Shown: one piece after another, positions 1 through 64,000 of the stretch
Position numbering within the stretch: position 1 is the stretch's first letter
Layout of the letters: each line of letters starts with the position of its first letter
DNA from: Candidatus Omnitrophota bacterium
GTDB taxonomy: Bacteria; Omnitrophota; Gorgyraeia; Ghiorseimicrobiales; Ghiorseimicrobiaceae
Reading direction: 5' to 3'
Assembly (NCBI GenBank): GCA_030681595.1
Contig: JAUXSB010000009.1
Coordinates: 24,265 to 88,264 of the forward strand
DNA length: 64,000 nucleotides
Translations under genes and position numbers: made by a program
The notes under the pieces: model-generated
Database searches by the model: none
Told to the model about the DNA's origin: nothing
The model's input: the letters and a program-made list of their open reading frames with translations, nothing else

Positions 1-458
1 TGCCGCGTTTGGTTAAGGCTGTAGTTAATATGGGCGTAGGCGAAGCCATAACCGACATCAAAATTATGGATAAGGCGCAGGATGAATTAGCCGTGATTAC
101 CGGCCAGCGCCCCGTTCTTTGCCGCGCCAAGAAAGCGATTTCTAATTTTAAGATAAGAATAGGCCAACCTATCGGCTGTAAAGTGACTCTCAGGCAGAAT
201 ATTATGTATGAATTTTTAGACAGGTTAATGAATGTAGCGCTGCCTCGTATCAGGGATTTTCGCGGCGTGTCTAATAAAGCGTTTGATGGAAACGGCAATT
301 ATAATTTAGGCATAAAAGAGCAGGCAATTTTTCCTGAGATTGAATACGATAGGATTGCGCGGGCTCAAGGGATGAACATTACTATCGTTACTACCGCTAA
401 AACCAAAGAGGAATCTTGGGCATTGCTTAAATTATTAGGCATGCCGTTACAGGAATAA
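1..458 (+). CDS. rplE: 50S ribosomal protein L5 (5' end truncated by the window edge)
   Basis: ORF 9..458 translation matches the L5 C-terminal region (…[30 protein letters not shown]…). It sits in the spc-operon context upstream of S14/S8/L6. Confidence 0.9.
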
Positions 459-463
459 TAAAT

Positions 464-646
464 ATGGCAAAAAAATCACAGATTGCAAGGTGGAAGAGGC
501 CTAAGTTTCCCGTAAGGCAATATAACCGTTGCCCTTTATGCGGGAGGTCGGGCGGATATCTGCGCAGGTTTCAGCTTTGCAGAATTTGTTTTAGGGAATT
601 AGCTTGGCGCGGGGAAATCCCGGGTGTCAAAAAGGCGAGCTGGTAG
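464..646 (+). CDS. rpsZ: 30S ribosomal protein S14, zinc-binding type Z, 60 aa
   Basis: 60 aa with a C..C…C..C zinc knuckle ([20 protein letters not shown]). Position between L5 and S8. Confidence 0.92.
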
Positions 647-728
647 TTAGGTTGTTTTTCTGAAAAAACTAGTAAGGCCTAATTTGTAGGATTGGATAAA
701 ATAAATTAATAATAGGAGCTGAGGTTAA

Positions 729-1124
729 ATGAATCGTACATATCCTGTTGCCGATGTTTTAACAATGATCCGTAATGCTAATCGGGTGGGCAAAGAAAAA
801 GTTGATGTGCCTGCCTCGAAAATAATAGACGCGGTCTTAAGTATTCTTAAAAAAGAAGGATACATAGAAGACTTTAAGCTTTTAGGGGAGACTAATTCTA
901 AAAGCATCAGGGTCTACCTTAGGTTTGATAACAATGTACCGGTAATCAGTGGATTGCGCTGTGTCTCTAAGCCTTCTTTACGAGTTTATTCTGGCAAGGA
1001 AAAATTGCCTAAGGTTTTAAGCGGGCAGGGAATAGCAATAATCTCTACGTCTAAAGGCGTCGTGACTGATAAAGAGGCCCGTGATTTAAAGGTTGGCGGG
1101 GAAGTAATTTGTTACGTGTGGTAA
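729..1124 (+). CDS. rpsH: 30S ribosomal protein S8
   Basis: 131 aa. The motif set and spc-operon order fit S8. Confidence 0.92.
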   Translation: MNRTYPVADVLTMIRNANRVGKEKVDVPASKIIDAVLSILKKEGYIEDFKLLGETNSKSIRVYLRFDNNVPVISGLRCVSKPSLRVYSGKEKLPKVLSGQGIAIISTSKGVVTDKEARDLKVGGEVICYVW

Positions 1125-1289
1125 GTGAGCGCACAATTTACGGAATGAAATGGACGTAAATTGTATGCACGAACTTACCCTCCACCCAGATACTTCGAAG
1201 CGTCTCTACGACGTAACTGGGTGGGGGGTTAATCCCGACAGATAATTTACATCAGGCTATTGCCTTCTGTAAATTATGTCGTCATTAAA

Positions 1290-1832
1290 ATGTCTAGGAT
1301 AGGTAAAAAGCCAATCTCGATTTTAGATGAAGTAAAAGTAGAAATCAAAGACGGTTCTGTTTTTGTCGAAGGGCCGAAAGGTAAATTGACCTACAAAATT
1401 CCTTCTTTGATAACGGTATCTATAAGCGATGGAAAGGTTAATGTCGGCAGGGTAAGCGATATCAAAGCGGCAAGGGCGTTGCATGGTTTAGCGCGCGCTT
1501 TAATCAGCAACATGATTAAGGGTGTTAGTACCGGATACAGTAAAGAATTGGAAATTATCGGAGTAGGTTATCGGGCTGAAATAAAAGGAAAAGACCTGGT
1601 GATGCAGCTAGGTTTTACCCACCTGGTGAATTACCCACAGCCTGATGATGTAAAAATTGAGGTAGTAAAACAGACAAAAATTATAGTGCAAGGTTTAGAT
1701 AAATGCCGCGTAGGCCAGGTTGCGGCAGAAATTCGCAGAGTGCGGCCACCGGAACCTTATAAGGGCACAGGAATAAAATATGCTGATGAGCGAATACGTA
1801 GAAAATTAGGGAAAACCGCAGCGACAAAATAA
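1290..1832 (+). CDS. rplF: 50S ribosomal protein L6
   Basis: The ORF track starts at 1260. The canonical L6 N-terminus MSRIGKKPI begins at the internal Met at 1290. Confidence 0.88.
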
Positions 1833-1845
1833 CAAGAAAACTAAA

Positions 1846-2208
1846 ATGAAAAAACGACAAGATTTAGCTAGAGTTGCCCGTCACGATAGGATTAGAAGGC
1901 GTCTTTCCGGAACATCTGAGCGCCCCCGGTTGAGCATCTTTCGCAGCCTTAAGAATATCTATGCGCAGATTGTTGATGATGTATCTAACCATACGCTTAT
2001 TTCTTTATCCACGCAGGATAAAGAAATAAAAAAAAGTTGTTCCTATGGCGGCAATGTAAAGGCGGCAGGGTTCTTGGGGGAATTTTTAGCTAAGAAAGCA
2101 AAGGAAAAAGGTATAAATAAAGTGGTATTTGACAGAGGCGGATATCTCTATCACGGTAGGGTTAAGGCCTTGGCAGAAGGAGCAAGAAAGGCAGGCTTAG
2201 AATTTTAA
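1846..2208 (+). CDS. rplR: 50S ribosomal protein L18
   Basis: 120 aa, R-rich N-terminus, conserved [18 protein letters not shown]-terminus. Confidence 0.92.
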
Positions 2209-2209
2209 T

Positions 2210-2743
2210 ATGTTACGTACAATTACTTTGGAAGAGGGAAAAGAGTTAGTAGAAAAAATTGTAAGCGTCAATCGTGTGAATAAAGTTACCAAGGGCGGGA
2301 AAAAGGTTTGTTTTAGTGTCTTAGCTGTTGTTGGTGATACAAAAGGCAGGGTAGGCGCGGCATTAGGTAAAGCTAACGAAGTGCCGAGTGCTATAAGAAA
2401 AGCGATAGCCCAGGCCAAAAGATCTATGGTTAAGGTTAAGCTGCGCGGTACGACCATACCGCATGAAGTAATGGGGCATTTTGGGGCGGCTAAAGTGTTG
2501 CTTAAGCCTGCGGCAGAGGGAACCGGTGTTATTGCCGCTGGTTCTGTCAGGGCGGTTTGTGAATGCGCCGGCATAAAAGATATCCTGACTAAATGCCTTA
2601 AATCCAACAATCCGATAAATACGGTCAGGGCTACCCTGGAGGGTTTTAGTAAATTAAAATTAAAAGTAGCTAATAATCCAGAGTTAAAAAGCGAAGAAGG
2701 CGTCCAGAAGTCTTCCGGTTTAAGCGAGAAGGAGCCTGCATAA
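2210..2743 (+). CDS. rpsE: 30S ribosomal protein S5, with a ~25 aa acidic/Ser-rich C-terminal extension
   Basis: S5 dsRBD and C-terminal domain motifs ([13 protein letters not shown]…). Follows L18. Confidence 0.92.
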
Positions 2744-2744
2744 A

Positions 2745-3191
2745 ATGTATCTTACTGAAATAAAGCGGCCAATCGGGGCATGCAAAAGGCGTAAAATTGT
2801 CGGCAGGGGAGAGAGTTCCGGCCACGGAAAAACTTCTACCAGAGGCAGTAATGGTCAGAGGGCGCGTTCAGGCAGGGGGCCTATTTTGGGTTTTGAAGGA
2901 GGCCAGACACCCTTAATCCGAAGGATACCAAAACGGGGATTCCATCATAGCCCCAAAGAAGAATTTCAGTTAGTCAATATAGGCAGTTTAGCCAGATTTG
3001 ATGCTGATATGCTCATCGATCCGCAGTTATTAGAAACTAAAGGCTTGATAAGGAGCAGGAATAAACCGGTTAAGATATTAGGCGGGGGAAAAGTAAGTAT
3101 TTCTTTAGTGGTAAAGGCGCATGCTTTTTCCAAATCCGCAAAGGATTTAATTGAGAAAGCCGGCGGAAAGACAGAATGCTTAAAGCCTTAG
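2745..3191 (+). CDS. rplO: 50S ribosomal protein L15
   Basis: Gly/Arg-rich N-terminus (GRGESSGHGKTSTRGSNGQRARSGRG). Directly follows S5, so the L30 gene is absent. Confidence 0.9.
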   Translation: MYLTEIKRPIGACKRRKIVGRGESSGHGKTSTRGSNGQRARSGRGPILGFEGGQTPLIRRIPKRGFHHSPKEEFQLVNIGSLARFDADMLIDPQLLETKGLIRSRNKPVKILGGGKVSISLVVKAHAFSKSAKDLIEKAGGKTECLKP

Positions 3192-4522
3192 CTAATTCTT
3201 TTAAGATCCCTGATCTAAAAAGAAAGATTATAGTAACTTTAGGCTTGTTGGTAGTATATAGATTGGGCTGTTTTATTCCTACTCCCGGAATAGACAGCCA
3301 CGCATTGGCTGAATTTTTTAATAGAATCTCCCGTACGCAGGGAGGAGCGCTCTTTGGTATAATGAATATGTTTTCCGGCGGGGCAATGGAGAAGCTGACC
3401 ATTTTTGCCTTAGGGATCATGCCTTATATATCGAGCTCGATTATCATGCAGCTTTTAACCGCAGTAATACCGGCGCTTGAGAAAATAGCCAAGGAAGGTA
3501 AATCTGGGCATGAGAAGATTAATCAGTATACAAGGATAGGTACAGTTTTTCTGGCAGTAATACAATCTGATTTTATTGCTTTATGGCTGGAGAGCCCCAC
3601 GCAATTCGGCGGGTTAAATATTGTTTCTTTCCCCGGGTGGAAGTTTAGGCTGCTAACCGTATTTACCCTTACGGCGGGCACAATTTTTATTATGTGGCTG
3701 GGTGAGCAGATTCAGGAACGCGGCATCGGCAACGGCATATCTCTGGTGATTACTACCGGTATTATCTCTAGTATCCCAACGGCAGCAAACCAGTTATGGA
3801 TTTTAATTTCTCCTTTTTCGCCGCAAAACCGCACGCTTAGCCCCTTTACACTTTTGATTATGGCGGTACTTTTGGTAGGGGTTATTTTTGCTGTCACCGG
3901 CATTACGCAGGCGCAGCGTAAAATCCCCGTGCAGTATGCGCGCAGAGTAGTAGGGCGCAAGATTTATGGGGGGCAAAGCACATATATTCCTCTAAAAGTG
4001 GACCAGTCAGGAGTCATCGCGATCATTTTTGCTCAGTCCATAATTCTTTTTCCGGCGACTATCGCTGCTTTTATACCTAACCCGGCTTTTCAGCGTTTAG
4101 CAGAAAGTTTAATGCGCGGGCATTTACTCTATACGATAGTTTATGCGCTCCTGATAGTATTTTTTTGTTATTTCTATACGGCAATAGTTTTTAATCCGGT
4201 AGATATATCTGAAAATATGAAAAAATACGGCGGGTTTATTCCGGGGATAAGGCCGGGTAACCCCACATCGGATTTCCTGGATTTTGTAATGACGCGTATA
4301 ACGTTAGCCGGGGCTTTATTTATTGCCTTCATCGCGATATCCCCCGATTTGATTATGGCTTGGCTGAAAGTACCGTATTTAGTGGCGTCATTTTTCGGCG
4401 GGACGGCTATCCTGATTGTCGTAGGTGTTATGCTGGATACAATCAGGCAGATTGAATCAAATTTAATAATGCATAATTACGAAGGTTTTTTAAGGTCGGG
4501 GCGTATTAAAGGCAGGCGTTAA
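3176..4522 (+). CDS. secY: preprotein translocase subunit SecY
   Basis: 448 aa, ten hydrophobic segments, conserved SecY motifs (GIMPYISSSIIMQLL). Overlaps the rplO stop. Confidence 0.93.
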   Translation: MLKALANSFKIPDLKRKIIVTLGLLVVYRLGCFIPTPGIDSHALAEFFNRISRTQGGALFGIMNMFSGGAMEKLTIFALGIMPYISSSIIMQLLTAVIPALEKIAKEGKSGHEKINQYTRIGTVFLAVIQSDFIALWLESPTQFGGLNIVSFPGWKFRLLTVFTLTAGTIFIMWLGEQIQERGIGNGISLVITTGIISSIPTAANQLWILISPFSPQNRTLSPFTLLIMAVLLVGVIFAVTGITQAQRKIPVQYARRVVGRKIYGGQSTYIPLKVDQSGVIAIIFAQSIILFPATIAAFIPNPAFQRLAESLMRGHLLYTIVYALLIVFFCYFYTAIVFNPVDISENMKKYGGFIPGIRPGNPTSDFLDFVMTRITLAGALFIAFIAISPDLIMAWLKVPYLVASFFGGTAILIVVGVMLDTIRQIESNLIMHNYEGFLRSGRIKGRR

Positions 4523-4527
4523 AATAT

Positions 4528-5214
4528 ATGCGGATTATTTTACTCGGGCCTCCGGGCGCAGGCAAGGGCACCCAGGCGAAGCTGCTCAAAGATAATTTTA
4601 AGCTGTCGCATATTTCTACCGGTGATTTATTACGTAAGGCCGTCGCAGACAACATGACAATAGGAAAAACTGTTAAAGGGTACATGGATAAAGGCGACCT
4701 TGTTCCGGATAGCCTAGTAGTAGAGCTGTTAAAAGAAAAATTGGCATCCAAAGATACAAATGGCGGTTTTATCCTGGATGGTTTTCCCCGCAATGTTAGC
4801 CAGGCGGAGATACTAGATAAAGCGTTTAAGGAAAAGAACCTGAATATAGATTATGTGATTTACCTTAAAGCGGATGAGCCGGTTATAATTCAGCGGCTTT
4901 CTGGCCGGCGCGTATGTTCCAAATGTCAGGCTAATTTTCATGTTACTAATATGCCGCCAAAGAAAAAAGGCATATGCGATAATTGCGGAAGCTCCCTTTA
5001 CCAGCGCACAGACGATCAGGAAGAAGCGATCAGAAACAGGCTTAAGGTTTACCTGAAAGAGACAGCGAGTTTAATCGGTTATTATCTCAATCAGAAAAAG
5101 CTGGTTGAGATGGATGCTAATTTTGAAGCTCCGGTTGTATTTGATAAGTTAAAAAATGTTCTTTCTAATTCTACAAAGATAAGCCTTCCGGGTGCTTTTA
5201 AGGAAAGAGCCTAA
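4528..5214 (+). CDS. adk: adenylate kinase, zinc-lid type
   Basis: P-loop GPPGAGKGTQA. The LID has CSKC…CDNCG. Confidence 0.93.
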   Translation: MRIILLGPPGAGKGTQAKLLKDNFKLSHISTGDLLRKAVADNMTIGKTVKGYMDKGDLVPDSLVVELLKEKLASKDTNGGFILDGFPRNVSQAEILDKAFKEKNLNIDYVIYLKADEPVIIQRLSGRRVCSKCQANFHVTNMPPKKKGICDNCGSSLYQRTDDQEEAIRNRLKVYLKETASLIGYYLNQKKLVEMDANFEAPVVFDKLKNVLSNSTKISLPGAFKERA

Positions 5215-5228
5215 TTGATATTTTAGCT

Positions 5229-5978
5229 ATGGTAGAGCTAAAAACTGAAGAGAATATCGCAGAGATTAGGCGGGCTGGCCGGGTGTTAGCAAAGGTATTT
5301 ATCAAGATACAAAAGAAAATAGCTCCCGGCATTAGTACGCAGGAAATAGATAATTGGATTAAATCTTCGGTTGAGGAATATGGCGGATCGTGCGCATTTT
5401 TTGGCTACCGGAATTATCCGGCAAACAGCTGTATTTCAGTAAATGAAGAAGTAGTCCACGGCGTTCCTTCTTTAAATAAGGTATTAAAAGAAGGCGATAT
5501 TGTCAGCGTTGATATAGGAGTAAAACTTGGTAGATATTGCGTGGATGCGGCGGTTACCTATCCGGTAGGCAATATCGATAGAGAGCGCAAGAAGCTTATT
5601 GACGCAACAAGGAAGGCCTTGGAGCTGGGGATAAGAGAGGCCTATCCCGGGAATTTTTTATCCAATATATCTTGCCGTATCCAGCGCTATGTGGAATCAT
5701 GCGGTTTTTCGGTTGTGCGCGATTTGGCAGGGCATGGCATAGGCCAAAATATCCATGAAGACCCAGAGATTCCTAATTACGGCAGGCCTGATTGCGGCAT
5801 AAAATTAAAAAAAGGCATGGTTTTGGCAATTGAACCGATGGTGAATGTAGGCAATTGGGAAGTAGAGGTCTTGAGTGATGGATGGACGGTGGTTACAAAA
5901 GATAGGTCCCCCTCAGCGCATTTTGAGCACACAATTGCTATTTTAGATAATGGGCCGGAGATTTTAACACGTTTATAA
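5229..5978 (+). CDS. map: methionine aminopeptidase type I
   Basis: 249 aa with the pita-bread fold metal ligands (D…D…H…E…E pattern). Confidence 0.9.
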   Translation: MVELKTEENIAEIRRAGRVLAKVFIKIQKKIAPGISTQEIDNWIKSSVEEYGGSCAFFGYRNYPANSCISVNEEVVHGVPSLNKVLKEGDIVSVDIGVKLGRYCVDAAVTYPVGNIDRERKKLIDATRKALELGIREAYPGNFLSNISCRIQRYVESCGFSVVRDLAGHGIGQNIHEDPEIPNYGRPDCGIKLKKGMVLAIEPMVNVGNWEVEVLSDGWTVVTKDRSPSAHFEHTIAILDNGPEILTRL

Positions 5979-6005
5979 TGATATGCAAGAGAGGGTAATA
6001 CCGCG

Positions 6006-6221
6006 ATGAAAGAAGAACTGATCGAGGTAGAAGGCACGATAAAGGAATCTTTGCCTAATGCTATGTTTCGAGTTGAATTGGATAATAAGCACATGGTAAT
6101 GGCGCATGTTTCAGGAAAAATACGGATGCATTTTATAAGGATCCTTCCCGGTGACAGGGTAAAATTAGAGCTTTCTCCTTATGATTTAAGCCGCGGAAGG
6201 ATAATTTACAGGGTGAAATAA
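6006..6221 (+). CDS. infA: translation initiation factor IF-1
   Basis: 71 aa S1-like OB fold. Classic adk-map-infA-rpmJ order. Confidence 0.92.
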
Positions 6222-6335
6222 ATGAAGGTAAAGGCTTCGGTAAAAAGAATTTGCGCAAATTGTAAAGTAATAAGAAGGCAGAGGAATATTTATATTATCT
6301 GCTCAAACCCTAAACATAAACAGAGGCAGGGATAA
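6222..6335 (+). CDS. rpmJ: 50S ribosomal protein L36, 37 aa, not in the ORF track
   Basis: Manual translation of 6222-6335 gives [37 protein letters not shown], which is an L36 zinc ribbon (C..C…C…H). Confidence 0.85.
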
Positions 6336-6411
6336 TTTAAGTTATAGGTAAGAAGTTATGAGTTATGATTTATAACTTGTAACTCTTAAGCGACTGAAAG
6401 GAGCGAAGCAA

Positions 6412-6825
6412 GTGCCAAGGATTTTAGGTGTAGATTTACCAAAAGAAAAAAGAATAGAAATTTCACTTTGTTATCTTTACGGCATTGGCCGTACCCTCTC
6501 TAATAAGATTCTTAATTCAGTAGGTATTGATCCTAATAAAAGGGCCAAGAATCTTACCGAAGAAGAGGTTTCTAAGATAACGGCGGTCATTCAGAAGGAT
6601 TATAAAATCGAAGGAGACCTGCGCAGGGATATTTCTCAGAATATAAAACGCCTTATGGATATCGGCTCATACCGCGGGATGCGCCACAAGAAGGGACTTC
6701 CGGTGCATGGTCAGCGCACGCGTACTAATGCCAGGACTCGTAAGGGTCCTAAGCGCAATGCAGGCATTATGAGAGCTAAAGAGGCGCCCGCGTCCAAAGC
6801 GGCTGCGCCGGCTAAAAAGGCATAG
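6412..6825 (+). CDS. rpsM: 30S ribosomal protein S13
   Basis: GTG start at 6412 with an AAAGGAG SD 9 nt upstream. S13 motifs (ILGVDLP…GIG) and a basic C-terminal tail. Confidence 0.92.
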
Positions 6826-6897
6826 CAGTGCTTTGAATCTGCCCGGTATTTTGCGTTGAATCTTTCCGGGCGGCTAAAGCAAGTTTAAGGAGTTATA

Positions 6898-7314
6898 ATG
6901 GAACAACCAGCCCAACAGCAAGAAGTTGCTAAAGTAAAGAGTGTTAAGAAAAATAAAAAAGCGATTAATGTCACTAGCGGAATTGCGCACATATCGGCAT
7001 CCTTTAACAATACCATCATTACTATTACTGATAGACAGGGTAATGTTATAACTTGGTCTGCGCCGGGATCAGTGGGCTTCAGCGGTTCAAAAAAATCTAC
7101 TCCTTTCGCGGCTCAGATGGCAGCGACTGACGCGGCTAAAAGAGCCAAGGATTTAGGGCTTAAAGAGTTAGATGTTTATGTAAAAGGCCCGGGGTCAGGA
7201 AGAGAGTCGGCTATCAGGGCATTACAGGCGGCAGGATTGACGATTAAGCTTATAAAGGATGTTACGCCAATGCCGCATAATGGCTGCCGGGCTCCCAAGA
7301 AAAGAAGAGTATAA
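6898..7314 (+). CDS. rpsK: 30S ribosomal protein S11
   Basis: 138 aa, conserved S11 core (…[11 protein letters not shown]…). Confidence 0.92.
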
Positions 7315-7419
7315 TAATAGCGTTTAGCAAATAGCGCAGAGCGGATAGTTTTTTAAAGGTTTTCTATGCGCTAAACGCTACACGCTACATGCTATACGCT
7401 AAATTGATATGGAGGGTTA

Positions 7420-8046
7420 ATGTCTAAAGATTCTAATGCTTCTTGCAGGCTTTGCCGCAGAGAAGGAATGAAATTATTTTTGAAGGGATTGCGTTGTATC
7501 GGGGATAAATGCGCTTTTACCCGCCGCAGTTTCGCGCCCGGCCAACATGGGAAAATGACGTCTAAGTTATCCAATTACGGTTTACAGCTAAGGGAAAAAC
7601 AAAAGGTTAAGAGGATGTACGGGTTAAGGGAGCAGCAATTTAGGCGTTATTTTAATATCGCCGCCCGTATTAAAGGAGTAACCGGTAAAATCCTAATTCA
7701 ATTACTGGAAAGAAGGCTGGATAACGTTATCTTTCGGGCCGGTTTTGCCGTATCGCACAACCAGGCACGTTTTATTGTCAATCATGGCCACATCTGTGTA
7801 AATAGCCGCCGGGTAAATATACCGTCGTATTTAGTTAAGGCTCAGGATATAGTTGAAGTAAAGGGAAAAGGGAGCTTATTAAATAATATAAAGCAGACAT
7901 TGGAAGCGATTAAGGATTGGCCGAAAGCTTCTTGGCTTGAGGTGGATGCTGCAAATCTAAAAGCAAAAGTCTTAAGGCTTCCGGAGAAGGATGATCTGCA
8001 GCTACCGATACAGGAACAGCTGATAGTAGAGTTGTATTCTAAGTAG
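7420..8046 (+). CDS. rpsD: 30S ribosomal protein S4, with an N-terminal zinc finger
   Basis: CRLCRREG…C..C N-terminus plus an S4 RNA-binding domain. Confidence 0.92.
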   Translation: MSKDSNASCRLCRREGMKLFLKGLRCIGDKCAFTRRSFAPGQHGKMTSKLSNYGLQLREKQKVKRMYGLREQQFRRYFNIAARIKGVTGKILIQLLERRLDNVIFRAGFAVSHNQARFIVNHGHICVNSRRVNIPSYLVKAQDIVEVKGKGSLLNNIKQTLEAIKDWPKASWLEVDAANLKAKVLRLPEKDDLQLPIQEQLIVELYSK

Positions 8047-8109
8047 GTTTTAATTAACATTGGCGTGGTGTTAAAAGCTAATTAACCAGACAGAACGGAG
8101 TGAGGGAAA

Positions 8110-9105
8110 ATGGGGATAAAATGGAAAGATTTTCAGATGCCGAAACGGTTAGAATGCGACGAGGCAACTTATACGCCTACTTACGGTAAATTTATTGCGG
8201 AGCCGTTTGAGCGTGGCTATGGTGTAACTTTGGGGAATTCTTTAAGGCGTGTGCTTCTTTCATCAATAGAAGGCAGCGCGGTTACTTCGGTTAAGATAGA
8301 GGGCGTATCGCATGAGTTTTCTACAATTAGCGGCGTATCAGAAGATGTAACCGATATAATCTTGAATATAAAGCAATTGGTTCTTCGCTCCTATGCCAAA
8401 ACTCCCAAGACAATTTATATAAAAGCAGATAAAAAAAGAGAGGTTAAGGCGGGGGATATTGTTACAGATGAAACTATCGAGATTCTTAACCCGGATTTAC
8501 ATATCGTTACCCTTACCGAAAATACAAAGTTTAACGTGGAAATGGAGGTTGGCCGCGGGCGTGGATATGTTACTTCCGAGGTGAATAAAAAAGACAGCCA
8601 GAGGATAGGGGTAATTGCTGTTGATTCGATATTTGCTCCGGTACGCAATGTGAATTTTTATGTAGAAAGCACACGTGTCGGGCAAAGGACAGATTACGAT
8701 AAGCTAATATTAGAGATAACTACCAACGGAAGCATTAGCCCTAAAGACGCGCTTCTTTATGCTTCGAATATATTACAGCGTCATTTAGATGTTTTTGTGA
8801 ATTTTGGGCAGCTTCCCGAAGAAGAAGAGGAGGAAGCCTTAAGTTCGGAAGAGCAAGCATTATATGAGAAACTCAAGCTTCCTATATCGGAACTTGAGCT
8901 TTCCGTGCGTAGCTCTAATTGCCTGAAAGAAACAAATATTAAGACCATTGGGGACTTAGTAAGAAGAACAGAGGCTGATTTATTGGGCTTGCGTAACTTC
9001 GGGAAAAAATCGCTTACGGAAATCAGTGAATTGATTGTTTCTTTAGGTTTAACCTTAGGGATGGACGTAGACTTAAAGAAAATAAAGAAAGAAAAACAAG
9101 GATAA
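8110..9105 (+). CDS. rpoA: DNA-directed RNA polymerase alpha subunit
   Basis: 331 aa with alpha NTD and CTD (…LSVRSSNCLK…). Position after rpsD. Confidence 0.92.
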   Translation: MGIKWKDFQMPKRLECDEATYTPTYGKFIAEPFERGYGVTLGNSLRRVLLSSIEGSAVTSVKIEGVSHEFSTISGVSEDVTDIILNIKQLVLRSYAKTPKTIYIKADKKREVKAGDIVTDETIEILNPDLHIVTLTENTKFNVEMEVGRGRGYVTSEVNKKDSQRIGVIAVDSIFAPVRNVNFYVESTRVGQRTDYDKLILEITTNGSISPKDALLYASNILQRHLDVFVNFGQLPEEEEEEALSSEEQALYEKLKLPISELELSVRSSNCLKETNIKTIGDLVRRTEADLLGLRNFGKKSLTEISELIVSLGLTLGMDVDLKKIKKEKQG

Positions 9106-9108
9106 AAA

Positions 9109-9771
9109 ATGCGCCATAAGGTAAACAAATCAAGGTTATCGCTTTCGAAAAGCCAAAGAAAGGCATTAATTAATGCCTTGGCTCGGTCAATGATCATAAA
9201 TGGCAGGATTAAAACTACCATACAAAGGGCAAAAAATGCTAAGCCTTTAGTCGAGCATCTTATTTCTTTGGGTAAAGAAGGCAGTCTTTATGCCAAGAGA
9301 AAGGCGTATAAGATATTACAGAATCATTTATTGGTTTCAAGGCTGTTTGGCGAGATTGCCCCTAAGTTTAAAGTCAGGCAGGGTGGTTACAGCCGTATTC
9401 TTCGTTTTGGCAGGCGCAGGGGCGATGGCACAGAAATGGCCCTGTTTGAATTGACCGAGGTTATCAAGGAAATAAAGCCGGAATCAGTTAAGAAGAAGAA
9501 GGAAAAAACCAAGGCTGCTGAGGCAAAGTCTCATGGCGAAGTATACCCCAAGGCGCAAGGATTAAAAGCAAAAGAAGCCGGCGTAGTTGCGTCTTCAGAG
9601 AAGCCAAAAGCGGCAGTCGAAGAAGAAAAGCGGCCTGCGGAAAAACCAAAATCTGCGCCTGAAGAGCAGAAGAAGCACAAGAATATAGAAATATATGATA
9701 AGAAGAGGGCGCATAAGAAATTTTTAGGCGGCTTAAGAAGCTTTTTCAAAAAAGAAAGAGATAGCCTCTAA
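9109..9771 (+). CDS. rplQ: 50S ribosomal protein L17, with a ~100 aa Lys/Ala/Glu-rich C-terminal extension
   Basis: An L17 core covers the first ~115 aa. It is followed by a low-complexity KKKKEKTKAAEAK…PEEQKKHK tail. Confidence 0.88.
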   Translation: MRHKVNKSRLSLSKSQRKALINALARSMIINGRIKTTIQRAKNAKPLVEHLISLGKEGSLYAKRKAYKILQNHLLVSRLFGEIAPKFKVRQGGYSRILRFGRRRGDGTEMALFELTEVIKEIKPESVKKKKEKTKAAEAKSHGEVYPKAQGLKAKEAGVVASSEKPKAAVEEEKRPAEKPKSAPEEQKKHKNIEIYDKKRAHKKFLGGLRSFFKKERDSL

Positions 9772-9851
9772 AATTCCTCTTAGCGATAACAAAAGAATAT
9801 ATTAAACCCCGCCAGAGTAATTTTTTGGCGGGGTAAATATCAAGCAGACTC

Positions 9852-11021
9852 TTGATGAATAAGCTTGCTCAGCGTGTCAAGGATATAGAACCGTCTTCGA
9901 CACTTGCTATAACTGCCCGCGCAAAAAAAATGCGCCAAGAAGGTTTGGATGTAATTAGTTTTGCCGCAGGTGAGCCTGATTTTGACACTCCTCAATATAT
10001 CAAAGACGCCGCTATAAAGGCATTAGCGGAAGGTTTTACTAAGTATACCCCCTCAAGCGGTATCCCCGAATTAAAAAAGGCCATCCAGAAAAAATTTAAG
10101 CTTGATAATAGCCTAGATTATGAACCAGAGCAGATTATCGTTTCTTGCGGGGCAAAACACTCACTTTTTAATATAATTCAAGTTTTGGTAGATAAAAATG
10201 CTGAGGTGCTTATCCCATCGCCTTATTGGGTGAGTTATCTGGAAATGGTTAAGTTTGCCCAAGGCAAAGCTGTAATTCTTAAGACAGACAGTAGAAACTC
10301 TTTTAAGCTTAACGCCGAAATTTTAAGTAAAAACATCACAAAGAAAACCAAGCTGCTTATTTTAAATTCTCCTTCTAATCCTGCAGGCTGTGTATACAAG
10401 AGAGAAGAACTTGATGACATCGCGCAAATATGCGTAAAAAATAAGCTATGGGTGTTAAGCGACGAGATATATGAGAAACTTATTTATGAAAATAATAAGC
10501 ATATTTCTATCGCCACTTTAAATAATGACATATATAAGCTTACCTTTGTAGTAAATGGCGTCTCTAAGGCTTACTCAATGACCGGCTGGCGCATAGGATA
10601 TCTTGCCGGAGATAAAGAGGCAGTAGAGGCAACAGCGAGGCTGCAGGATCACTCTACTTCTAATCCTTGTTCCATATCGCAAAAAGCGGCTTTGGCAGCG
10701 TTGTCTTCCGACAATGGCTTTATTGATAAGATGCGCCTTGAATTTGAGGAAAGGCGTAACCTGATGCTTTCCGAGTTAGATAAAATAGGGTTGGATTATA
10801 TTAAACCAGAAGGTGCGTTTTACGTTTTTCTGGATATTTCAAAGGCTAAGATTGGTTCATGGGAGTTCTGCGATAAATTTTTGGCGGAAAAATATGTTGC
10901 CGTAATCCCGGGTGCGGCATTTGGAAATGATAATTATGTACGTTTTAGTTTCGCGGCCAGTATGCCGGAAATAAAAAAAGGTTTAGAGCGGCTAAGAGAA
11001 TTCATAAGCTCGCCCCGTTAG
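9852..11021 (+). CDS. PLP-dependent aminotransferase class I (aspartate or aromatic aminotransferase-like)
   Basis: 389 aa with the PLP-lysine context SKAYSMTGWRIGY. Typical AspAT fold-type I signature. Confidence 0.85.
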   Translation: MMNKLAQRVKDIEPSSTLAITARAKKMRQEGLDVISFAAGEPDFDTPQYIKDAAIKALAEGFTKYTPSSGIPELKKAIQKKFKLDNSLDYEPEQIIVSCGAKHSLFNIIQVLVDKNAEVLIPSPYWVSYLEMVKFAQGKAVILKTDSRNSFKLNAEILSKNITKKTKLLILNSPSNPAGCVYKREELDDIAQICVKNKLWVLSDEIYEKLIYENNKHISIATLNNDIYKLTFVVNGVSKAYSMTGWRIGYLAGDKEAVEATARLQDHSTSNPCSISQKAALAALSSDNGFIDKMRLEFEERRNLMLSELDKIGLDYIKPEGAFYVFLDISKAKIGSWEFCDKFLAEKYVAVIPGAAFGNDNYVRFSFAASMPEIKKGLERLREFISSPR

Positions 11022-11182
11022 AGACCAGTCCGACTTCGGCCTGCCCGAATGAAGTCAGGCGGGTCTGGCGGGTAGGCCATCATAGATGGCCGTCTATTGC
11101 GGGATAGGTAATAATAAACGAATGGCTTCCATAAATAAGCAGTAGTTTCAAGCAGCATAAAACGTATCTCTAACGGGGTAAA

Positions 11183-12439
11183 ATGGGTAAAACTATTGTT
11201 GAAAAAATTTTAAGCGCCCACTCCGGAAAAGATCTGAAGCCGGGAGATTTTGCTATATGTGATGTAGATTTTTGCTTTGGGCAAGATGGCACTTCCGCGA
11301 TTATCATTGACCGGATTAAAGCGCTGGGCGTAAAAAATCTCGCCAATAAAGATAAATTTTGCATGGTCATAGACCATAGTTCTCCCAGCCCGAATATGGG
11401 GGTTTCCGCTGTCCATAGTAAGATGCGTGCGTTTGCAAAAGAGTTCGGTTTAAAAGTCTATGATATCGGCTGTGGAGTTTGTCATGAGGTGGTCCCGGCA
11501 GAAGGCAATGTCCTGCCCGGGGATTTGGTTTTGGGGGCAGATTCGCATACCTGCACCTATGGCGCAATCGGCGCATTCTCTACCGGCGTCGGATCAACCG
11601 ATTTGGCAGTTGCTTTAGCCAGCGGTAAAAACTGGTTCCGTGTCCCTGAAACGATAAAGATAGAAGTAAATGGAAAATTGCCTAAAGGCGTTTATGCCAA
11701 AGATTTGATTCTTTACATCATCGGCGACTTGGGAGCAAATGGCGCTACTTATAGGGCGGTTGAGTTTTATGGAAGCGCAATAGATAATTTATCTCTTGAC
11801 GGGCGTTTTACAATGAGTAATATGGTAGTAGAAATGGGCGCAAAATGCGCCTTCTTTCCGGTGGATGAAAAAGTTCTAAGCTGGGTAAAAGAAAAGAGCA
11901 TAAAGAGAAAACCCATAATTTATAAAGCAGATTCTAGCGCCGAATATTGCCTGGTTAAGGAATATGATGCCGGAGACATTGCGCCACAGGTGGCAAGGCC
12001 GCATACTGTTGATAATGTAGTTGCGGTAAAAAAGATAGAAGGCCTTAAAATTAACGAAGCATTTTTAGGCACCTGCACCAACGGAAGGCTTGATGATTTG
12101 AAGGTGGCTTGGCGAATTTTAAAGGGAAGAAAAGTTAATCCGAAGATTAAATTCATTATCGCGCCAGCTTCACGCAGGATTTATTTGGAGGCATTAAAAT
12201 TAGGTTTTATAGAAACTTTTATAAAGGCGGAAGCGGTAGTGATTACTCCGGGATGCGGGCCGTGCGTGGGCACCCATATGGGTATTCCCGCAGATAAAGA
12301 AGTAGTGCTTTCAACGGCAAACAGGAATTTTAAGGGCAGGATGGGAAATCCTGAGTCGGAAATCTATCTTGCTTCTCCGGCTACTGTTTGCGCTTCAGCT
12401 GTTAGCGGCAAAATAACCGACCCACGGAAATATTTATAG
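11183..12439 (+). CDS. leuC: 3-isopropylmalate / citramalate dehydratase large subunit (aconitase family, archaeal-type LeuC)
   Basis: 418 aa. Has the aconitase cluster-ligand context (…GTCTNGR…, …PGCGPCVG…). Confidence 0.88.
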   Translation: MGKTIVEKILSAHSGKDLKPGDFAICDVDFCFGQDGTSAIIIDRIKALGVKNLANKDKFCMVIDHSSPSPNMGVSAVHSKMRAFAKEFGLKVYDIGCGVCHEVVPAEGNVLPGDLVLGADSHTCTYGAIGAFSTGVGSTDLAVALASGKNWFRVPETIKIEVNGKLPKGVYAKDLILYIIGDLGANGATYRAVEFYGSAIDNLSLDGRFTMSNMVVEMGAKCAFFPVDEKVLSWVKEKSIKRKPIIYKADSSAEYCLVKEYDAGDIAPQVARPHTVDNVVAVKKIEGLKINEAFLGTCTNGRLDDLKVAWRILKGRKVNPKIKFIIAPASRRIYLEALKLGFIETFIKAEAVVITPGCGPCVGTHMGIPADKEVVLSTANRNFKGRMGNPESEIYLASPATVCASAVSGKITDPRKYL

Positions 12440-12458
12440 CTATTATTAAGGAGGAATA

Positions 12459-13508
12459 ATGTTGGATTTAAGGACTTTGCTTATGGCGACCATAGAGAAA
12501 AAGGCTTCAGACTTGCATATTACCGATAACGCCCCTCCGATAATGCGCGTTTATGGAAAATTGATACATACGGAATTTCCCAAGTTAAACAAAGAAGATA
12601 CTAAAAAATTAATCTACAGTATGCTTAATGAGACACAAAAAGAAGCTTTTGAAAAAGATTTAGAACTGGATCTTTCGCTTGCGCTTCCCGGCCTTGACCG
12701 TTTCCGGGTAAATGTGCATATCCAGAGGGGTACTGTTGAGGCGGCGTTCCGCAGGATTCCCCTGATTATACCCACAGTTGAAGATCTAGGCCTGCCGCAA
12801 ATAGCGCTTGATTTGTCAAGAAAACCAAATGGCCTGGTTTTGGTGACCGGCCCCACAGGTGTAGGTAAGACGACAACGCTTGCGGCAATGGTGAATTTAA
12901 TTAATGCTGAACGGGAAAACATAATTATTTGTATTGAAGACCCGATAGAATTCTTGCATTACAACAAAAAAAGCATTATTAAGCAACGCGAAGTCTATTC
13001 TGATACTAAATCTTTTGCTGAGGCGTTACGGCATGCCCTTCGCCAGGATCCAAATGTTATTGTCGTCGGTGAAATGCGCGATTTAGAAACCATCGCGACA
13101 GCATTAACCGCCGCGGAAACCGGACATTTGGTTTTGGCTACTTTGCATACTCCGGATGCCCCACAGACGGTGCAAAGAATTATTGATGTTTTTCCTCCGC
13201 ACCAGCAGCAGCAGGTAAGGCTGCAACTATCCGACTGCTTGCAGGGTGTTGTATCACAGCTGCTCCTTCCCAGGGCTATCGGCGAGGGAAGAGTTTTGGC
13301 TACAGAAATAATGATCGGGACAAGCGGTATTAAGAACTTAATCCGTGAACAGGAGATAGAACAGATCCCTACCTTAATACAGACAGGCGCGCAATATGGC
13401 ATGAGGACGATGGATAAGTCTTTAAAGGAACTGTATAGGACGGGGATTATTTCTTATGAAACAGCGCTGGCTAGGGTTAAAAATCCTCAGGATTTCAGGA
13501 ATCTTTAA
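12459..13508 (+). CDS. pilT: type IV pilus retraction ATPase PilT
   Basis: 349 aa. Walker A GPTGVGKTTT, Asp box, Walker B and His box, with an N-terminal PilT N domain. Confidence 0.88.
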   Translation: MLDLRTLLMATIEKKASDLHITDNAPPIMRVYGKLIHTEFPKLNKEDTKKLIYSMLNETQKEAFEKDLELDLSLALPGLDRFRVNVHIQRGTVEAAFRRIPLIIPTVEDLGLPQIALDLSRKPNGLVLVTGPTGVGKTTTLAAMVNLINAERENIIICIEDPIEFLHYNKKSIIKQREVYSDTKSFAEALRHALRQDPNVIVVGEMRDLETIATALTAAETGHLVLATLHTPDAPQTVQRIIDVFPPHQQQQVRLQLSDCLQGVVSQLLLPRAIGEGRVLATEIMIGTSGIKNLIREQEIEQIPTLIQTGAQYGMRTMDKSLKELYRTGIISYETALARVKNPQDFRNL

Positions 13509-13522
13509 CGGGGCTATCCGTA

Positions 13523-14029
13523 ATGAATATTAAAGTTAAGGGTACTGCAATAAAGCTAGGCAGCGATATAAATACCGACTTGATTATTTCCGGAAGGTAT
13601 AAATTTTCCATAACCGATATGAAAGAGCTTTCTAGGCATATCTTTGAAGATTTGGATAAAGACTTTGCCGGAAAGATCAAGCCTAATGAGTCTATCATTA
13701 CCGCGGGGGAGAATTTTGGCATGGGCTCATCCCGAGAGCAGGCGCCGTTAGCGATAAAAGAAGCTGGGATATTAGCTGTGGTAGCCAAAAGCTTTGCCCG
13801 CATATTTTACCGAAATGCTTTTAATATCGGCTTATTGCTTATTGAAGCAGATACCGATAAAATATCTGAAAATGACAAGATAGATATAGATTTGGATAAG
13901 GGCATACTTAAGAATGAAACCAAGGGTTCTCTTATAGAAATTAAGCCTATGCCGAATGTGCTTAAGGCCTTATTTCTAGACGGCGGCTTAGTAAATCACT
14001 TCAAAAAGCATCAGGGATTAGAATTATAG
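13523..14029 (+). CDS. leuD: 3-isopropylmalate / citramalate dehydratase small subunit
   Basis: 168 aa aconitase swivel domain (…GENFGMGSSREQAP…). Confidence 0.88.
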   Translation: MNIKVKGTAIKLGSDINTDLIISGRYKFSITDMKELSRHIFEDLDKDFAGKIKPNESIITAGENFGMGSSREQAPLAIKEAGILAVVAKSFARIFYRNAFNIGLLLIEADTDKISENDKIDIDLDKGILKNETKGSLIEIKPMPNVLKALFLDGGLVNHFKKHQGLEL

Positions 14030-14032
14030 CGC

Positions 14033-14061
14033 GGCCTTTTTAAAAAAAGGCCATTTTTTTA
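14033..14061 (+). terminator. rho-independent terminator after leuD
   Basis: ggccttttt-aa-aaaaaggcc stem, followed by attttttt. Confidence 0.6.
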
Positions 14062-14067
14062 TTTCTA

Positions 14068-14099
14068 TTGTCAACTAAATTAACTATATAAGTTGACAA
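14068..14099 (+). promoter_or_regulatory. BirA-type bio operator (TTGTCAACT-N14-AGTTGACAA) overlapping the bioB promoter
   Basis: Perfect 9-bp inverted repeat with a 14-bp AT-rich spacer. It matches the TGTnAAC…GTTnACA BirA half-site consensus and lies 20 bp upstream of bioB. The right arm contains a TTGACA-like hexamer. Confidence 0.65.
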
Positions 14100-14119
14100 T
14101 TTATTTATAGGGTGTTCTT

Positions 14120-15109
14120 ATGCCAAAGGATTTATTGTTGCGCCTGAAAGAAAAGGTTTTAAATGGCGAATGCCTTACTTTCCGGGAAGCTGAAGGCTTG
14201 AGTTTGATTGATAATAACAGTCTAATGCTGTTCTTATCCGCCGCTTCGGAAATTACCAAGAAATACCGCTGTGATACTATAAATTTGTGCGCTATTACCA
14301 ACGCCCGTTCAGGGCTGTGTCCGGAGGATTGCTCATTTTGCGCGCAATCCTCCCATCACAATACGGCAATAGCGGTATATCCGCTTATTTCTGAAGATGC
14401 GTTGGTGAAGAGGGCGGAGGAGGCAGTAAAACATTTAACTAACCGTTTTTGCATTGTTACCAGCGGCCGTAGCGTAAATGACAGCGAAACAGAAGTAATT
14501 GCAGGCGCAATCGTAAAAATAAAAAATAAATTCCCCCGTCTTAAGATAGACGCTTCGCTGGGCATATTAAATGAGAAACAGATAGAAAAACTAAAGGCGT
14601 CCGGCCTTGACCGCTATAACCATAATTTAGAGACAGCGGAAAGTTATTTTTCTAAAATATGCACAACACATACCTATGCCGATAGGATAAAAACTATTAG
14701 GCTTATTAAAAAAGCAGGTATTGAGATCTGCTGCGGCGGCATTATCGGTTTAGGCGAAACAGAAAGCCAAAGGATAGAGTTTGCTTTCGCATTAGCCAAA
14801 TTGGATATTGACAGCCTGCCGCTTAATTTTCTAAACCCTATCCCAAAAACCCGCCTTGCGGCTATTCAGCCGCTTTTGCCTTTAGATATCCTTAAAACCA
14901 TTGCCTTGTTCCGTTTTATACTTCCAAAAAAAGAAATAAGAATCTGCGGAGGTAGGCAGGCCAATTTACGCAGCCTGCAGCCGCTTATTTTTACGGCCGG
15001 AGCAGATGCGATTATCATCGGAAACTACCTTACTACCAGAGGCAGTTATCCGCAGGATGACCTATTGATGATTCAGGATTTAGGCCTTAAAGTCGATGCA
15101 CTACCTTAA
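14120..15109 (+). CDS. bioB: biotin synthase (radical SAM)
   Basis: CPEDCSFC radical-SAM motif and BioB YNHNLET motif. Confidence 0.92.
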   Translation: MPKDLLLRLKEKVLNGECLTFREAEGLSLIDNNSLMLFLSAASEITKKYRCDTINLCAITNARSGLCPEDCSFCAQSSHHNTAIAVYPLISEDALVKRAEEAVKHLTNRFCIVTSGRSVNDSETEVIAGAIVKIKNKFPRLKIDASLGILNEKQIEKLKASGLDRYNHNLETAESYFSKICTTHTYADRIKTIRLIKKAGIEICCGGIIGLGETESQRIEFAFALAKLDIDSLPLNFLNPIPKTRLAAIQPLLPLDILKTIALFRFILPKKEIRICGGRQANLRSLQPLIFTAGADAIIIGNYLTTRGSYPQDDLLMIQDLGLKVDALP

Positions 15110-16265
15110 GAAAGAATTAGAAGAATTAGAAGGAGAGGGCCTTTTTAGGGATCTAAGGCTTTTAGATGGCCCGCAGGAAGCAAAGGTTATTATCGGGAAA
15201 AAACAGTTGATTAACCTTTGTTCTAATAACTACTTAGGCCTTTCTAATAATGAGCAGCTTAAAAAAGCGGCCATAGGAGCAGTAAAAGAGTACGGCGTAG
15301 GCTCAGGCGCTTCCCGTTTAATCTGCGGAAACATGCTTTTGCATAAGAAATTAGAAGAAAGGATTGCGCGGTTTAAAAAAACCGAAAGCGCCCTTGTTTT
15401 TAATAGCGGTTATTCTGCTAACTTAGGAGTAATTACGAGCCTCGTTGGAAAGGGTGACGCGGTTTTTTCTGACCGATTAAATCACGCTTCCATTGTAGAC
15501 GCGGCTCTTCTCTCCGGGGCGGAATTTAAGCGTTACCCACACAGGGATATGGAAAAATTAGAGACTTTACTGAAATGCTCTTCTAATTTTAGGAGGCGTT
15601 TAATCGTAAGCGATTCTGTTTTTAGCATGGACGGAGATTTAGCCCCGCTTCTTCAGTTAGTGAGCCTTGCCAAAAAATACGACTCTCTCTTATATATAGA
15701 TGAGGCGCATGCCACCGGAGTACTAGGTAAAAAAGGCAGGGGGGCACTAGAATATTTTGGCGTAGAAGAAAATGATTTTATTATTCAGATGGGGACTTTA
15801 AGTAAGGCAATCGGCAGCTTTGGCGCTTATGTTTGCGGCGTAAAAACACTCATTGATTATTTGATAAATAGGGCAAGAGCGTTTATTTATACTACCGCGC
15901 TTCCGGTTTGCGTTTGCGCTTCTTCCATTGCCGCGTTAGATATAATTGAAGGTGATTGTTTATTGCGCGATAAACTTAGGGAAAAGATAAAATTTTTCCG
16001 GGATAACCTAAGGTCTTTTGGGTTTAGTGTTTCAAATGATCCTACGCCGATAATACCTTTATTGATAGGGGATGCTGGGCGCGCAATGGAATTTAGCAGG
16101 AGATTATTTGAAGAAGGCGTTTTTGTACAGGGGATCAGGCCGCCGACGGTTCCGAAAGGTTCCTCTCGTTTACGTATAACTATAATGGCAACGCATGAGG
16201 AAAAAGACCTATGCTATGCATCAGGTAGGATCGCAAACGTTGCAAAAGGCATGGGTTTAATTTAA
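15096..16265 (+). CDS. bioF: 8-amino-7-oxononanoate synthase
   Basis: 389 aa alpha-oxoamine synthase. The PLP lysine lies in GTLSKAIGSFG. Confidence 0.9.
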   Translation: MHYLKKELEELEGEGLFRDLRLLDGPQEAKVIIGKKQLINLCSNNYLGLSNNEQLKKAAIGAVKEYGVGSGASRLICGNMLLHKKLEERIARFKKTESALVFNSGYSANLGVITSLVGKGDAVFSDRLNHASIVDAALLSGAEFKRYPHRDMEKLETLLKCSSNFRRRLIVSDSVFSMDGDLAPLLQLVSLAKKYDSLLYIDEAHATGVLGKKGRGALEYFGVEENDFIIQMGTLSKAIGSFGAYVCGVKTLIDYLINRARAFIYTTALPVCVCASSIAALDIIEGDCLLRDKLREKIKFFRDNLRSFGFSVSNDPTPIIPLLIGDAGRAMEFSRRLFEEGVFVQGIRPPTVPKGSSRLRITIMATHEEKDLCYASGRIANVAKGMGLI

Positions 16266-16364
16266 GGGTTTTTTAAGTCATATTTTTGTAGGGTTATTGA
16301 GAAACGTAAAACTAATGGAACTTCTTCGCAGACGAAATTCCATTAGTTTTGCGTACTTCTATAG

Positions 16365-17036
16365 ATGGTTAAAACGATAGTTTTTTTGCCGGGATGGAGT
16401 TTTAAGGCGCAAATTTGGGCAGGGCAAGAGAAATATTTCTCGGAATTAGGCTTTAGGACCATCCTGTGTGAATTAGAAGAGTTAGACGGCTACATTAAAA
16501 GTACCCGGCTAGAAGAAACCGTATTTATTGCCTGGTCGCTTGGTTGGTTTAGGTTATTGGATGTTTTGAAAAGCAGCTTTTCTTTGCCTTGCGCAATAGT
16601 AGGGGTGTCTGCCGCCATAAAATTTAAAAAATCGTTATTACGCCTCATGATACAGGAATTTAAAAAAGACCATAGGAAGGCATTATCGGATTTTGACAGT
16701 TGGTTATTTAGCCCTGAAGAAAAAGATTCGTCCGGTTTCGGTATTTTAAACGGGCTAATAGCGCAATCAAGAATAAATGATAAAGAAAGATTACTCAGGG
16801 ATTTATTGTTTCTTAAGGCACTAGACTTAGAAGGTTTCTTAACTACTTTTCGCCTGCCTGTTTTTTTAGTGTCAGGTAATAAAGATATAATTTGCCCTAT
16901 CGATGAAGCGATGCATTTAAAGCCGGTTTTACCCGATAGTCAGATAAAGGTAATGGAAGCAGGTCATATTCCTTTTTTGACAAGTAGCGCAGAATTTAAC
17001 CATTGTATCGGCTCATACCTACTGAGCCTCCGATAA
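16365..17036 (+). CDS. alpha/beta-hydrolase, pimeloyl-ACP methyl ester esterase (BioH/BioG-like)
   Basis: 223 aa, nucleophile elbow AWSLG. Lies between bioF and bioC. Confidence 0.7.
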   Translation: MVKTIVFLPGWSFKAQIWAGQEKYFSELGFRTILCELEELDGYIKSTRLEETVFIAWSLGWFRLLDVLKSSFSLPCAIVGVSAAIKFKKSLLRLMIQEFKKDHRKALSDFDSWLFSPEEKDSSGFGILNGLIAQSRINDKERLLRDLLFLKALDLEGFLTTFRLPVFLVSGNKDIICPIDEAMHLKPVLPDSQIKVMEAGHIPFLTSSAEFNHCIGSYLLSLR

Positions 17037-17340
17037 ATAATAGGCACATTGGCTGAGACGATTTGGTTTTGGCTATATTGAAAGCCAAACCACTGCTTTC
17101 TAGCTTTGTTGGAGCGAGACAAGGAACGAGGACGCCGGCGTAGTCGCAGTACTACGCCAAAGACGAGTGACGCAGGCGCAGCCCAAAAGCGGCCAGCCCC
17201 TTCGGGGAAGGCGCATCTTTGGCCTGCTACCGCGTTGCTCCTCCTCGAAGTAGTGCATAGACTACATCTTCGTCGTCGCGCCTTGCATCAGGCTCAAATC
17301 TTCGCCTTCCGATGTACCCATTATTTATCGGAGGCTCAGT
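17021..17340. mobile_element. MITE-like 320-bp insert bounded by perfect 20-bp terminal inverted repeats, between bioH and bioC
   Basis: 17021-17040 (actgagcctccgataaataa) is the exact reverse complement of 17321-17340. The interior is GC-rich, unlike the flanks, and contains a cccc-ttcg-gggg hairpin. The left TIR supplies the bioH stop codon. The interior shares an identical 25-mer with the hisS 3' end (50128-50152). The ORF 17106..17342 inside it is probably spurious. Confidence 0.5.
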
Positions 17341-17353
17341 GAAAGGTTTAGCG

Positions 17354-18130
17354 ATGATTTCTAAAGAATTAATCCGGAGGAATTTTTCAAATGTAGCGGC
17401 CAATTATGACGAGCACGCTGTTATACAAAAAAAATCCGGCTGCGAGCTCGTCGGACAATTACGAAAAGATAAAAATAATTATGGAGCGATTTTAGATATA
17501 GGCACGGGGACAGGCGGTTTATTGAGGGATTTGTCTTTGGTGTGCAGGCCCGCGTTAATATGCGGTCTGGACATTTCTTCCAATATGCTTATAAAAGCCA
17601 GGGCGTCTGAAAAGAGTAGCTTCTTTATACAGGCCGATGCAGAAAACATTCCTTTTAAAAAAAACACATTTGATTTAGTCGTTTCTAATTTGGCTTATCA
17701 GTGGCTTATGGATTTAGATAGCGCTTTTATTCAACTAGCAGGGATTTTAAAAGAAAGAGGGATGTTTTATTTTACTTCTTTTGGCCGCCGGACGCTTTCC
17801 GAACTAAGGGAATGTCTCAAGTCGGTAAAAGAAGCATCCGATTACAACATTTTTCCCGCAAAGGAAGCAATGCATTCCAAATTAAAAAATGCTGGGTTTG
17901 CGAATATTAAAATTATCTCGAAAATAGAGAAAGAGTTTTTTGTTGATTCTTTCAGCCTTATCCGCTGGTTAAAATATTCTGGGGCAAACAGGATAGGCGT
18001 TCGGTTTAATGGGCTTGAGGCGCGGGGTGTACTTAAAGAAATGGATAAATTATATTTAGAGAAATACCCGGCTGGCGGCGGCGTATTTGCCTCGTTTGAA
18101 AGATATATTGTTAAAGCAGAAAAAAGATGA
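17354..18130 (+). CDS. bioC: malonyl-ACP O-methyltransferase
   Basis: SAM-methyltransferase motif ILDIGTGTG. The ORF track starts at 17312 inside the right TIR. The Met at 17354 (MISKELIRRNF) aligns with typical BioC N-termini. Confidence 0.82.
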   Translation: MISKELIRRNFSNVAANYDEHAVIQKKSGCELVGQLRKDKNNYGAILDIGTGTGGLLRDLSLVCRPALICGLDISSNMLIKARASEKSSFFIQADAENIPFKKNTFDLVVSNLAYQWLMDLDSAFIQLAGILKERGMFYFTSFGRRTLSELRECLKSVKEASDYNIFPAKEAMHSKLKNAGFANIKIISKIEKEFFVDSFSLIRWLKYSGANRIGVRFNGLEARGVLKEMDKLYLEKYPAGGGVFASFERYIVKAEKR

Positions 18131-18200
18131 GCCCCGCCCTTCCTGAAATTTGATAAAGTAGGAAGGCATGGGCCAGAAAGAGAAAGGAAGAGCGGGGTGA
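18131..18200 (+). promoter_or_regulatory. repeated leader element copy 1: ccccgcccttcct … gaaaggaagagcggggtGa, embedding the SD and GTG start of bioD
   Basis: Near-identical ends to the element at 27995-28046. The cttcct tract can pair with either of two downstream aggaag tracts. The bioD GTG lies inside the 3' arm. Confidence 0.5.
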
Positions 18201-18862
18201 GAAAAGGTGTCTTTATCAGTGCAACCGGCACGGGCATAGGCAAGACTTTAATTAGTTCTTGTATCATACGTCTTTTAAGATTAAAGAAAATAGACTGCGG
18301 CGTAATGAAGCCCGTACAGTGCGGCGGAGACGATGCCCAGCGCCTGATCCGGCGCGCTGGAGTAAATGATCCCATAGGATTGGTAAGCCCTTTTTATTCT
18401 AAATACCCATATGCTCCGCTCGTTGCATTTAAGAAAGAGGGGATAAATTTTAATGCAGGCATAGTTATTTCAAGTTTTAAGGCTTTATCCAAGCGGCATA
18501 AATTTATGGTTGTAGAGGGCGCAGGAGGGATGCTCGTTCCTTTAGCGAATAATTATTTTATCGCGGATTTAGTTTTAGATTTAAAACTTCCGCTTATAAT
18601 TATTGCTTCAACAGCCTTAGGCACAATAAACCATACCCTGCTTACGGTTGAATCCGCCAAAAAGAGGAAAATAAAGATTCTAGGCATTATCTTTAATAAT
18701 TTATCTCTTAAGGCCGGAGTTGCAGAAAAGATAAATCCGGAAGTCATCCAGAGAATCTGCCGCCTGCCAATATTGGGCAATATCCCCTATATACAGCCAT
18801 GCATAAACAACAAAAATATCCTTAAGCTAGGCATAGACTTAGGCAGGATTTTACATGAGTAA
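18197..18862 (+). CDS. bioD: dethiobiotin synthetase
   Basis: GTG start. P-loop TGTGIGKT. Confidence 0.88.
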   Translation: MRKGVFISATGTGIGKTLISSCIIRLLRLKKIDCGVMKPVQCGGDDAQRLIRRAGVNDPIGLVSPFYSKYPYAPLVAFKKEGINFNAGIVISSFKALSKRHKFMVVEGAGGMLVPLANNYFIADLVLDLKLPLIIIASTALGTINHTLLTVESAKKRKIKILGIIFNNLSLKAGVAEKINPEVIQRICRLPILGNIPYIQPCINNKNILKLGIDLGRILHE

Positions 18863-20141
18863 AAATTTAGAATTATTAGACAAAAAATATATCTGGCATC
18901 CGTTTACGCAGATGTATGATTGGTTAAAAGAAGAACCGTTGATTATCAAAGAAGCCAAGGGTTCTTATTTAAAAGATATAAAAGGCAGGTGGTATTTAGA
19001 CGGTGTATCTTCTTTATGGGTAAATGTCCACGGCCACAGAAAAAAAGAGATTGATAGCGCGATAAAAAAACAACTGAGTAAAGTAGCGCATTCAACATTT
19101 TTTGGGCTAAGCCATAAACCCGCTATTGAATTGGCAGGGCGGCTCGTCAATATTGCTCCCGGAGGGCTTAGTAAAGTATTCTATTCGGATAATGGTTCAA
19201 CTAGCGTCGAGGTAGCCTTAAAAATATGCTTTCAATACTGGCGCCAGAAGGATAAAAAAGAAAAAACAAAATTTATATATTTTAAAAACTCCTATCACGG
19301 CGATACCATCGGTTCAGTTAGTGTTGGAGGTATAGGTTTATTTCATGGATTGTACCGGCCTTTGCTTTTTAAGGGGTATTGCTTGCCGTTTTCTATTGCG
19401 CGTGTAAAAAACGTTCTAGAAAAGCATCACCGGGAGATTGCCGGTTTAATCGTAGAGCCGATGATACAGGGGGCGGCAGGGATGTTGCTTATGCCGAAAG
19501 GATTTTTTAAAAAAATACGCGATTTATGCTTGCGTTATAATGTTTTGTTTATCGCTGATGAGGTTGCAACGGGGTTTGGCAGGACCGGGAAGATGTTTGC
19601 CTGCGAACATGAAGGGGTTAGGCCGGATATCTTATGTTTAGGTAAGGGAATTACCGCTGGATACCTTCCTTTGGCGGCGACATTGACGACAGGCAAAGTT
19701 TATTCTGCATTTTTAGGCGAATATAAAGATAAAAAGGCTTTTTTCCACGGCCACAGTTATACCGCTAATCCCTTAGCCTGTGTTGCGGCGATAGAGAATT
19801 TGAATTTGTTTGAAAGGGAAAAAACGCTTAAAAAATTGCAGCCGAAAATAAGCTTTCTTAAAAAAGAACTTAAAGCGTTTGAGGCGCTTGAACACGTCAA
19901 AGAAGTGCGGCAATTGGGTTTTATGGTAGGGATTGAACTGGTGAAAGATAAAGCCGGAAATGAGCCTTACCTTTGGGAAGAAAAAATCGGTATCCGCGTA
20001 ATAAAGGAAGCGAGAAAAAAAAGGGTTATCCTCAGGCCGCTTGGAAATGTCATAGTGCTTATGCCGCCTTTATCTATAAGCAGTTTTGAGCTAAAATTAC
20101 TTCTTGAAATTACTCGCCAGTCAATCCTGTCGGTAACCTAA
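18855..20141 (+). CDS. bioA: adenosylmethionine-8-amino-7-oxononanoate aminotransferase
   Basis: 428 aa class-III aminotransferase. Confidence 0.9.
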   Translation: MSKNLELLDKKYIWHPFTQMYDWLKEEPLIIKEAKGSYLKDIKGRWYLDGVSSLWVNVHGHRKKEIDSAIKKQLSKVAHSTFFGLSHKPAIELAGRLVNIAPGGLSKVFYSDNGSTSVEVALKICFQYWRQKDKKEKTKFIYFKNSYHGDTIGSVSVGGIGLFHGLYRPLLFKGYCLPFSIARVKNVLEKHHREIAGLIVEPMIQGAAGMLLMPKGFFKKIRDLCLRYNVLFIADEVATGFGRTGKMFACEHEGVRPDILCLGKGITAGYLPLAATLTTGKVYSAFLGEYKDKKAFFHGHSYTANPLACVAAIENLNLFEREKTLKKLQPKISFLKKELKAFEALEHVKEVRQLGFMVGIELVKDKAGNEPYLWEEKIGIRVIKEARKKRVILRPLGNVIVLMPPLSISSFELKLLLEITRQSILSVT

Positions 20142-20218
20142 GCGCGGGGGTTATCTTTGCCGGCCGCTATTATCTCTGGCGGCATTTAATGTGAGTCAAT
20201 TCGCAGCCAATTTCGGTA

Positions 20219-20246
20219 TTGACTTTAATTTTTAAAATAGTATAAT
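20219..20246 (+). promoter_or_regulatory. sigma70-like promoter (TTGACT-16-TATAAT)
   Basis: Near-consensus hexamers ~100 bp upstream of the GGDEF/HD-GYP gene. Confidence 0.55.
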
Positions 20247-20342
20247 TTATTTATGGGCTCTGTTTGGTTATTGGAGCATGATAAGAGGCTAGGGCAGGCA
20301 AGTTAAACCATAAAACAACCCTTTGGGAGTTAGGGTTGTTTT

Positions 20343-22409
20343 ATGGTTTTTGGGCATATTATTGTGAAGAAAAATAACAAAAAAATAGATAAGCAATTAT
20401 CTTTGTGTTTGCGGCATTCCGCGAGTAAAAATGTGGCTTTGCCTGACGAAGAAAGCCTGAAGGATAATGCGCAGCTTTACCGTAGCCTTATTGAGACATC
20501 GCCGGATGCCATTATGCTTATTGATAAAGACTTAAAAATCATTATGGTCAATAAGCAGGCTGTCAGATTACACGGTTTTGATAATATGCAGGAATTAATC
20601 GGCAAAAGCGCCTTAGATATTATAGCAGCCAATGACAGGAGGCGCGCCATAGGCAATGCTTTTAAAATTACTAAATATGGGACAAGGAAAAATATAGTAT
20701 ATACTTTTCTTAGGAAAGACGGTTCTTATTTTTTTGGCGAGTTAAATGTATCGGTAGTCAGGGATAAATTGAAGATGAACAATGTTTTTATCGGGATAGT
20801 CAGGGATATTACCGAACATAGAAAAGCGGATGAGGTGTTAAAGTTGTCCGAAGAGCGTTACCGGGCTACTCTTGATTCTATGGCAGATGGTATACATGTA
20901 GTTGATTCGAGTATGCGCATCATTTTGTTTAATCAGGCGTTTATAAATTTAAACAAGAATTTAAAGTTGGGTTGTAGAGCGATAGGAAAAAATTTATTTG
21001 ACGTATTCCCTTTTCTATCGGATAAAGCGCGCAACGAATACAAAAAAGTATTTAAGACAGGAAAGACTGTAATTACTTCTGAATGCCATATGGCTAAAGG
21101 CAGGGAAATTAACCTGGAAGTAAGAAAAATCCCTATTTTAGAACAGGGCATAGCGGCAAGAGTCCTGACAGTTATTGTGGATGTCAGCCAACGCAAGTTC
21201 CTGGAAAAGGAATTTGAGAAGGTTCATAGAGAGATCTTAGAGTCAAATATGAAATTAAAAGAGTTGGCCATGCTGGATTCCCATACCGGCCTTTATAATC
21301 ATCGTTATTTGGAAGATATCCTTGAGAAAGAATTTTTGAGGGCAAAGCGTTGTAAATACCATATTTCGCTAATTATGTTAGATATAGACTATTTTAAATC
21401 TATAAATGATGTTTACGGGCATCAATTCGGTGATTTGGTATTAAGGCAGTTCGCTACGCAGATTAGGAAGGTGGTACGTAAATATGACATCGTTACCAGA
21501 TTCGGCGGGGAGGAATTTGTGATTGTATCGCCGGGAACGAACACTCAAACAGCTTTATCCTTGGCAGGCAGGATTTCAAGCAATATAAATCTTTGCAATT
21601 TCGGAGACAAGAGTCACCATGTTAAGATAAAGTTAAGCATGTCCATAGTTTCTTATCCGGAAAACGATGCGGCGACCGGCATGGGTTTGCTTAATGTTGC
21701 CGATAAAGTATTGAATAGGGTTAAAGAAGAAGGCGGCGACAGGATTTATGCTTATTCGGATATTTCAAAACAGGGGCAAATTGATAACGCAACGCGCGGA
21801 GAAGATATAGATGTTGAAGTCATAAAAGATAAGATGGATAAACTTACGAAGCGCGTCAACCAGAGTTTAGTGGAGGCAATCTTTGCTTTTGCTAAAACAA
21901 TTGAATTAAAAGACCACTATACCGGCGAGCATGTGGAGCGTACTGTTGAATATGCCACAGGGCTTTGCCGCGCCCTTAATCTTTCTAAAGAGGAGACAAA
22001 TATTATTAAGCAGGCGGCCATACTGCATGATTTAGGAAAAATCGGCATAAGCGATAAAATTTTACTTAAGAAATCCAAGCTTACTAAAAAGGAATTTGAG
22101 GAAATCAAGAAACACCCGCAGATTGCCGCGGATATAATTCGTCCCGTTCAATTCCTGCATAATATAGTCCCCCTGGTCCTTTATCACCATGAGCGATGGG
22201 ACGGCAAAGGTTACCCTAGCGGCTTAAAGGGCGAGCAGATCCCTATAGGGGCGCGCATAATTTCTATCGCGGACGCATACCAGGCGTTAATCTCCGATCG
22301 TGCTTACCGTAAGGCATACCCTAAGAAAGAGGCAATAAAAATACTTCGGGAAGAATCCGGCACAAGATATGATCCGGCAATTCTGGATATGTTTTTGAAC
22401 GTCACATAA
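20343..22409 (+). CDS. PAS/PAC-PAS-GGDEF-HD-GYP protein (bifunctional c-di-GMP cyclase/phosphodiesterase)
   Basis: Two PAS regions, GGDEF variant GGEEF (RFGGEEFVIV), and a C-terminal HD-GYP (HD…HHERWDGKGYP). The N-terminal ~45 aa is uncertain because the start codon lies inside a hairpin. Confidence 0.85.
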   Translation: MVFGHIIVKKNNKKIDKQLSLCLRHSASKNVALPDEESLKDNAQLYRSLIETSPDAIMLIDKDLKIIMVNKQAVRLHGFDNMQELIGKSALDIIAANDRRRAIGNAFKITKYGTRKNIVYTFLRKDGSYFFGELNVSVVRDKLKMNNVFIGIVRDITEHRKADEVLKLSEERYRATLDSMADGIHVVDSSMRIILFNQAFINLNKNLKLGCRAIGKNLFDVFPFLSDKARNEYKKVFKTGKTVITSECHMAKGREINLEVRKIPILEQGIAARVLTVIVDVSQRKFLEKEFEKVHREILESNMKLKELAMLDSHTGLYNHRYLEDILEKEFLRAKRCKYHISLIMLDIDYFKSINDVYGHQFGDLVLRQFATQIRKVVRKYDIVTRFGGEEFVIVSPGTNTQTALSLAGRISSNINLCNFGDKSHHVKIKLSMSIVSYPENDAATGMGLLNVADKVLNRVKEEGGDRIYAYSDISKQGQIDNATRGEDIDVEVIKDKMDKLTKRVNQSLVEAIFAFAKTIELKDHYTGEHVERTVEYATGLCRALNLSKEETNIIKQAAILHDLGKIGISDKILLKKSKLTKKEFEEIKKHPQIAADIIRPVQFLHNIVPLVLYHHERWDGKGYPSGLKGEQIPIGARIISIADAYQALISDRAYRKAYPKKEAIKILREESGTRYDPAILDMFLNVT

Positions 22410-22480
22410 AACAAAAAAATTATCCTGCCTAACATTTTATCTTGCAAGCAGTTAGTGCTAAGAGAATAACCTTTTTAATC

Positions 22481-22510
22481 TTGACTATTTCTGTAAAAAT
22501 GAGCTATAAT
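22481..22510 (+). promoter_or_regulatory. sigma70-like promoter (TTGACT-18-TATAAT) upstream of the PilZ gene
   Basis: Consensus hexamers, 35 bp upstream of the ATG. Confidence 0.5.
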
Positions 22511-22545
22511 ATCATTTTGAATTTATATATATTTAGGGAGGGTAA

Positions 22546-22968
22546 ATGGATTCTATCGAAAATGGGCACAGGGGTATAGAACGAAGGCGGTTTGTCCGCC
22601 TGCCTTACAGGTCGCCGCTTAAATACAAAATCTGTAAAGAAGACACGATAAAAAAACTAATGTCCGGCTATACCGAGAATATCAGCCAGTCTGGCCTGCT
22701 CTGTAATATTAATGACCAGGTGCCTCTAGACTGTGTATTGTGGCTTGCTTTGGACATGGGGATTTTAAGCATTTGCTCCGAGATAGAGAGGAATAGTGTT
22801 ATCCTGCAGCATGGCATACTCGGCCGGGTGATAAGGACTTATCAGAAAAAAAACGGCAGTTTCGATGTGGGCGTGCGTTTTCTTACGCGGAGCGAAACAG
22901 ATACCGGCAGCCTTTTCCAGAAGGCTTACGTAGATGAGGCGATGTTAGGAGATAATGCGGATAGATAA
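22546..22968 (+). CDS. PilZ-domain c-di-GMP receptor (single domain)
   Basis: RRRFVRL (RxxxR) and NISQSGLL (D/NxSxxG) motifs. Confidence 0.75.
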   Translation: MDSIENGHRGIERRRFVRLPYRSPLKYKICKEDTIKKLMSGYTENISQSGLLCNINDQVPLDCVLWLALDMGILSICSEIERNSVILQHGILGRVIRTYQKKNGSFDVGVRFLTRSETDTGSLFQKAYVDEAMLGDNADR

Positions 22969-23950
22969 AATTGCTATACTGGGAGATGGTGGGTGGGGGA
23001 CTACCTTAAGCATCTTGCTTTCCAAAAAGGGGTTTAGGGTTTCTCTTTGGAGTGCCTCAGAAGAATACGCGTATTTTTTAGATAAAAAGAGGAACAACGC
23101 AAAATTTCTTCCCGGCGTCAGGATTCCAAAAAATATAAAAATTAGTTCCGACATATCTAAAATTATCTTGGCGGCAGAAGTATTGGTTTTGGCTATTCCT
23201 TCGCAGTATTTACGCGGCGTATTATCAAAAATAAAACGTGAATTCTTGCATAACAAGCTTATTGTAAGCGTGGTTAAGGGCATTGAGAATAAAACTCTGA
23301 TGCGGATGTCCGAAGTAACGAGAGATGCTTTAGGTAATATCAGGGTTTCGGTATTATCCGGCCCGACCATCGCGCGCGAGGTGGCCAATCTTATTCCCTC
23401 GGCCGCAGTTGTTGCCTCCAGTGACCCTCTGACAGCCAGCTTGCTGCAAGGGATATTTATGACTGATAGGTTTAGGATTTACACTAACGATGATATCGCA
23501 GGCGTAGAATTGGGAGGGAGTATTAAAAATGTTATTGCTATTGCCTGCGGCATCTGCGATGGCCTGAAATTCGGCGCCAATACTAAAGCAGCGCTTCTTG
23601 CGCGAGGCTTAACAGAAATGTGCCGTTTAGGCATAGCGATGGGAGCGAAAGTACATACTTTTTACGGATTAAGCGGATTAGGGGATTTGGTTACGACCTG
23701 CAGCAGTGTTTACAGCAGGAATCGCGGCTTAGGAGAAAAAATAGGGCGTGGTAAGAAACTAAAAGATATCATTACGCATATGGATATGGTGGCCGAGGGC
23801 GTGCCGACGACAAAATCCGTATATGAATTGAGCAAGAAATATAAAGTAGATATGCCCATAACTAAAGAGGTATACTCTGTTCTTTACAAGAACAAGAATC
23901 CGCTTAAGGCGGTAGATGATTTGATGACGAGAAGGGGTAAAAACGAGTAG
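22955..23950 (+). CDS. gpsA: NAD(P)H-dependent glycerol-3-phosphate dehydrogenase
   Basis: N-terminal Rossmann ILGDGGWGTT plus the GpsA C-terminal domain. Confidence 0.9.
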   Translation: MRIDKIAILGDGGWGTTLSILLSKKGFRVSLWSASEEYAYFLDKKRNNAKFLPGVRIPKNIKISSDISKIILAAEVLVLAIPSQYLRGVLSKIKREFLHNKLIVSVVKGIENKTLMRMSEVTRDALGNIRVSVLSGPTIAREVANLIPSAAVVASSDPLTASLLQGIFMTDRFRIYTNDDIAGVELGGSIKNVIAIACGICDGLKFGANTKAALLARGLTEMCRLGIAMGAKVHTFYGLSGLGDLVTTCSSVYSRNRGLGEKIGRGKKLKDIITHMDMVAEGVPTTKSVYELSKKYKVDMPITKEVYSVLYKNKNPLKAVDDLMTRRGKNE

Positions 23951-23973
23951 GGGGAGGTTTTATAAATTTCTAA

Positions 23974-24051
23974 CGGGGCGTGGCTCAGTTTGGCTAGAGC
24001 ACTTGAATGGGGTTCAAGGGGTCGACAGTTCGAGTCTGTCCGCCCCGACCA
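23974..24051 (+). tRNA. tRNA-Pro (anticodon GGG), with encoded CCA
   Basis: Manually folded. Acceptor CGGGGCG/CGCCCCG with the C1:G72 pair typical of tRNA-Pro and U8. D-stem GCTC/GAGC. Anticodon stem CTTGA/TCAAG with loop AT-GGG-GT. T-arm GACAG-TTCGAGT-CTGTC. Discriminator A, then CCA. Confidence 0.8.
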
Positions 24052-24135
24052 ATTTTATAGTGGTAAATATTTATTTAAAGTCAATAATACATCCTTGAAC
24101 CCAAGGTAACAATGGCAGTAACATATAAATAGATT

Positions 24136-24495
24136 ATGTGGGAAGAAGATTCGGAAGAGAAGCGCAAGGCTCCTCGAATAAAAAAACAGCTTGTCATTCA
24201 ATATAGTTTTAAGCGCGGGATAGACCAGCCTGAAGTTTGGGATGAGTCTGTGATAAATGATATAAGCGAGACAGGTGCTAGTTTTAACGTCGGTAAGCAG
24301 TTTAGGCGTGACGAAATCTTTGTTATATACCTGTATTCTCCGGTAAATCCCGCAGATAAAATAGAGATTAAGGTAAAAGTGATAGATTCGGCTGCGTCCA
24401 GTATAGGCATACATAGAACAAGAGTGGAATTCGTTGGTCTCTTAGAGGAGCAAAAAATCCTGCTTAGGGAGTGTATCGCACAATTTTTGAAATAA
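24136..24495 (+). CDS. PilZ-domain protein (single domain, 119 aa)
   Basis: KRKAPRI and NDISETGASF motifs. Confidence 0.7.
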   Translation: MWEEDSEEKRKAPRIKKQLVIQYSFKRGIDQPEVWDESVINDISETGASFNVGKQFRRDEIFVIYLYSPVNPADKIEIKVKVIDSAASSIGIHRTRVEFVGLLEEQKILLRECIAQFLK

Positions 24496-24513
24496 AATTT
24501 AAGGAGGCATAAA

Positions 24514-24879
24514 ATGGCTTACAACGGAAAAGAAAGACGAAAGTACACCCGCATTAGTAGAACCTTTATAGTCTCTTACAGGATTTTAAAAGAAGTCGAT
24601 AATTACGACTTAACGCAAACTAAGAATATTAGTACCGGAGGAATGCTTCTTACGACAAACAGGCTTTTTGGCCCGGGCACGCTTTTAGCCATAGATATAA
24701 GGCTGCCTTTCTTGATTGAGCCTTTGAATTTAAAAGGACAGGTCATTGATTCCAGGGAAGTGGTAAAAAATTTGATCTATGATACCCATCTGGAGCTTAT
24801 CGATGCCGATGAGGAAACCAAAGAAGTGATTAATAAGACGGTAGTTTATCACCTTAAGAAGGCCGGAGAACAGAAATGA
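24514..24879 (+). CDS. PilZ-domain protein (single domain, 121 aa)
   Basis: ERRKYTRI and KNISTGGMLL motifs. Tandem paralogue of the previous ORF. Confidence 0.72.
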   Translation: MAYNGKERRKYTRISRTFIVSYRILKEVDNYDLTQTKNISTGGMLLTTNRLFGPGTLLAIDIRLPFLIEPLNLKGQVIDSREVVKNLIYDTHLELIDADEETKEVINKTVVYHLKKAGEQK

Positions 24880-26171
24880 AAAGAGTTAATATTGGCTTAA
24901 TCGGGTTCGGCACGGTAGGAAGCGGCGTAGCAAGGGCGCTCCTGGAAAGAAAATCACTGCTTGCCAAAAGAAGCGGCATAGAGCTGGTTTTAAAAAAGAT
25001 CTGCGATAAAGACCTATCGCGCAGGCGTTCGGTTATTGTGAATAAGTCGCTTCTGACCGATAACGTAAATGAAATCCTAAATGATAAAGAAATTGATATA
25101 GTAATTGAGCTTATCGGTGGGATACATCCGGCGAAGGAGATAATCATAGAGGCGTTAAAGAAAGGCAAGCATGTTGTTACCGCCAATAAGGCGCTTTTGG
25201 CAGAAGAAGGCCTAGGGTTGTTTAAACTTGCCGACAGGCTAAATAAAAATATTTATTTTGAGGCTTCTGTAGGCGGAGGAATTCCGCTTATCAAATCTCT
25301 AAAAGAAGGCCTTGTTGCCAATAGGGTTGAGGCGATTTACGGCATTGTAAATGGGACATGCAATTTTATCTTAACCCAGATGTCGGAGAGAGGCATAAGT
25401 TTTAAGGATGCTTTGGCAGAGGCGCAAAAAAGAGGTTTTGCTGAGCGGAAGCCGACCTTAGATATAGAGGGGTTTGATTCGGCACATAAATTAGCCGTGC
25501 TTACCCAGCTGGCATTTGGTAAGTTTGTAAAAATGTCTGATATTTTTATTGAAGGGATTTCGCGTATTTCGCTGCAGGATATACGTTATGCCGCGGAGCT
25601 TGGTTTGGTGATAAAACTTCTTGCCATTGCCAAAAAAGAAAAGGATGAGCTGGAAGTGCGCGTGCACCCGACAATGATACCGCGCGATCACCTTTTGGCC
25701 TCTGTAGGCGGAGCTTTTAACGCTATTTATATTTCGGCGGATATGGTCGGCGATATGCTTTTTTACGGTTTAGGCGCGGGGCAGAATCCTACCGCATCCG
25801 CGGTGGTAAGCGATTTGGTATCTTTGGCGCAGGCCTTAAATGGCGAAGAGGCATATGTCAGGCCGTTTGATTTTTCTCAAGGTAAATCTATCCGCCATTT
25901 GCGGAAAATAGACCAAATCAGCACGAGATTTTATATCAGGTTTATGGCAATTGATAAGCCGGGTATTTTTGCGAAAATTTCCGGTATCTTAGGCAAGTAT
26001 AAGATTAGTATTGCATCTGTCGCGCAAAAGGAAAGGCGCCGCGCAAAGATTGTCCCGGTTGTAATAATTACTCATGAAGCGCTGGAAAAGTCAATGCGTA
26101 TTGCCTTAGAAAAAATAAATAAGCTAGCCATCGTTAAAGAAGCAGTAGCGATTAGGATGGAAGAGACTTAA
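24876..26171 (+). CDS. hom: homoserine dehydrogenase with a C-terminal ACT domain
   Basis: N-terminal NAD-binding GLIGFGTVG, catalytic domain, and an ACT-like C-terminus. Confidence 0.9.
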   Translation: MKRVNIGLIGFGTVGSGVARALLERKSLLAKRSGIELVLKKICDKDLSRRRSVIVNKSLLTDNVNEILNDKEIDIVIELIGGIHPAKEIIIEALKKGKHVVTANKALLAEEGLGLFKLADRLNKNIYFEASVGGGIPLIKSLKEGLVANRVEAIYGIVNGTCNFILTQMSERGISFKDALAEAQKRGFAERKPTLDIEGFDSAHKLAVLTQLAFGKFVKMSDIFIEGISRISLQDIRYAAELGLVIKLLAIAKKEKDELEVRVHPTMIPRDHLLASVGGAFNAIYISADMVGDMLFYGLGAGQNPTASAVVSDLVSLAQALNGEEAYVRPFDFSQGKSIRHLRKIDQISTRFYIRFMAIDKPGIFAKISGILGKYKISIASVAQKERRRAKIVPVVIITHEALEKSMRIALEKINKLAIVKEAVAIRMEET

Positions 26172-26223
26172 GGATTCTCAATAACCAATGACCAAATCCC
26201 AATTGAAATTGGAAATTGGCTAA

Positions 26224-27339
26224 TTGGAAATTGGGTATTTTAAAACTATGTGGCAGGGGATAATTTCGCAGTATAAAAATTATTTAGATTGTATAAACAA
26301 TAAAACTCCGGTTGTGACGATAAACGAGGGCAATACGCCTTTAGTCTATTCGCATAATCTAAGCAAGTTAATCGGCGCAGAAGTCTATTTAAAATACGAA
26401 GGCTTGAATCCTACCGGTTCATTCAAGGATAGGGGCATGACCGTTGCCATATCTAAGGCAAAAGAGGATAAATCAAAGGCAGTAATTTGCGCCTCGACGG
26501 GGAATACCTCCGCGTCAGCGTCTGCGTATGCGGCAAAGGCGGGATTAAAGTCTATTGTGCTGGTGCCGGAAGGCGCAATTGCCCTAGGAAAGCTTTCGCA
26601 GGCCTTAATTCACGGCGCGATAGTATTACAGGTTAAGGGTAATTTTGACGATGCTTTGAATATGGTAAGAGAAATCAGTTCGAAATATCCTATAACATTA
26701 GTTAATTCAATTAACCCTTACCGCCTTGAGGGGCAGAAAACCGGTGCCTTTGAGATATGCGATTGTTTGGGGGGAGCGCCTGATTTTCAGGTAATGCCTG
26801 TGGGCAATGCCGGCAATATCACAGCTTATTGGAAGGGGTATAAAGAATACAGGGAAAAAGGAAAGATAAAAGTTCTTCCGAAAATGCTGGGTTTTCAAGC
26901 AGCGGGTGCGGCTCCTATCGTAAAAGGGCATATCATTAGGAAACCAAAGACAATTGCGACGGCTATCCGTATCGGCAACCCTGCCAGCTGGAGGAGGGCC
27001 CAAGAGGCGCGGGATGAGTCCGGCGGCTTAATCGACATGGTAAGCGACAAAGAGATTCTTTCGGCGTATAAATTTTTAGCGCAGAAAGAAGGAGTTTTTG
27101 TTGAACCGGCATCCGCGGCATCCGTTGCCGGTTTATTTAAATTAGTTAAAAAAGGATACTTTTCCCGCATACGACCCAAGCCATCGCTTGGGTGCCCCGA
27201 CGCAGGACGCACAACGCGAATAGTTTGCATCCTTACCGGCCATGGATTAAAGGATCCCGATATGGTGCTGGCAACAATAAAAAAACCAAAGGTAATAAAG
27301 GCCGATATAAAAGCGGTATTAAAAGAAATTGGATATTAA
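26224..27339 (+). CDS. thrC: threonine synthase
   Basis: PLP lysine in PTGSFKDRG. The start could instead be the Met at 26248. Confidence 0.9.
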   Translation: MEIGYFKTMWQGIISQYKNYLDCINNKTPVVTINEGNTPLVYSHNLSKLIGAEVYLKYEGLNPTGSFKDRGMTVAISKAKEDKSKAVICASTGNTSASASAYAAKAGLKSIVLVPEGAIALGKLSQALIHGAIVLQVKGNFDDALNMVREISSKYPITLVNSINPYRLEGQKTGAFEICDCLGGAPDFQVMPVGNAGNITAYWKGYKEYREKGKIKVLPKMLGFQAAGAAPIVKGHIIRKPKTIATAIRIGNPASWRRAQEARDESGGLIDMVSDKEILSAYKFLAQKEGVFVEPASAASVAGLFKLVKKGYFSRIRPKPSLGCPDAGRTTRIVCILTGHGLKDPDMVLATIKKPKVIKADIKAVLKEIGY

Positions 27340-27994
27340 TAAGAGTAACCAGAAACCAGTAACCAGTAACCAGAATTTAAAAAATAAGAGAATATTGATT
27401 ACGGCAGGCCCCACCTGGGTTCCTATAGATAGTGTTAGGGTAATTAGTAATATTGCTACAGGAGAGACCGGAATTATTTTAGCCCAAAAGTTACGCAAGG
27501 CAGGCTGTAAAGTTACGTTGTTACTTGGACCTGTGGGTAATTATCAGAATAAGAAAATACGGCTTTTGCGTTTTAGGTTTTTTGAAGAATTAAAGGCTAT
27601 ACTTAAGAGAGAATTATGCCGCGGTAGATACGATATTGTAATTCATTCAGCCGCGGTTTCTGACTATAAGCCGAAGAAATCTTTTAGGCGAAAGCTTGTA
27701 TCCAGCATTAAAAATCTTAAGATAGATTTAATCCCGGCAGAAAAAATCATCGATTTAATTAAGCGGACTGACAATTCTTTATTTTTGGCGGGTTTTAAAT
27801 TTGAGCCTGATATAAATAAGGAAAAACTTTTGGCGCAGGCAAGAGAATTAATGAAGCGTAGCGCTTGTGATTTGGTGGTAGCTAATACGCTTAGGGGCGG
27901 ACGTTATTCGGCATATTTAGTCAGAAGCGATAAAGTTCAAGGCCCGTTATATACTAAAAAAAAATTAGCAGAACAGTTGATAAAAAATCTATGA
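27329..27994 (+). CDS. coaB: phosphopantothenate-cysteine ligase (CoaB-only). Start uncertain.
   Basis: ITAGPTWVPIDSVRVISNIATGETG motif. The first ~25 codons contain the aaccagt heptamer tract and may be 5' leader. An alternative TTG start is near 27403. Confidence 0.75.
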   Translation: MDINKSNQKPVTSNQNLKNKRILITAGPTWVPIDSVRVISNIATGETGIILAQKLRKAGCKVTLLLGPVGNYQNKKIRLLRFRFFEELKAILKRELCRGRYDIVIHSAAVSDYKPKKSFRRKLVSSIKNLKIDLIPAEKIIDLIKRTDNSLFLAGFKFEPDINKEKLLAQARELMKRSACDLVVANTLRGGRYSAYLVRSDKVQGPLYTKKKLAEQLIKNL

Positions 27995-28046
27995 ACCCCG
28001 CCCTTCCTAAAAAGAGCGGGGGATCCGAGAAAGGAAGAGCGGGGTG
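27995..28046 (+). promoter_or_regulatory. repeated leader element copy 2, embedding the SD and GTG start of apgM
   Basis: accccgcccttcct…agagcggggg…gaaaggaagagcggggtGa. The block agagcgggg occurs twice, so ccccgccc has two alternative pairing partners. Confidence 0.5.
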
Positions 28047-29237
28047 AAATACATTGTTTTAGTCCCGGATGGCATGGCGGATTACCCGGTTGAGGACTTG
28101 GGTGGCAAGACTCCTCTCGAGGCCGCAAAAACACCTAATTTAGATTTTGTGGTAAAAGAAGGTTTGCTGGGCCGGGTAAAAACTGTCCCTTTGGGGCTTC
28201 CGCCGGCATCGGATGTGGCAAATTTATCTATTTTTGGTTACGACCCGCAGAAATATTATACCGGAAGAGGGCCGTTTGAAGCGGCGAATTTAGGCATAGC
28301 GCTTGAGCCGGGCGACATCGCTTTTAGGTGTAATCTAATCACCGCGGAAGAAGATGTGCTTACTGATTATAGCGCCGGACATATTTCTACAAAAGAAGCC
28401 GTAGCGTTGATGAGGCTTATTAACGAAAAGTTAGGCAGTGAAAATATTTTGTTTTATCCGGGTATGAGCTACCGCCATATTATGATAGCAAAAGGGGGAG
28501 TCAATAAAAAACTAGATAAAATAAGGTGTGTCCCGCCGCATGATATTATCGGAGAAAAGGTATCCAAGAACCTGCCTTGCGGTGAGAATGCGGAAATTTT
28601 GATTAAGCTGATGCAGGCATCAAGAGAAATATTGTCCAGCCACGAGGTAAATAATGTGCGCATCGACCTAAAGGAAAATCCTGCGAATATGATCTGGCTC
28701 TGGGGCCAGGGGGTAAAACCGGATATGCCGAAGTTTAGCGAAAAGTTCGGAATTTCAGGCTCGGTAATTTCAGCGGTAGATTTAATTAAGGGTATTGGCA
28801 GGATTGCTGGGCTTGAAGTTATTGATGTCCCCGGCGCCACCGGCTATTATGATACGGATTACTTTGGCAAGGCCAAATACGCGCTTAAATCTTTAGACAC
28901 AAAGGATTTTGTCTATGTGCATATTGAGGCTCCCGATGAGGCAGGGCATAATGGCGACCTAAGAGAAAAGATTGCCGCGATAGAAAGATTTGATCAGTTG
29001 GTGGTTGGGACTATCTTAGATGTTTTAAAAGAGAAAGAGGATTTCCGCTTGCTTATACTGCCAGACCATGCTACGCCTTTATCTAAGCGTACGCATACGC
29101 CAGACGATGTAGGTTTTGTGATTTATGGCTCTGGTATTGTTTCTAACGGCTATTCTGTATTTACTGAGGAGGAGGCAAAGAAAAGCAGCCTGTATATTAC
29201 AGAAGGGCATAAATTGATGGAATACTTTATAAGATAA
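28044..29237 (+). CDS. apgM: 2,3-bisphosphoglycerate-independent phosphoglycerate mutase, archaeal-type (ApgM)
   Basis: 397 aa alkaline-phosphatase superfamily. The N-terminus LVPDGMADYP is typical of ApgM. Confidence 0.85.
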   Translation: MKYIVLVPDGMADYPVEDLGGKTPLEAAKTPNLDFVVKEGLLGRVKTVPLGLPPASDVANLSIFGYDPQKYYTGRGPFEAANLGIALEPGDIAFRCNLITAEEDVLTDYSAGHISTKEAVALMRLINEKLGSENILFYPGMSYRHIMIAKGGVNKKLDKIRCVPPHDIIGEKVSKNLPCGENAEILIKLMQASREILSSHEVNNVRIDLKENPANMIWLWGQGVKPDMPKFSEKFGISGSVISAVDLIKGIGRIAGLEVIDVPGATGYYDTDYFGKAKYALKSLDTKDFVYVHIEAPDEAGHNGDLREKIAAIERFDQLVVGTILDVLKEKEDFRLLILPDHATPLSKRTHTPDDVGFVIYGSGIVSNGYSVFTEEEAKKSSLYITEGHKLMEYFIR

Positions 29238-29287
29238 TTAATGATTAATCGGCCAATTTTTAATACATATTTAGGGAGCAGGCTTTA

Positions 29288-30532
29288 ATGAAAAAACGTC
29301 TGATTGTGCAGAAATATGGCGGTTCTTCCGTAGCCAATCCCGAGCGGATTAAAAAAGTTGCCGAGAGAGTGGTTAAATACAGAAAAAAAGGTAAAAATTT
29401 AGTCGTGGTAGTTTCGGCTTTAGGCGATACAACCGACGAACTTATACAATTGGCCGCGCAAATTACAACTTCTCCTTCAGAACGCGAGATGGATATGCTT
29501 TTAGCTACCGGGGAGCAGGTTTCAAGTGCTCTCTTGGCGATGGCAATACAAAAATTGGGTTTTAGCGCTATTTCTCTTACCGGGCCGCAAGTCGGTATCG
29601 TTACCGATACCGCCCATACGAAAGCGCGTATCGTAAAAATCGGCGCTGAGCGCATACGGCAGGAACTTAAGAAGGGTAGGATTGTAATTGTCGCCGGTTT
29701 TCAGGGGATGACTGAGGCGCAGGATATTACTACACTTGGCCGCGGCGGATCAGATTTAACCGCCGTAGCTTTAGCAAAGGCGTTGGACGCCGATGAGTGC
29801 GAGATTTATACTGATGTTTCAGGAATTTATACAACGGATCCGCGTATTGAGGCAAGCGCGCATAAACTTAATTGTATTACATACGATGAAATGCTGGAAA
29901 TGGCCTCTCTTGGCGCCCAGGTGATGCAGGCGCGTTCAATTGAGGTGGCCAAGAAATTCAATATTCCTTTACATGTGCGTTCAAGCTTTAATTACGAGCG
30001 CGGGACGATGATTTGCAATGTTTGTAAGCTTAATAAAGAGGAGGCAAAAGCAATGGAAGACGTCCTAATCAGCGGAGTTACTTTAAATAAGAATGAAGCA
30101 AAGTTTACTTTGTGTGATGTGCCGGATAAGCCGGGTATCGCGGCGGTGCTTTTTGAAGAATTGTCTGATGCTGAAATAAACGTGGACATGATCGTGCAGA
30201 ATGTTTCGCGCACAAAACAAACTGATATTTCTTTTACGGTGCCGAAGAATAACTTGAATAAAGCGTTACGGATTACGCGCAGGGTTTCAAAATCAGTAGG
30301 CGCAGGATCCGTAATCGCCGATAGCGATGTGGCGCGTGTTTCTATTGTCGGGGTAGGCATGAAGACTCATCCGGGGGTTGCCGCAAAGATGTTTGAGGCG
30401 CTGGCAGAGAATAAAATTAATATTGAGATGATTTCGACAAGCGAAATTAGTATTTCCTGTTTGATAAAGAAAAGCGCTGGCGAGCCGGCTGTGCGCGCGC
30501 TGCATAGTAAGTTTAATTTGGGAAAGAAATGA
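29288..30532 (+). CDS. lysC: aspartate kinase (monofunctional, two ACT domains)
   Basis: 414 aa amino-acid kinase fold with tandem ACT domains. Confidence 0.9.
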
Positions 30533-32100
30533 CTATGATTAAGAAAGTACAACTTTACGATACAACCTTGCGCGACGGCGCGCAATCCGAAGGGATTTCT
30601 TATTCTGTTACCGATAAAATTTTGATTGCCCGTAAGCTTGATGGGCTGGGGATTGACTACATTGAAGGCGGCTGGCCGGCTAATGTAAAGGACGAACAGT
30701 TTTTTAAGAAACTGAAAAAAAGAAATCATTTTAAGCATGCCAAATTAACGGCTTTTGCCGCGACTAGGCGCGTGGATGTTTCAGTGGAGAAGGATAAAAG
30801 CCTATGCGCTGTTTTAAAGGCCCAAACCCCCGTGGTAACGATATTCGGCAAGACTTGGGATTTGCACGTAAGGGATGTATTGAGAGTATCACTTGATGAG
30901 AACCTTAAGATTATAACAGAGACGGTTGAATTTTTACGTAAACACGATAAAGAAGTTATCTATGATGCCGAGCATTTTTTTGACGCTTACAAGGCAAATC
31001 CGGAATACGCGCTAAAGACTATCGTCGCAGCTCAGGATGCGGGGGCCGCCAATATTACCTTCTGTGATACTAATGGCGGAACTTTGACTTGCGATCTGAT
31101 AAAAATTATTTCCGGGTTAAAGTCAAAATTAAAGATTCCCTTTGGAATACACACGCATAATGATTTAGATCTGGCGGTAGCGAATTCTATTGCCGCTGTT
31201 GAATTAGGGGCAAGTTTAGTGCAGGGGACATTTAACGGCTATGGCGAGCGCTGCGGTAATGCCAATCTTAGCACTATTATCGGGATATTAAAAACGAAGA
31301 TGTTTATAGATTGTATATCTAACGAGCAGTTAAAAGAGCTTACAAAGGCAGCGTATTTTGTCAGTGAAATAAGTAATGTGAGGCCGGCAGAGAATCAGCC
31401 GTTTGTGGGAAGGTCTGCTTTTGCGCATAAAGGCGGAGTGCATATCAACGCGATAATGAAAAATCCGGACAGTTACGAGCATATAAAGCCGGAATTAGTC
31501 GGAAATCATCGCCGTTTATTGGTCTCGGAACTTGCCGGAAAAACCCCGATTCTTATCAAGGCAAAAGAATTGAAGTTAGATTTAGACAAGAAATCGCCGC
31601 AGGCAAAGAAAGTCTTGGAGTTACTGCAAAAGTTAGAGCATCAAGGGTATCAGTTTGAGGCGGCAGAAGCCTCTTTTGAAATATTGGTGAAAAAGGCGCT
31701 TAAGAAATACAAAAACTTTTTTGTTTTGGAGAGTTTCCGGGTAATCATTGAGAAAAGAAGAAACGGCAAAATTACTTCCGAGGCGACTATAAAGCTAAAG
31801 GTAAATAACGTCGAGGAACATACCTCTGCCGAAGGCGACGGCCCGGTAAACGCGCTTGACAACGCTTTACGTAAAGCGCTTCGCGATTTTTATCCTCAGC
31901 TTTCAAAGATGCGTTTGTCCGATTTTAAAGTGCGCGTTTTGGACGCGAAGACAGGCACCGCCGCTAAAGTGCGCGTATTAATTGAGTCCGAAGACGAAAA
32001 AGATACTTGGGGTACCGTCGGTGTATCTGAAAATATTATTGAAGCAAGCTGGCAGGCGTTAGTTGACAGCGTCGAATATAAATTATTAAAGGACAAGTAA
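30529..32100 (+). CDS. LeuA-family synthase, citramalate synthase (CimA)-like or 2-isopropylmalate synthase
   Basis: 523 aa DRE-TIM barrel ([14 protein letters not shown]) plus a LeuA-dimer regulatory domain. The length and N-terminus resemble CimA. Function inferred. Confidence 0.8.
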
Positions 32101-32132
32101 AATAGAAAGAATATAATTTTCCAAACAACATA

Positions 32133-34940
32133 ATGAACGAAATTCCCTCCCGATATAACCCCAAAGAAGTTGAAGAGAAATGGTATAAGTTTTGGGAAGA
32201 AAATAAGCTATTTTCCGCAAAGCCCACTCCTAATAAGAAACCTTTCTGTATAGTCATACCTCCGCCTAATGTGACCGGAATTTTACACATGGGGCATGCC
32301 TTGAATAATTTCATACAGGATATTTTAACCCGTTACCAGCGAATGAAAGGTAGTGAGGCGCTCTGGATACCTGGGACAGACCATGCCGGGATTGCCACGC
32401 AGAACGTGGTGGAGAAGAAATTGGCTAAAGAAGGTAAAAAACGGCAGGACTTAGGGCGCGATGAATTTTTAAAGGAAGTCTGGAAATGGCGCGAGGAATA
32501 CGGTTCAACTATTATCAAGCAGCTTAAGAAATTAGGCGCATCCTGTGATTGGGAGCGTACTCGTTTTACTATGGATGAGGGCTACAGTGATGCAGTGCTG
32601 GAAGTATTTATTCATTTATATAATAAAGGCCTCATTTATCGGGGAAAGCGTATTATTAATTGGTGCCCGCGTTGTTCAACCGCGCTTAGCGATGAAGAAG
32701 CTCCTTATAAGGAATTGGAAGGGCAGCTTTATTATATACGGTATCCAATTAAAGTCACCAGTCATACCCTTGCGGGCACAGGCCAGTCATACCCTTGCGG
32801 GCACAGGCCAGTCACCAGAAAAAAACAGAAAACTATCAATTACGTAGTAGTGGCGACGACGCGGCCGGAGACGATGTTGGGCGATACGGCGGTAGCGGTT
32901 AATCCCAAAGACAAGCGCTATAAAGACCTGATAGGAAAGACTGTTATTCTTCCTTTGGTTGAGCGGGAAATTAAAATTATCGCTGATAATTTTGTTGATC
33001 CGAAATTCGGTACAGGCGCGGTTAAGGTTACCCCTGCCCATGATCCTAACGATTACCAGATGGGGCTGCGGCATAATCTAGAGTTTATTAATATTATGCA
33101 GGTCGATGGTGTGTTGAATTCTAATGCCGGCGAATACGATGGTATGGATAGGTTTGAGGCACGCCAGGCAATAGTTAACGATTTAAAAGAGCGTAAGCTG
33201 CTGGAGAAAATAGAACCGCATATGCATTCCGTAGGGCATTGCTATCGTTGTTCAACCGTAATTGAGCCATATTTGTCCAACCAGTGGTTTGTGAAAATGA
33301 AGCCTTTATCCAAACTCGCGTTGGAAGCGGTGAAAAAAGGCGAAATTAAATTTTATCCTAAGCGTTGGACAAAGGTTTATTTAAACTGGATGGAAAATAT
33401 TCAGGATTGGTGTATCTCGCGGCAGATTTGGTGGGGGCATAGGATGCCTGTTTATTATTGTAAAAATTGCTACAAGCCTCAAGCTTCAGGCTCCAAGCTT
33501 CAAACTGAAAAAGAAAAGCCTGCAGCAGATAAGGGTATCTTTGTTTCAAAGAATAAGCCGGAGAAATGCCCGGATTGCGGCTCAAGCGATATTTATCAAG
33601 ACGAAGATGTGTTGGATACTTGGTTTTCTTCCTGGCTCTGGCCGTTTGCGACGTTTGGCTGGCCGTTTACAAGCTACAAGCCTCAAGCTGCAAGCGACAA
33701 GCAAAAAAGCCTGCAGCAGGACGAACTTAATTACTTCTACCCTACTTCGGTATTAGTGACTGCTCAGGAAATAATCTTTTTCTGGGTGGCGCGCATGATT
33801 ATGGCGGGCTTTGAATTTATGGGTAAAAAGCCGTTTTCCGATGTTTATATCCATGGTACGGTGCGCGACGATACCGGTAAAAAGATGTCTAAGTCTCTGG
33901 GTAATATTATTGACCCGCTTGAAATTATAAATGAGTTTGGATCAGACGCGCTTCGTTTCAGTATTATTTCCCTGACCAGCGTAGGCCAGGATGTCTTTTT
34001 ATCTAGGAATAAATTTGAATACGGCAGGAATTTCGCCAATAAAGTCTGGAATGCCTCGCGCTATACCATAATGAACCTTAAGCCAGAAGAAATAAATGTG
34101 GATTTGTGCGCCTATTCTAAAGGTATATCCGGGCTTGCCGAGAAGTGGATTTTAAGCCGGTTTTACAGCGCTTTAGATAGAATAGAGAAGGCGCTTAAGC
34201 AGTATAAAATTAACGAGGCGGCTAAGGTAATGTATGAATTTTTCTGGCATAATTTCTGTGATTGGTACCTGGAATTTTCTAAGTTAACATTGGGGAGGCG
34301 CCAAACGCAGGTTGTGCTTTATAAGGTATTGGAAAAATCCCTGCGTGTTATGCATCCGTTCTTGCCGCATCTGACCGAAGAAATATGGCATAACCTGCCG
34401 GGTACAAAATCGTCCATAATGACGGAAAGCTGGCCGCATTTGCAGAAACAGTTTATCTCAAAAACAACGGATAAACAGATGCAGGTTTTGATAGATTTAA
34501 TTTCCCTGATAAGGAATATCCGTTCTGAATGGCACATATTGGAACACGCTGAAATAGAATGTATTATTAAGACTACAGATAAGGCTTCAAAAAAACTCAT
34601 ACAGGAAAACGATATTTATCTAAAAAAATTAGCAAAGCTAGGCCAGATAAAAATCGTAGAGAAAGCCGAAGATGTTTCCATGTGCGCATCCGGCGTGGCA
34701 GGAAAACTCGATTTTTATATACCACTTGAAAAACTTATTGATTTGACAAAAGAAAAAGAGCGCCTGTCTAAACAAATACAGTCATTTGAGGCGCAGTTTA
34801 AGGCTTTGAGAGAAAGATTAAAGAATAAGGAATTTCTTAAAAAAGCGCCCAACGAAGTGGTGGAAAAAGAAAAAATCAGGTTAGAAGAGTTATCGAAATT
34901 AATCAAGCGTATTGGCGATAATTTAAAAGTATTGGGTTAA
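32133..34940 (+). CDS. valS: valine--tRNA ligase, carrying in-frame repeat insertions
   Basis: 935 aa. HIGH (PPNVTGILHMGHA), KMSKS, editing domain, and a C-terminal coiled coil. Confidence 0.93.
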   Translation: MNEIPSRYNPKEVEEKWYKFWEENKLFSAKPTPNKKPFCIVIPPPNVTGILHMGHALNNFIQDILTRYQRMKGSEALWIPGTDHAGIATQNVVEKKLAKEGKKRQDLGRDEFLKEVWKWREEYGSTIIKQLKKLGASCDWERTRFTMDEGYSDAVLEVFIHLYNKGLIYRGKRIINWCPRCSTALSDEEAPYKELEGQLYYIRYPIKVTSHTLAGTGQSYPCGHRPVTRKKQKTINYVVVATTRPETMLGDTAVAVNPKDKRYKDLIGKTVILPLVEREIKIIADNFVDPKFGTGAVKVTPAHDPNDYQMGLRHNLEFINIMQVDGVLNSNAGEYDGMDRFEARQAIVNDLKERKLLEKIEPHMHSVGHCYRCSTVIEPYLSNQWFVKMKPLSKLALEAVKKGEIKFYPKRWTKVYLNWMENIQDWCISRQIWWGHRMPVYYCKNCYKPQASGSKLQTEKEKPAADKGIFVSKNKPEKCPDCGSSDIYQDEDVLDTWFSSWLWPFATFGWPFTSYKPQAASDKQKSLQQDELNYFYPTSVLVTAQEIIFFWVARMIMAGFEFMGKKPFSDVYIHGTVRDDTGKKMSKSLGNIIDPLEIINEFGSDALRFSIISLTSVGQDVFLSRNKFEYGRNFANKVWNASRYTIMNLKPEEINVDLCAYSKGISGLAEKWILSRFYSALDRIEKALKQYKINEAAKVMYEFFWHNFCDWYLEFSKLTLGRRQTQVVLYKVLEKSLRVMHPFLPHLTEEIWHNLPGTKSSIMTESWPHLQKQFISKTTDKQMQVLIDLISLIRNIRSEWHILEHAEIECIIKTTDKASKKLIQENDIYLKKLAKLGQIKIVEKAEDVSMCASGVAGKLDFYIPLEKLIDLTKEKERLSKQIQSFEAQFKALRERLKNKEFLKKAPNEVVEKEKIRLEELSKLIKRIGDNLKVLG
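32755..32818 (+). repeat. in-frame repeat insertion A: 25-bp unit tcatacccttgcgggcacaggccag in tandem x2, flanked by tcaccag direct repeats
   Basis: Read directly. The two copies are translated in different frames (SHTLAGTGQ, then SYPCGHRPV). Net insert 57 bp. The same unit recurs in nadC. Confidence 0.85.
33468..33533 (+). repeat. in-frame repeat insertion B copy 1 (heptamer-based: five NNCAAGC units plus aaaagcctgcagcag)
   Basis: ctacaagcctcaagct…aagcctgcagcag recurs 200 bp downstream. It sits between the two Cys pairs of the valS zinc knuckle. Confidence 0.7.
33668..33725 (+). repeat. in-frame repeat insertion B copy 2
   Basis: acaagc tacaagc ctcaagc tgcaagc gacaagc aaaaaagcctgcagcagg. 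The 3' block is read in a different frame from copy 1. Confidence 0.7.
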
Positions 34941-34943
34941 ATT

Positions 34944-35843
34944 ATGCAGAAAAAAGAAATTATCAATATCGTAAAAAATGCCCTTAGGGAAGATGCCGCG
35001 GATAGAGATATTACTACGCAGGCGCTTATTCCTCTGGATTTAAGGGCAGCGGCAAGGATTATTACCAAAGAAAATGGGGTAGTTTGCGGATTAAGCATTG
35101 CGGAACTCGCCTTTAAGCTGTTGGATAAAAATATCAAGTTTAAGGCAAAAGTCAAAGATGGTGCGGTAATAAAAAATGGTAGTTGTTTGGCAGAGATTTA
35201 CGGTAGGGCACGGCCAATTTTATCTGCAGAACGTACCGCACTCAATTTCTTAGGGAATCTTTGTGGAATAGCCGCGTTTACCCGTCAATTCGTAGAAAAA
35301 GTTAAACCGTATAAAACTAAGATTCTGGATACCAGAAAAACTACGCCGAATTTAAGAATACTGGAAAAATACGCGGTGCGTTGCGGCGGCGGGTTCAACT
35401 ACCGTTTTGATTTAAGCGAACAAATATTGGTTAAAGATAACCACATAAGAATCACAAATGACAAATTACAAATGGCAAATTTAAAATATGTCGTTGAGGC
35501 CGTACGAAAAAACGTGAAGGGTAAAAAAATTGAGATTGAGGTAGATAATTTAAGGCAGTTCAAAGAAGTAATTGCTGTGGCGCCCGATATTATCATGCTG
35601 GATAATTTTAATCTGTCTGATATCAAAAAAGCGGTAAAGATTAAAAATCGGTCACCAGTCATACCCTTGCGGGCACAGGCCAGCCACCGGTCGCCGGTAA
35701 AACTAGAAGCATCTGGTGGAATAACTTTAAGAAATATTAAGAAAGTTGCTGCAACCGGCGTAGATTTTATCTCTATCGGCGCGCTCACCCATTCAGTTAA
35801 ATCCTTGGATTTATCTTTAGAAATCACTAAAAAATCTGCGTAA
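34944..35843 (+). CDS. nadC: nicotinate-nucleotide pyrophosphorylase (carboxylating), carrying an in-frame repeat insertion
   Basis: 299 aa QPRTase. The usual C-terminal …LEASGGI motif is interrupted by the insert. Confidence 0.88.
   Translation: MQKKEIINIVKNALREDAADRDITTQALIPLDLRAAARIITKENGVVCGLSIAELAFKLLDKNIKFKAKVKDGAVIKNGSCLAEIYGRARPILSAERTALNFLGNLCGIAAFTRQFVEKVKPYKTKILDTRKTTPNLRILEKYAVRCGGGFNYRFDLSEQILVKDNHIRITNDKLQMANLKYVVEAVRKNVKGKKIEIEVDNLRQFKEVIAVAPDIIMLDNFNLSDIKKAVKIKNRSPVIPLRAQASHRSPVKLEASGGITLRNIKKVAATGVDFISIGALTHSVKSLDLSLEITKKSA
35651..35690 (+). repeat. in-frame insertion of repeat A (single 25-bp unit, flanks tcaccag / ccaccgg) in nadC
   Basis: Identical 25-mer to the valS copies, translated in the third possible frame (VIPLRAQAS). 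Net ~39 bp. Confidence 0.85.
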
Positions 35844-35876
35844 TATTTTTTATAATCGGTGTAATCATATTTTCGT

Positions 35877-37838
35877 ATGTTTAAGCTTAAAAGCCCTTAT
35901 AAACCTTGCGGAGACCAGCCGCAGGCGATTAGGAAATTAGCCGATAATTTGAATAACGGTATAAGGGACCAGGTGCTTTTGGGTGTTACCGGCTCTGGTA
36001 AAACTTTTACCCTTGCCAATGTAATCGCCAAAATAAATAAACCCACGCTGGTTATCTCACATAATAAAACCTTAGCAGCCCAGCTTTACGGCGAGTTTAA
36101 AGAATTTTTTCCGGAAAATGCCGTTGAGTATTTTGTCAGCTATTACGATTATTACCAGCCGGAAGCGTATATCCCCACCACCGATACTTATATTGAAAAG
36201 GATTCTTCTATAAACGAACGTCTAGACCGCCTGCGTCTTTCAGCGACTACCTCGCTTATGAGCCGCTCAGATGTAATTGTGGTGGCTTCGGTTTCTTGTA
36301 TTTATAGTCTGGGCTCACCAGAAGACTACCGCCAGGCTCTGGTTTTTGTAGAAAAAGGAGAGAAGATAAACCGCGACAGTTTACTTTTGGAATTAGTCAA
36401 AATCCAGTATGAGCGTAATGATACGGATATATCGCGCGGTAAATTCCGTGTGCGCGGAGACGTAATTGAATTATTCCCCGCATACCGTCAAACCGCTTAT
36501 CGCATTGAATTAACAGATGATATCGTTTATTCTATTTCTGAAATAGACCCATTGACTAAAAAAACCATTTCCAAATTAGACAAAGTCGCGATTTATCCGG
36601 CAAAGCATTTTATCGTTTCCGAAGACAAAATTGATAGCGCTATTTTCTTAATATATAAGGAATTAGAAGATCAGCTTTTGGTTTTACGCAAAAATAATAA
36701 GCTTTTAGAGGCGCAGCGCCTTGAATCGCGGACAAAATACGATATGGAGATGCTTGCCGAGATTGGCTATTGCCACGGCATAGAAAATTATTCCCGGCAT
36801 TTGTCTAACAGGCTGATTGGTTCGCGTCCATCCTGCCTGATTGATTATTTTCCGCAAAATTTTCTAACCGTAATTGATGAATCACATGTGACCATACCGC
36901 AGATAAGAGGAATGTATGAGGGGGATAAGGCGCGCAAGGAAACCTTGGTGAATTATGGTTTTCGCCTGCCTTCATGTTTAGATAACCGGCCGCTAAAATT
37001 TAACGAATTTGAGTCTTTGGTGGCCCAGACGGTTTTTGTCTCTGCCACACCGAGCGATTTTGAGGTAAAAAAATCACGCGGCGAAATTGTTGAGCAGGTA
37101 ATCCGTCCCACGGGCTTAGTTGATCCTGAAATAGAAGTGCGGAAAAGCGACGGACAGATTGAGGATTTAATCAAAGAGATTGCCAAGCGCGCGGAATGTG
37201 GCGAGCGTACCCTCGTTACTACCTTGACTAAGCGTATGGCAGAGGATTTATGCGCTTATCTTAAGGATGAAGGGGTAAAAGTAAAGTATCTTCATTCGGA
37301 GATAAAAACTATAGAGCGGACAAAAATCTTAAAAGAACTGCGCGAGAAAAGTTTTGATTGCCTAGTCGGAATAAATTTACTGCGCGAAGGATTAGATTTG
37401 CCGGAAGTCTCATTGGTCGCGATTTTGGATGCCGATAAAGAAGGGTTTTTACGTTCAGAGACTTCTTTAATCCAGACTGCAGGCCGCGCCGCCCGCCATA
37501 TTAATGGCCATGTCTTAATGTATGCCGATAAAATTACCGGCTCAATGCATCGGGCGATAACTGAGAGCCGCCGCCGCAGAAAACTCCAGCTTGAATTTAA
37601 CAAAAAGCATAATATTACTCCGCGGGGAATTCAGAAAGCGATTAGAGCGTCTATTGAGCAGTGGGATGAGGCAGATGAATTAGCCAGAGATTTAACCGGC
37701 CTAACTGGCGACAAATACCTTTTAGAAGAGGCAATTTCAGAACTAGAGCGTGAAATGGAGCTTGCTGCTCGCAACCTGCAGTTTGAAAAAGCAATAGAGC
37801 TAAGAGATCAAATTAAAGCGTTGAAGAAAGGCGAATGA
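35877..37838 (+). CDS. uvrB: excinuclease ABC subunit B
   Basis: 653 aa. Walker A GVTGSGKT, helicase motifs, and a C-terminal UVR domain. Confidence 0.93.
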   Translation: MFKLKSPYKPCGDQPQAIRKLADNLNNGIRDQVLLGVTGSGKTFTLANVIAKINKPTLVISHNKTLAAQLYGEFKEFFPENAVEYFVSYYDYYQPEAYIPTTDTYIEKDSSINERLDRLRLSATTSLMSRSDVIVVASVSCIYSLGSPEDYRQALVFVEKGEKINRDSLLLELVKIQYERNDTDISRGKFRVRGDVIELFPAYRQTAYRIELTDDIVYSISEIDPLTKKTISKLDKVAIYPAKHFIVSEDKIDSAIFLIYKELEDQLLVLRKNNKLLEAQRLESRTKYDMEMLAEIGYCHGIENYSRHLSNRLIGSRPSCLIDYFPQNFLTVIDESHVTIPQIRGMYEGDKARKETLVNYGFRLPSCLDNRPLKFNEFESLVAQTVFVSATPSDFEVKKSRGEIVEQVIRPTGLVDPEIEVRKSDGQIEDLIKEIAKRAECGERTLVTTLTKRMAEDLCAYLKDEGVKVKYLHSEIKTIERTKILKELREKSFDCLVGINLLREGLDLPEVSLVAILDADKEGFLRSETSLIQTAGRAARHINGHVLMYADKITGSMHRAITESRRRRKLQLEFNKKHNITPRGIQKAIRASIEQWDEADELARDLTGLTGDKYLLEEAISELEREMELAARNLQFEKAIELRDQIKALKKGE

Positions 37839-37950
37839 AAGATCTTATTCGTCGCACTGGAATTTTCTGCCGTCTGCTACGGTTTACGACTCGTTCATTT
37901 TACGGAATTCCCTGCGGTCAGTTCCGTAATTCACTCGTCGTAACTCTTTG

Positions 37951-38316
37951 CAGACCCGCCAGAACGAAGTCGGGCTGGCATTTGCCAGTGAATTCCTAGT
38001 GTGCTTACGAATAAATCTTCCACTCGCCTTTTGTTTTGGTTGAAGAGGAATTATAATGAACCCGTTGCCCACCTCGGAGGTGGGCAACGGGTTAGATAAG
38101 CGAAATTCAGCTTATACGAAGTGCGGATTTTGTGATATTATATAGGCAAAGTTGAGATATTACGTAAGCAGAAGCTACAACTAAACGAAGAAAATAGTGT
38201 CGTTTCTGCGTAACACGTTTATTTAAAATAAGTTACACGATAAATCGATATTTCGCTAACACGTCGCTGAAAACCGGTTCCACCGCGGGCCAGCCCGACA
38301 AGCATTCTGGCGGGGG
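37951..38316. repeat. composite GC-rich element bounded by imperfect ~28-bp inverted repeats, with nested hairpins
   Basis: 37951-37979 (cagacccgccagaacgaagtcgggctggc) is the near reverse complement of 38289-38316. The interior has a perfect 17-bp-arm palindrome at 38059-38093. The terminal motif is shared with 11021-11100. Confidence 0.5.
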
Positions 38317-38385
38317 TGGAATAGGTTTGGTTCGTAATTAAACCGTTATCAACCTACGCGGTTGATATGGTTGGTAGGGTATAAT

Positions 38386-38589
38386 ATGGATACGTCATTA
38401 TTATTTGCAGGTGTAATTTTTGGTTCAATTGGTACGGCGTATTTTGTCTATGGCAAAAAACAGCAAAACTGGATTGCCTTTGTTTGTGGTATAATATTAT
38501 GCGTAACCCCTTATTTTATAGCAAACATATATTTACTAGTGGCAACAGGTATTGTATTGGGAGTTTTGCCGTTTTTAATAAAATTATAA
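38386..38589 (+). CDS. hypothetical small membrane protein (two predicted TM helices)
   Basis: 67-75 aa and hydrophobic. No recognisable family. The start could be 38362 or 38386. Confidence 0.4.
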   Translation: MDTSLLFAGVIFGSIGTAYFVYGKKQQNWIAFVCGIILCVTPYFIANIYLLVATGIVLGVLPFLIKL

Positions 38590-38665
38590 CCGTTCTATGT
38601 CTGCGAGGTGTACGGCTAAAAGGGGGCTCAGAGTAATTTTCTAACCGAGATGAAAAAAGGCTGCC

Positions 38666-38908
38666 ATGATTGATGAGATTAAAAAATATATAGCGCAAGT
38701 CAAGGGTTCGGTCAATTGCCGCAAGGATTTTAAGTGCCTGAAATCAGATTTTAAGGATACCTGTAAAGCAAGGTATAGCGGTGAAGGTAATCAACTGGAA
38801 TGTCTTGAAGAAGAGCCTCTGGATTGTAAATTTTCCGTTTTACGCAGCGATTTATTTTTTTGCCAATGCCCAATTAGGGCATATATCGCAGAAAAATTAA
38901 AAGAATAA
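38666..38908 (+). CDS. hypothetical Cys-rich small protein (8 Cys in 80 aa)
   Basis: C-x6-C…C…C…C…C-x-C pattern. No family recognised. Confidence 0.4.
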   Translation: MIDEIKKYIAQVKGSVNCRKDFKCLKSDFKDTCKARYSGEGNQLECLEEEPLDCKFSVLRSDLFFCQCPIRAYIAEKLKE

Positions 38909-38913
38909 AGTAT

Positions 38914-39645
38914 ATGTTATTAGCTATAGATATAGGTAATACTAATATAACTTGTGGGATATTCGCGGACGGTCGCCTTAAAAAAAGGTTTAATATCGCG
39001 ACGAGCGAATATTCTTTTGCCACATTAAAAAAGGCAATGATGAAGGCAAGTATAGACGACGCGATTATTTGCAGTGTCGTGCCTTTTGCTACTAATAAAG
39101 TTGCCAAAGATTTAAAAGGATTTTTAGGTAAGAACGCGTACATAATAGGTGAAGATATAAAGGTACCGATAAAAAATCTTTATCGTAAGCCAAAAGAGGT
39201 GGGGCAGGATAGGCTGGTTAATGCTTATGCGGGCGTTTTGCTTTACGGCTCACCCCTAATTGTGATTGACTTCGGTACTGCCATTACCTTTGATGTAATT
39301 TCAAAAAATAAAGAATATTTAGGGGGAATGATTTTGCCGGGATTAGGGATTTCCTTGGAAGCGCTTTACGAGCGTACCGCGCTTCTTCCGAAAATAAAGT
39401 TAGAAAGCCCCCGCGAATTAATCGGCCGCAGCACCAAAAACAGTATGCTTAGCGGGATTGTCTATGGTTTTGCCTGCCTTGCTGATGATTTAAGCGAAAG
39501 GATAAAAGCTCAAATCGGAAAAGGCGTTAAGGTTATCGCAACAGGCGGGAATATCAGTTTAATCACTAAATACTGCCGGAAAATAGATAAAATAGACCCT
39601 GATTTGACCCTCAAGGGATTAAATTTGCTTTATCGAAACACCTAA
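38914..39645 (+). CDS. coaX: type III pantothenate kinase
   Basis: N-terminal LAIDIGNTN. Acetate/sugar kinase fold. Confidence 0.88.
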   Translation: MLLAIDIGNTNITCGIFADGRLKKRFNIATSEYSFATLKKAMMKASIDDAIICSVVPFATNKVAKDLKGFLGKNAYIIGEDIKVPIKNLYRKPKEVGQDRLVNAYAGVLLYGSPLIVIDFGTAITFDVISKNKEYLGGMILPGLGISLEALYERTALLPKIKLESPRELIGRSTKNSMLSGIVYGFACLADDLSERIKAQIGKGVKVIATGGNISLITKYCRKIDKIDPDLTLKGLNLLYRNT

Positions 39646-39679
39646 CCCGCCTTAAAAATTTTTAAATCCAAAAAAATCC

Positions 39680-39708
39680 TTGACAGCTTTTTTGGTTTAT
39701 GCTATTTT
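39680..39708 (+). promoter_or_regulatory. groESL promoter (TTGACA-17-TGcTATTTT, extended -10)
   Basis: Consensus -35. The -10 overlaps the CIRCE left arm, as in HrcA-controlled promoters. Confidence 0.5.
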
Positions 39709-39733
39709 AGCACTTCCCTAGCAAGAGTGCTAA
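39707..39733 (+). promoter_or_regulatory. CIRCE operator (HrcA binding site): TTAGCACTT-N9-GAGTGCTAA
   Basis: Matches the CIRCE consensus TTAGCACTC-N9-GAGTGCTAA at 17 of 18 positions. Upstream of groES. Confidence 0.85.
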
Positions 39734-39872
39734 AATGATGTTTGGCGCTTTGATTTGCTCCTTGCTTAAGCGCTCGTTCCGAAATTTCGGAACCACGCAA
39801 GCTTCGGAGTTAACTCACATTTATAATCCCGAAGCTTCGGGATTATAGTTTCATTAAAAGGAGGTGTAGGAA

Positions 39873-40163
39873 ATGGAAATTAAACCATTAGGAGACAGGG
39901 TGGTAATTAAACCCTTAGAAGCAGAGTCAAAAACCAAAGGCGGGATTGTACTTCCGGATACCGCTAAGGAAAAGCCGCAAGAAGGTAAAGTTATTGCTGT
40001 GGGCAAAGGTAAGGTTTTGGACAGCGGCATAGTCCAGGCATTAGAGGTTAAAAAAGGTGATAAAGTACTTTACGGAAAATATAGCGGTAATGAAGTGACC
40101 ACCAAGGAAGGCGACGAACTGATTATCATGCGTGAGGATGATATACTCGCAATTATAGGTTAA
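39873..40163 (+). CDS. groES: co-chaperonin GroES
   Basis: 96 aa Cpn10. Confidence 0.93.
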
Positions 40164-40175
40164 CATTAAAAAATA

Positions 40176-40251
40176 AGTTGGTTAGTTGGTTAGTTGGTTA
40201 GTTGGTTAGGTTTAACGAACCAACAAACTATCAAACTAACAAACTAAAACC
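40176..40251. repeat. (agttggtt)x4-5 tandem octamer followed by its inverted complement, between groES and groEL
   Basis: Read directly. Forms a long AT-rich hairpin. No spacers, so not CRISPR. Confidence 0.8.
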
Positions 40252-40266
40252 GACGAGCGTAAGTGA

Positions 40267-41919
<1,653 letters not shown>

Positions 41920-41955
41920 AGTAGAATCAAGAACTAAGAATTAAGAACAAAAAAA

Positions 41956-41991
41956 GAGGCGAAGAAGAATTCCGGTCTTCGCCTCTTTTTT
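41956..41991 (+). terminator. rho-independent terminator after groEL
   Basis: gaggcgaaga-N10-tcttcgcctc stem followed by TTTTTT. Confidence 0.8.
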
Positions 41992-42014
41992 ATATTGGTT
42001 ATTAGCAAAAAGGG

Positions 42015-42043
42015 TTGACAAGAACGCCTGCATTCGCTATGAT
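42015..42043 (+). promoter_or_regulatory. sigma70-like promoter (TTGACA-17-TATGAT)
   Basis: Consensus hexamers ~70 bp upstream of the IMPDH-like gene. Confidence 0.55.
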
Positions 42044-42114
42044 AAATTTATAGTATTTAGCGTGTTTCTTGCCGAAATCTAATCTTTTAAAATCCCTAAT
42101 GATAAGGAGCGGCT

Positions 42115-43275
42115 ATGGCGGAGTGGTTAGGCATAAATAAAAGAGCAAGGCGTTGTTATGGTTTTGATGAGATCGCCCTTGTACCGGGAATGGCGACCAT
42201 TAATCCTAATGAGGTGGATACCCATTTTGAAATAGCCGGTAAAAAATACCGTATCCCGATTATTGCCGCGGCAATGGATGGGGTAGTGGATGTGCGTTTT
42301 GCCGTAGAAATGGGGCGCCTGGGAGGATTAGCAGTTTTGAACTTAGATGGAGTGCAAACCCGCTATGAAAACCCCAATGAAATTTTAGATGAAATAGCCA
42401 AAGCCGACCCTAAAAAGGCTACAGAATTAGTGCAAAGCGTCTATGTTGCGCCGATTAATGAGAAGCTTATTTCTAAAAGAGTCAGCCAGATTAAGTCAAA
42501 GAAAGTTCCAGCGATCGTCAGCTGCATTCCGGCGCATGCCGATAAATTCGGAAAGATTGCCCAAGAAGCAGGGGTTGATATTTTTATAGTCCAGTCAACC
42601 GTAACCACAACACGGCATATTTCAAACGAATACAAATCGCTTGATTTAGCTAAGTTTTGTAAAACGATGAAGGTGCCGGTGGTTATCGGAAACTGCGTTA
42701 CTTATGATATTACTTTGGAATTAATGGATACCGGCTGTGCGGGCCTCTTAATCGGGATAGGCCCGGGAGCGGCCTGTACAACTCGTGGCGTTTTGGGGAT
42801 AGGGGTTCCTCAGGTAACTGCTACTGTTGACGCGGCAGCCGCGCGGGATTTTTATTATAAACGCACAGGAAAGTATGTCCCGATAATTACCGACGGCGGT
42901 ATGCGTATCGGCGGCGAAATCTGCAAGGCGTTTGCCTGCGGTGCCGATGCGGTGATGGTGGGTTCTGCTTTTGCTAAAGCGGAAGAAGCGCCCGGCCGCG
43001 GTTATCACTGGGGAATGGCAACATCGCATGTAAACCTTCCGCGCGGAACACGCATTTACGTTGGTACCAGCGGAAAATTAGAAGAGATAATTTTCGGCCC
43101 AGCCAAGACTGATGACGGTTCCCAGAATTTAATGGGGGCATTAACTACGTCTATGGGCTGTTTAGGCGCAAAAGACATAAAAGAGATGTACGACGTAGAA
43201 ATTATTATCGCCCCTTCAATACAGACGGAAGGAAAAATATTTCAAGCGGCGCAAAGGGTAGGGATGGGGAAATAA
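42115..43275 (+). CDS. IMP dehydrogenase/GMP reductase-family protein lacking the CBS (Bateman) subdomain
   Basis: 386 aa TIM barrel. Catalytic loop GIGPGAACTTR and the GGMRIGGEICKA phosphate-binding region. No ~120 aa CBS insert. Confidence 0.8.
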   Translation: MAEWLGINKRARRCYGFDEIALVPGMATINPNEVDTHFEIAGKKYRIPIIAAAMDGVVDVRFAVEMGRLGGLAVLNLDGVQTRYENPNEILDEIAKADPKKATELVQSVYVAPINEKLISKRVSQIKSKKVPAIVSCIPAHADKFGKIAQEAGVDIFIVQSTVTTTRHISNEYKSLDLAKFCKTMKVPVVIGNCVTYDITLELMDTGCAGLLIGIGPGAACTTRGVLGIGVPQVTATVDAAAARDFYYKRTGKYVPIITDGGMRIGGEICKAFACGADAVMVGSAFAKAEEAPGRGYHWGMATSHVNLPRGTRIYVGTSGKLEEIIFGPAKTDDGSQNLMGALTTSMGCLGAKDIKEMYDVEIIIAPSIQTEGKIFQAAQRVGMGK

Positions 43276-44817
43276 GTGCCTAAAAACACTATACTAATTT
43301 TGGATTTTGGTTCGCAATACACACAGTTGATTGCGCGCCGTGTGCGCGAGAATAACGTTTTTAGTTTAATCGTGCCTTATAATATTAAGGCCGCTGAAAT
43401 TAAGAAGCTCAGCCCCCGGGGCTTAATTCTTTCCGGGGGCCCTGCAAGCGTATATGCCAAGGTTTCTCCCCAGCCGGATAAAAATATATATAAATTAGGT
43501 ATTCCCATTTTAGGTATTTGTTATGGTTTGCAGGTGAGCGCGCAGATTTTAGGCGGCAGGGTTAAATTTAGCAAACAGCGTGAATACGGCCGGGTTGAGT
43601 TTTTTGCGGATGACCATAAAGACCTTTTTAATGGCGTATCCGGTAACTTTACCTGCTGGATGAGTCATGGAGATTATTTAACCGGGCTTCCCAAAGGTTT
43701 TAGCTGTATTGGGCACACTTTAAATACTCCGCTAGCTGCAATTGCCGATAGGAAGCGGCGTATATTCGGGCTGCAGTTCCATCCGGAAGTAGCACATACA
43801 CAAAAGGGCGATAAGATTTTAGCTAACTTTTTGTTTAAGGTATGCGGCTGTTCTTCGGATTGGGTGATGGAATCATTTATAAAAGAAGCGATAGATAAAA
43901 TCAGAAAGGCTGTCGGAAAAAAGAAGGTTATTTGTGGCCTATCCGGAGGGGTGGATTCTTCGGTTGTTGCTTTACTTATCCATAAGGCTATCGGTAACCA
44001 ACTGCGATGTATTTTTATTGATAACGGCCTATTGCGTAAAGACGAGCCGGAGCAGGTAAGAAAAACTTTTAAGGAGCATTTTAAGATAAATTTGGATTAT
44101 GTTGTGGCAGGCGCGCGGTTTTTAAAGAAACTCAAGGGCGTAACTGACCCGGAAGAAAAAAGAAAAATTATCGGCAATGAATTCGTTAAGGTTTTTGAAG
44201 AAGAGGCGGTTAAATTTAAAGGCGCGGAGTTTTTAGCGCAGGGTACGCTTTATCCGGATGTGATTGAGTCTGTCCCGGCGTTCGGGGGGCCAACCGCAAA
44301 AATTAAGACACATCACAATGTCGGCGGGCTTCCTTTAAATATGAAACTTAAACTCATTGAGCCGTTGCGCGAATTATTCAAGGATGAAGTGCGTTTAATT
44401 GGTAAACAACTAGGCCTGCCCGTCAACATTATAAGCCGTCAGCCTTTTCCGGGTCCGGGGCTTGCGATACGCATTATCGGCGAAGTTACCGAAGAACGCC
44501 TCGCGATTGTAAGGGAAGCTGATGAGCGGCTCCTTGAAGAGATAAAAAAATCAGCGATTTATCCGGATATCTGGCAGTCGTTCGCCGTGCTTTTACCGGT
44601 AAAAAGCGTAGGCGTGATGGGCGATGAAAGGACTTATGAGAATGTTGTCGCTGTAAGATGCGTTTCCAGTGTTGACGGCATGACTGCCGACTGGGTAAAA
44701 GTGCCTTATGAAATATTAGAGAAGATTTCCAACAAGATTATTAACGAAGTCAAAGGTATTAATCGCGTTACTTACGATATAAGCTCTAAACCTCCGGCAA
44801 CTATTGAGTGGGAATAA
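43276..44817 (+). CDS. guaA: GMP synthase (glutamine-hydrolysing)
   Basis: 513 aa. GATase-1 (catalytic Cys in GICYG) plus ATP-PPase SGGVDSSV. Confidence 0.93.
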
Positions 44818-44822
44818 TGATG

Positions 44823-44903
44823 AAGTTATAAGTGGTGAGTTATGAGTTATAAATTTAAAAAAGTAACTTAAACTTGTAACTTATAATTTATAACTCATAA
44901 CTT
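44823..44903. repeat. ~80-bp AT-rich near-perfect palindrome (gagttatgagttataaatt … aatttataactcataactt)
   Basis: 19-bp arms with nested inner arms. The same agttatgagttat / ataacttgtaact motif occurs at 6353-6387. Confidence 0.8.
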
Positions 44904-44909
44904 CCAATA

Positions 44910-47900
44910 ATGCTCCACACTTCTGATTTTGTCCATCTGCACCTGCATACCCAATACAGCCTTTTAGACGGTGCCTGTCGGTTAAAGCCCTTAGCAGAGT
45001 TAGCCGCATACTACAAAATGCCGGCCCTAGCGATTACCGACCACGGCAATCTCTTCGGAGCGGTTGAATTCTATTTAGAGATGCAGCAGGCCGGGATTAA
45101 GCCGATTATCGGCTGTGAGGCTTATGTGGCACCCAAATCCCGTTTTGAAAAGGACGCTTCCGGGATTCAAGAAGCATCCAACCATCTTATTCTTTTAGTA
45201 AAAGATGAAGAGGGTTATAAAAATTTAACTAAATTAGTTTCCAGCGCATTCTTGGAAGGTTTCTATTATCGCCCGCGTATTGATAAAGAAATTTTGGCCA
45301 AACATTCCAAAGGCTTAATCGGTCTTAGCGCCTGCCTTAAAGGAGAAATCTCATGCCTTATCCAAGAAGACCGCCTAAATGACGCCCGTAAGGTAATCGG
45401 CGAATTGTCCGTTATCTTTGGAAAAGGCAATTTTTATCTGGAGCTTCAGGAAAATTTGATTCCGGAACAGGCAAAAGTAAATGAGGCCTTGATAAAATTT
45501 GCTAAAGAGTTCAACCTTCCTCTGGTTGCTACTAACGACGTCCATTATTTAAAAAAGGAACATTCCCGGGCGCATGAAATGCTGCTTTGTATACAGACGC
45601 AGGATACTTTGGATAACCCTGACCGGATGAAGTTTCAGACGGAGGAGTTTTATTTTAAGAGCCCGCAGGAGATGAAGGAAGCTTTTAAGGAAATCCCTGA
45701 GGCTATCACGAATACTTTAAGGATTGTCGAAGCGTGTAACCTAGAATTAGATTTTCGTAAAACGCACCTTCCGCATTTTGATCCGCCCGGAGGCAGAAAC
45801 AAGGAACAATACTTAAAAGATCTTTGCGCCGAAGGCCTAAAAAGAAGGTATAAGGAAATTACCCCTGCGATTAGTACCCGGCTGGAACATGAGCTGGAAG
45901 TAATTACCAAAATGGGATTTACGAGTTACTTTCTGATTGTTTGGGATTTCATCCGTTACGCTAAAGAAAAAAATATACCCGTCGGCCCGGGCCGCGGTTC
46001 TGCCGCGGGGAGCTTGGTAAGTTATCTGTTGTGTATTACCGATTTAGACCCTTTAAAATACAAGCTGCTCTTTGAGCGTTTCCTTAATCCGCAGAGGGCG
46101 GGGCTTCCGGATATAGATATAGATTTTTGTTTTGAACGCAGGCCGGAAGTAATTGATTATGTAACGCAAAAATACGGCAAGGAAAACGTTGCTCAGATTA
46201 TTACCTTTGGAACTATGCAGGCAAGGGCGGCGGTAAGAGATGTCGGGCGGGTAATGGGTATGCCCTATGCGGAAGTGGATCGTATTGCCAAGCTCATACC
46301 GCCAGAACTAAATATCGTTTTAAAAGATGCGCTTAAGGCCGAGCCGGAACTTTCTAAAATGTATAACGATAACCAGCAGATAAAAGAACTGATAGACAAC
46401 GCTCAAGTCTTGGAAGGTTTAAGCCGCCATGCCTCGATACACGCCGCGGGCGTGGTGATTGCGGATAGGCCACTTTCGGAATACGTGCCCTTATATAAGA
46501 CAGGCGATGACCAAATTACTACTGGTTTTGCCATGGGCTCATTGGAAAAGATGGGCCTTTTAAAGATGGATTTTTTGGGCCTGCGTACTCTCACCGTAAT
46601 AGATAAAGCCGTAAAAGCTATAAAAGAAACCAAGCATATAGATGTGGATATTAATAATATTACCTTTGATAATAAAAAGACTTTTGAATTGTTATGCGCG
46701 GCTAAAACTATCGGAATATTTCAGCTGGAAAGTTCAGGCATGCGCGATTTATTGCGCAAGCTTAACCCCAGCCGCTTTGAGGATTTGATCGCCTTACTTG
46801 CGCTTTACCGCCCCGGACCCATAGGAAGCGGGATGTTAGATGATTTTATTAACCGTAAAGCCGGGCGTATCCCGATAAAATATGACCATAAAAAATTAGA
46901 GCCGATTTTAGCCGATACTTACGGCATAATGGTTTACCAGGAGCAGATAATGCAGATAGCCTCTGCTCTTGCCGGATTTACAATGGCACAGGCAGATTTA
47001 TTACGCCGGGCAATTGCTAAAAAAATACCGGAGGTTATGGACCAGCAACGGCGTATTTTTTGCGACGGTTGCCTTAAGAATAATATTGATAAGGCGATTG
47101 CCGAAAAGGTTTTTGACTTGATTGACTATTTCTCCGGATACGGCTTTAACCGTTCGCATTCGGCCGCATATGCGGTTATTTCATACCGCACGGCATATCT
47201 TAAGGCGAATTTTCCGGTCGAGTTTATGAGTGCTCTTCTCACTAGCGAAAAAGACAATACCGATAAGATAGTAGAATACGTAAACGAAGCCAAAGAGATG
47301 GGGATCGAGGTGCTCAGGCCGGACGTAAATGAAAGCTTTTCTAATTTCGCTATTATTGGCGAAAAGGCAATAAGGTTTGGGTTGGCCGCGGTAAAAAATA
47401 TCGGCTTGGGCTCAATTGAATCAATCCTTGAAGTAAGAAAAGCGAAGGGGAAATTTAAGGATATTTATGATTTTTGCGAGGCAGTGGATTTACGGCTGGT
47501 AAATAAAAAAGTCGTAGAAAGCCTGGTTAAATGCGGAGCGCTTGATTCATTCGGCTTATACCGCGCGCAGATGGCGATGATGTTGGATAAAGTATTAGAG
47601 ATAAGTTCCAAATTGCAACGGGAAAGAAACAGCCGCCAGCTTTCATTTTTCGACGGGCCTGCGTCTTCCGTTAATGGTTTTTCTTATGTTAATAAAGATA
47701 TCCCCCAGATTAAAGAGTGGCCAGAAACCCAGATACTTACTTTTGAGAAAGAGATGCTTGGTTTTTATGTTACGGGGCATCCTCTGGCTAAATATCAGTA
47801 CCAGCTCAAGCAGTTCAGGACCTGCGCAATACCTGAGTTATCCGGCAGAAAAGACGATGAGCCGATCAATATTGCCGGTATGATTATAAGAGTTAAATAT

Positions 47901-48356
47901 ACTACTACCCGGGCAAAGGGCGAAAAGATGGCGATATTAAAACTGGAGGATTTAGAGGGGGCGGTCGAGGCGATTATTTTCCCTGCGGCATTTCGCGAAG
48001 TATCCAGCCATATCCGTGTAAATAATATAGTTATTGTAAAAGGCAGGCTTAACCTTAAGGAAGATACGCCGAAAATTATGGTTAACAGCATTATGCCGTT
48101 AGAAGATGCCTATAAACTGATCAATGCTATACATCTTAATCTTTCAGGGGTACGGGAAAATGTAATAGAGACACTTAAAGATAAGTTTAGCGCAAATTCA
48201 GGCAATACTCCTATTTATCTGCATTTCGATACTTCTTCCAAGCAACGGATTCATGTGCTTGTGGGGGAGGAGCTTTTTGTGCGTCCGGGTGAAGAATTAA
48301 TCAAAGATATAGAGAATATTTTAGGCCCGGAACGCCTTTCCTTCATTTTGCAGTAA
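44910..48356 (+). CDS. dnaE: DNA polymerase III alpha subunit
   Basis: 1148 aa. PHP domain (HLHLHTQYSLLDG), polymerase core, OB fold. Confidence 0.93.
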   Translation: MLHTSDFVHLHLHTQYSLLDGACRLKPLAELAAYYKMPALAITDHGNLFGAVEFYLEMQQAGIKPIIGCEAYVAPKSRFEKDASGIQEASNHLILLVKDEEGYKNLTKLVSSAFLEGFYYRPRIDKEILAKHSKGLIGLSACLKGEISCLIQEDRLNDARKVIGELSVIFGKGNFYLELQENLIPEQAKVNEALIKFAKEFNLPLVATNDVHYLKKEHSRAHEMLLCIQTQDTLDNPDRMKFQTEEFYFKSPQEMKEAFKEIPEAITNTLRIVEACNLELDFRKTHLPHFDPPGGRNKEQYLKDLCAEGLKRRYKEITPAISTRLEHELEVITKMGFTSYFLIVWDFIRYAKEKNIPVGPGRGSAAGSLVSYLLCITDLDPLKYKLLFERFLNPQRAGLPDIDIDFCFERRPEVIDYVTQKYGKENVAQIITFGTMQARAAVRDVGRVMGMPYAEVDRIAKLIPPELNIVLKDALKAEPELSKMYNDNQQIKELIDNAQVLEGLSRHASIHAAGVVIADRPLSEYVPLYKTGDDQITTGFAMGSLEKMGLLKMDFLGLRTLTVIDKAVKAIKETKHIDVDINNITFDNKKTFELLCAAKTIGIFQLESSGMRDLLRKLNPSRFEDLIALLALYRPGPIGSGMLDDFINRKAGRIPIKYDHKKLEPILADTYGIMVYQEQIMQIASALAGFTMAQADLLRRAIAKKIPEVMDQQRRIFCDGCLKNNIDKAIAEKVFDLIDYFSGYGFNRSHSAAYAVISYRTAYLKANFPVEFMSALLTSEKDNTDKIVEYVNEAKEMGIEVLRPDVNESFSNFAIIGEKAIRFGLAAVKNIGLGSIESILEVRKAKGKFKDIYDFCEAVDLRLVNKKVVESLVKCGALDSFGLYRAQMAMMLDKVLEISSKLQRERNSRQLSFFDGPASSVNGFSYVNKDIPQIKEWPETQILTFEKEMLGFYVTGHPLAKYQYQLKQFRTCAIPELSGRKDDEPINIAGMIIRVKYTTTRAKGEKMAILKLEDLEGAVEAIIFPAAFREVSSHIRVNNIVIVKGRLNLKEDTPKIMVNSIMPLEDAYKLINAIHLNLSGVRENVIETLKDKFSANSGNTPIYLHFDTSSKQRIHVLVGEELFVRPGEELIKDIENILGPERLSFILQ

Positions 48357-48498
48357 CCCCTTGATACTAAACCCCATTAGAGATTGCTTTTAAAAACATT
48401 TTAGGAGTAGTTGCTGTATTGAGGAAGCAATAGCGTGGGTAGGTTTTTTTTAGGCGGATGCCTTCGATGGTCTACCCCTAGCGGGGTAAACAATTTGC

Positions 48499-48526
48499 TT
48501 GACTCGACCTAATTAACTGATATAAT
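48499..48526 (+). promoter_or_regulatory. sigma70-like promoter (TTGACT-16-TATAAT) for the HU gene
   Basis: Consensus hexamers ~45 bp upstream of the ATG. Confidence 0.55.
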
Positions 48527-48568
48527 TAAAGTTAGAAAAAAAAGGGATTTCTTAAGTGGAGGTGGAAA

Positions 48569-48841
48569 ATGACCAAAAAAGACATCGCTTTAAAGATCTC
48601 TGATGACAGCCGGATAAAGCAGACTACGGTCAAGGTCGTAGTGCAGAAAACCTTTGATTGCATTGTTGATGCTTTGGCCAGAGGAGAAAGAGTAGAGTTA
48701 CGTAATTTCGGCGTGTTTAAGGTAAAGGAAAGGCGCCCTCGTACAGGTAGGAACCCTCGTACCGGCGAAGTCGTCCCGGTGCCTTCAAGGAAAGTGGTAG
48801 TTTTTAAACCCGGCTTAGAGATGAAACATCAGATAAAATAA
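48569..48841 (+). CDS. hup: HU/IHF-family nucleoid protein
   Basis: 90 aa with the beta-arm motif RNPRTGEVV. Confidence 0.88.
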   Translation: MTKKDIALKISDDSRIKQTTVKVVVQKTFDCIVDALARGERVELRNFGVFKVKERRPRTGRNPRTGEVVPVPSRKVVVFKPGLEMKHQIK

Positions 48842-48879
48842 TCTCTTAATCTGTCCGAGTTTTTAATCGATAAATAAAA

Positions 48880-50181
48880 ATGTCATTTGTTTTTCGGGCT
48901 GTGCGCGGAACGAAAGATATTTTGCCTGATGAGGCAGAATATTTGCGCCATATTGAAGTTAAGGCGCGGGAGATTTCTTCTCTTTATGGATATAGAGAGG
49001 TTATTACTCCTGTGATAGAAAACCGCGATTTATTCGTCCGTTCCCTGGGAAAGGACACGGAGGTTATCGGAAAGCAGATGTTTATCATCGAGCGGGGAGA
49101 TGATATTATCGCCCTGCGTCCCGAAGCAACTGCCGGAGTAATCCGCGCTTATTTGGAAAATAATTTAAATAGCCGCAACTTGTTAGCCAAGTTTTATTAT
49201 TTCGGGCCGATGTTCAGGGCGGAACGTCCGCAAAAAGGGCGCCTGCGGCAGTTTCACCATCTGGGGGTTGAAGCAGTAGGTTCATCCAGCCCCTTGTTAG
49301 ATGTGGAAATTATTTCTTTGGCAGAGGTAATCTTAAAAAATATCGGCATAAGCGGTTTTAAAATAAAAATCAATACTTTGGGGTGTGTCGAAGATAAAAA
49401 AGCATTTGCTGAAAAGCTGCGCGTTATTTTAGGGGGGAAAATTTCTGATTTTTGCCAGGATTGCCGGGAAAGGTTTGATCGTAATGTCTTTCGGCTCCTT
49501 GACTGTAAAAACAGCTCCTGTAAAAATATTATCTTAGGCCTTAATATTAAGCGTACGGATTATCTTTGCGGGGAATGTTTAGAACATTTTGATACGGTTT
49601 TAGCTGGATTAAAGAATATAGGCGTAAACTATGAAGAGAGCGCGCATTTAGTGCGGGGCTTAGATTATTATACGCGCACGGTTTTTGAGATTACGCATTC
49701 AGAATTAGGCGCTCAGGATGCCGTAGGTGCCGGAGGGAGATACGATAATTTGGTGGAGGAGTTGGGCGGAGAGCCGACGGCTGCCATAGGTTTTGCTTTT
49801 GGAGTCGAGAGGCTGTTGTTAGTATCAAGTGCCAAGTGCCAAGTGCCAAGTAAAGATTTAGTTTTTTTGATTGCTTTAGGCAAGGGGGCGGAGGCAGCGA
49901 GCGTTAAGCTGTTGTATAGCCTGCGCCAAAACGGGATAAAGGCAGATACGCTTTATGAAGAGAAATCTCTTAAAGGGGCAATGCGTAGAGCTAATGATTT
50001 AGGCGCAAAATATGTTTTGATTTTAGGCGAAAACGAGTTAAAGAAAAACGTGGTAGTTTTTAAGGATATGGCTTCGGGGGAGCAAAGAGAGATAAAGACA
50101 GAAGAAGTAATAGCCGAACTTATGGCTTTGGCTATATTGAAAGCCAAACCATTGCCTTATCGGCTTAAAGGTCAAATATAG
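48880..50181 (+). CDS. hisS: histidine--tRNA ligase
   Basis: 433 aa class-II aaRS with a HisRS anticodon-binding C-terminus. Contains a (caagtgc)x3 tract (49827-49853) and a repeat-derived 3' end. Confidence 0.92.
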   Translation: MSFVFRAVRGTKDILPDEAEYLRHIEVKAREISSLYGYREVITPVIENRDLFVRSLGKDTEVIGKQMFIIERGDDIIALRPEATAGVIRAYLENNLNSRNLLAKFYYFGPMFRAERPQKGRLRQFHHLGVEAVGSSSPLLDVEIISLAEVILKNIGISGFKIKINTLGCVEDKKAFAEKLRVILGGKISDFCQDCRERFDRNVFRLLDCKNSSCKNIILGLNIKRTDYLCGECLEHFDTVLAGLKNIGVNYEESAHLVRGLDYYTRTVFEITHSELGAQDAVGAGGRYDNLVEELGGEPTAAIGFAFGVERLLLVSSAKCQVPSKDLVFLIALGKGAEAASVKLLYSLRQNGIKADTLYEEKSLKGAMRRANDLGAKYVLILGENELKKNVVVFKDMASGEQREIKTEEVIAELMALAILKAKPLPYRLKGQI

Positions 50182-50246
50182 CAGGTCGCACGTATCAGCT
50201 AAAAAACTTAATGTTTAGTCCTTAGTTTTTAATACTTAATATTCTG

Positions 50247-51623
50247 ATGTTACGTACACACACTTGTGGTGAGTTAACAATAAACGATGTTGGTAAAGAG
50301 ATAACGCTTTGCGGCTGGGTGCATGCCCGGCGCGACCACGGAAAGCTTGTGTTTATTGATATCCGTGATAGGTATGGATTGACTCAGGTGGTATTTTTGC
50401 CTAAGCATTATCCAGAGGCCTATAGTGTAGCGCAGAGTTTAAGGTCGGAATTTGTAATCAGGTTGACCGGGCAGGCCGGGCAGCGGCCTAAAGGAACAGA
50501 GAACCCTAAAATCGCTACCGGACAGGTGGAAGTAGCCGCAAAAACGTTGGAAATACTAAGCGTTTCTGAAACCCCGCCTTTTGAAATAAACGATGAGTTA
50601 GACCCTACGGAGGAAATGCGCCTTGCGTATCGTTATCTGGATTTACGACGGCCTAAGACAGCGGAAAAATTATTCCGGAGGCATAAAGCATGTAAGGTTA
50701 TCCGGGACTTTATGGATAAAGAAGGTTTTATTGATGTAGAGACACCTATCTTAACTAAATCTACTCCTGAGGGTGCCCGTGATTATCTGGTTCCTTCAAG
50801 GCTCAATCCGGGAAGCTTTTATGCTCTTCCCCAATCGCCGCAGTTGTTTAAGCAGATACTGATGGTTTCAGGTTTTGATAAGTATTACCAGATAGCCAAG
50901 TGTTTCCGCGATGAAGACTTAAGGGCCGATCGGCAACCGGAATTCACCCAATTGGATATTGAAATGTCATTTTTGTCTGAAGAAGATTTATTTTCCCTGA
51001 TAGAAAAATTACTGGTTGACCTATTTAAAGCCTTAAAAGGTACTGAGTTGAAAATTCCTTTCCCGCGCATGAGTTATAGCGAAGCAATGGAGAAATATAA
51101 AAGCGATAAGCCTGATATAAGAAAAACCCCGGATGAGTATGCTTTTCTCTGGGTGTTGGATTTTCCGCTTTTTAAATACAATAAAGAAGAGAAGAGATGG
51201 GAAAGTGAACATCATCCGTTTACTGCGCCTAACACCGAAGATATTGCTTATTTGGATTCTGATCTAAAACGGGTGCGTTCGCGCGCCTACGATTTAGTTT
51301 TAAACGGTACTGAATTAGGAAGCGGTTCAATAAGGATTCACGAGCGTCACCTGCAGGAGAAGATTTTTAATATTATCGGTCTGTCTGAAAGCCAGATTAG
51401 AGGGCGTTTTGGTTTTCTTTTGGAGGCTTTCAGGTTTGGGGTTCCTCCGCACGGAGGATTTGCTTTGGGCTTAGACAGATTTTTGGCTATACTTTGCGCT
51501 TGCGAAAGCATTAGGGAGGTGATTGCTTTTCCTAAGACGCAAAAAGCGGCGTGTTTATTGACTTCTGCTCCGTCGGAGGTAGATAAAAAACAACTAGATG
51601 AATTAGGGATAAAGATTAAATAA
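50247..51623 (+). CDS. aspS: aspartate--tRNA ligase, bacterial-type but lacking the GAD insertion domain
   Basis: 458 aa. The N-terminal OB domain and class-II motifs align with bacterial AspRS. The sequence runs straight from …SDKPDIRK to TPDEYAFLWVLDFPLF, where E. coli has a ~130 aa insertion. Confidence 0.88.
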   Translation: MLRTHTCGELTINDVGKEITLCGWVHARRDHGKLVFIDIRDRYGLTQVVFLPKHYPEAYSVAQSLRSEFVIRLTGQAGQRPKGTENPKIATGQVEVAAKTLEILSVSETPPFEINDELDPTEEMRLAYRYLDLRRPKTAEKLFRRHKACKVIRDFMDKEGFIDVETPILTKSTPEGARDYLVPSRLNPGSFYALPQSPQLFKQILMVSGFDKYYQIAKCFRDEDLRADRQPEFTQLDIEMSFLSEEDLFSLIEKLLVDLFKALKGTELKIPFPRMSYSEAMEKYKSDKPDIRKTPDEYAFLWVLDFPLFKYNKEEKRWESEHHPFTAPNTEDIAYLDSDLKRVRSRAYDLVLNGTELGSGSIRIHERHLQEKIFNIIGLSESQIRGRFGFLLEAFRFGVPPHGGFALGLDRFLAILCACESIREVIAFPKTQKAACLLTSAPSEVDKKQLDELGIKIK

Positions 51624-51670
51624 CTAAAAACGCACATAGGCTAGCTATGCGCTAAAATCAGGAGGGGGAT

Positions 51671-52198
51671 ATGCAGAAAATGAAATTAATCTACGCAGGG
51701 TTTTTACTAAGTTTATTTTGTTTTGCCCTGTCGGGTTGCGTAGCCAGGCACTATGCGGTAATAAAAGAAAGAGTGGACCAGGATTTAACGCAAGGCAACC
51801 GCGGTTATATCCAGGGAAGCGTTCCGCCGCAACAGGATGAAAGTCGTCCGAAGACTCGTAAGACACACACAGTAGAGATTGAAATGGCAAATCCTTTTAA
51901 AATTAAGAATCTTCCTCCGGTGGATGAAACCAAGAAAAAAGGGTCGGCTTTAGAATCAGGAGTAGTTTCCGCAGATGAGGGTATGCTATCAGGCGAAGAG
52001 AGCAATTTAGATATTTCGCAATCTGCTTTTGCGGTTGAAGAATATGTGGTTCAGAAAGGCGACACGTTGCAGAAAATTTCTTCTAAGTTTTATGGCACAA
52101 CTAAGAAATGGGCGAAAATTTATGACGCAAATAAAAATGTGCTTAAGAGCCCCGACCGTGTTTATCCGGGGCAAAAGATAAGTATCCCTAAAGAATAA
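51671..52198 (+). CDS. LysM-domain lipoprotein
   Basis: Lipobox LSGC at residues 20-23. C-terminal LysM (YVVQKGDTLQKIS…YPGQKISIP). Confidence 0.75.
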   Translation: MQKMKLIYAGFLLSLFCFALSGCVARHYAVIKERVDQDLTQGNRGYIQGSVPPQQDESRPKTRKTHTVEIEMANPFKIKNLPPVDETKKKGSALESGVVSADEGMLSGEESNLDISQSAFAVEEYVVQKGDTLQKISSKFYGTTKKWAKIYDANKNVLKSPDRVYPGQKISIPKE

Positions 52199-52202
52199 AA
52201 AA

Positions 52203-53153
52203 GTGAATAAACTGATAGCTATTGAAAATAATAACGAAGCACGCCTCTTATTCGGAGAGTTGGATGAAAATCTCCGGCTTATAGAGGCTCAGTTTAAAGT
52301 AAAGACTCATCTCAAGCAGGAAGGTTTGGAAATTGACGGGCAAGCGCAGGATATAGAGAAAGCCGCGCAATTATTACAGCATTGGCTTACGCTTATTCGG
52401 GATGGGGTGCAGCTGTCTAAAAAAGATGTGCTTTATGATATCCGTTCTATAAAAAACCGCGCTGGGATCGAGCCTACAGATATACACAGGGAGCGTATTG
52501 ATATTGAAGTTAAGGGCAAGCAGATCGGCCCGCGTACAAAAGGGCAGTTTGAATATGTTGCGGCGATAAAACGCCATGATATCGTGTTCGGCTTAGGCCC
52601 CGCTGGTACAGGAAAAACATACCTGGCAATGGCTATGGCGGTTGAGGCGTTAAAAAAGGGATATGTCCGTAGAATAATACTTACGCGCCCGGCGATTGAG
52701 GCGGGAGAATCGCTGGGGTATCTGCCGGGGGATATGTATGAAAAAATTAATCCTTACCTTCGCCCGTTATATGACGCTTTATACGATATGATGGAAGCCC
52801 CCAGAATAGAGGAATACAAAGAGTTAAACGTCATTGAGGTAGCCCCTTTGGCTTATATGCGCGGTAGGACTTTAAACGATGCGTTTATTATTTTAGATGA
52901 AGCTCAAAATTGTACTCCAGAACAGTTAAAAATGTTCCTTACGCGTTTGGGGTTTGATTCTAAGACGGTTATTACCGGTGACCTTACCCAGAGCGATCTG
53001 CCGGAAGGAAAGCCGGCAGGCTTATTACAGGCGCAGGAGCTGCTTTCCGGTATAGAAGGGATTAAATTTATATACCTATCCGGAGTCGATGTCGTCCGTC
53101 ATGAATTAGTCCAGCAAATAATAAAGGCTTATGAAAAAACTTCTCGTAGATAG
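52203..53153 (+). CDS. phoH: PhoH-like ATPase (YbeZ)
   Basis: Walker A GPAGTGKT. PhoH family, 316 aa. Confidence 0.9.
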   Translation: MNKLIAIENNNEARLLFGELDENLRLIEAQFKVKTHLKQEGLEIDGQAQDIEKAAQLLQHWLTLIRDGVQLSKKDVLYDIRSIKNRAGIEPTDIHRERIDIEVKGKQIGPRTKGQFEYVAAIKRHDIVFGLGPAGTGKTYLAMAMAVEALKKGYVRRIILTRPAIEAGESLGYLPGDMYEKINPYLRPLYDALYDMMEAPRIEEYKELNVIEVAPLAYMRGRTLNDAFIILDEAQNCTPEQLKMFLTRLGFDSKTVITGDLTQSDLPEGKPAGLLQAQELLSGIEGIKFIYLSGVDVVRHELVQQIIKAYEKTSRR

Positions 53154-54495
53154 CCTATTATTCTCTTTTTATCTTATAGGTTTGCTTTTTCTTTCTTATG
53201 CTGTCGGCATATCATACTTTCTTCCTGTAGTTATCCTAGTGATTTTTGTTTATCTGAAGTATTATTATCAAAAAAAAGCTAAACGTAAAACTTATAATTA
53301 CTTGGCGTTAGGATTGCTTTTGGCGATGGTTGTCGCCTCCAGCAAGGCTTTAGTTGATTATTCTAATCTTTCTGTGTATTTTATCCCGGTTTCGGCTGTC
53401 GCGATGCTGTGTACTATCCTTTTTAATGATATCGGGCTTACTTTTGTCTTGGCTTTAACGGCAAGTTTTTCCGCCGGGATAATCGCTCAAAACAGCTTAG
53501 GGCTTACCTGTGTACTTTTTATCGGTGGGATTTTTTCCGGGATTTTGGTTCTGAACTTACGGCGGCGTTCACAAATTATAAAGGCGGGAATTCTCTCCGG
53601 TGTTATTCAGGCCTTTAGCGCTGTTTTTCTGGAATTACCTTATTTTGAGCAAGTTTTTAAGGTTATTTGGCCAAATCTTTTAAGCTGTATTCTCTCGGGG
53701 GTATTTGTATCTGGTGCGCTTCCGGTATTTGAGTACTTGTTTAAAGTGGCGAGTAATATTAAGCTTCTTGAACTGTCGGATTTTAATCAGCCACTCCTTA
53801 AGAAAATGGTGCTTGAAGCACCCGGAACTTATCATCATAGCCTGGTTGTAGGGAATTTGTCCGAAGCCGCAGCTGAGGCAATAGGGGCTAATTCATTGCT
53901 TGCGCGCATAGGCGCCTATTACCATGATATCGGTAAGATTGATAAGGCGGAATACTTTATTGAAAATCAGCTTCAGGAAAGCTTGACTACTGCCCACCAG
54001 CAGATTAAGCCTTCTATAAGCAAAATGGTAATTATGAATCATGTTAAGGAAGGGATAGAGCTCGCAAAAAGGCATAAATTGAATCCTGCGATAGTCGATT
54101 TTGTTGCCCAGCATCACGGGACAAGTTTAGTGTTTTATTTTTACTGCCGCGCGCTAGAGAACGGGCATGCGGAAGATGAGATACGGGAGGAGGGCTTCCG
54201 TTATGGCGGCCCTAAACCACAGACCAAAGAAACCGCTATTGTTTTATTAGCAGATTCCGCGGAAGGGGCGGCGAGAGCTTTGACTGAACACACCCCGAAA
54301 AAGATACACGAATTAGTGCGTAAGATAATTAACAATAAATTTATAGACGGCCAACTCGATGAATGCGAATTAGCTCTGTCGGATTTGGAAAATATTGCAG
54401 CTATATTTACTAAAATATTATCGGCGGTATATCATGTGCGTATTACCTACCCCGAGAAAAACGGTGAGAATAGCGATAATAAATCAACAGCGTAA
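53131..54495 (+). CDS. membrane-anchored HD hydrolase (7TMR-HD / YqfF-like, short form)
   Basis: Multiple TM helices in the N-terminal half, then HD…AYYHDIGK. Position between phoH and ybeY as in Bacillus. Confidence 0.78.
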   Translation: MKKLLVDSLLFSFYLIGLLFLSYAVGISYFLPVVILVIFVYLKYYYQKKAKRKTYNYLALGLLLAMVVASSKALVDYSNLSVYFIPVSAVAMLCTILFNDIGLTFVLALTASFSAGIIAQNSLGLTCVLFIGGIFSGILVLNLRRRSQIIKAGILSGVIQAFSAVFLELPYFEQVFKVIWPNLLSCILSGVFVSGALPVFEYLFKVASNIKLLELSDFNQPLLKKMVLEAPGTYHHSLVVGNLSEAAAEAIGANSLLARIGAYYHDIGKIDKAEYFIENQLQESLTTAHQQIKPSISKMVIMNHVKEGIELAKRHKLNPAIVDFVAQHHGTSLVFYFYCRALENGHAEDEIREEGFRYGGPKPQTKETAIVLLADSAEGAARALTEHTPKKIHELVRKIINNKFIDGQLDECELALSDLENIAAIFTKILSAVYHVRITYPEKNGENSDNKSTA

Positions 54496-54901
54496 AGTAG
54501 CCGTTAATCAGAAAAAAATAAGAGACGTTATAAAACTGATTTTGTATAAAGAGCACTCTAGTGCAGGAGATATTTCGGTTACAGTCACTACCGATAATAA
54601 AATCCGAAAATTTAACCGCGCATACCTGAATAAAGATTTGCCCACCGATGTATTATCGTTTAGTTTCTTAGGTAAAAAGCCAGAAAAAATAATTCCGGTT
54701 TCCATATTAGGCGATATCATAGTTTCGGCTGATACGGCAGTTTCTAATGCGGTAATTTATAAAACTACTCCAAAAGAAGAGCTTTATTTATATGTTATAC
54801 ATGGCCTGCTGCATTTATTAGGCTACAATGATATTACGCCGGGCAAGCGTGCGGTGATGAAAAAGAAAGAGCTGCATTATCTTCGAAGGATTAAATTTTA
54901 G
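54434..54901 (+). CDS. ybeY: rRNA maturation endoribonuclease YbeY. Start uncertain.
   Basis: HGLLHLLGYND metal-binding motif and TDVLSFSF. The ORF track starts at 54395 and overlaps the upstream gene. The internal Met at 54434 or a GTG near 54464 is more likely. Confidence 0.82.
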   Translation: MCVLPTPRKTVRIAIINQQRKVAVNQKKIRDVIKLILYKEHSSAGDISVTVTTDNKIRKFNRAYLNKDLPTDVLSFSFLGKKPEKIIPVSILGDIIVSADTAVSNAVIYKTTPKEELYLYVIHGLLHLLGYNDITPGKRAVMKKKELHYLRRIKF

Positions 54902-54968
54902 CGGTTAGTGTTTAGCGGATAGAACCGGCATTTTCTACACGCTATACGCTATACGCTGTACGCTAACG

Positions 54969-55703
54969 ATGGCTATCTGTAAAACCGAAGCAATAGTTAT
55001 TAGGACATTTGATTTCCGCGAAACTAGCATTATTGCGGAGTTTTTTACGCGGGATTTTGGCCGGCTTAAAGGGATTCTAAAGGGGATAAGGAAAGACCGT
55101 AAAAAATTCGCATCAACCCTAGAGCCGTTTTCGCTTAATGAGATTATATTTTATCAAAGCCGCAACAGCGAATTACACCTGGTGTCCGGCTGCGATTTAG
55201 AAGATGGTTTTTTAAATGTACGTTCCGACCTTAAAAAGATACACCTGGCCAGCTTTCTGATGGAATTGGTTTCCGCGCTTTTTGCCCCGGAAGATAAAAA
55301 CGAAGAAGCTTTTGAAGTTATTTTATCCTCTTTAGAAGATTTATCCAGCGTTAATGACCCGGAAAAGATTATCAGTATTGCCCAAATAAAATTGCTGCGC
55401 CTTTCCGGGTTTAAGCCTCATTTTGATTCCTGTGTTTTATGCAATAATGATATTTCAGGAGAAGCAAAATTCAGTTCTAAGTTCGGAGGCCTGCTTTGTC
55501 CGAAATGCGCTTATCGTGATTCTCAAATACACCCGGTGCTAAGAGGGACAATCGCGTCAATTAAGCATATTGAAAGGTCCGGTTGGTCTGATACCTTAAG
55601 GTTAAATTTAGCCCATCCGATAAAAGCAGAACTGAAGAATATGCTGGATAAGTTTTTAATGTTTCATTTAGAAAAAAGATTAAAAACTGCGAGGTTTTTA
55701 TGA
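54969..55703 (+). CDS. recO: DNA repair protein RecO
   Basis: 244 aa. OB fold plus a Cys4 zinc motif (CVLCN…CPKC). Confidence 0.85.
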   Translation: MAICKTEAIVIRTFDFRETSIIAEFFTRDFGRLKGILKGIRKDRKKFASTLEPFSLNEIIFYQSRNSELHLVSGCDLEDGFLNVRSDLKKIHLASFLMELVSALFAPEDKNEEAFEVILSSLEDLSSVNDPEKIISIAQIKLLRLSGFKPHFDSCVLCNNDISGEAKFSSKFGGLLCPKCAYRDSQIHPVLRGTIASIKHIERSGWSDTLRLNLAHPIKAELKNMLDKFLMFHLEKRLKTARFL

Positions 55704-56629
55704 AAATTATTATCGTTGGCCCGGGGGCAATGGGGTGTTTGCTGGCAGCATTTTTATCTAAAGCAAAACAAGAAGTTTGGCTTTTGGATAAAAATAAAGG
55801 GCGCGCGGAGTATATATCAAAAAACGGCATAAAGATTGAAGGTATTTCTGGCAACTGGAAGGCACAGGTTTCTGCAACTGATGATGCAAGCGAAATAAAA
55901 TCAGCAGATATCGTAATTATTTGTACTAAGTCTTATGATACCAAGGAAGCGATAAAATCTGTAGCGGGGATTATTAAGGAAGGCGCATTAGCTTTAACCC
56001 TGCAAAATGGCGTAGGAAATGTAGAAATTCTTACTGAGGCAGTAGGAGAAGAAAAAGTTATCGCAGGTGTAAGCAATCTGGGTGCGACTTTATTGGGGGA
56101 TGGGCAGGTGCGTCATGCCGGTAAGGGCGAGACCGTTATCGGAATGAGCCACGGAAAAATTCCTGTTGTGATGCGCGATATCAGAGAGGTATTTAATAAG
56201 GCCGGCCTTGAGATACGTATCTCCAAGGATATAGATAGCCTTATCTGGTCAAAACTGATTATCAATGTCGGGATAAATGCGCTTACCGCAATTACGCGGC
56301 TTAATAATGGGCGCCTCATTGAATTTGAAGGCACACGTGAAATTTTAAAAAATGCGGTAACCGAGGCGGTTAAGGTTGTGAAAAGGAAACGCATAAAGCT
56401 TATTTACGATGATCCTCTGTCAAAGGTAGAGTCAGTCTGTGAGGCAACCGCTACTAATGTTTCCTCAATGTTACAAGATGTTTTACGCCAAAAACGCACC
56501 GAGATAGATTTTATTAACGGAGTAATTGTGCGTCAGGGGAAATCTTTGGGAATTCAGACACCGGTAAATGAAATACTGGTACATTTAGTTAAAACCATAG
56601 AGGCAAGTTATAATCTGAAGGTTAAATGA
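55700..56629 (+). CDS. panE: 2-dehydropantoate 2-reductase
   Basis: N-terminal Rossmann IVGPGAMG. ApbA/PanE family, 309 aa. Confidence 0.85.
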   Translation: MKIIIVGPGAMGCLLAAFLSKAKQEVWLLDKNKGRAEYISKNGIKIEGISGNWKAQVSATDDASEIKSADIVIICTKSYDTKEAIKSVAGIIKEGALALTLQNGVGNVEILTEAVGEEKVIAGVSNLGATLLGDGQVRHAGKGETVIGMSHGKIPVVMRDIREVFNKAGLEIRISKDIDSLIWSKLIINVGINALTAITRLNNGRLIEFEGTREILKNAVTEAVKVVKRKRIKLIYDDPLSKVESVCEATATNVSSMLQDVLRQKRTEIDFINGVIVRQGKSLGIQTPVNEILVHLVKTIEASYNLKVK

Positions 56630-56643
56630 GGAGGTAATCGAGT

Positions 56644-57060
56644 ATGAACAGAGTAAAATATTTAATCGTGCCAGCTATCTCGTTGTTTCTTGCTGTATCT
56701 TTTAACTATGCCGATGTAATTGGTAAAACAGACACAGGAATACAAGCAGTTGCTGAGCCAATTTTAGATGGAATTCTTAGCGGCTTGGCAACAACTAACT
56801 ATGAGAAATACACAAAAGACTTTGATGTTATGTTAAAAGAAATGGTTTCTGAAGCAAAATTTGGCGAAATGAGCCGGCAGATTAACGGCTCTATTGGTAA
56901 ACAACAGTCAAGAAAATACCTCTGCTTTTTGAACAAAGAAGGCATGACCGTAGTTTTATGGAAGGCAAAATTTGATAACACTAATGATGATGTTTTAATT
57001 AAGCTTGTAATATCCAAAAAAGAAGATGAATGTTTTGTTTCTGGGATATGGTTCCAATAA
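56644..57060 (+). CDS. hypothetical secreted protein (signal peptide)
   Basis: 138 aa with a hydrophobic N-terminus. No family recognised. Confidence 0.45.
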   Translation: MNRVKYLIVPAISLFLAVSFNYADVIGKTDTGIQAVAEPILDGILSGLATTNYEKYTKDFDVMLKEMVSEAKFGEMSRQINGSIGKQQSRKYLCFLNKEGMTVVLWKAKFDNTNDDVLIKLVISKKEDECFVSGIWFQ

Positions 57061-57143
57061 GATAGGGATATAGGTTGAGGGTGGGGTAGGGCTAAAATTG
57101 CCAAGCTTGCCAATTTTTTGCTCAGGTGACGATTTTTAACGCA

Positions 57144-57273
57144 AAAAGCTCTTTTATAATTTTGGCGGCTGCGAAACTCGCTCGTCGGGGCTTACGCCCG
57201 CGGGACGAGCTCAGACATTCTCGCCGCCCAAATGTTTCCACGTTTGGGTTCCCAAAATTGTAAAAGCTCTTTT
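57144..57273. repeat. ~130-bp nested imperfect palindrome (GC-rich core gctcgtcgggg…cccgcgggacgagc, arms tttggcggc/gccgcccaaa, AT-rich outer arms)
   Basis: Read directly. Lies within a 380-bp non-coding gap before polX. Confidence 0.65.
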
Positions 57274-57440
57274 GCTAAATCGTCAATTCGCAAAAATTGT
57301 CAGTCTTGTCAATTCCTCGATGATTAAGATAAGGTGCAAATTCGCTCCGCCAACACAACAATATTCTCCATATGCAGGATTACAAGCCTTGCCATTCATA
57401 TTCATTCATTAATGGCTTTTGGCTGGTTTATTGATTAATT

Positions 57441-59147
57441 ATGTTAAACAAGCAAATTGCAGAAATTTTTAGGAAGACCGCGCAAATTCTGGAAATAAAA
57501 GGCGATAACCCTTTTAAAATCCGCGCCTATCAGCGCGCCGCCGATAGTTTAGAGAATGTTAACGAAGATTTAGAAGATATTGAGCGCCAGGGCCGCCTTT
57601 GCCAAATCCCCGGCATAGGCCATGATTTAGCGCAGATGATTAGCGAATTTATCGGCTATGGCGCGATTAAGTCCTATGACGAACTAAAGCAAACTATTCC
57701 AGAGGGGTTACTCGAACTTTTATCCATTCCCGGGGTCGGCCCGAAAACCGCCAAACTGCTTTATGATCAATTAAAGATTTCAGATATTCAGACGTTAGAA
57801 AAATACGCCAAAGAAGGCAGGCTGCAGGCACTTCCGGGATTTAAGGTAAAGCATGAAGAAAATATCCTACGCGGGATAGAGCTGGTTAAGAAGGGGATGG
57901 AACGGATGGACTTAGGCACTGCCTATCGTAGCGCGCAGAAATTTGTCGGTATCTTAAACAAACATCCTGCGGTAAAACGGATAGAAGCAGGCGGAAGTTT
58001 ACGCCGGATGAAAGAGACAGTGCGCGATATTGATATTTTAGTTGCTTCAAATAAACCCAGAGAAATAATGGATGATTTTGTAAAAATTAAGGAAGTAAAA
58101 AGCGTTTTAGGCCAAGGCCCGACCAAATCTTCAGTGGTGACTAAAGAGGGGGTGCAGGTTGATTTACGCGTTGTGGATGAAAAAAGTTTTGGCTCAGCCC
58201 TAATGTACTTTACCGGCTCAAAGGCGCATAATATACGTTTAAGGCAAGTAGCAATTAAAAAGGGTTTAAAATTAAGTGAATACGGTGTATTCAAAAAAGA
58301 AAAAAATATCGCCGCCGGCTTTTCTGAAAAAGAAATTTATAGATTACTGGGCATGCCTTATATTGAGCCGGAATTAAGGGAAGATTCCGGAGAAATAGAG
58401 GCGGCAGCCAAGCAAAAATTACCGGATTTGATAAAATTAGAAGATATTAAGGGCGACTTGCATATGCATTCGACCTATTCCGACGGTAATTATTCTATGG
58501 AAGATATGGCGCTGGCGGCAGAGAAAAAAGGTTATGAATATATAGCATTTACCGACCATTCCATATCGCTTAAAGTAGCAAACGGGTTAGATTTGCACGC
58601 ACTTGCGAAAAAACGCGCGGAAATCGAGAAATTAAACAAGGAACTAAAAATTAAAATTTTATTCGGTACAGAGGTGGAATTGGATGCCGACGGCAAGACC
58701 GATTACTCCGATAAAGTGCTTTCTGAATTTGATATTGTAATCGGTGCAATTCATTCGGGATTCCGGCAGTCAAAACAAAGAGTCACCAAGCGTTTGATCA
58801 AGGCCTGCCTTAATAGGCATATTGATATGATCGCTCATCCGACAGGCCGGCTATGGACGGTACGCGAGGCATACGAGGTGGATTTTACGGCATTTTTTAA
58901 GGCGGCAGGCGACACCGGGACATTCCTGGAAATAAGCTCATTCCCTACGCGCCTGGACTTAAATGATGTCAATGCCCGCCGGGCAAAGGAGGCTGGGGTG
59001 GGGCTTGCGATTTCCACGGATTCGCATCATATTGAGCAGTTGGATTATGTAAAGTTCGGCGTAGCTACCGCGCGCCGCGCCTGGCTTACTAAAAAAGATG
59101 TAGTAAATACGTTGTCGTTAAAAGAATTGATGAAGGTGAAGAAGTGA
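57441..59147 (+). CDS. DNA polymerase X family with a C-terminal PHP phosphoesterase domain
   Basis: Pol beta-like HhH, fingers/palm (GSLRRMKETVRDIDILV) and a PHP domain (HMHSTYSDG). Confidence 0.88.
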   Translation: MLNKQIAEIFRKTAQILEIKGDNPFKIRAYQRAADSLENVNEDLEDIERQGRLCQIPGIGHDLAQMISEFIGYGAIKSYDELKQTIPEGLLELLSIPGVGPKTAKLLYDQLKISDIQTLEKYAKEGRLQALPGFKVKHEENILRGIELVKKGMERMDLGTAYRSAQKFVGILNKHPAVKRIEAGGSLRRMKETVRDIDILVASNKPREIMDDFVKIKEVKSVLGQGPTKSSVVTKEGVQVDLRVVDEKSFGSALMYFTGSKAHNIRLRQVAIKKGLKLSEYGVFKKEKNIAAGFSEKEIYRLLGMPYIEPELREDSGEIEAAAKQKLPDLIKLEDIKGDLHMHSTYSDGNYSMEDMALAAEKKGYEYIAFTDHSISLKVANGLDLHALAKKRAEIEKLNKELKIKILFGTEVELDADGKTDYSDKVLSEFDIVIGAIHSGFRQSKQRVTKRLIKACLNRHIDMIAHPTGRLWTVREAYEVDFTAFFKAAGDTGTFLEISSFPTRLDLNDVNARRAKEAGVGLAISTDSHHIEQLDYVKFGVATARRAWLTKKDVVNTLSLKELMKVKK

Positions 59148-60136
59148 TGGGAAAATATTTTAAAGAAGGGAGAAGAGAGAAGGGAGAAGGGCGAAAGATT
59201 TTTTATTTTTTTCTATCTTCTATTCTCTATCTTCTATTTTTCGGATTTTACGGCTGTGCCGTAAAGCCCTATCATAGCCAGACACGCTTGATAATGGGCA
59301 CCGTGATGGAGATAGTTGCTCAGGATGAGAAAGCGATTGAAGCGGCATTTAAGGAAATCGAGCATATTGACGATTTAATGAGCAATTATAAGCCGGAAAG
59401 CGAAATTTCGCGCCTGAATAAAGACGGCCAGGTTAAAGCATCGCCTGAGACATTGGCGGTAGTGAAAGCGTCAAAAAAGCTTTTCCGGTTTAGCGAAGGG
59501 GCTTTTGACATAACCGTAGGGCCGTTAATAAAATTATGGAATGTTAAGGGGAATATGCAAAAAGATGCTTCTTTAATAAGGATACCCGGGGAGGGAAAAA
59601 TAAAAGAAGCATTATCTTGCGTGGGAACAAATTTTATTGATATAGACGAAAAAAACAGTATAATACGGTTAAAGAAGAAAAGCGTTATTTTAGATTTAGG
59701 GGCAATTGCTGCCGGTTACGCTGTGGATAGGGCAATCGCCGTATTAAAACAAAACGGCGTAAGAAATGCTTTGGTTAATGCCGGCGGCGAAATATATTGT
59801 TTAGGAAAAAAGGGTTTTTCCTACTGGAAAGTAGGTTTGCAAAATCCGCGTAAAAAGGATGGCGTAGCAGATATAGTTAAGCTGCGGAATAGGGCGGTAG
59901 CGACTTCTGGCGACTACGAGCAGTTTTTTGTATATGAAAACAAGCGCTACGCGCATATAATTGACCCGCGTACCGGATATCCGGTAGATAACGGTATAAT
60001 CTCGGTAAGTGTTTTTGCCGATGATTGCACAACCGCCGACGCTTTAGGCACAGCGATTTTCGTTTTAGGAAAAGAAAAAGGCGAGCAGTTAGCAAAGCGG
60101 TTTAAGAACGTGGAAGTAAAGATAATTACAAAATAA
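59144..60136 (+). CDS. apbE: FAD:protein FMN transferase (ApbE family) lipoprotein
   Basis: ApbE motifs (DITVGPLIKLW, ATSGDYEQ…HIIDPRTG). N-terminal TM/lipobox GC. Confidence 0.85.
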   Translation: MMGKYFKEGRREKGEGRKIFYFFLSSILYLLFFGFYGCAVKPYHSQTRLIMGTVMEIVAQDEKAIEAAFKEIEHIDDLMSNYKPESEISRLNKDGQVKASPETLAVVKASKKLFRFSEGAFDITVGPLIKLWNVKGNMQKDASLIRIPGEGKIKEALSCVGTNFIDIDEKNSIIRLKKKSVILDLGAIAAGYAVDRAIAVLKQNGVRNALVNAGGEIYCLGKKGFSYWKVGLQNPRKKDGVADIVKLRNRAVATSGDYEQFFVYENKRYAHIIDPRTGYPVDNGIISVSVFADDCTTADALGTAIFVLGKEKGEQLAKRFKNVEVKIITK

Positions 60137-60208
60137 TCCATAGCGTAAAAGTCAAAACGTAAAACGCAAAACCAAAATTAAAAATTAGCCAATGGTAAAA
60201 AATTTACA

Positions 60209-61027
60209 ATGTTTAAAATAGTCCATAAGGAAATATTAAGCCCGACGGTAAAAAGGCTTGTTATAGAGGCAAGAGGCGTCGCCAACAAAGCCCGGCCCGG
60301 GCAATTTGCAGTTATCCGTATTGATGAAAAAGGCGAGCGCATACCTTTGACTATTGTTAAGGCCGATAAGGATAAAGGATCGATTACGCTGATTTTTCAG
60401 GAAGTTGGATTTACTACACGGAAATTAGGCAAGCTGGAAGAGGGGCAAAGCGTATCGGATGTCTTAGGCCCTTTGGGGCATCCGGCGGAAATAAAAAAAT
60501 ACGGTACGGTAGTTTGTGTTGCCGGAGGCGTGGGTGTGGCCGAGGTTTTGCCGGTAGCAGAGGCGATGAGAAATGCCGGAAATAAAGTGTTCGGTATAAT
60601 CGGAGCGCGCAGTAAAGATTTGATTATTTTAGAGCGCCAAATGCGCGCAGTTTGCCATGAATTGCATATAACTACAGATGATGGGACTTATGGCCAAAAA
60701 GGGCTGGTCACAGATGTCTTAAAAAATCTAATAGGTTTAGCAACGATAAACCTTGCTTATGCGATAGGCCCGGTTGCGATGATGCAGGCAGTTTCCGAAT
60801 TAACCAAAAAATATAATATAAAAACTGTAGTCTGTCTTAATCCGATTATGGTTGATGGCACCGGCATGTGCGGTTCATGCCGTGTCACTGTGGATGGCAA
60901 GGTAAAGTTTTGCTGTGTCGACGGGCCGGATTTTGACGGGCATAAAGTTGATTTTTCCGAATTAAATCAGAGATTAAAGTTATTTCAGGCGCAAGAGGAA
61001 GAAGTAAATAGAGGGGATCGTATTTAA
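60209..61027 (+). CDS. PyrK/SudB-like FAD/NAD(P)-binding oxidoreductase with a C-terminal 2Fe-2S Cys cluster
   Basis: 272 aa. RPGQF flavin motif and GGVGVA NAD motif. C-terminal CGSCRV…CC cluster. No partner subunit adjacent. Confidence 0.75.
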   Translation: MFKIVHKEILSPTVKRLVIEARGVANKARPGQFAVIRIDEKGERIPLTIVKADKDKGSITLIFQEVGFTTRKLGKLEEGQSVSDVLGPLGHPAEIKKYGTVVCVAGGVGVAEVLPVAEAMRNAGNKVFGIIGARSKDLIILERQMRAVCHELHITTDDGTYGQKGLVTDVLKNLIGLATINLAYAIGPVAMMQAVSELTKKYNIKTVVCLNPIMVDGTGMCGSCRVTVDGKVKFCCVDGPDFDGHKVDFSELNQRLKLFQAQEEEVNRGDRI

Positions 61028-61040
61028 GTTAGCCGGGGAG

Positions 61041-61289
61041 GTGGATATGAAATGTTTTGCGCTTTTGCTGATAATGCCAGCGGTTGGTATGGTTACCGCA
61101 AGTTTCTTTGTTGCCTTTGCGGCATCAAAAACAGACTCTAAAGGGTTAAAGAATTATGCTAGGTTTGTTATAGCGCTTCTCGGGATTGCCGCGGTAGCCA
61201 TTATTTGCGGCGTTGTATGTAAATTTATCTTCGCGGGTGGCTGTTCTACTTTGGGTTCAGGCAGGTATGAGCCGTTTTGCCCGATGTAA
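61041..61289 (+). CDS. hypothetical small membrane protein (2 TM)
   Basis: 82 aa and hydrophobic. Confidence 0.4.
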   Translation: MDMKCFALLLIMPAVGMVTASFFVAFAASKTDSKGLKNYARFVIALLGIAAVAIICGVVCKFIFAGGCSTLGSGRYEPFCPM

Positions 61290-61978
61290 TTCCTTTAGTA
61301 ATGGCTTTATTGATTCTAACGTTACTTACAGTCATTTTTGCCTTAGTCATCATTGTGTTGAGCCTTTCTCCGCCGAAAGATTCAAAAACAAAAGAACCGG
61401 AAGTAAAACACAGCGAAAGCTTAGAAAAGAATATTAAAAAACTTAAAGGGCAAATTAGCCTGCTTGAAGTAGAATTAAAGAAGGAAAAAGAAAACAGTAA
61501 GCTGATTAAAGGAGATCTGGACAAAACGCTAGAGCGGGAAGTAGTGCTGCTTAACGAGAAAAAAACCGAAGCAAAAGAAAGAGGCGATTTGGAAAACGCG
61601 AAAAAGGAATTGCGTGAAGCCAAGCGCAAATTGGCCGATAAGGATAAGGTATTTGATGCGGAGTATTCTCTAAACTTAAAATTAAAGAAAGAGTTGGAAG
61701 ATAAAAAGAATGAAATAGGGCTGCTTAAAAAAGATTCCCGGCAGATGACGGATGAAAATAGAGGGCTTGAGCTTGAAGTAAAGAAACTATATGAGAAAAT
61801 ATCCGCGCAGGAGGGTATAATTAAAAATCTGGAAAAGAAGCAATCTGAATCCAGCTGGGTTTCCAAAAAAGAATATTCAAAGCTTGAAAAAGAATTAGCA
61901 GGCAAGAGAGAAGAAATAGAAAGGCTGCGTTCGGAGTTATTGGGTCTTGGCGGGAAAAACGGGGCTTTTAGGGAGTAG
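61277..61978 (+). CDS. membrane-anchored coiled-coil protein (K/E-rich)
   Basis: N-terminal TM helix, then ~190 aa of heptad-like K/E/L repeats. The mirror ORF on the - strand (61246..61905) is Ser-rich and judged spurious. Confidence 0.55.
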   Translation: MPDVIPLVMALLILTLLTVIFALVIIVLSLSPPKDSKTKEPEVKHSESLEKNIKKLKGQISLLEVELKKEKENSKLIKGDLDKTLEREVVLLNEKKTEAKERGDLENAKKELREAKRKLADKDKVFDAEYSLNLKLKKELEDKKNEIGLLKKDSRQMTDENRGLELEVKKLYEKISAQEGIIKNLEKKQSESSWVSKKEYSKLEKELAGKREEIERLRSELLGLGGKNGAFRE

Positions 61979-61998
61979 ATAAAAGGAGATGAGCGGCG

Positions 61999-63435
61999 AT
62001 GACTCAGATTGAGGGTCTTTTTAGCAATCTTAGAATAATAAACTTTATTGATATCGGTGTAATTGCCATATTCATTTATATGGTCTTAATTTGGTTTGAG
62101 CAGGCAAGAGCAAGATTTGTACTGATCGGCTTGTTTATCTTAGGCTCTGTTTACATTTTAGCGCGTTTGTTCGGCTTGTACCTAACGACGATATTCTTTC
62201 AGGCCTTTTTTGCTATTTTCCTGATTATGGTAGTGATAATATTCCAGGATGAATTCCGCCGCTTTTTTGAGCGTGTAGCGTTATGGGGGTTAATCCGTAA
62301 TAAAAGGCGTTTTACCTCCTTTAACGAAAATGTAGATATACTCACTAATGCGCTGGCAGAGCTTTCTAATAAAAAAATCGGAGCGTTGGTAGTAATAAAG
62401 GGGACAGATCACCTGGCGCGCCATATTGAGGGAGGTATACCTCTAGGCGGCTTAATAAGCCAGATTATACTGGAGGCCATTTTTAATCCTGGCGCCCCTA
62501 CCCATGACGGAGCGGTAATTGTCGAAGAAGGGCGTATTATTGAATTCGGATGCCACCTGCCTCTTTCTATGAATATTCACGAGATCGGCCATTTAGGCAC
62601 TAGGCACGCCGCAGCTTTAGGTTTAGCCGAGCGTACCGATGCTTTGTGCCTGGTTGTGTCCGAAGAAAGAGGGACTGTTTCTTTCGCCGAAGGCAATAAA
62701 ATAAAGGCGTTAAAAGATATGGCGGCATTGCGTCTCTGCTTAGAAGATTTCTACCGTAAACAGTTTCCGCAGCGAAGGAATATATGGTCAGATTTGTTAA
62801 CCGGGCATATTTTTGAGAAGTTGACCGCGATTGCTTTAGCCTTCGGCCTGTGGTTTGCGTTCGGGCATACACAGGACATAATCCAGAGAGATTTTGTCGT
62901 TCCGATAGAATACCGTAATCTTGCCTCGAATTGGACTATTACCGAGCCTAAGCCTAAAGAGGCTAGCGTTGCTTTAAGCGGAATCGAAAGCGCTTTTAGC
63001 TTAATGGATCCAAAGGAGCTTAAAATTTCTTTGGATATGTCTGGAGTTAAAGATGGGCTTAATGAATTTACGTTTTCTAAAGATTCAATCCGTAATCCGA
63101 CGGGAATCTCGATAATGGGTATTAGCCCGCCAAAGATCACACTTGAGGCATACCGAATGGTTAATTTAAGCGTTCCGATAGAGGCAGTGACTGTCGGGCG
63201 GCTGCCTGCCGGGCTTGGCCTTGTCAATATTAAGGTTGAACCGCAGGTGATTTCGATATTTGCCCCAAGCACTATCCAGCGCGATTTAATTAAGGTTACA
63301 ATAGAAGAAATCGATTTACGCAAGATAACTGAAACACAGATTGTTATGAATAAAATTGTTTTACCCAAAGAGGTACGTTTAGCGGATGATAAGCAGCAGG
63401 AGGTAAAAGTTACCATTGAAGTAGAAAAGAGATAG
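61999..63435 (+). CDS. cdaA: diadenylate cyclase CdaA fused to a YbbR-like (CdaR) domain region
   Basis: Three N-terminal TM helices. DAC domain motifs THDGAVIV and LGTRHAAALG (RHR variant RHA). Then a further TM segment and ~170 aa with YbbR-like beta-repeat patterns (VTVGRLPAGLGLVNIKVEPQVISIFAP) in the same ORF. Confidence 0.8.
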   Translation: MTQIEGLFSNLRIINFIDIGVIAIFIYMVLIWFEQARARFVLIGLFILGSVYILARLFGLYLTTIFFQAFFAIFLIMVVIIFQDEFRRFFERVALWGLIRNKRRFTSFNENVDILTNALAELSNKKIGALVVIKGTDHLARHIEGGIPLGGLISQIILEAIFNPGAPTHDGAVIVEEGRIIEFGCHLPLSMNIHEIGHLGTRHAAALGLAERTDALCLVVSEERGTVSFAEGNKIKALKDMAALRLCLEDFYRKQFPQRRNIWSDLLTGHIFEKLTAIALAFGLWFAFGHTQDIIQRDFVVPIEYRNLASNWTITEPKPKEASVALSGIESAFSLMDPKELKISLDMSGVKDGLNEFTFSKDSIRNPTGISIMGISPPKITLEAYRMVNLSVPIEAVTVGRLPAGLGLVNIKVEPQVISIFAPSTIQRDLIKVTIEEIDLRKITETQIVMNKIVLPKEVRLADDKQQEVKVTIEVEKR

Positions 63436-63598
63436 GTTTTTTAGGACGATAAGTTAACCCGTTTATTGTTTAATAAATATTCGTTATCCCGCCTTTTGTA
63501 CCCAAATAGATAATAACCGATAAGGAAAATAGGCCTCGGCCGCGTGCGAATTACCGTTTTGATTATGATGACTTTAATCTCGAAAGGAGAAGAATAGA

Positions 63599-64000
63599 AT
63601 GAAAAAAAAGATGATATTGACGGCGTGTTTTCTTTTTGCTATGGCAGAAAGTGTTTTTGCCGGAATGGAATTACCAAAGCATAGCTGGGATTTGGGAGTG
63701 GAAGTATCACATATCAGCTATAAAGAGCCTGACGTAATGAAAGAAGAAGGTATCTTGTACGGATTAAACGGCTCTTATGCGTATCGGCAGGGTGTCATAT
63801 TTAAAACTGATGCCAGGTTTAGCTTTGGGCAGGTGGATTACTCATCGCCGTCTTCAGGGAATATGGACGGCGTGGACGATATCTTGCTAGAAGTCAGGGA
63901 AATGATAGGTTATGATTTATCTGTCTTGGATACGGCTCAGCTTATGCCTTACATAGGTTTTGGGTACCGGTATTTAAATGATGACTCATCCGGTATGGCC
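63599..64000 (+). CDS. putative outer-membrane beta-barrel protein (3' end beyond the window)
   Basis: ATG at 63599. Signal peptide MKKKMILTACFLFAMAESVFA, then alternating amphipathic beta-strands rich in Y/G. Open to the window end. Confidence 0.55.
   Translation, partial: MKKKMILTACFLFAMAESVFAGMELPKHSWDLGVEVSHISYKEPDVMKEEGILYGLNGSYAYRQGVIFKTDARFSFGQVDYSSPSSGNMDGVDDILLEVREMIGYDLSVLDTAQLMPYIGFGYRYLNDDSSGMA

Follow-up and report, generated by a model that had tools for sequence, protein, structure and literature searches.

The locus analysed here raises the question of how two related tracts of seven-nucleotide units came to lie, in frame, within a single gene for valine-tRNA ligase (valS; product ValRS). 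We addressed it in a 64-kb window, meaning the whole stretch of DNA that was analysed, to which all positions refer. The valS product was 100% identical to the ValRS of one Candidatus Omnitrophota metagenome-assembled genome (MAG) and matched 1GAX with E = 1e-218 (phmmer). The gene and its insertions are as follows.

32133–34940, + strand: valS, valine-tRNA ligase, 935 aa, the host gene (ORF)
32754–32814, + strand: site A insertion, aa 208–236, a TCACCAG heptamer array
33471–33533, + strand: site B (= site 1) insertion, aa 447–467, YKPQASGSKLQTEKEKPAADK, about 20 aa over a 27-aa baseline
33471–33505, + strand: copy 1 left arm, heptamers TACAAGC CTCAAGC TTCAGGC TCCAAGC TTCAAAC
33514–33528, + strand: copy 1 tail AAAAGCCTGCAGCAG, the end of an A-rich spacer plus one remaining right-arm unit
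33666–33719, + strand: site C (= site 2) insertion, aa 512–529, FTSYKPQAASDKQKSLQQ, about 15 aa over a 19-aa baseline
33668–33702, + strand: copy 2 heptamer array, (NNCAAGC)x5 (TRF)
33705–33719, + strand: copy 2 tail AAAAGCCTGCAGCAG, in a frame different from that of copy 1

The first-pass annotation had reported two repeat copies within valS, and these are real. A 17-nt head block, GCTACAAGCCTCAAGCT, occurs exactly at 33469–33485 and 33673–33689, and a 15-nt tail block, AAAAGCCTGCAGCAG, occurs exactly at 33514–33528 and 33705–33719, in the same head–tail order in both copies. Neither block had a further copy within the 64-kb window. Allowing at most one mismatch, CAAGCNNCAAGC had nine matches in the window, eight of them within the two valS tracts, and the observed count of near-matches to the 16-mer was reached in 0 of 100 shuffles. 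The description of each copy as five NNCAAGC heptamers held for copy 2, in which all five are exact and TRF called (TACAAGC)x5 at 33668–33702 (period 7, 5.0 copies); in copy 1 only three are exact, the others being the degenerate TTCAGGC and TTCAAAC. The head is translated YKPQA in both copies. The head-to-tail distance is 45 nt in copy 1 and 32 nt in copy 2, and because of this difference of 13 nt the tail is translated in different frames, as KPAAD in copy 1 and as SLQQD in copy 2, as had been proposed. Peptides encoded by the insert segments include YKPQASGSK and SLQQDELNYFYPTSVLVTAQEIIFFWVAR.

The placement of both copies was also confirmed. Copy 1 is flanked by C443-x2-C446, a CxxC half of the second zinc knuckle that it directly follows, and by C479-x2-C482. 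Copy 2 has GWP (509–511) on one side and LNYFYPTS on the other. The loops of bacterial ValRS had been said to be normally short at both places, which an alignment of 14 non-Omnitrophota (outgroup) ValRS bore out: the site 1 segment had a median of 27 aa (range 27–34) in the outgroup vs 47 aa in the window, and the site 2 segment was a constant 19 aa in 14 of 14 outgroup proteins vs 34 aa in the window. When aligned to the window ValRS, the Thermus thermophilus enzyme (1GAX) showed gaps at both insert places. The evidence supports repeat-derived, in-frame insertions at normally short loops. In the AF2 model, pLDDT was below 50 for residues 450–464 (site 1) and 210–233 (site A) and about 61 for residues 511–520 (site 2). 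The site 1 insert is predicted to be disordered, and the site 2 insert is modelled with a helical C-terminal part.

The coding copies are poor in T on the sense strand (17% in the inserts vs 27% in the gene) and hence encode few hydrophobic residues. These made up 17.8% of the inserts vs 36.6% of the gene, and the reverse complement of the inserts would encode 45.6%. The reading frame was open in 56 of 56 homologous loci that matched the flanking motifs. Such strict frame preservation, together with the hydrophilic codon bias, indicates that the inserts are translated. Loop length correlated with local heptamer density (rho 0.31 and 0.45). Atribacterota are rich in heptamers, yet their ValRS loops are of baseline length.

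We then counted tandem arrays in the window with TRF and compared the counts with 40 Markov-3 shuffles. Sixteen period-7 arrays were observed vs 1.85 expected (approximately 9-fold), with a maximum of five in any shuffle; periods 8–12 were around or under expectation. The relatives' loci L001 and L003–L006 held 3.5–7.5 period-7 arrays per 10 kb and L010 had 9 per 10 kb, and many Omnitrophota loci held none, so that the specific excess of heptanucleotide arrays is a feature of this genome and a subset of Omnitrophota, not of the whole phylum. Heptamer arrays were in the majority intergenic and frequently formed inverted pairs; in heptamer-rich loci, 59 of 101 array regions lay inside coding sequence. 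Their unit sequences were highly diverse within one genome, with many unrelated units. The window also has coding arrays outside valS, among them the following three.

35450–35487, + strand: site N1 in nadC (the neighbour of valS), (NNCAAAT)x5 encoding ITNDKLQMANLK
35647–35690, + strand: site N2 in nadC, a TCACCAG/CCACCGG/TCGCCGG array with one nested 25-nt unit
49826–49851, + strand: (CAAGTGC)x3.7 in hisS (48880–50181), in frame

The hisS array lies in the linker joining the catalytic and anticodon-binding domains. In L001, nadC N1 holds (CAAGCCN)x5, which is the valS family, and in L004 a 21-nt perfect palindrome is nested at the same site. Members of the valS family were also found elsewhere, in intergenic hairpins and, on other contigs, in frame in MetRS, PurL and a histidine kinase. 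The same arrays thus occupy the same few loops of ValRS, NadC and HisRS. The site A array of valS carries two tandem 25-nt units, each consisting of TCA, TACCCTTGCGGGCACAGG and CCAG. The 18-nt core of this unit occurred three times in the window, in valS site A and nadC N2, and was absent from the 86 loci searched. The first-pass annotation had called the two heptamer copies unrelated to the other repeat in valS. This is doubtful: in the 25-nt tandem at 32758–32814, an 18-nt insert splits a TCA|CCAG heptamer unit, and since the tandem sits within a TCACCAG heptamer array, both valS repeats belong to one heptamer-array phenomenon. Likewise, the four repeat-derived insertions that it had counted in valS are better described as three occupied sites (A, B and C), not four independent events, and what had looked like an oddity of one gene proved to involve clade-wide hot spots for insertion.

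These hot spots became apparent in a comparison of 120 Omnitrophota ValRS (L numbers denote relatives' loci and P numbers denote ValRS proteins). Sites A, B and C are three hypervariable loops in this set. Residue identity at lag 7 in the inserts was 14.7%, 19.9% and 16.1%, vs approximately 6–7% after shuffling and 7.0% in the conserved core, and nearly all of the relatives' inserts at these sites showed heptamer repeats at the nucleotide level. Core identity grouped the window with L003 (91%) and L001 with L004 (93%), and the distribution of elements was incongruent with this grouping. The site 1 element of the window is orthologous in L001 and L004. At site 2, L001, L004 and L003 carry arrays unrelated to that of the window. 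A possible remnant of an L001-type array at window site 2 (GACGAAC vs CACGAAC) was rejected, as the match consists of conserved D/E-L-x-Y codons. L006, with 65% core identity, carries the same family at sites 1 and 2, and its site 2 spacer, AAAAA, is comparably short.

Two kinds of change were seen among these elements. The first is a change in unit number. The right arm at site 1 has four CCTGCAG-type units in L001 and L004, and the window is short by 21 nt (three units, seven codons), which appears as a clean contraction with a 21-column alignment gap. Other steps of 21 nt or 7 aa separate L001 from L004 at site 2 and occur in L004 at nadC N1, and a 7-aa indel distinguishes P0044 from P0079, which are 99.4% identical. 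Arrays grow and shrink by 7-nt units, and inside genes only changes of 21 nt (seven codons) were seen. The second is replacement of whole elements. ValRS that are approximately 90% identical in the conserved core often carry unrelated elements, and the insert is absent in some near relatives (P0013 vs P0009; L006 at site A). The same families turn up in more than one gene and loop, and distant lineages can carry the same family at the same site; only the architecture and 5-nt cores are conserved among elements. The recurrence in distant lineages is poorly explained by slippage plus occasional template switching and hints at a more specific process.

The elements at different loops of one genome were more alike than those at the same loop across genomes. 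Sharing of 3-mers within one ValRS was approximately four times that between proteins, and in 5 of 17 genomes sites B and C had 12 nt or more in common as an exact string, vs 1.4% of between-genome pairs. In L005, sites 1 and 2 have a near-identical order of variant units, with one unit differing (GATTGGC vs GATTAGC), and site A belongs to the same family. In L003, sites A and B are of one family. In the window, copies 1 and 2 both have a TAC codon (TAT in L001 and L004) and a single-unit tail, which points to recent copying.

Folding was assessed for both strands. The window copies folded no better than shuffles in the sense RNA (z −0.17 for copy 1, −0.03 for copy 2), and on the antisense strand only copy 1 exceeded them (z −2.3 vs −0.3 for copy 2). 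As both window copies have lost most of the right arm and in sense RNA fold about as well as shuffles, the case for these two copies being hairpins depends on their relatives. Among the relatives, many inserts take the form of a hairpin, each arm containing a heptamer array, and many reach z of −4 or lower. The fuller family members of L001 and L006 form strong hairpins, with site 2 of L006 reaching −49 kcal/mol on the antisense strand. In coding arrays, the sense strand was the weaker folder in 21 of 25 cases, opposite to the background bias. Avoidance of T at the protein level, because T would give hydrophobic residues and stops, is a simpler explanation for this than selection against mRNA hairpins, although the two are inseparable here.

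Taken together, both copies probably belong to one family of heptamer-array hairpin DNA, which would spread by slippage and intragenomic copying and be tolerated in the form of translated loops. The presumed element consists of about five NNCAAGC heptamers, an A-rich spacer and then (GCCTGNA)n ending in GCAG, with an imperfect hairpin in fuller forms. Both copies lie in frame in probably permissive surface loops of ValRS and are read as hydrophilic segments. Judging from the hypervariability of the loops, the inserts are likely to be neutral, adding nothing specific to catalysis. Site 1 appears to hold the older copy, as its element is common to L001 and L004. Site 2 may then have been overwritten or homogenised recently in this genome, with site 1 (204 bp upstream) or some other family member as the source. 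The visible sequence represents 64 kb of the genome, and copy 2 could derive from a third copy outside it. As L006 has the same family at both sites, the window copies might also both be old and have been kept alike by repeated conversion. The likeliest route would be template switching or microhomology-mediated gene conversion at stalled, hairpin-prone arrays, after which selection would have retained only frame-keeping, hydrophilic versions. It counts against this reading that neither homology in the flanks nor a target-site duplication accounts for one family taking the place of another.

It is possible, if rather unlikely, that these are instead true mobile DNA, with a dedicated enzyme moving ultra-small, non-autonomous hairpin elements. 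The enzyme might be a REP/RAYT-type HUH nuclease that acts on single-stranded hairpins, or the mover of the cyanobacterial small dispersed repeats, and insertion would be preferentially into existing arrays or hairpins, genic ones included. Composite elements copied whole with the order of variant units nearly kept (L005), families shared among different genes, sites and distant lineages, and small elements nested in heptamer arrays (the 18-nt core and the L004 nadC N1 palindrome) would all fit such movement, as would the patchy heptamer excess among Omnitrophota, expected of an activity that can be gained and lost. Elements are also replaced without flanking homology. The replacements, however, showed neither target-site duplications nor conserved element termini, and steps of 7 nt are typical of slippage. 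The diversity of units in one genome ill suits a sequence-specific enzyme, and no transposase or other candidate enzyme was present among the 10 of 61 window ORFs that were scanned, all 10 being housekeeping genes. We tentatively raise the possibility that a subset of Omnitrophota, and possibly other phyla, carry an active, undescribed system that writes heptamer-array hairpins of <100 nt into existing array sites. Its targets would include permissive loops of the essential ValRS, HisRS and NadC and, in other contigs, of MetRS and PurL.

Functional, lineage-specific ValRS extensions under protein-level selection (for tRNA or partner binding, or for localisation), with the nucleotide repeat incidental, would account for insertions that persist at these sites over a large clade, always retain the frame and lean in composition to K, S, Q, P and E. 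This reading is improbable. Conserved lineage-specific peptides had been named as the alternative to repeat-derived insertions, and they fail the alignment test: relatives' inserts at the same sites differ in sequence, and length and sequence are unconserved even at approximately 90% core identity, with the insert missing altogether from the near relatives noted above. Furthermore, these elements are also found between genes and in proteins unrelated to ValRS, and the structure model is of low confidence or disordered at these segments.

Independent origin of the two copies, by slippage from similar seeds at each site and convergence under shared constraints (stop-free and hydrophilic in all frames), is less probable still. 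Such constraints do restrict the usable units, and NNCAAGC-type arrays occur in many unrelated metagenome contigs. Convergence would nevertheless have to produce two exact matches of 17 and 15 nt, identically ordered, that take in the non-repetitive junction of spacer and tail and the one-unit right arm, when just 1.4% of between-genome pairs of sites B and C reach 12 nt.

We consider a role at the RNA level in the valS message, as a regulatory or pausing hairpin or through excision from the mRNA that would make translation irrelevant, highly improbable. Related intergenic arrays do form stable hairpins near start codons, and fuller versions in relatives fold strongly, as would be expected of such a role. 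Against it stand the sense folds of the window copies, which are no better than shuffles, the weaker folding of the sense strand in coding arrays against the background bias, and the frame preservation and hydrophilic codon bias that indicate translation. Rfam gave no match for the window at the gathering threshold and, for 33300–33900, none even at E up to 1, and a known structured RNA family was rejected on this basis. Better sense folding at intergenic hairpins was likewise dismissed as a sign of RNA-level selection, as random 85-mers from the window are equally biased (mean −2.8 kcal/mol) because of a composition with G > C.

Repeat-induced mis-joining in a metagenome-assembled genome is a negligible prospect even though this exact valS is known from a single contig, given that the frame is intact through both copies, independent assemblies of other samples (L001/L002 and L004) contain the same site 1 element, repeats of 15–17 nt are below the typical assembly k-mer length and the phenomenon was seen in approximately 120 independent ValRS sequences.

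Several other identities were considered. An intein, intron, DGR, CRISPR or TIGR array was rejected, as neither proteins nor periodicities of these kinds were present and the inserts are translated. A phase-variable contingency locus does not fit hosts that are essential (valS, hisS and nadC), a frame kept in every flank-matched homologue and changes of 21 nt only. In lying inside valS, both copies differ from REP or BIME sequences, which are extragenic.

The locus and its relatives constitute an unusually clean natural experiment on heptanucleotide repeats, as the flanks are near-invariant sequence of essential genes and any element that is gained, lost or replaced can be placed by alignment to single-base precision. 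A 7-nt period is compatible with essential genes given steps of 21 nt, the translated strand of the inserts is filtered for hydrophilicity, and the different loops of one genome come to carry homogenised elements, with turnover much faster than protein change. In practical terms, the hypervariable loops inflate divergence in alignments of aminoacyl-tRNA synthetases and could act as strain-level markers for groundwater Omnitrophota. If the copying system proposed above were real, it would make these elements a new class of ultra-small mobile DNA, dependent on enzymology of their own rather than on passive slippage, and would lead to concerted evolution of loops within a genome and wholesale loop replacement between near relatives. 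Comparison of heptamer-rich with heptamer-poor Omnitrophota genomes could identify a dedicated mechanism of this kind.

Lastly, we compared the valS elements with known systems. Rickettsia palindromic elements, reportedly described by Ogata in 2000 and by Claverie and Ogata in 2003, are said to be selfish palindromic repeats lying in frame in conserved genes, their tolerance being put down to a location in surface loops and to the hydrophilic segments that they encode. They reportedly measure 100–150 nt, with a conserved consensus and no heptamer periodicity, and each has its own site and is vertically stable. The valS inserts are similar in lying in frame in a conserved gene at a loop that is short in homologues. 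They differ in being arrays of approximately 40–90 nt that recur at the same few loops, are quickly replaced and share no dispersed, conserved consensus of 100–150 nt. Cyanobacterial small dispersed repeats, attributed to Elhai in 2008, are said to be 21–27 nt long and nested in other repeats, including tandem heptamers. The 25-nt unit of valS site A and nadC N2 is similarly nested in a heptamer array, but it comes from another phylum, has no sequence similarity to those repeats, and its nested copies (the 18-nt core) are coding and frame-keeping.

The closest parallels in period are the heptamers of cyanobacterial STRR, reportedly described by Mazel in 1990, and prokaryotic heptanucleotide long simple-sequence repeats (LSSR). 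As in these, the arrays studied here have at least three head-to-tail 7-nt units, a period-7 excess and whole-unit changes in copy number between relatives. LSSR have been known since 2007 to be over-represented in some bacteria, and polymerase slippage in a 7-nt register has been proposed as their mechanism (Mrazek, Guo and Shah 2007, as summarised in PMC4679880 and PMC4692102). The likeness extends to an excess that is period-7-specific and lineage-specific, a mostly intergenic location and a copy number that varies among relatives. The Omnitrophota arrays depart from these repeats in often forming inverted, hairpin-forming pairs, in using many different units per genome, in lying in frame in essential genes even though 7 is not a multiple of 3, and in being exchanged whole between sites.

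Geobacter metallireducens has a family of 49 elements with four GGACCGG heptanucleotide repeats, which is likewise dispersed and made of tandem heptanucleotides; it differs in having a single GC-rich unit read as regulatory RNA, and hairpin arms, site turnover or an effect on protein loops are not described for it (Aklujkar 2009, PMC2700814). TAACTGA direct repeats are intergenic in Beggiatoaceae, Cyanobacteria and Bacteroidetes, concentrate just upstream of start codons and avoid coding sequence because TAACTGA contains stop codons (MacGregor 2015, PMC4679880). The window arrays at 44864–44903 and, on the complementary strand, 6354–6373 resemble them with TAACTNA-type units, while the valS family has a different, stop-free unit and the TAACTGA repeats have one favoured unit (PMC4679880). 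Coding palindromes are also found in mitochondrial genes of Nematomorpha, where they are long and perfect and both arms encode conserved protein, whereas the arms in Omnitrophota encode non-conserved inserted loops (Mikhailov 2019, PMC6649704). We judge that the kinds of repeat involved here, heptanucleotide repeats and in-frame palindromic elements, are known, and that the present case is a new variant of them.

The valS gene carries both repeat copies, copy 1 at site B and copy 2 at site C of its product:

32133-34940, + strand: valS, valine-tRNA ligase (ValRS) of 935 aa, 100% identical to a deposited Candidatus Omnitrophota MAG protein
33668-33702: (TACAAGC)x5 array detected by TRF

The product matched T. 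thermophilus ValRS (1GAX) with E = 1e-218 (phmmer). The 17-nt head block GCTACAAGCCTCAAGCT occurred exactly at 33469 and 33673, and the 15-nt tail block AAAAGCCTGCAGCAG at 33514 and 33705; neither had further copies in the rest of the 64 kb. Because head and tail are 45 nt apart in copy 1 and 32 nt apart in copy 2, the head is translated as YKPQA in both, whereas the tail of copy 1 reads KPAAD and that of copy 2 SLQQD. Eight of the nine matches to CAAGCNNCAAGC in the window (at most one mismatch) fell within the two tracts. On these points, the first-pass annotation had described the repeat accurately, and its interpretation of both segments as repeat-derived in-frame insertions was supported, with the corrections stated earlier.

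Its expectation of short loops at both places in other ValRS was also borne out. Both loop segments were parsed in 56 ValRS loci, of which 55 were compared (L002, a duplicate of locus L001, was dropped). The segment from WWGHxxPxxY to DEDVLDTWFSS measured 27 aa (range 27-34) in 14 non-Omnitrophota ValRS and 47 aa in the window, and that from TWFSS to FYPTS measured 19 aa in all 14 and 34 aa in the window. When aligned to the window ValRS, 1GAX was gapped at both insertion places. The site B insertion directly follows C443-x2-C446 of a zinc knuckle that is closed by C479-x2-C482, and all four cysteines were invariant across 80 homologues. In an AlphaFold model built on the alignment of these homologues (mean pLDDT 83), pLDDT was <50 only at residues 187-194, 210-233 (the third insertion site, A), and 450-464 (site B); residues 511-520 of site C had a pLDDT of about 61.

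Among 120 Omnitrophota ValRS (60-85% identity, 872-1002 aa), length and sequence were hypervariable at three sites with nearly invariant flanks:

aa 208-236: site A
aa 447-468: site B
aa 509-531: site C

Residue self-match at a lag of seven was 14.7%, 19.9%, and 16.1% for the inserts, compared to about 6-7% for shuffled inserts and 7.0% for the conserved core. Since three 7-nt units make seven codons, this periodicity is the footprint of heptamer DNA at the protein level. As DNA, many inserts are hairpins whose two arms each contain a heptamer array, for example in three homologous loci:

L006, site C: (CCAAGCT)5 AAAA (AGCCTGN)4
L049, site B: (ACAGTCC)n ... (TATGGAC)n
L005, sites A, B, and C: (ATATCGC)n ... 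(GATAAGC)n

Others consist of just one array, or of a short GC-rich hairpin with a TTCG loop. An element of the latter kind (e.g., GGGTCAGTCCCCTTCGGGGACAGACCC) recurs at sites B and C in four other Omnitrophota loci (L012, L019, L023, and L024); it is translated as GQSPSGTDP or GLSPKGTVP and can occupy both sites of one protein. In another locus (L011), one unit is found in both orientations at four places (10616-10645, 11320-11350, 12250-12281, and 19301-19334): (GTCGTTA)n at valS site A and one intergenic site, and its complement (TAACGAC)n at valS site B and a further valS site.

The heptamer excess is not phylum-wide, as only a subset of 50 Omnitrophota loci (GTDB) was array-rich. ValRS loop length correlated with local array density (rho 0.31 and 0.45). 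The highest densities seen, 10.3 and 4.5 arrays per 10 kb, were in two outgroup loci from Atribacterota/Caldatribacteriota (L071 and L076), where all arrays are intergenic and the two ValRS loops have their baseline lengths of 27 and 19 aa.

Within the window, TRF detected 16 non-redundant period-7 arrays, compared to 1.85 expected from 40 Markov-3 shuffles (maximum five); periods 8-12 were near or under the shuffle expectation. A greedy caller selected 61 ORFs of 80 aa or longer, all of them on the + strand, with a coding density of about 91%. The array units vary (AGTTATG, CGCTACA, AATTGGA, AACCAGA, AATGACA, CAAGTGC, CTATACG, AGAAGGG, and others). The majority lie between genes, 4-40 nt 5' of start codons, and several are inverted pairs that fold into hairpins. 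Arrays and associated genes include:

35450-35487: (NNCAAAT)x5 array, in frame in nadC
35647-35690: second in-frame nadC array, TCACCAG-type, with a third copy of the 25-nt unit of valS site A
40176-40247: inverted octamer pair, (AGTTGGTT)x4.2 and (TAACAAAC)x4.4, in the groES-groEL spacer (-35.6 kcal/mol on the + strand)
44824-44903: inverted array pair forming a hairpin
49826-49851: perfect in-frame (CAAGTGC)x3.7 array in hisS (48880-50181), encoding SSAKCQVPSK
57441-59147: PolX-type DNA polymerase gene (Pol beta thumb and PHP)
59164-59237: hairpin (AGAAGGG)x4.6 / (TTCTATC)x3.9 between the PolX-type gene and apbE

The long apbE ORF opens upstream of the last hairpin, but the Pfam match of its product starts only at residue 51, so the true start probably lies downstream of the hairpin. 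Intergenic arrays at 6339-6384, 7369-7401, 26201-26234, 44824-44903, 54935-54965, and 60144-60172 overlap the expected ribosome-binding region; the genes downstream are rpsM, rpsD, and those for a PALP enzyme, dnaE, recO, and a dihydroorotate dehydrogenase B-type protein. No Rfam family reached its gathering score anywhere in the window.

The first nadC array shares the layout of the valS (NNCAAGC)x5 array, in which five constant positions come after two variable ones. At the orthologous site, L001 has (CAAGCCN)x5, and the array of L004, another homologous locus, contains a nested 21-nt perfect palindrome, CCTGCCTGTCCGGCAGGCAGG. The 25-nt perfect tandem of valS site A (32754-32814) is a TCA|CCAG heptamer unit interrupted by an 18-nt core, TACCCTTGCGGGCACAGG; in both valS and nadC, the 25-nt units are embedded in TCACCAG-type heptamer arrays. 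The window contains three occurrences of this core, which was absent from the 86 comparison loci searched. At the second nadC site, the base array is shared by L004, whose nested insert is different. The hisS array, in the linker joining the class II core to the anticodon-binding domain, places an array in a second aminoacyl-tRNA synthetase.

In a metagenome collection, we looked for pairs of NNCAAGC units with AAGCCTGCAGC 3-33 nt downstream. About half of the 76 stretches obtained were true heptamer arrays, including intergenic hairpins and in-frame insertions. The NNCAAGC...GCCTGCAGC family was found in frame in conserved genes of metagenome contigs:

L093, L140, and L150: methionyl-tRNA synthetase (MetRS; 8039-10336 in L150)
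L138: PurL (461-3397)
L128: histidine kinase

A second MetRS linker, PATGNQQ, is 7-aa-periodic and differs by a 6-7-aa indel between those members of the 90% cluster that share at least 92% identity with the queried MetRS.

The reading frame was strictly kept in all 56 parsed ValRS loci. Combined with the composition bias, this speaks for translation of the segments and against their excision from the message. For in-gene hairpin-like arrays of heptamer-rich loci, the antisense RNA folded better in 21 of 25 cases; random window segments had the opposite bias. T made up 17% of the insert sense strand compared to 27% for the gene, and hydrophobic residues accounted for 17.8% of the inserts and 36.6% of whole ValRS, but would reach 45.6% if the inserts were read as their reverse complement. 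As a heptamer array brings every base to every codon position, a T at any position of the unit will give rise, in one of the three frames, to a hydrophobic codon or a potential stop. A translation-level filter thus explains the strand asymmetry and the A.C mismatches in sense arms; extra selection against strong mRNA hairpins may act alongside it.

Turnover of the elements was assessed against the core-identity tree, ((window, L003: 91%), (L001, L004: 93%)), with about 83% identity between the pairs. Site B elements are orthologous in the window, L001, and L004, with one CCTGCAG-type unit in the window and four in the others, a clean 21-nt gap. L003, the closest relative of the window, has instead an AAATCCG-type element, similar to that at its own site A and to that at site B of the more distant L007. 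Site C holds three unrelated elements in the window, L003, and the L001/L004 pair, with a 21-nt difference between L001 and L004. Pairs of ValRS with a core identity of 88% or more commonly showed full insert replacement; one pair at 99.4% identity differed by a single 7-aa indel.

The different sites of a single genome carry similar elements. Sharing of peptide 3-mers between sites was about four times higher within proteins than between proteins, and in five of 17 genomes, sites B and C had an identical stretch of 12 nt or more, compared to 1.4% of between-genome pairs. Sites B and C of L005 have nearly the same order of variant units, with one right-arm unit differing (GATTGGC and GATTAGC), which points to whole-element copying rather than independent expansion. 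Six sequences (window B and C, L001 B, L004 B, and L006 B and C) align in one architecture: five NNCAAGC units, an A-rich spacer, (GCCTGNA)n, then GCAG or GCAA. A seventh, nadC site N1 of L001, has the five units and the A-rich run without the right arm. Copy 2 agrees with copy 1 of the window in two lineage-specific details, a TAC codon (TAT in L001 and L004) and a one-unit right arm, and we take these to indicate that copying or homogenisation took place recently in this genome. The donor of copy 2 may lie outside the 64 kb. Alternatively, the two copies may go back to an old duplication and have been kept similar by recurrent conversion, since the family occupies both sites in L006, where the site C spacer is similarly short.

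Taken jointly, we consider the following four-part mechanism fairly likely. The loops would be translated, tolerated, and hydrophilic (disordered at site B), and built of heptamer-array hairpin DNA. Units would be gained and lost by slippage, visible only as 21-nt steps; array sites would be copied onto each other within a genome, most likely via template switching; and a filter would keep frame and hydrophilicity. The main rival, a dedicated mobile-element mechanism, seems to us rather unlikely.

Our literature search yielded no account of the hairpin-of-arrays architecture, of such elements recurring at fixed aminoacyl-tRNA synthetase loops, of their within-genome homogenisation, or of their rapid replacement between near relatives, and repeats are unmentioned in the main Omnitrophota survey. 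In-frame insertions in conserved genes are known from the Rickettsia palindromic elements. Coding palindromes occur in Nematomorpha mitochondria (PMC6649704). Over-representation of heptanucleotide repeats and the slippage hypothesis have already been published (Mrazek 2007, as summarised in PMC4679880 and PMC4692102). In Geobacter metallireducens, 49 four-heptamer elements lie both within and between genes (PMC2700814), and Beggiatoaceae carry TAACTGA repeats upstream of start codons (PMC4679880). The TAACTNA units of the window, found at 44864-44903 and, on the complementary strand, at 6354-6373, are close to the TAACTGA repeats of Beggiatoaceae and Cyanobacteria.

Follow-up and report, generated by a model that had tools for sequence, protein, structure and literature searches.

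In the 64,000-nt stretch of Candidatus Omnitrophota DNA analysed here (hereafter the window), the uvrB gene ends with a stop codon at position 37838 and the next supported ORF begins at 38386. An earlier note on this DNA described the 523-bp gap that follows uvrB as containing a composite GC-rich element with nested stems. The gap is indeed non-coding, has no Rfam match and contains no supported gene; within 38100–38360 there is no ORF of at least 30 aa. The note had seen no signature of RNase P, tmRNA or SRP RNA either, which agrees with zero Rfam matches at gathering thresholds over the whole 64-kb window and with the ARAGORN output, which holds a single tRNA (tRNA-Pro at 23974) and no tmRNA. 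A permissive Rfam search of the region (E up to 10) gave only meaningless miRNA matches, on the structure that we call palindrome B. For annotation, the region is to be called neither a gene nor a known RNA.

The surroundings of the gap turned out to be less exceptional than had been thought. The overall G+C content of the gap is 45%, against ~42% nearby, and only its sub-hairpins are GC-rich. Other gaps in this DNA had been taken to be usually shorter than 100 bp, but 12 of those in the window are longer than 150 nt, and long hairpins occur in several. The two small ORFs downstream (38386–38589 and 38666–38908), which had been called orphans, are both also present after uvrB in the sister genome L082.

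Structure of the gap downstream of uvrB

The main parts of the gap are element A, palindrome B, block C and hairpin D (Table 1), and all four stem structures named in the earlier note are present in the sequence. Region 37820–38340 folds with z = −7.2 on the plus strand and z = −8.1 on the minus strand, scores that exclude chance.

Table 1. Palindromic elements and other features in and around the gap, and related elements elsewhere in the window
Feature	Positions	Strand	Description
Element A	37827–38031		205-nt long imperfect hairpin (inverted repeats and MFE fold)
Tip hairpin of element A	37900–37929		ttacggaa / ttccgtaa, 14-nt apical part; caps the second helix
Module copy 1	37955–37979	+	CCCGCCAGAACGAAGTCGGGCTGGC; 25-nt hairpin that branches off element A
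Tail of the block conserved in L209	38032–38058	+	holds the second copy of GTTGAAGA (38039–38046)
Palindrome B	38059–38093		perfect 35-bp palindrome; insertion relative to L209/L011; strain-specific
Block C	38097–38150	+	conserved in L209 (blastn 92.7% over 41 nt; nhmmer)
AT-rich spacer	38151–38270		known from the source genome only; hairpin at 38165–38212
Hairpin D	38271–38328		outer stem AAACC..TTCCACC / GGTGGAA..GGTTT round module copy 2 (inverted repeat, folds)
Module copy 2	38289–38314	−	CCCGCCAGAATGCTTGTCGGGCTGGC; inside hairpin D
Small hairpin	38348–38366	+	ATCAACC-TACGC-GGTTGAT; precedes the 67-aa membrane-protein ORF
Module variant	11039–11063		compensated stem GCCTG...CAGGC
Element E	17037–17311		55% G+C, −113 kcal/mol
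Element F	57108–57291		arms of ~75 nt

Element A corresponds to the first of the stems. Its arms are longer than had been claimed (37827–37870 and 37985–38031) and enclose two inner branches. Because the 5' arm starts 12 nt inside uvrB, the last four codons of the gene (KKGE) and its stop codon lie within the helix. A second helix pairs 37872–37899 with 37928–37955 and ends in the tip hairpin, whose ttacggaa/ttccgtaa stem was confirmed at 37900–37907 and 37922–37929, about 3 nt from where it had been placed. The side hairpin is the first copy of a 26-nt module described below. The terminal inverted repeats are 88% complementary over their first 17 nt, and the MFE fold joins them in an unbroken helix. 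At 205 nt, element A is non-coding and within the size range of MITEs (<~500 bp). An 8-bp direct repeat, GTTGAAGA, occurs at 37820–37827 and again in the tail of the conserved block; the right copy lies 7 nt past the right arm and is degenerate in the related genome L209, and no clean target-site duplication was seen at element A.

The fragment 37822–38036 has a predicted folding energy of −86.1 kcal/mol (z = −7.46), and none of 200 shuffled sequences was as stable. Folding of this strength speaks for a functional structured RNA. The minus strand folds on a par with the plus strand, however (−88.9 kcal/mol), and this lack of strand asymmetry speaks against such an RNA. Taken together with the lack of compensatory pairs in element A, equal folding of both strands is what would be predicted for a DNA palindrome, and not for a strand-specific RNA.

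A 54-aa ORF beginning in an ATGA overlap with the stop codon of uvrB was rejected as coding. Between the window and its nearest relative, all seven protein-changing substitutions in this ORF (7/7) are non-synonymous, and an eighth converts the stop codon from TAG to TAA. Its first 26 codons are invariant, with not even a synonymous difference. The ORF is frame-shifted in L087, another close relative, and a search of 5.8 billion proteins gave no homologue.

The third stem of the earlier note, between 37951–37979 and 38289–38316, stands as a complementarity: 37948–37979 matches 38289–38321 with 82% over 17 nt and 100% over 11 nt. Two inverted copies of a single self-folding module explain the pairing better than a long-range helix does. 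The fourth stem is palindrome B, with 17-nt arms that are 100% complementary around a 1-nt spacer. It is unique in the window, where the chance expectation for such an arm (allowing up to three mismatches) is 0.14, and has no match in viral contigs. A related hairpin, GCCCACCCCAGGGGTGGGC, is present 3' of a different gene in L209. Palindrome B was rejected as an intrinsic terminator, as its plus-strand tail (AGATAAGCG) contains no U-tract and a terminator-like call was obtained only on the minus strand, which carries no gene. It was also rejected as an integron attC site: its end GTTAGAT fits GTTRRRY, but it has neither bulges nor a matching inverse core. The module copies, for their part, do not form arrays.

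Block C contains an extended −10-like motif read from the sequence (TG at 38133–38134 and TATTAT at 38136–38141) that faces the downstream gene. A consensus promoter scan did not list this motif because its −35 hexamer is weak. The motif is also present in L209, where a different gene follows. Block C may drive whatever gene lies downstream, which here would be the small membrane-protein gene. Three TAACACG/TTACACG words (38211, 38233 and 38257) are found in the AT-rich spacer. Hairpin D shows weak nhmmer similarity to the loci L177, L183 and L135.

Distribution and divergence of element A among relatives

The uvrB locus of the closest relatives was retrieved, and the uvrB tree has the topology ((L209/L011, L087), L082), window. 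The uvrB genes of the window and L209 are 88% identical at the protein and 81% at the DNA level. Their four-fold degenerate sites are only 52.6% identical, and neutral sites are therefore saturated between these two genomes. The window, L209/L011 and L087 have element A, whereas L082, L083–85, L086 and L208 lack it. L082 branches within the element-bearing clade, and the absence of the element there argues against a functional RNA. In L082, ~95 nt separate uvrB (ending in ...KTSNTA*) from the same 67-aa membrane-protein ORF, and hence window region 37828–38333 is an insertion/deletion difference, which also rewrites the C-terminus of uvrB (the last four codons and the stop). The small hairpin at 38348–38366 lies outside the insertion and is kept in L082, as nhmmer aligns 38334–38419 with L082 positions 6010–6095.

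Two blocks of the window are also found in L209/L011: 37824–38053, at 94% identity, and 38097–38150, at ~93%. Palindrome B is missing from L209, and nothing past 38150 is related to it. Identity with L209 begins sharply at the boundary of element A, whereas the uvrB codons just before it are ~73% identical. Moreover, the 5' 89 nt of element A are invariant between the window and L209, and the first 75 nt after the uvrB stop codon contain no substitution, against 13 in the next 140 nt (p ~0.01 under a uniform rate, an estimate). An element that is 94% identical where neutral sites are saturated, with identity that starts exactly at its boundary next to diverged uvrB codons, is a point in favour of a functional RNA. 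So is the uneven distribution of the substitutions, which fits a sequence-specific function and not a plain decaying palindrome.

The base-pairing pattern of the substitutions gives a mixed answer. Two C-to-U changes in the 3' arm, at 38028 (G-C to G-U) and 38023 (A.C to A-U), result in pairs on the plus strand only, as expected if the plus-strand RNA were functional. On the other hand, the sole informative comparison shows no compensatory double substitution in element A, and three of the substitutions break pairs.

The comparison of L087 with L209 bears on the same question. Their uvrB genes are 97.8% identical and the four-fold sites of these genes 96% identical, yet in element A ~5% of the positions have changed. 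The tip loop of the L087 element carries an extra 17-nt GC-rich mini-palindrome (CCTGCCGGCAGG...), and this otherwise homologous element misses exactly the 25-nt side hairpin, that is, module copy 1. This rapid change between nearly identical genomes counts against a functional RNA. Given also the 94% identity to L209 at saturated divergence, the divergence of element A does not track that of the genomes. Parts of the element are gained and lost as discrete hairpin units.

A second copy of element A was found neither in the 64-kb window nor in 1.7 Mb of retrieved sequence, where nhmmer detected the orthologous locus only. A 28-mer of element A has no exact match in viral contigs and a 24-mer has none in metagenome contigs, a collection that is incomplete, since the JGI sample of L087 contains the 24-mer and still gave no match. 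Blastn searches returned nothing from plasmids and a single 31-nt match from phages (E = 0.5).

A 26-nt hairpin module and other palindromic elements

The two inverted copies within elements A and D belong to a 26-nt hairpin module, CCCGCCAGAAYG-loop-CGGGCTGGC, whose pattern is CCCGCCAGA(A/C)(C/U)G-loop-CGGGCUGGC, or, written otherwise, CCCGCCAGAA(C/U)G-loop-CGGGCUGGC. The window contains three copies of the module, at 37955, 38289 and, as a variant, 11039. The earlier note had proposed to look for sub-repeat copies elsewhere, and they exist in large numbers: a degenerate pattern that covers both copies of the gap and the L209 variant has at least 120 matches in metagenome contigs, with at least 113 distinct flanks that include several flank families. 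The same pattern has no match in 2.9 million viral contigs, and no module with up to three substitutions is present in 839 kb of control uvrB loci. Copies that match module copy 2 at all 26 nt are present in L126, L178, L164 and L201. According to cluster look-ups, the hosts of the module include Candidatus Scalindua (L127 and L153), a Planctomycetes MAG (L164) and a Bacteroidota MAG (L180).

The search pattern itself accounts in part for the strong conservation of the outer stem in these matches. Of the 77 copies with a variable segment of 5 nt, 66 pair its two terminal bases and so keep an extra base pair, against ~37% expected. In most cases the module caps a further outer stem that is specific to its family, and many of the module-bearing stems among the matches read TGTC-ATTCCCGC...GCGGGAAT. 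Among low-GC copies, 9 of 24 have CGTC directly 5' of the module, and in low-GC contigs, where ORF calls are reliable, the module is mostly intergenic. Several copies can be found on single long contigs among the matches listed. Its density, about one exact copy in 50 kb as judged from the one contig (150 kb) that holds three matches, is low for a classical REP. Rfam has nothing over the module in 16 metagenomic loci, and a literature search with the module sequence returned chance primer matches only. A module that is near-identical in three phyla, with neither an Rfam entry nor an associated transposase, is the most interesting by-product of this analysis.

There is no RAYT-like gene in the window, and no transposase is linked to any part of the gap. 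When the 1,659 ORFs located within 3 kb of module copies were clustered, only generic abundant families emerged, such as histidine kinases, TonB receptors, ABC ATPases and GspE/F. At two metagenomic loci (L121 and L150), RAYT-like genes with the Pfam domain Y1_Tnp lie 0.4–0.8 kb from a module copy; they score 70–79 bits with the NCBIfam model REP_Tyr_transpos, which has a cut-off of 80. These genes were rejected as the cognate of the module, being flanked by palindromes of the CAAGGCGTCCTTCA and GAAGGTTTCCTTC types and not by the module itself. An IS110-family transposase gene located 400 nt from one module copy (L188) is a single, anecdotal case. A related autonomous insertion sequence with the ends of element A was found neither in the window nor, as no plasmid and no meaningful phage match was obtained, in those collections.

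Two further palindromic elements of the window, E and F, have relatives at other positions in L209. The core of element E (17109–17310) is ~97% identical to L209 positions 8771–8973, which lie in the uvrB-coaX interval of that genome and hence at a different locus. In the window, a 36-nt hairpin has been inserted into element E (17064–17099), and a second copy of this hairpin is present at 50123–50158. Element F matches L209 positions 5978–5796, on the opposite strand and again at a different locus, the nadC-uvrB gap, which in the window is only 33 nt long. Neither element has an Rfam match. The relocation of elements E and F and the nesting of the 36-nt hairpin show that the lineage carries several families of palindromes, long and short, that move and nest. 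On the reading favoured below, uncultured Omnitrophota carry several families of nested hairpin elements, which remodel gene ends (here the C-terminus of uvrB), break assemblies and generate false ORFs.

Origin of the gap and comparison with known repeats

We consider that the gap is probably a mosaic of nested, non-coding REP/MITE-like palindromic repeats that entered the 3' end of uvrB in a single Omnitrophota lineage. The earlier note had offered a MITE, a structured small RNA or the remnant of an integration event. The MITE is the best supported of the three, given the patchy presence of element A, its long imperfect terminal inverted repeats and strand-symmetric fold, its discordant divergence and the relocated sister elements; it finds no backing in the occurrence of element A at one locus only, the lack of a clean target-site duplication and the lack of a matching transposase. 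If the mosaic reading is true, the gap consists of ordinary selfish palindromic DNA. The hairpins would then be DNA-level selfish elements that rely on copying or movement in trans, most likely in the form of single-stranded DNA hairpins, with either a transposase or template switching as the moving agent, and they would land preferentially inside existing palindromes and at the 3' ends of genes. On arrival, element A would have replaced uvrB's own C-terminal codons and stop. The uvrB transcript would carry the hairpins, and a 45-bp stem at the stop codon might block 3' exonucleases or end transcription.

A second, less probable reading takes element A, alone or together with block C, for a structured RNA that is functional and kept by purifying selection, and palindrome B and hairpin D for incidental neighbours. 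Such an RNA could be a uvrB 3'-UTR terminator, a stabiliser, an RNase III site or a small RNA derived from the 3'-UTR. We regard a cis-acting or small-RNA role of element A as unlikely, but give it some weight because the element is found at a single locus with neither a clean target-site duplication nor a linked transposase, and because of the invariant 75 nt and the C-to-U changes that pair on the plus strand. What weakens the structured-RNA option, besides the symmetric fold and the lack of compensatory pairs, is the absence of the element from L082, the changes in L087, including loss of the module, and the lack of any meaningful Rfam match.

Another possibility is that the gap is an integration or deletion scar, either a degraded gene cassette or a prophage/att remnant between uvrB and coaX. 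The uvrB-coaX interval does differ in every relative that we examined: it contains a DUF1761-like gene and element E in L209, genes of 281 and 189 aa in L083, and only the two small ORFs in L082. The gap itself, however, has no trace of the L209 gene (tblastn best E = 0.4) or of any other pseudogene, and neither an integrase nor an att-like tRNA junction, the only tRNA being that at 23974. With ORFs of at least 30 aa missing from 38100–38360 and no plasmid or phage match beyond the short phage hit, we think a scar very improbable. Still less credible is a collection of ordinary terminators and chance inverted repeats of no common origin: CACC...GGTG hairpins do close uvrB in relatives (AACACC-GCGTA-GGTGTT and then a T-run in L082, GTACACCT-ACG-AGGTGTAC in L086) and palindrome B has the same CACC/GGTG core. 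But its coding strand lacks a U-tract, canonical U-tract terminators are present at other places of the window, over 100 unrelated sites carry the module, and the fold z-scores leave no room for chance.

The mosaic that we favour resembles several known systems, but is not a member of any defined family, from each of which it departs in tag, transposase or copy number. Like the REP and BIME repeats of E. coli, the NIME and dRS3 repeats of Neisseria and the tagged REPs, the gap contains GC-rich imperfect palindromes of 20–40 nt with a variable loop, extragenic and often placed just after a gene, and as in REP mosaics, several families occur in one genome, nested or clustered. REPs have been described as nested in larger palindromes and clustered into intergenic mosaics, for example in the dRS3-containing regions of Neisseria; some REP families are common to several phyla, and some REP classes have no dedicated transposase (PMC3733652). 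REPs are also located inside uvrA and uvrB, including REP/RPE insertions in uvrB of Rickettsia conorii, and superfamilies with GTAG and CGTC tags have been defined (Di Nocera et al. 2013, PMC3733652). In the metagenomes, ATTCCCGC...GCGGGAAT stems, which are dRS3- or CGTC-1-like, enclose many of the module copies. Unlike the tagged REPs, the two copies in the gap have neither a GTAG nor a CGTC tag and are preceded by ...GCAGA and ...CCACC. The stem of the module is formed by 5 bp, an A/G-G internal mismatch and 3 bp, with an unpaired CCC before it, while the published CGTC consensus has a stem of 8–9 bp that starts with A-T pairs, and a CCA tail. Compared to classical REPs, its copy density looks lower and a cognate RAYT was not found.

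Element A also resembles MITEs and the Rickettsia palindromic elements (RPEs), which are non-coding, 100–400 bp in size, equipped with long terminal inverted repeats and able to form long hairpins. It shares with them the patchy distribution among close relatives, and these elements can likewise enter coding regions and supply codons. Elements of this kind can also carry outward-facing promoters, as Correia elements do. Element A differs from them in that it has been seen at one locus, with no clean target-site duplication and no parent insertion sequence with matching ends. The two inverted copies of one hairpin in the window, and the RAYT-like genes near the module in L121 and L150, are reminiscent of REPIN-RAYT systems, although the window copies are 310 bp apart, against tens of bases in a typical REPIN, and palindromes other than the module flank those genes. 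The GC clusters of yeast mitochondrial DNA are also short GC-rich palindromes scattered in an AT-richer genome. They enter each other and the ends of genes, and no enzyme is known for them. They belong to another domain of life and have no sequence relationship with the gap, so that the likeness is an analogy only.

As a more speculative and doubtful extension, the module might be a previously undescribed palindromic element common to Omnitrophota, Planctomycetota (including Scalindua) and Bacteroidota that spread horizontally into palindrome loops by non-RAYT machinery, and would then be a new REP superfamily, or it might be the recognition hairpin of a widely shared protein; likewise, elements A and E might each act as a structured RNA specific to the lineage and not be junk. 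Its many natural insertion contexts make the module a good handle on how REP-like hairpins that have no RAYT are copied.

Module copies beside inverted repeats and transposase genes

Several metagenome loci place the module, the 26-nt GC-rich hairpin, close to inverted repeats or transposase genes. The contig L194 (1,969 bp) has perfect 123-nt inverted repeats at both ends (1-123 and 1847-1969); each repeat starts with the module, and two ordinary genes lie between them. This arrangement reflects either an assembly break induced by the repeat or a composite element. The unit of these terminal repeats is also present at positions 1-137 of L188, where a gene for an IS110-family transposase (537-1559) follows 400 nt downstream. 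In both L121 and L150, a module copy is located 0.4-0.8 kb from a RAYT-like gene, that is, a gene resembling the Y1-type transposase genes associated with REP palindromes. The REP_Tyr_transpos scores of these two genes are slightly under the cut-off, and each gene has paired palindromes of its own on its flanks (CAAGGCGTCCTTCA / TGAAGGACGCCTTG, and GAAGGTTTCCTTC).

Features located in the window and in the metagenome loci
Feature	Location	Description or counterpart
RAYT-like gene	L121 733-2069	Y1_Tnp
RAYT-like gene	L150 5950-7231	Y1_Tnp
Composite GC-rich intergenic element	window 11022-11110	
Element E	window 17037-17311	L209 8757-8980
Element F	window 57108-57291	L209 5796-5978, opposite strand
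Small ORF 3' of the gap	window 38386-38589	67-aa membrane protein
Small ORF 3' of the gap	window 38666-38908	80-aa cysteine-rich protein

Module variants and other long hairpins of the window

The further composite intergenic element listed in the table contains, on the minus strand, a module variant with a compensated stem (CCCGCCTGACTTCATTCGGGCAGGC, 11039-11063), together with a half module (TCTGGCGGG) and the hairpin GGCCATCATAGATGGCC. Likewise, the form CTGCCCGAAT...CAGGCGGG adjoins the module in the metagenome locus L135, and partial forms (CTGCCCGAATAG) do so in L168 and L170. The hairpin CCCCGCCAGAGTAATTTTTTGGCGGGG (9805-9832), located 3' of the ORF 9109-9771, has the word CCCGCCAGA in common with the module.

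Element E, another long-hairpin element (275 nt, 55% G+C), is predicted to form a very stable fold (-113 kcal/mol) and has no match in Rfam. Its core (~150 nt) shares ~97% identity with a sequence of the sister genome L209 that lies at another locus; between the two, one inner hairpin is swapped for another and three pairs are compensated. Element E is a candidate for a lineage-specific ncRNA or a mobile element. Relative to L209, it carries as an insertion one of the two window copies (17064-17099) of the 36-nt hairpin GGTTTTGGCT-ATATTGAA-AGCCAAACC; the other copy (50123-50158) falls within the final codons of the ORF 48880-50181.

The long hairpin of element F, which also lacks a match in Rfam, has arms of ~75 nt. 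An element 75% identical to it is present in the nadC-uvrB gap of L209, unlike the window's own nadC-uvrB gap, which is just 33 nt.

Small ORFs and AT-rich repeats

The two small ORFs that follow the uvrB gap, to whose products no Pfam family could be assigned, had been regarded as orphans in the earlier note. Both are conserved after uvrB in the sister genome L082, and they are therefore probably real genes. Upstream of the membrane-protein ORF, the AT-rich spacer contains three TAACACG(T)/TTACACG words with a spacing of 22-24 nt (38211-38264), which may represent an operator or a further small repeat.

Several other gaps contain long AT-rich palindromes (6340-6390, 7315-7419, 40164-40278, 44818-44909 and 54902-54968) assembled from short units in tandem, namely heptamer-like repeats (GTTGGTTA), units of GTTATGAGTTATAA and repeats of the ACGCTA type. 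The Logan contig L001 terminates within the palindrome at 40164-40278.

Follow-up and report, generated by a model that had tools for sequence, protein, structure and literature searches.

A histidine--tRNA ligase gene of Omnitrophota probably shaped by two separate repeat processes

How an essential gene can carry a perfect heptamer array inside its reading frame and, at its 3′ end, sequence that recurs in a distant intergenic spacer is the question raised by hisS (histidine--tRNA ligase, 433 aa; positions 48880-50181, + strand). The gene lies in a 64,000-nt stretch of DNA from Candidatus Omnitrophota bacterium (GCA_030681595.1 JAUXSB010000009.1:24265-88264), all of which was analysed and is referred to as the window. 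It was identified as an ORF with two Pfam domains (tRNA-synt_His, residues 10-312; HGTP_anticodon, residues 328-414), and its product was 100% identical to the histidine--tRNA ligase of an NCBI Candidatus Omnitrophota MAG. It is intact, it is the only HisRS gene seen at the locus, and it is probably functional. We consider it likely that hisS was shaped by two separate repeat processes common in Omnitrophota, one that produces arrays in the linker and one that spreads a mobile 45-nt element.

Every gene in the window is carried on the + strand. The gene 3′ of hisS is aspS (50247-51623, +; assigned from its ORF and from HU-hisS-aspS synteny), and the order dnaE, HU, hisS, aspS was kept in all orthologous loci fetched. 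The sole strong promoter-like site, of sigma-70 type, was located 5′ of the HU gene and no terminator-like site was found in the hisS-aspS interval; aspS and hisS are probably in one operon. A scan of the whole window against Rfam at gathering thresholds returned no match, and no T-box, riboswitch or leader. The only tRNA in the window is a tRNA-Pro at 23974.

A perfect tandem array, (CAAGTGC)x3.7, was detected by TRF at 49826-49851 (+; period 7, 100% match), and its three-unit 21-mer was matched in 0 of 100 dinucleotide shuffles. The array encodes S316-S324 within the frame V315-S-S-A-K-C-Q-V-P-S-K-D326, and the linker that it encodes joins the last catalytic-domain helix to the first strand of the anticodon-binding domain. 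In the AlphaFold model of HisRS (18-sequence alignment, mean pLDDT 76), residues 318-324 were modelled as coil with pLDDT < 50, between H309-315 and E327-333. A preliminary description of this DNA had reported 3.5 copies of caagtgc at 49827-49853; the repeat is there and the peptide given for it (SAKCQVPSK) agrees with the reading frame, the coordinates being 1-2 nt off. Its argument that the gain or loss of one unit would frameshift hisS stands, the tracts of the orthologues being of fixed length with no out-of-frame copy numbers.

Arrays of this period are numerous in the window. Using TRF, 17 period-7 arrays were observed against 2.3 expected from dinucleotide shuffles and 7 period-14 arrays against 0.45 expected, and no other period was enriched in the same comparison. 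The units include AGTTATG, CGCTACA, AATTGGA, AACCAGA, TACAAGC, AATGACA, CAAGTGC, CTATACG and AGAAGGG. Most of the arrays lie in spacers, where an array is frequently succeeded by an inverted, approximate copy of itself; such pairs were found 5′ of dnaE (44824-44850/44864-44903), at 59164-59195/59211-59237 and, with 8-mer units, in the groES-groEL spacer (40176-40209/40213-40247). Coding DNA also holds arrays, in ValRS (33469-33512 and 33668-33702), in NadC (35450-35487) and at the N-termini of CoaB and ApbE. When the window was compared with the syntenic locus L001 (HisRS 87% identical), the groES-groEL spacer contained AGTTGGTTGGTT in L001 versus four 8-mers per arm in the window, and the spacer 5′ of dnaE contained heptamer-array hairpins in both, built from unrelated units. 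Array turnover between these two loci is fast. The hisS-aspS spacer holds a degenerate period-7/14 array of its own (50206-50240, +), which by TRF and by alignment with L001 and L003 is homologous to the (ACTYAAT)n that encodes the last HisRS residues in those two loci.

Nine orthologous hisS genes were compared at the DNA level (protein identity 54-88%). With the window included, a tandem array with a period of 7, 8, 14 or 16 overlapped the linker in 9/10 genes, and across these 10 genes it was nearly the sole array that TRF detected within the gene body. The unit itself differs from locus to locus: CAAGTGC x3.7 in the window, CAAGTAT/CAAGTGT/CAAGTGT in L001, CAAGCAT x3.9 in L003, GTGYCAR in L009, GTCTCCA x4.4 in L011, the 8-mer GTGTCAAA x4.2 in L010, a degenerate 16-mer in L012 and a 14-mer x2.7 in L135; L133 has just two units and L134 has no array. 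Tract size nevertheless stays at 3.7-4.4 units of 7 nt or about 4 units of 8 nt (one codon more), and among 18 aligned HisRS proteins the linker is the same length to within one residue. Units are alike inside one lineage and unlike across lineages, against about 78% identity in the coding DNA on either side, a pattern that marks concerted evolution with length (frame) constrained. Both the genome-wide period-7 class and the recurrence of arrays with uniform, lineage-specific units at orthologous linkers had been overlooked in the preliminary description.

Two other explanations of the linker array were weighed. Selection on the nucleic acid could keep the linker repetitive, either through pairing with the spacer array or through a factor that reads the 7-nt periodicity, and the occurrence of an array at one position in nine of the ten genes is what this would predict, as is the frequency with which intergenic arrays form inverted pairs able to fold into hairpins. 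In L010 the linker array and the spacer array can pair over about 32 bp at -45.6 kcal/mol, compared with -27.8 kcal/mol for the best control window. The corresponding array-tail duplex, however, was no better than the control windows in the window, L003, L011, L012 and L135, and in L001 it was only in the top 10%; a duplex with the 3′ tail, significant in L010 only, was therefore rejected as a general explanation of the linker array. The units are moreover wholly different among lineages and loci, so that they offer no common recognition sequence, and DNA folding of the window's CAAGTGC tract gave no local secondary structure. Selection on nucleic acid is for these reasons quite unlikely and is kept as a minor rival; since the strong pairing of L010 is not repeated in the window, L003, L011, L012 or L135, a mutational origin filtered by selection is favoured. 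It is hardly credible that hisS expression is switched at the tract, whether by phase variation (a contingency locus) or by programmed frameshifting, even though a unit length not divisible by three, placed in coding sequence, would suit such a role. The tract comprises just 3.7 units, hisS is essential with no second HisRS gene seen at the locus, the orthologues share copy number with the frame intact, and 120 homologues were all full length, with no out-of-frame variant. Phase-variable simple sequence repeats vary in copy number between close relatives, giving on/off frames, and lie in dispensable genes, whereas the hisS tract has the same number of units in orthologues and lies in the HisRS gene.

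The 3′ end of hisS carries a repeat of a different kind. A palindromic unit of 45 nt, TGGCTTTGGCTATATTGAAAGCCAAACCATTGCCTTATCGGCTTA, occupies 50123-50167 (+) and encodes residues 415-429 (MALAILKAKPLPYRL); the covariance model matched 50120-50167 with 67.6 bits (E 1.6e-20). On its left the unit is bordered by a TTA at 50120-50122 (+), recognised from the flanks of the family and from empty sites and interpretable as the target or as the left copy of a duplication, and it ends in a TTA of its own at 50165-50167. The DNA folds into a bulged 11-bp hairpin at 50122-50152 (+; arms 50122-50133 and 50142-50152, loop 50134-50141) with a free energy of -10.2 kcal/mol (z -3.7). No terminator-like or promoter-like site overlaps this hairpin, and either role for it was rejected on that ground. 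The remaining 14 nt of the gene, 50168-50181 (+), fall outside the family consensus; together with A50167 they read AAA GGT CAA ATA TAG (KGQI-stop), they form no hairpin, and no other copy of them was found in about 0.9 Mb of fetched loci.

The two nearest orthologues, L001 and L003 (87-88% identity, 420 aa), end in ...LNSILNT and ...LNSIHNT and do not have the unit. Cutting the unit out of the window gene leaves ...V-I-A-E-L-K-G-Q-I-stop, a protein of 418 aa beside the 420 aa of these relatives. In the HisRS model the last helix (407-420) extends into the inserted residues, and pLDDT is < 50 from residue 420 to 433. With the stop and the last four codons outside the repeat, the native end of hisS was probably extended and not replaced; 50168-50181 is probably the native end, and most likely the unit was inserted in-frame four codons ahead of the native stop. 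The preliminary description had proposed that a repeat insertion at this end replaced the native C-terminus and stop. Its insertion is borne out, the inserted sequence being a unit of an Omnitrophota mobile hairpin repeat that is absent in the nearest orthologues. The replacement is probably wrong, as the unit is exactly 45 nt, ends in GGCTTA at 50167 and is followed by the non-repeat KGQI-stop. The same description expected the anticodon-binding domain to end near ...EVIAEL, and the Pfam HGTP_anticodon domain does stop at residue 414, ...VIAEL; the alignment with orthologues that it called for gave the two closest ones without the tail. The peptide that it quoted as the last 19 codons, ELMALAILKAKPLPYRLKGQI, has 21 residues.

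A second, diverged unit lies in the bioH-bioC spacer at 17064-17108 (+; alignment and covariance model). The identity over 25 bp on which the preliminary description had relied is exact, 50127-50151 being the same as 17068-17092 at 25/25 nt (blastn E about 1e-8 within the window); it extends to 33/36 nt and, counted from the alignments, to about 38/45 over the whole unit. The covariance model matched this copy at 17061-17108 with 50 bits, a score to be read with the fact that the copy was in the training alignment. Run over the whole window with filters off, the model (48 units) found no copy beyond the two already known; a candidate third copy at 14874-14918 scored 10 bits and was not credible. 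The 17064-17108 copy sits in a separate structure of 320 nt with 32-nt inverted repeats. The link that the preliminary description drew to the bioH/bioC element holds for the shared 45-nt unit and not for the inverted-repeat structure as a whole, within which the unit is nested; the remainder of that structure was rejected as a member of the family, the 45-nt segment alone matching other loci.

The unit belongs to a dispersed family. A 20-mer from the hairpin had five exact matches in a species-representative genome collection, 4/5 of them in Omnitrophota MAGs, and a scan of metagenome contigs with a degenerate pattern returned at least 120 stretches against about 3 expected by chance (our own estimate); the named hosts among the matches listed were all Omnitrophota. 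A scan of viral_contigs gave one match, which lacks the 3′ part of the family and resembles chance, and carriage of the family by phage was rejected accordingly. Family anatomy was described from 139 units among the matches listed. The consensus is a left TTA followed by TGGCT-TT-GGCT-loop-AGCC-AAA-CCATTGCC-YTNY-GGCTTA, whose fold combines a bulged hairpin of 11 bp with a GCC/GGC mini-stem of 3 bp (-10 to -13 kcal/mol, z about -3.8). Two stem pairs left unconstrained by the search pattern were 99.2% paired and covary, with 20 double-change cells versus 4.1 in shuffles (48 units), and in L006, where three units stand head to tail, a compensatory change turns the stem TTTGGCT/AGCCAAA into TGCGGCT/AGCCGCA. 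Lengths among the matches listed were 42 nt (n = 90), 43 (n = 15), 44 (n = 6), 45 (n = 27) and 46 (n = 1), so that 117/139 units (84%) measure 42 or 45 nt, both multiples of three. The terminus was TTA in 134/139 of these listed units, and the left flank of non-tandem units among them was TTA in 61/84 and CTA in 9/84. All three sense frames, and two of the antisense ones, lack stops in about 75-93% of units. The ORFs between neighbouring copies in L025, L062, L071 and L099 were ordinary genes, with no transposase.

Units also lie inside conserved genes. Among the matches listed, 34/125 arrays lay at least 150 nt inside long ORFs, and the host genes include enolase (twice), a P-type ATPase (in the E1-E2 domain), an ABC-F ATPase, TsaD, FtsK, an RND pump, a 1492-aa protein and a radical-SAM/methyltransferase fusion whose linker contains three units in tandem. 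Six of the hosts were confirmed by Pfam, among them enolase, the P-type ATPase, ABC-F, TsaD and the radical-SAM/methyltransferase. The two enolase genes serve as each other's empty site. At one position L085 reads ...TATTTA[TGGCT...GGCTTA]GGCC... (unit in brackets) versus ...TATTTAGGCC... in L069, and conversely an antisense unit follows ...AASSFC in L069, a position that is empty in L085. Both insertions lengthen the gene by exactly 42 nt and duplicate TTA (or TAA), of which the empty sites have one copy. Omnitrophota enolases at least 88% identical to the query carry 0, 1 or 4 tandem units at one loop, and all named enolase matches with the query were Omnitrophota. Units that are not a multiple of three were rarer in an ORF context (3/49) than elsewhere (18/76). 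Deep intragenic copies were antisense in 16/21 cases; the peptide encoded by the antisense unit is hydrophilic (KPEGNGLASNSQSHK) while the sense frames are hydrophobic, and we infer that the antisense excess in genes is a survivorship filter.

Other readings of the hisS 3′ end must be set against an in-frame insertion of one 45-nt unit. One is a single insertion of about 89 nt (50123-50211), with duplicated AACTTA flanks, that replaced a native C-terminus (...AEL-NV-stop, beside LNSILNT in relatives) and brought in a new stop. In the MAFFT alignment one gap of about 89 nt does separate the window from L001 and from L003, with AACTTA at either border, and once it is closed CTTAA (Leu-Asn) reappears as in the relatives and the sequence runs directly into the homologous heptamer tail; a gap of 89 nt with these flanks, where 45 nt would be expected, also counts against the 45-nt insertion. 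Against the longer insertion, the family consensus (139 units among the matches listed) ends at GGCTTA, 44 nt earlier, and filled and empty sites differ by precisely one unit. The extra 44 nt have no hairpin and no second copy, and were rejected as a second palindromic element after they neither folded nor matched elsewhere. The distant loci L010 and L012 are also long-tailed, so L001 and L003 may carry a deletion, and a deletion in their lineage is the simpler reading; we regard the 89-nt insertion as unlikely. A different suggestion is that the shared 45-mer is not mobile and is instead a functional cis element, such as a regulatory or structural RNA hairpin, a terminator or a protein-binding site. 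The stability of the hairpin, its compensatory changes and the high conservation of its sequence across genomes speak for a function of this sort, but there is no match to an Rfam family, no T-run and no terminator call, and the copies stand in both orientations, in several frames and in unrelated ORFs and spacers. Reciprocal empty sites and a copy number of 0, 1 or 4 at one enolase loop among close relatives likewise argue against it, and this explanation, already largely refuted, is very improbable.

The family was compared with known classes of small repeats. Rickettsia palindromic elements (RPEs; Ogata et al. 2000, 2002, summarised in PMC10969869 and PMC3733652) are palindromic repeats described in-frame in conserved genes. 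As there described, RPEs resemble the present family in being a dispersed palindrome found in many unrelated conserved genes and spacers, in adding a short peptide at loops, linkers and termini, and in having related genomes that are filled or empty; by the same descriptions, through which the RPE families were compared, they are about 100-150 bp, whereas the units here are 42-46 nt. The hosts here are Omnitrophota from groundwater and sediment metagenomes, not Rickettsia, and the units stand head to tail in tandem with clear duplicated TTA borders. The family therefore shares with the RPE-type functional class a multi-copy dispersed palindrome that is in-frame in unrelated ORFs with empty sites, and differs from Rickettsia RPEs proper in size and host. 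Of the systems described, the Rickettsia palindromic element is the nearest analogue, followed by intragenic REPs. In-frame palindromes in functional genes are otherwise known mainly from Rickettsia, plus some intragenic REPs.

REP elements, intragenic ones included, are mobilised by RAYT transposases (Di Nocera et al. 2013, PMC3733652). The present units share with them a small imperfect palindrome of similar size in many copies, a frequent position at gene ends and sometimes inside ORFs or providing the gene end, and an asymmetric hairpin-plus-tail layout compatible with single-strand (Y1) transposition. Unlike REPs, they do not have the GTAG/CGTC tag in the consensus TTATGGCTTTGGCTAT.GGAAGCCAAACCATTGCCYT..GGCTTA or its complement, their clusters are head to tail and not alternating as in BIMEs, no RAYT gene was present among the ORFs between nearby copies at four loci, and the Omnitrophota unit is near-unchanged across species-level genomes. 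Classical MITEs differ in their terminal inverted repeats, which are absent here (ends TGGCTTTGGC... and ...CTCTGGC; the palindrome is internal and left-offset); the target-site duplication is shared, in a form that could equally come from an element ending in TTA that inserts 3′ of a TTA. A derivative of the IS200/IS605 type (subterminal hairpin, short specific target, no true duplication, Y1 TnpA) may be considered; a hairpin followed by a tail, with TTA at the target and at the element end, would fit it, while no transposase was seen among the ORFs between nearby copies at the four loci. Mycobacterial interspersed repetitive units (MIRUs) are intergenic minisatellites of tandem units of about 40-50 nt that are not hairpins; they resemble the present family in unit size, in tandem arrangement at operon gene junctions and in frames open through the repeat, and we know of no report of their in-frame insertion inside conserved enzymes.

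For the heptamer arrays, the known counterparts are the cyanobacterial heptanucleotide tandem repeats (STRR) and the TAACTGA repeats that occur in Beggiatoaceae, cyanobacteria and Bacteroidetes. The latter (MacGregor 2015, PMC4679880) and the STRR share with the window a lineage-specific excess of period 7, in 2-6 copies, mostly in spacers near gene starts and ends. The window differs in having no fixed unit, nearly each locus having its own, in the frequency of inverted pairs, and in the placement of some arrays in-frame in linkers of essential genes (HisRS, ValRS), with units that change in concert between orthologues. The hisS arrays thus resemble known heptamer-repeat excesses, and their in-frame, position-stable and concerted behaviour is unusual. 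In the library searched, no paper ties Omnitrophota to MITE-like, palindromic (besides CRISPR) or tandem repeats, which is not in itself proof of novelty; the 45-nt units make up a new family within a known class, that of RPE- or REP-like coding palindromes.

A history that would account for both features can be proposed. Arrays of 7-nt units arise and homogenise often in this lineage, probably through slipped-strand mispairing or intra-array conversion. In spacers they would expand freely, often as inverted hairpin-forming pairs, while in hisS they would persist only in the linker, which was modelled with low confidence and is presumably sequence-tolerant; selection would purge frame shifts and changes in linker length in hisS, so that unit sequence turns over and length stays. 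Separately, a non-autonomous mobile 45-nt hairpin probably inserted at a TTA four codons before the hisS stop, and may have done so by a 3-bp TTA target duplication or by Y1-type single-strand insertion 3′ of TTA. With units of 42 or 45 nt and open frames (three sense, two antisense), such insertions are in-frame and readable, and the one in hisS, which adds 15 residues past the last helix of the anticodon-binding domain, was likely near-neutral. Against this account stand the absence of a mobilising enzyme among the ORFs between nearby copies and the occurrence of only two copies in the window. It also offers no route round lethal frameshift intermediates in array homogenisation, and a stepwise origin is especially hard for L010, where the 7-mer has become an 8-mer in every unit. 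The dominance of 42 and 45 nt may for its part reflect two founder subfamilies rather than selection.

Both repeat classes are widespread in Omnitrophota, including inside other conserved genes. A stronger reading, which we hold to be possible but doubtful, is that the phylum as a whole harbours a translation-compatible mobile element of 42/45 nt, RPE-like, independent of Rickettsia and with clean TTA junctions, that invades essential and housekeeping genes in-frame, and that 7-nt arrays are written and homogenised by a process either dedicated to them or specific to the lineage, which maintains a perfect yet rapidly changing array at a single position of an essential gene; were this so, the array-writing process would need renewal by single in-frame events and not by stepwise slippage. 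As a second large family, in an uncultivated phylum, the Omnitrophota repeat is a better substrate for the study of mechanism: its units are very short, its filled and empty sites match exactly, its borders are TTA and it expands in tandem in-frame. It would also help to ask how much of the variation in protein length seen in metagenomes is selfish DNA. The linker arrays of hisS show that turnover of simple sequence can run continuously in an essential gene as long as a disordered linker contains it, and they bear on models of concerted evolution. In the L010 lineage (P0004-P0007), two antisense units lie immediately 5′ of the hisS start and read as an N-terminal extension of 15 residues, spurious or real. 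For annotation, the N- and C-terminal "extensions" of P0004-P0007 and of the window HisRS are repeat-derived.

The bioH-bioC spacer of the window contains a structure (17021-17340) with inverted repeats of 32 nt (29/32), the left arm of which provides the stop codon of bioH. Its interior of 256 nt has a GC content of 55%, compared to 42% for the window, and a diverged 45-nt unit of the dispersed palindromic repeat is contained within the structure. Outside of this unit, no match to the structure was found in the fetched loci and no Rfam family was identified.

Repeats also adjoin or encode the ends of hisS in other lineages. In the orthologue locus L010, two antisense 44-nt units (2939-3025) are located immediately 5' of the real hisS ATG. 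The 15 residues by which the HisRS proteins from this lineage (P0004-P0007) are 'extended' at the N-terminus are explained by these units. Within the same locus, the 8-mer array of the hisS linker (3987-4020) was computed to be able to pair with the spacer array (4316-4348) over ~32 bp (-45.6 kcal/mol). A further repeat-derived hisS tail is present at the contig end of another orthologue locus, L009 (4240-4318), where the HisRS (P0051) carries a C-terminal extension of 25 residues with NPVRNTKFP duplicated; this extension is encoded by a repeated ~36-nt segment that itself contains an inverted repeat.

Among the metagenome stretches carrying 42-nt units, another GC-rich palindrome (GCCTGCCGGCAGGC / GCAGGCAGGCATYGCC) was repeatedly observed adjoining these units (flanks in L024, L049, L059, L062, L089, L108, and L121). 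This palindrome may belong to a second family of small elements, or to a related one.

Several intergenic tandem arrays of 7-8 nt units in the window (6339-6384, 40176-40247, 44824-44903, 54900-54968, and 59164-59237) consist of an array and its own approximate inverted copy, and can therefore form long repeat-built hairpins. The syntenic spacers of orthologue locus L001 hold units other than those of the window arrays, or just one seed copy. Additional period-7 arrays were observed within annotated coding regions for the CoaB N-terminus (27344-27375), NadC (35450-35487), and ValRS (33469-33512 and 33668-33702); the paired array at 59164-59237 is likewise listed here, at the N-terminus of ApbE or upstream of it. 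The ValRS units, CAAGCNN, are similar to the hisS linker unit of orthologue locus L003.

A second short repeat, GTCACCAGTCATACCCTTGCGGGCACAGGCCAGTCA, occurs in-frame within the adjacent ValRS (32754-32814, 25-nt unit x2.3) and NadC (35651-35686, single copy, 97%) genes of the window, with the reading frame differing between them; no copy was found when the other fetched loci were searched.

Inserts in enolase were located using a protein alignment (A5, columns 260-305 and 144-150). Close-relative Omnitrophota enolases (P0121-P0128) carry 0, 1, or 4 tandem units at one surface loop, and in other lineages the same loop holds unrelated inserts of 10-20 residues. A separate 7-residue insert, SLPAGQA, was found in P0123-P0128.

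Follow-up and report, generated by a model that had tools for sequence, protein, structure and literature searches.

We analysed a 64-kb window (the whole stretch of DNA under study, 64,000 nucleotides) and examined a 478-aa ORF that occupies 61999..63435 on the + strand. The ORF begins with ATG, carries an AAGGAG box 10 nt upstream, and starts 20 nt downstream of the preceding gene's stop codon. The upstream genes encode PolX, ApbE, an FNR-like Fe-S flavoprotein subunit, a small TM protein, and a 233-aa protein with a TM segment and a coiled coil, for which no Pfam match was found, while the downstream neighbour encodes an outer-membrane beta-barrel protein. An earlier note on this DNA had proposed that cdaA and cdaR (YbbR) are joined in this one ORF. 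Pfam profiles matched both DAC and YbbR within the single polypeptide, each above its cutoff, and homologues of ~480 aa were found to have equal domains. These results bear out the proposal: the ORF encodes a CdaA-type diadenylate cyclase, a C-terminal TM helix and two YbbR domains in one chain. For annotation, the gene call is right and no splitting is warranted.

To describe the membrane part, we used an AlphaFold2 model of the whole protein (mean pLDDT 77.8). Helices were placed at residues 13-36, 39-57 and 61-81, in agreement with the three TM helices claimed to precede the DAC domain (~residues 13-81, CdaA_N-like; 62035..62241, + strand). The Pfam CdaA_N match in this region was weak (residues 9-85; 20.4 bits, under the cutoff of 23.8), and the same profile passed its threshold in most homologues of the protein. 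A fourth TM helix (~residues 271-289; 62809..62865, + strand) was modelled at residues 271-288 and coincides with the hydrophobic stretch FEKLTAIALAFGLWFAFGH, which is preceded by the basic RKQFPQRRN; the further hydrophobic segment said to follow the cyclase is thus real. Conserved positions in this helix are E273, K274, A277, A281, W285 and F288. The loop between TM1 and TM2 (EQARARF) and the stretch behind TM3 (RRFFER...RNKRR) also hold basic residues. Read from the sequence, the topology would be N-out, with the DAC domain cytoplasmic and the YbbR domains outside. The outer-membrane beta-barrel neighbour fits a diderm envelope, and hence the YbbR domains would be periplasmic.

The DAC catalytic domain (residues 117-234; 62347..62700, + strand) matched Pfam PF02457 with E=2.9e-35 (120.8 bits against a cutoff of 27) and CdaA chains in the PDB with E values down to 1e-29. 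The AlphaFold2 model showed an alpha/beta domain at residues 108-255. Foldseek superposed this domain on CdaA of B. subtilis, L. monocytogenes, S. aureus and S. pneumoniae and on Mycoplasma CdaM/DacM, with E ~1e-14 to 1e-15, target-normalised TM 0.88-0.94 and rmsd 1.3-1.8 A for the PDB CdaA chains. The HDGAVIV motif that had been reported for the domain was located at residues 169-175, including the DGA motif (D170-G171-A172; 62506..62514, + strand), and GTRHAAA was located at 200-206. Across 267 relatives, D170, G171, A172, T201, R202, H203, S221, E222 and E223 were invariant or nearly so, and the position of Tyr187, which stacks on adenine in L. monocytogenes CdaA, was His in most. The best NCBIfam model was TIGR00159 (CdaA equivalog), at 170.3 bits against a cutoff of 188.8. 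The description of residues ~1-270 as a canonical cyclase therefore holds for the three TM helices and the DAC domain, but "canonical CdaA" is slightly too strong because the TIGR00159 score falls under its cutoff.

We then compared the protein with Firmicutes CdaA (DacA/YbbP; B. subtilis, L. monocytogenes, S. aureus; 6huw, 4rv7, 6gyw, 9g69), which likewise has three TM helices and a cytoplasmic DAC domain. The two share 32-43% identity over the catalytic domain, with a target-normalised TM of ~0.9, and DGA, T-R-H and S-E-E are conserved in the 478-aa protein. In contrast to Firmicutes CdaA, it has Ala for the second Arg of RHR, His for Tyr187, and Lys for Arg126, the last being a GlmM contact in B. 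subtilis CdaA (PMC8573169). It also differs in its TIGR00159 score, in its additional TM helix and two YbbR domains, and in lying outside any cdaA-cdaR-glmM operon. As the earlier note had observed, glmM is not adjacent, and none was found among the GlmM-sized ORFs of the window; no separate cdaR was found in the window or beside the relatives. The cdaA-cdaR-glmM operon is typical of Firmicutes but not universal.

The region behind the fourth helix, described earlier as YbbR-like, matched Pfam PF07949 (YbbR) with E=2.1e-11 (44.4 bits against a cutoff of 22.3) in two stretches, of which the better covers residues 392-473. When the last 208 aa were compared with PDB sequences by phmmer, chance matches alone were returned and no solved YbbR chain, and therefore a fold search was needed. 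We used a separate AlphaFold model of residues 289-478 (pLDDT 89.8). YbbR domain 1 (~residues 294-390; 62878..63168, + strand) was all-beta in both AlphaFold models and was also identified by the family HMM and Foldseek. YbbR domain 2 (~residues 392-477; 63172..63429, + strand), likewise all-beta, was identified by the best Pfam stretch, the C-terminal model and Foldseek, and the chain stops directly after it. Against the PDB, Foldseek matched residues 289-478 to 4qdy (YbbR-like SP_1560; E=4.5e-10), 3lyw (Dhaf_0833; TMt 0.86, rmsd 1.6 A) and 5hqh (L. monocytogenes lmo2119 YbbR-like domain; TMt 0.70), with 2kpu and 2l3u also among the best YbbR matches. Ribosomal L25/CTC proteins, which are expected structural neighbours for the YbbR fold, ranked after the YbbR structures.

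These structures allowed a comparison with CdaR (4qdy, 5hqh, 3lyw, 2kpu, 2l3u), in which YbbR (L25-like beta) domains likewise stand in tandem outside the cytoplasm behind one TM anchor. The 478-aa protein has a single TM anchor of this kind, TM4, directly before YbbR1, and topology rules predict an outside location for the repeats. Whereas CdaR is a separate product of a gene downstream of cdaA, the YbbR module is here covalently joined to the cyclase. B. subtilis CdaR contains four YbbR domains and a C-terminal disordered region (PMC10636490, bioRxiv 10.64898/2026.09.06.749708), but the 478-aa protein contains two YbbR domains and no such tail. For this reason, we use "CdaR" for a domain-level resemblance and make no claim of orthology. 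The earlier description of a CdaR-like C-terminal part is accordingly confirmed for the TM helix and the YbbR repeats, and needs correction in that there are two domains without a disordered tail.

To place the fusion among its relatives, we searched 5.8 billion proteins and obtained 4295 relatives. The best 120, which were inspected, were nearly all 478-500 aa long and carried PF02457 and PF07949, the closest being 90% identical. They came mainly from Omnitrophota MAGs, with others from Hydrogenedentota, Elusimicrobia and further groups, and Planctomycetes MAGs also belong to the family. At least 115 independent clusters of ~480 aa have equal domains. Fused relatives are already named "diadenylate cyclase" in public databases, with both Pfam domains precomputed. 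A scan of genome contigs with the single protein returned four loci, too few for a taxonomic census. The fusion is therefore not peculiar to one genome; judged from these sequences, it defines a large, conserved family that spans several phyla and counts hundreds of clusters, and it is ordinary for its lineage.

The same comparison bears on whether the ORF is an artefact, with cdaA and cdaR appearing as one gene through an overlooked stop codon or a frameshift introduced in sequencing or assembly. Canonically, the two are separate genes, and the earlier note had raised the possibility, giving ~62800 as the place to check; no analysis result was in its favour. However, more than 100 independent assemblies contain one continuous ~480-aa protein, and DAC, YbbR1 and YbbR2 lie in one frame in six loci (among them L001, L002, L004, L005 and L006), the family HMM detecting YbbR1 in the frame of the DAC domain in every related locus. 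Across relatives, the linker and TM4 vary little in either sequence or length. Together with the start of YbbR1, they hold some of the most conserved positions of the protein, namely A277 and R297, D298, P302, E304, Y305, R306 and N307, the last seven being the most conserved cluster of the C-terminal part. We estimated dN/dS by the Nei-Gojobori method against the 90% and 76% relatives, and the values per segment (TM1-3, DAC, linker + TM4, YbbR1, YbbR2) were 0.05-0.32. For linker + TM4 the ratio was 0.055 against L005, which means strong purifying selection; dS was saturated against L001 and gave no ratio. All five segments, including the junction, are thus under purifying selection. Homologues, shared frame and dN/dS refute the artefact, whose residual probability is negligible, and because the comparative data exclude a frameshift, a read pile-up is not needed. 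A read-through from cdaA into cdaR would give a topology identical to that of the 478-aa protein.

We next considered the motif change, RHA for RHR (R202-H203-A204; 62602..62610, + strand). The phmmer alignment to solved CdaA chains paired GTRHRAA with GTRHAAA without gaps across the motif, and A204 therefore occupies the place of the second Arg in RHR, confirming the replacement reported from the sequence. Any Arg codon is two or more substitutions away from GCC (62608-62610), the codon of A204. In the best 120 homologues, position 204 was A in 107-108, T in 7, S in 4 and V in 1, and none had R, so that RH[A/T/S] was present in 119/120. We also searched residues 1-270 against 1.84 billion representatives with HMMER, which yielded 6675 relatives, 855 of them at E<=1e-30; the best 150 were examined, and 147 were long enough for alignment. 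Among these 147 representatives (50% identity), position 204 was A, T or S in 139-144 and R in 3, and R202 and H203 were invariant. The second Arg is thus absent here and in ~99% of the clade, and the pattern indicates that RH[A/T/S] is a clade-wide trait.

The 147 representatives fell into three length classes: proteins of ~480-500 aa bear two YbbR domains, those of ~385-425 aa bear a single C-terminal domain whose YbbR match was weak or absent, and those of ~290 aa are unfused. RH[A/T/S] predominated in all three. The unfused class includes P0127, a 292-aa CdaA with RHT, whose complete gene lies within a 20-kb contig and is followed by a DHH/DHHA1 gene. We then seeded a sister-subfamily search with P0260, a fused protein bearing RHR. 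The sister fused CdaAs (~385-405 aa, from Entotheonellia and CPR/Patescibacteria MAGs; P0260, P0292, P0376) likewise have three TM helices, a DAC domain and TM4, share 40-45% identity over the CdaA part, and also have His at the Tyr187 position. They differ in that RHR is kept in 118/120 and in having one C-terminal domain with a weak or no YbbR match. RHT in an unfused CdaA and RHR in fused ~400-aa proteins rule out a link between RHA and fusion, and fusion and substitution are therefore separate evolutionary events. The change is not peculiar to the fused ORF, and by these distributions the two features simply fall together in the two-YbbR (Omnitrophota-type) subfamily, with no mechanistic coupling.

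We also looked for a compensating Arg. Position 141, which is acidic in Firmicutes CdaA, was R in 232/271 (86%) of the sequences lacking R204 and in 26/124 (21%) of those with R204. Position 141 was not among the top subfamily-discriminating columns, and Arg141 was set aside as a compensating residue and is a lead only because many columns separate the two subfamilies more sharply. Its association with loss of R204 may just reflect shared ancestry.

Whether a cyclase with this motif is active was assessed against published mutants and the gene content of the window. RHR-to-AAA triple mutants have been tested (PMC3328451, PMC13022847), as has the first Arg alone in Leptospira R203A (bioRxiv 10.1101/2025.04.15.648992) and DacM R143A (bioRxiv 10.1101/2022.03.11.483894); in the literature searched, no mutagenesis of the second Arg alone was found. 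The window also contains a PgpH-like gene (53131..54495, + strand) for a 7TM receptor with an HD hydrolase domain, a candidate c-di-AMP phosphodiesterase (Pfam 7TM-7TMR_HD E=3e-25, HD E=3.6e-13), located in a phoH-pgpH-ybeY-recO cluster 7.5 kb upstream of the cyclase ORF. This gene suggests that the organism turns over c-di-AMP, and hence that something makes it. The family HMM, run in six frames, found neither a second DAC nor a separate YbbR region in the 64-kb window or in six related loci.

Three features speak against an active enzyme: the incomplete RHR, His in place of Tyr187, and the TIGR00159 score. They would be explained if the RHA and Tyr-to-His site made no c-di-AMP and the DAC domain only bound nucleotide or served as a scaffold, for example in a receptor that binds ATP or c-di-AMP at the membrane and is coupled to a YbbR module sensing the envelope. 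Absence of the second Arg from essentially the whole clade, the loss of activity in the triple mutants (PMC3328451, PMC13022847) and the sub-cutoff score all fit such a protein. However, the first Arg and the His are missing from the dead mutants as well, and the first Arg is essential by itself (bioRxiv 10.1101/2025.04.15.648992). The other catalytic and ligand residues are invariant in ~270 diverged sequences, which would not be expected after a loss of catalysis, although nucleotide binding could conserve some of them, and the PgpH-like gene implies a c-di-AMP source where no other DAC was found in the 64 kb or the related loci. An inactive cyclase is therefore unlikely in our assessment. 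The strict conservation of the remaining catalytic residues argues for an active enzyme in which the second Arg would be dispensable in this clade; Ala at this position is, as judged from the alignments, most likely tolerated, not inactivating, and fixed in the clade.

An active site altered in this way might also perform different chemistry, with R205 to A/T/S, Y187 to H and R at 141 shifting the substrate, metal or product, for example in the use of ADP versus ATP or in the formation of another nucleotide product. Changes at 135, 141, 186 and 204 relative to Firmicutes CdaA are coordinated across the clade, and ATP/ADP usage does differ among some DACs (PMC3328451; bioRxiv 10.1101/2022.03.11.483894). 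Such column differences are, however, what any subfamily split would give. In CdaA, the residue that follows Tyr187 recognises adenine through its main-chain atoms (PMC11066881), and LPLS is invariant in the clade. No direct evidence for altered chemistry was found, and we regard it as quite improbable.

Taken with the observed architecture, fold, conservation and selection, these results lead us to favour, as the probable reading, an active CdaA-type cyclase with an extracytoplasmic YbbR part tethered in cis as its regulator or sensor. What we infer in this reading is that the enzyme is catalytically active, in which direction it is regulated and which signal it senses. TM1-3 would hold the DAC domain in the cytoplasm, and TM4 would carry the chain back across the membrane, so that YbbR1-2 would be displayed on the outer (periplasmic) face. 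Synthesis of c-di-AMP from two ATP requires two DAC domains head to head, and c-di-AMP would most likely be made in this way here. CdaR/YbbR interacts with the CdaA TM region (PMC6368335, PMC8573169). By analogy, TM4 would substitute for the CdaR anchor and pack against TM1-3, and the YbbR module would modulate the cyclase, with the YbbR domains biasing the head-to-head DAC dimerisation needed for catalysis. The protein would then most likely work like CdaA plus CdaR, and the suggestion in the earlier note of a "covalently self-regulated" cyclase may be appropriate. In Firmicutes, CdaR has been reported both to activate CdaA and to inhibit it.

With regard to the signal, a role in sensing the state of peptidoglycan has been proposed for the extracellular part of CdaR, and in B. 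subtilis CdaR this reporting depends on the disordered tail (bioRxiv 10.64898/2026.09.06.749708). Two YbbR domains and no C-terminal disordered region speak against a simple CdaR analogy. The sensing mechanism may differ, and because YbbR1-2 lack the tail, the cue may differ from that of CdaR as well. Overall, the protein matches DAC and YbbR by domain profile and by fold, and it departs from the textbook system in lacking a complete RHR, in scoring below the TIGR00159 cutoff, and in having neither a four-domain CdaR nor a glmM operon. The large, multi-phylum RH[A/T/S] + His clade, mostly fused to one or two extracytoplasmic YbbR domains, might be a mechanistically distinct class of diadenylate cyclases. 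Its members could differ in phosphate or metal handling, substrate or product, or could have an activity strictly dependent on the cis-linked sensor. We hold such a class to be an unlikely, speculative extension.

In the literature searched, we found no characterised DAC-YbbR fusion and no biochemical work on a protein of the clade, nor any account of RH[A/T/S] as a clade-wide motif in that same literature, to which the 2023 DAC-architecture census did not belong. "DAC-ybbR" in one polypeptide was mentioned for a Streptococcus pneumoniae draft genome in 2011 (PMC11254362), as a database architecture without characterisation or phylogenetic context. The DAC-YbbR architecture is thus already catalogued and the family uncharacterised, and the RHA change is a modest point on DAC catalysis. 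The second Arg of RHR seems to have been dispensable in evolution, which is a caveat for motif-based DAC annotation. A natural single-chain CdaA-CdaR fixes a 1:1 stoichiometry and places the TM-TM contact in cis, and it could therefore suit structural and biochemical work on envelope-to-cyclase signalling.

Finally, we examined the surroundings of the gene. An Rfam gathering scan of the window gave no match, and therefore no c-di-AMP riboswitch in it, and a promoter/terminator scan around the cyclase gene stayed at chance level. Gene order was common to the 90% and 76% relatives and not to more distant ones. The upstream genes for the small TM and coiled-coil proteins were syntenic in the close relatives L005 and L001, but not in L004 and L006, and these proteins were ruled out as conserved operon partners since their synteny is limited to close relatives. 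Among the outputs of c-di-AMP signalling, osmolyte metabolism is the best known. An anecdotal link to it comes from a Planctomycetales MAG, where the gene is flanked by yggT on one side and by genes for trehalose-6-phosphate synthase, trehalose phosphatase and TreT on the other.

We compared the active site of the fused cyclase with that of Firmicutes CdaA and found other clade-specific changes besides the one in the RHR motif, at residues 135-141 (window 62401-62421) and at residue 186 (window 62554-62556). In the cyclase clade, an Arg of Firmicutes CdaA is replaced by Gly135 and an Asp/Glu by Arg141, and the adenine-stacking Tyr187 of CdaA (Listeria monocytogenes numbering) is replaced by His186. 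Arg141 was present in 86% of the proteins that have lost the second Arg of RHR versus 21% of those that keep it, an association that may reflect phylogeny only.

A sister subfamily of CdaA-like proteins (P0260 and P0280-P0398; 385-405 aa) was observed in MAGs of Entotheonellia and CPR/Patescibacteria. These proteins have a fourth TM helix followed by a single C-terminal domain of ~100 aa, which the Pfam YbbR model mostly misses, and 118 of the 120 retain RHR.

Directly upstream of the cyclase lie two small genes (window 61041-61978). One encodes an 82-aa TM protein; the product of the other, 233 aa long, has a TM helix at its N terminus and a long coiled coil rich in Lys and Glu. Pfam gave no match for either protein. 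The two genes overlap by 13 nt, and 20 nt separate the end of the pair from the cyclase start. The pair also precedes the fused cyclase gene in the relatives' loci L005 (90% identity) and L001 (76% identity), and it was not found 5' of that gene in L004 or L006. In L004, from a Planctomycetales MAG (5589-11596; 54% identity), yggT lies on the upstream side of the fused cyclase, and genes for trehalose-6-phosphate synthase (GT20), trehalose phosphatase and a TreT-like trehalose synthase lie downstream; a c-di-AMP synthase gene here adjoins osmolyte genes.

A phoH / 7TM-HD (PgpH-like) / ybeY / recO cluster is located 7.5 kb upstream of the cyclase (window 52203-55703). Its PgpH-like 7TM-HD protein (53131-54495, 454 aa) is a candidate c-di-AMP phosphodiesterase, and Pfam returned no match to the extracellular 7TMR-HDED domain in it. 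Elsewhere, the gene for P0127, an unfused 292-aa CdaA with RHT instead of RHR (ENA ERZ1426817, a 20-kb contig), is immediately followed on its 3' side by a DHH/DHHA1 gene, possibly encoding a c-di-AMP or pApA phosphodiesterase.

Across the whole window (1-64000), no Rfam family reached its gathering score. All ORFs of at least 150 aa lie on the + strand apart from three (17842-18375, 61246-61905 and 62751-63416), each of which overlaps + strand ORFs.
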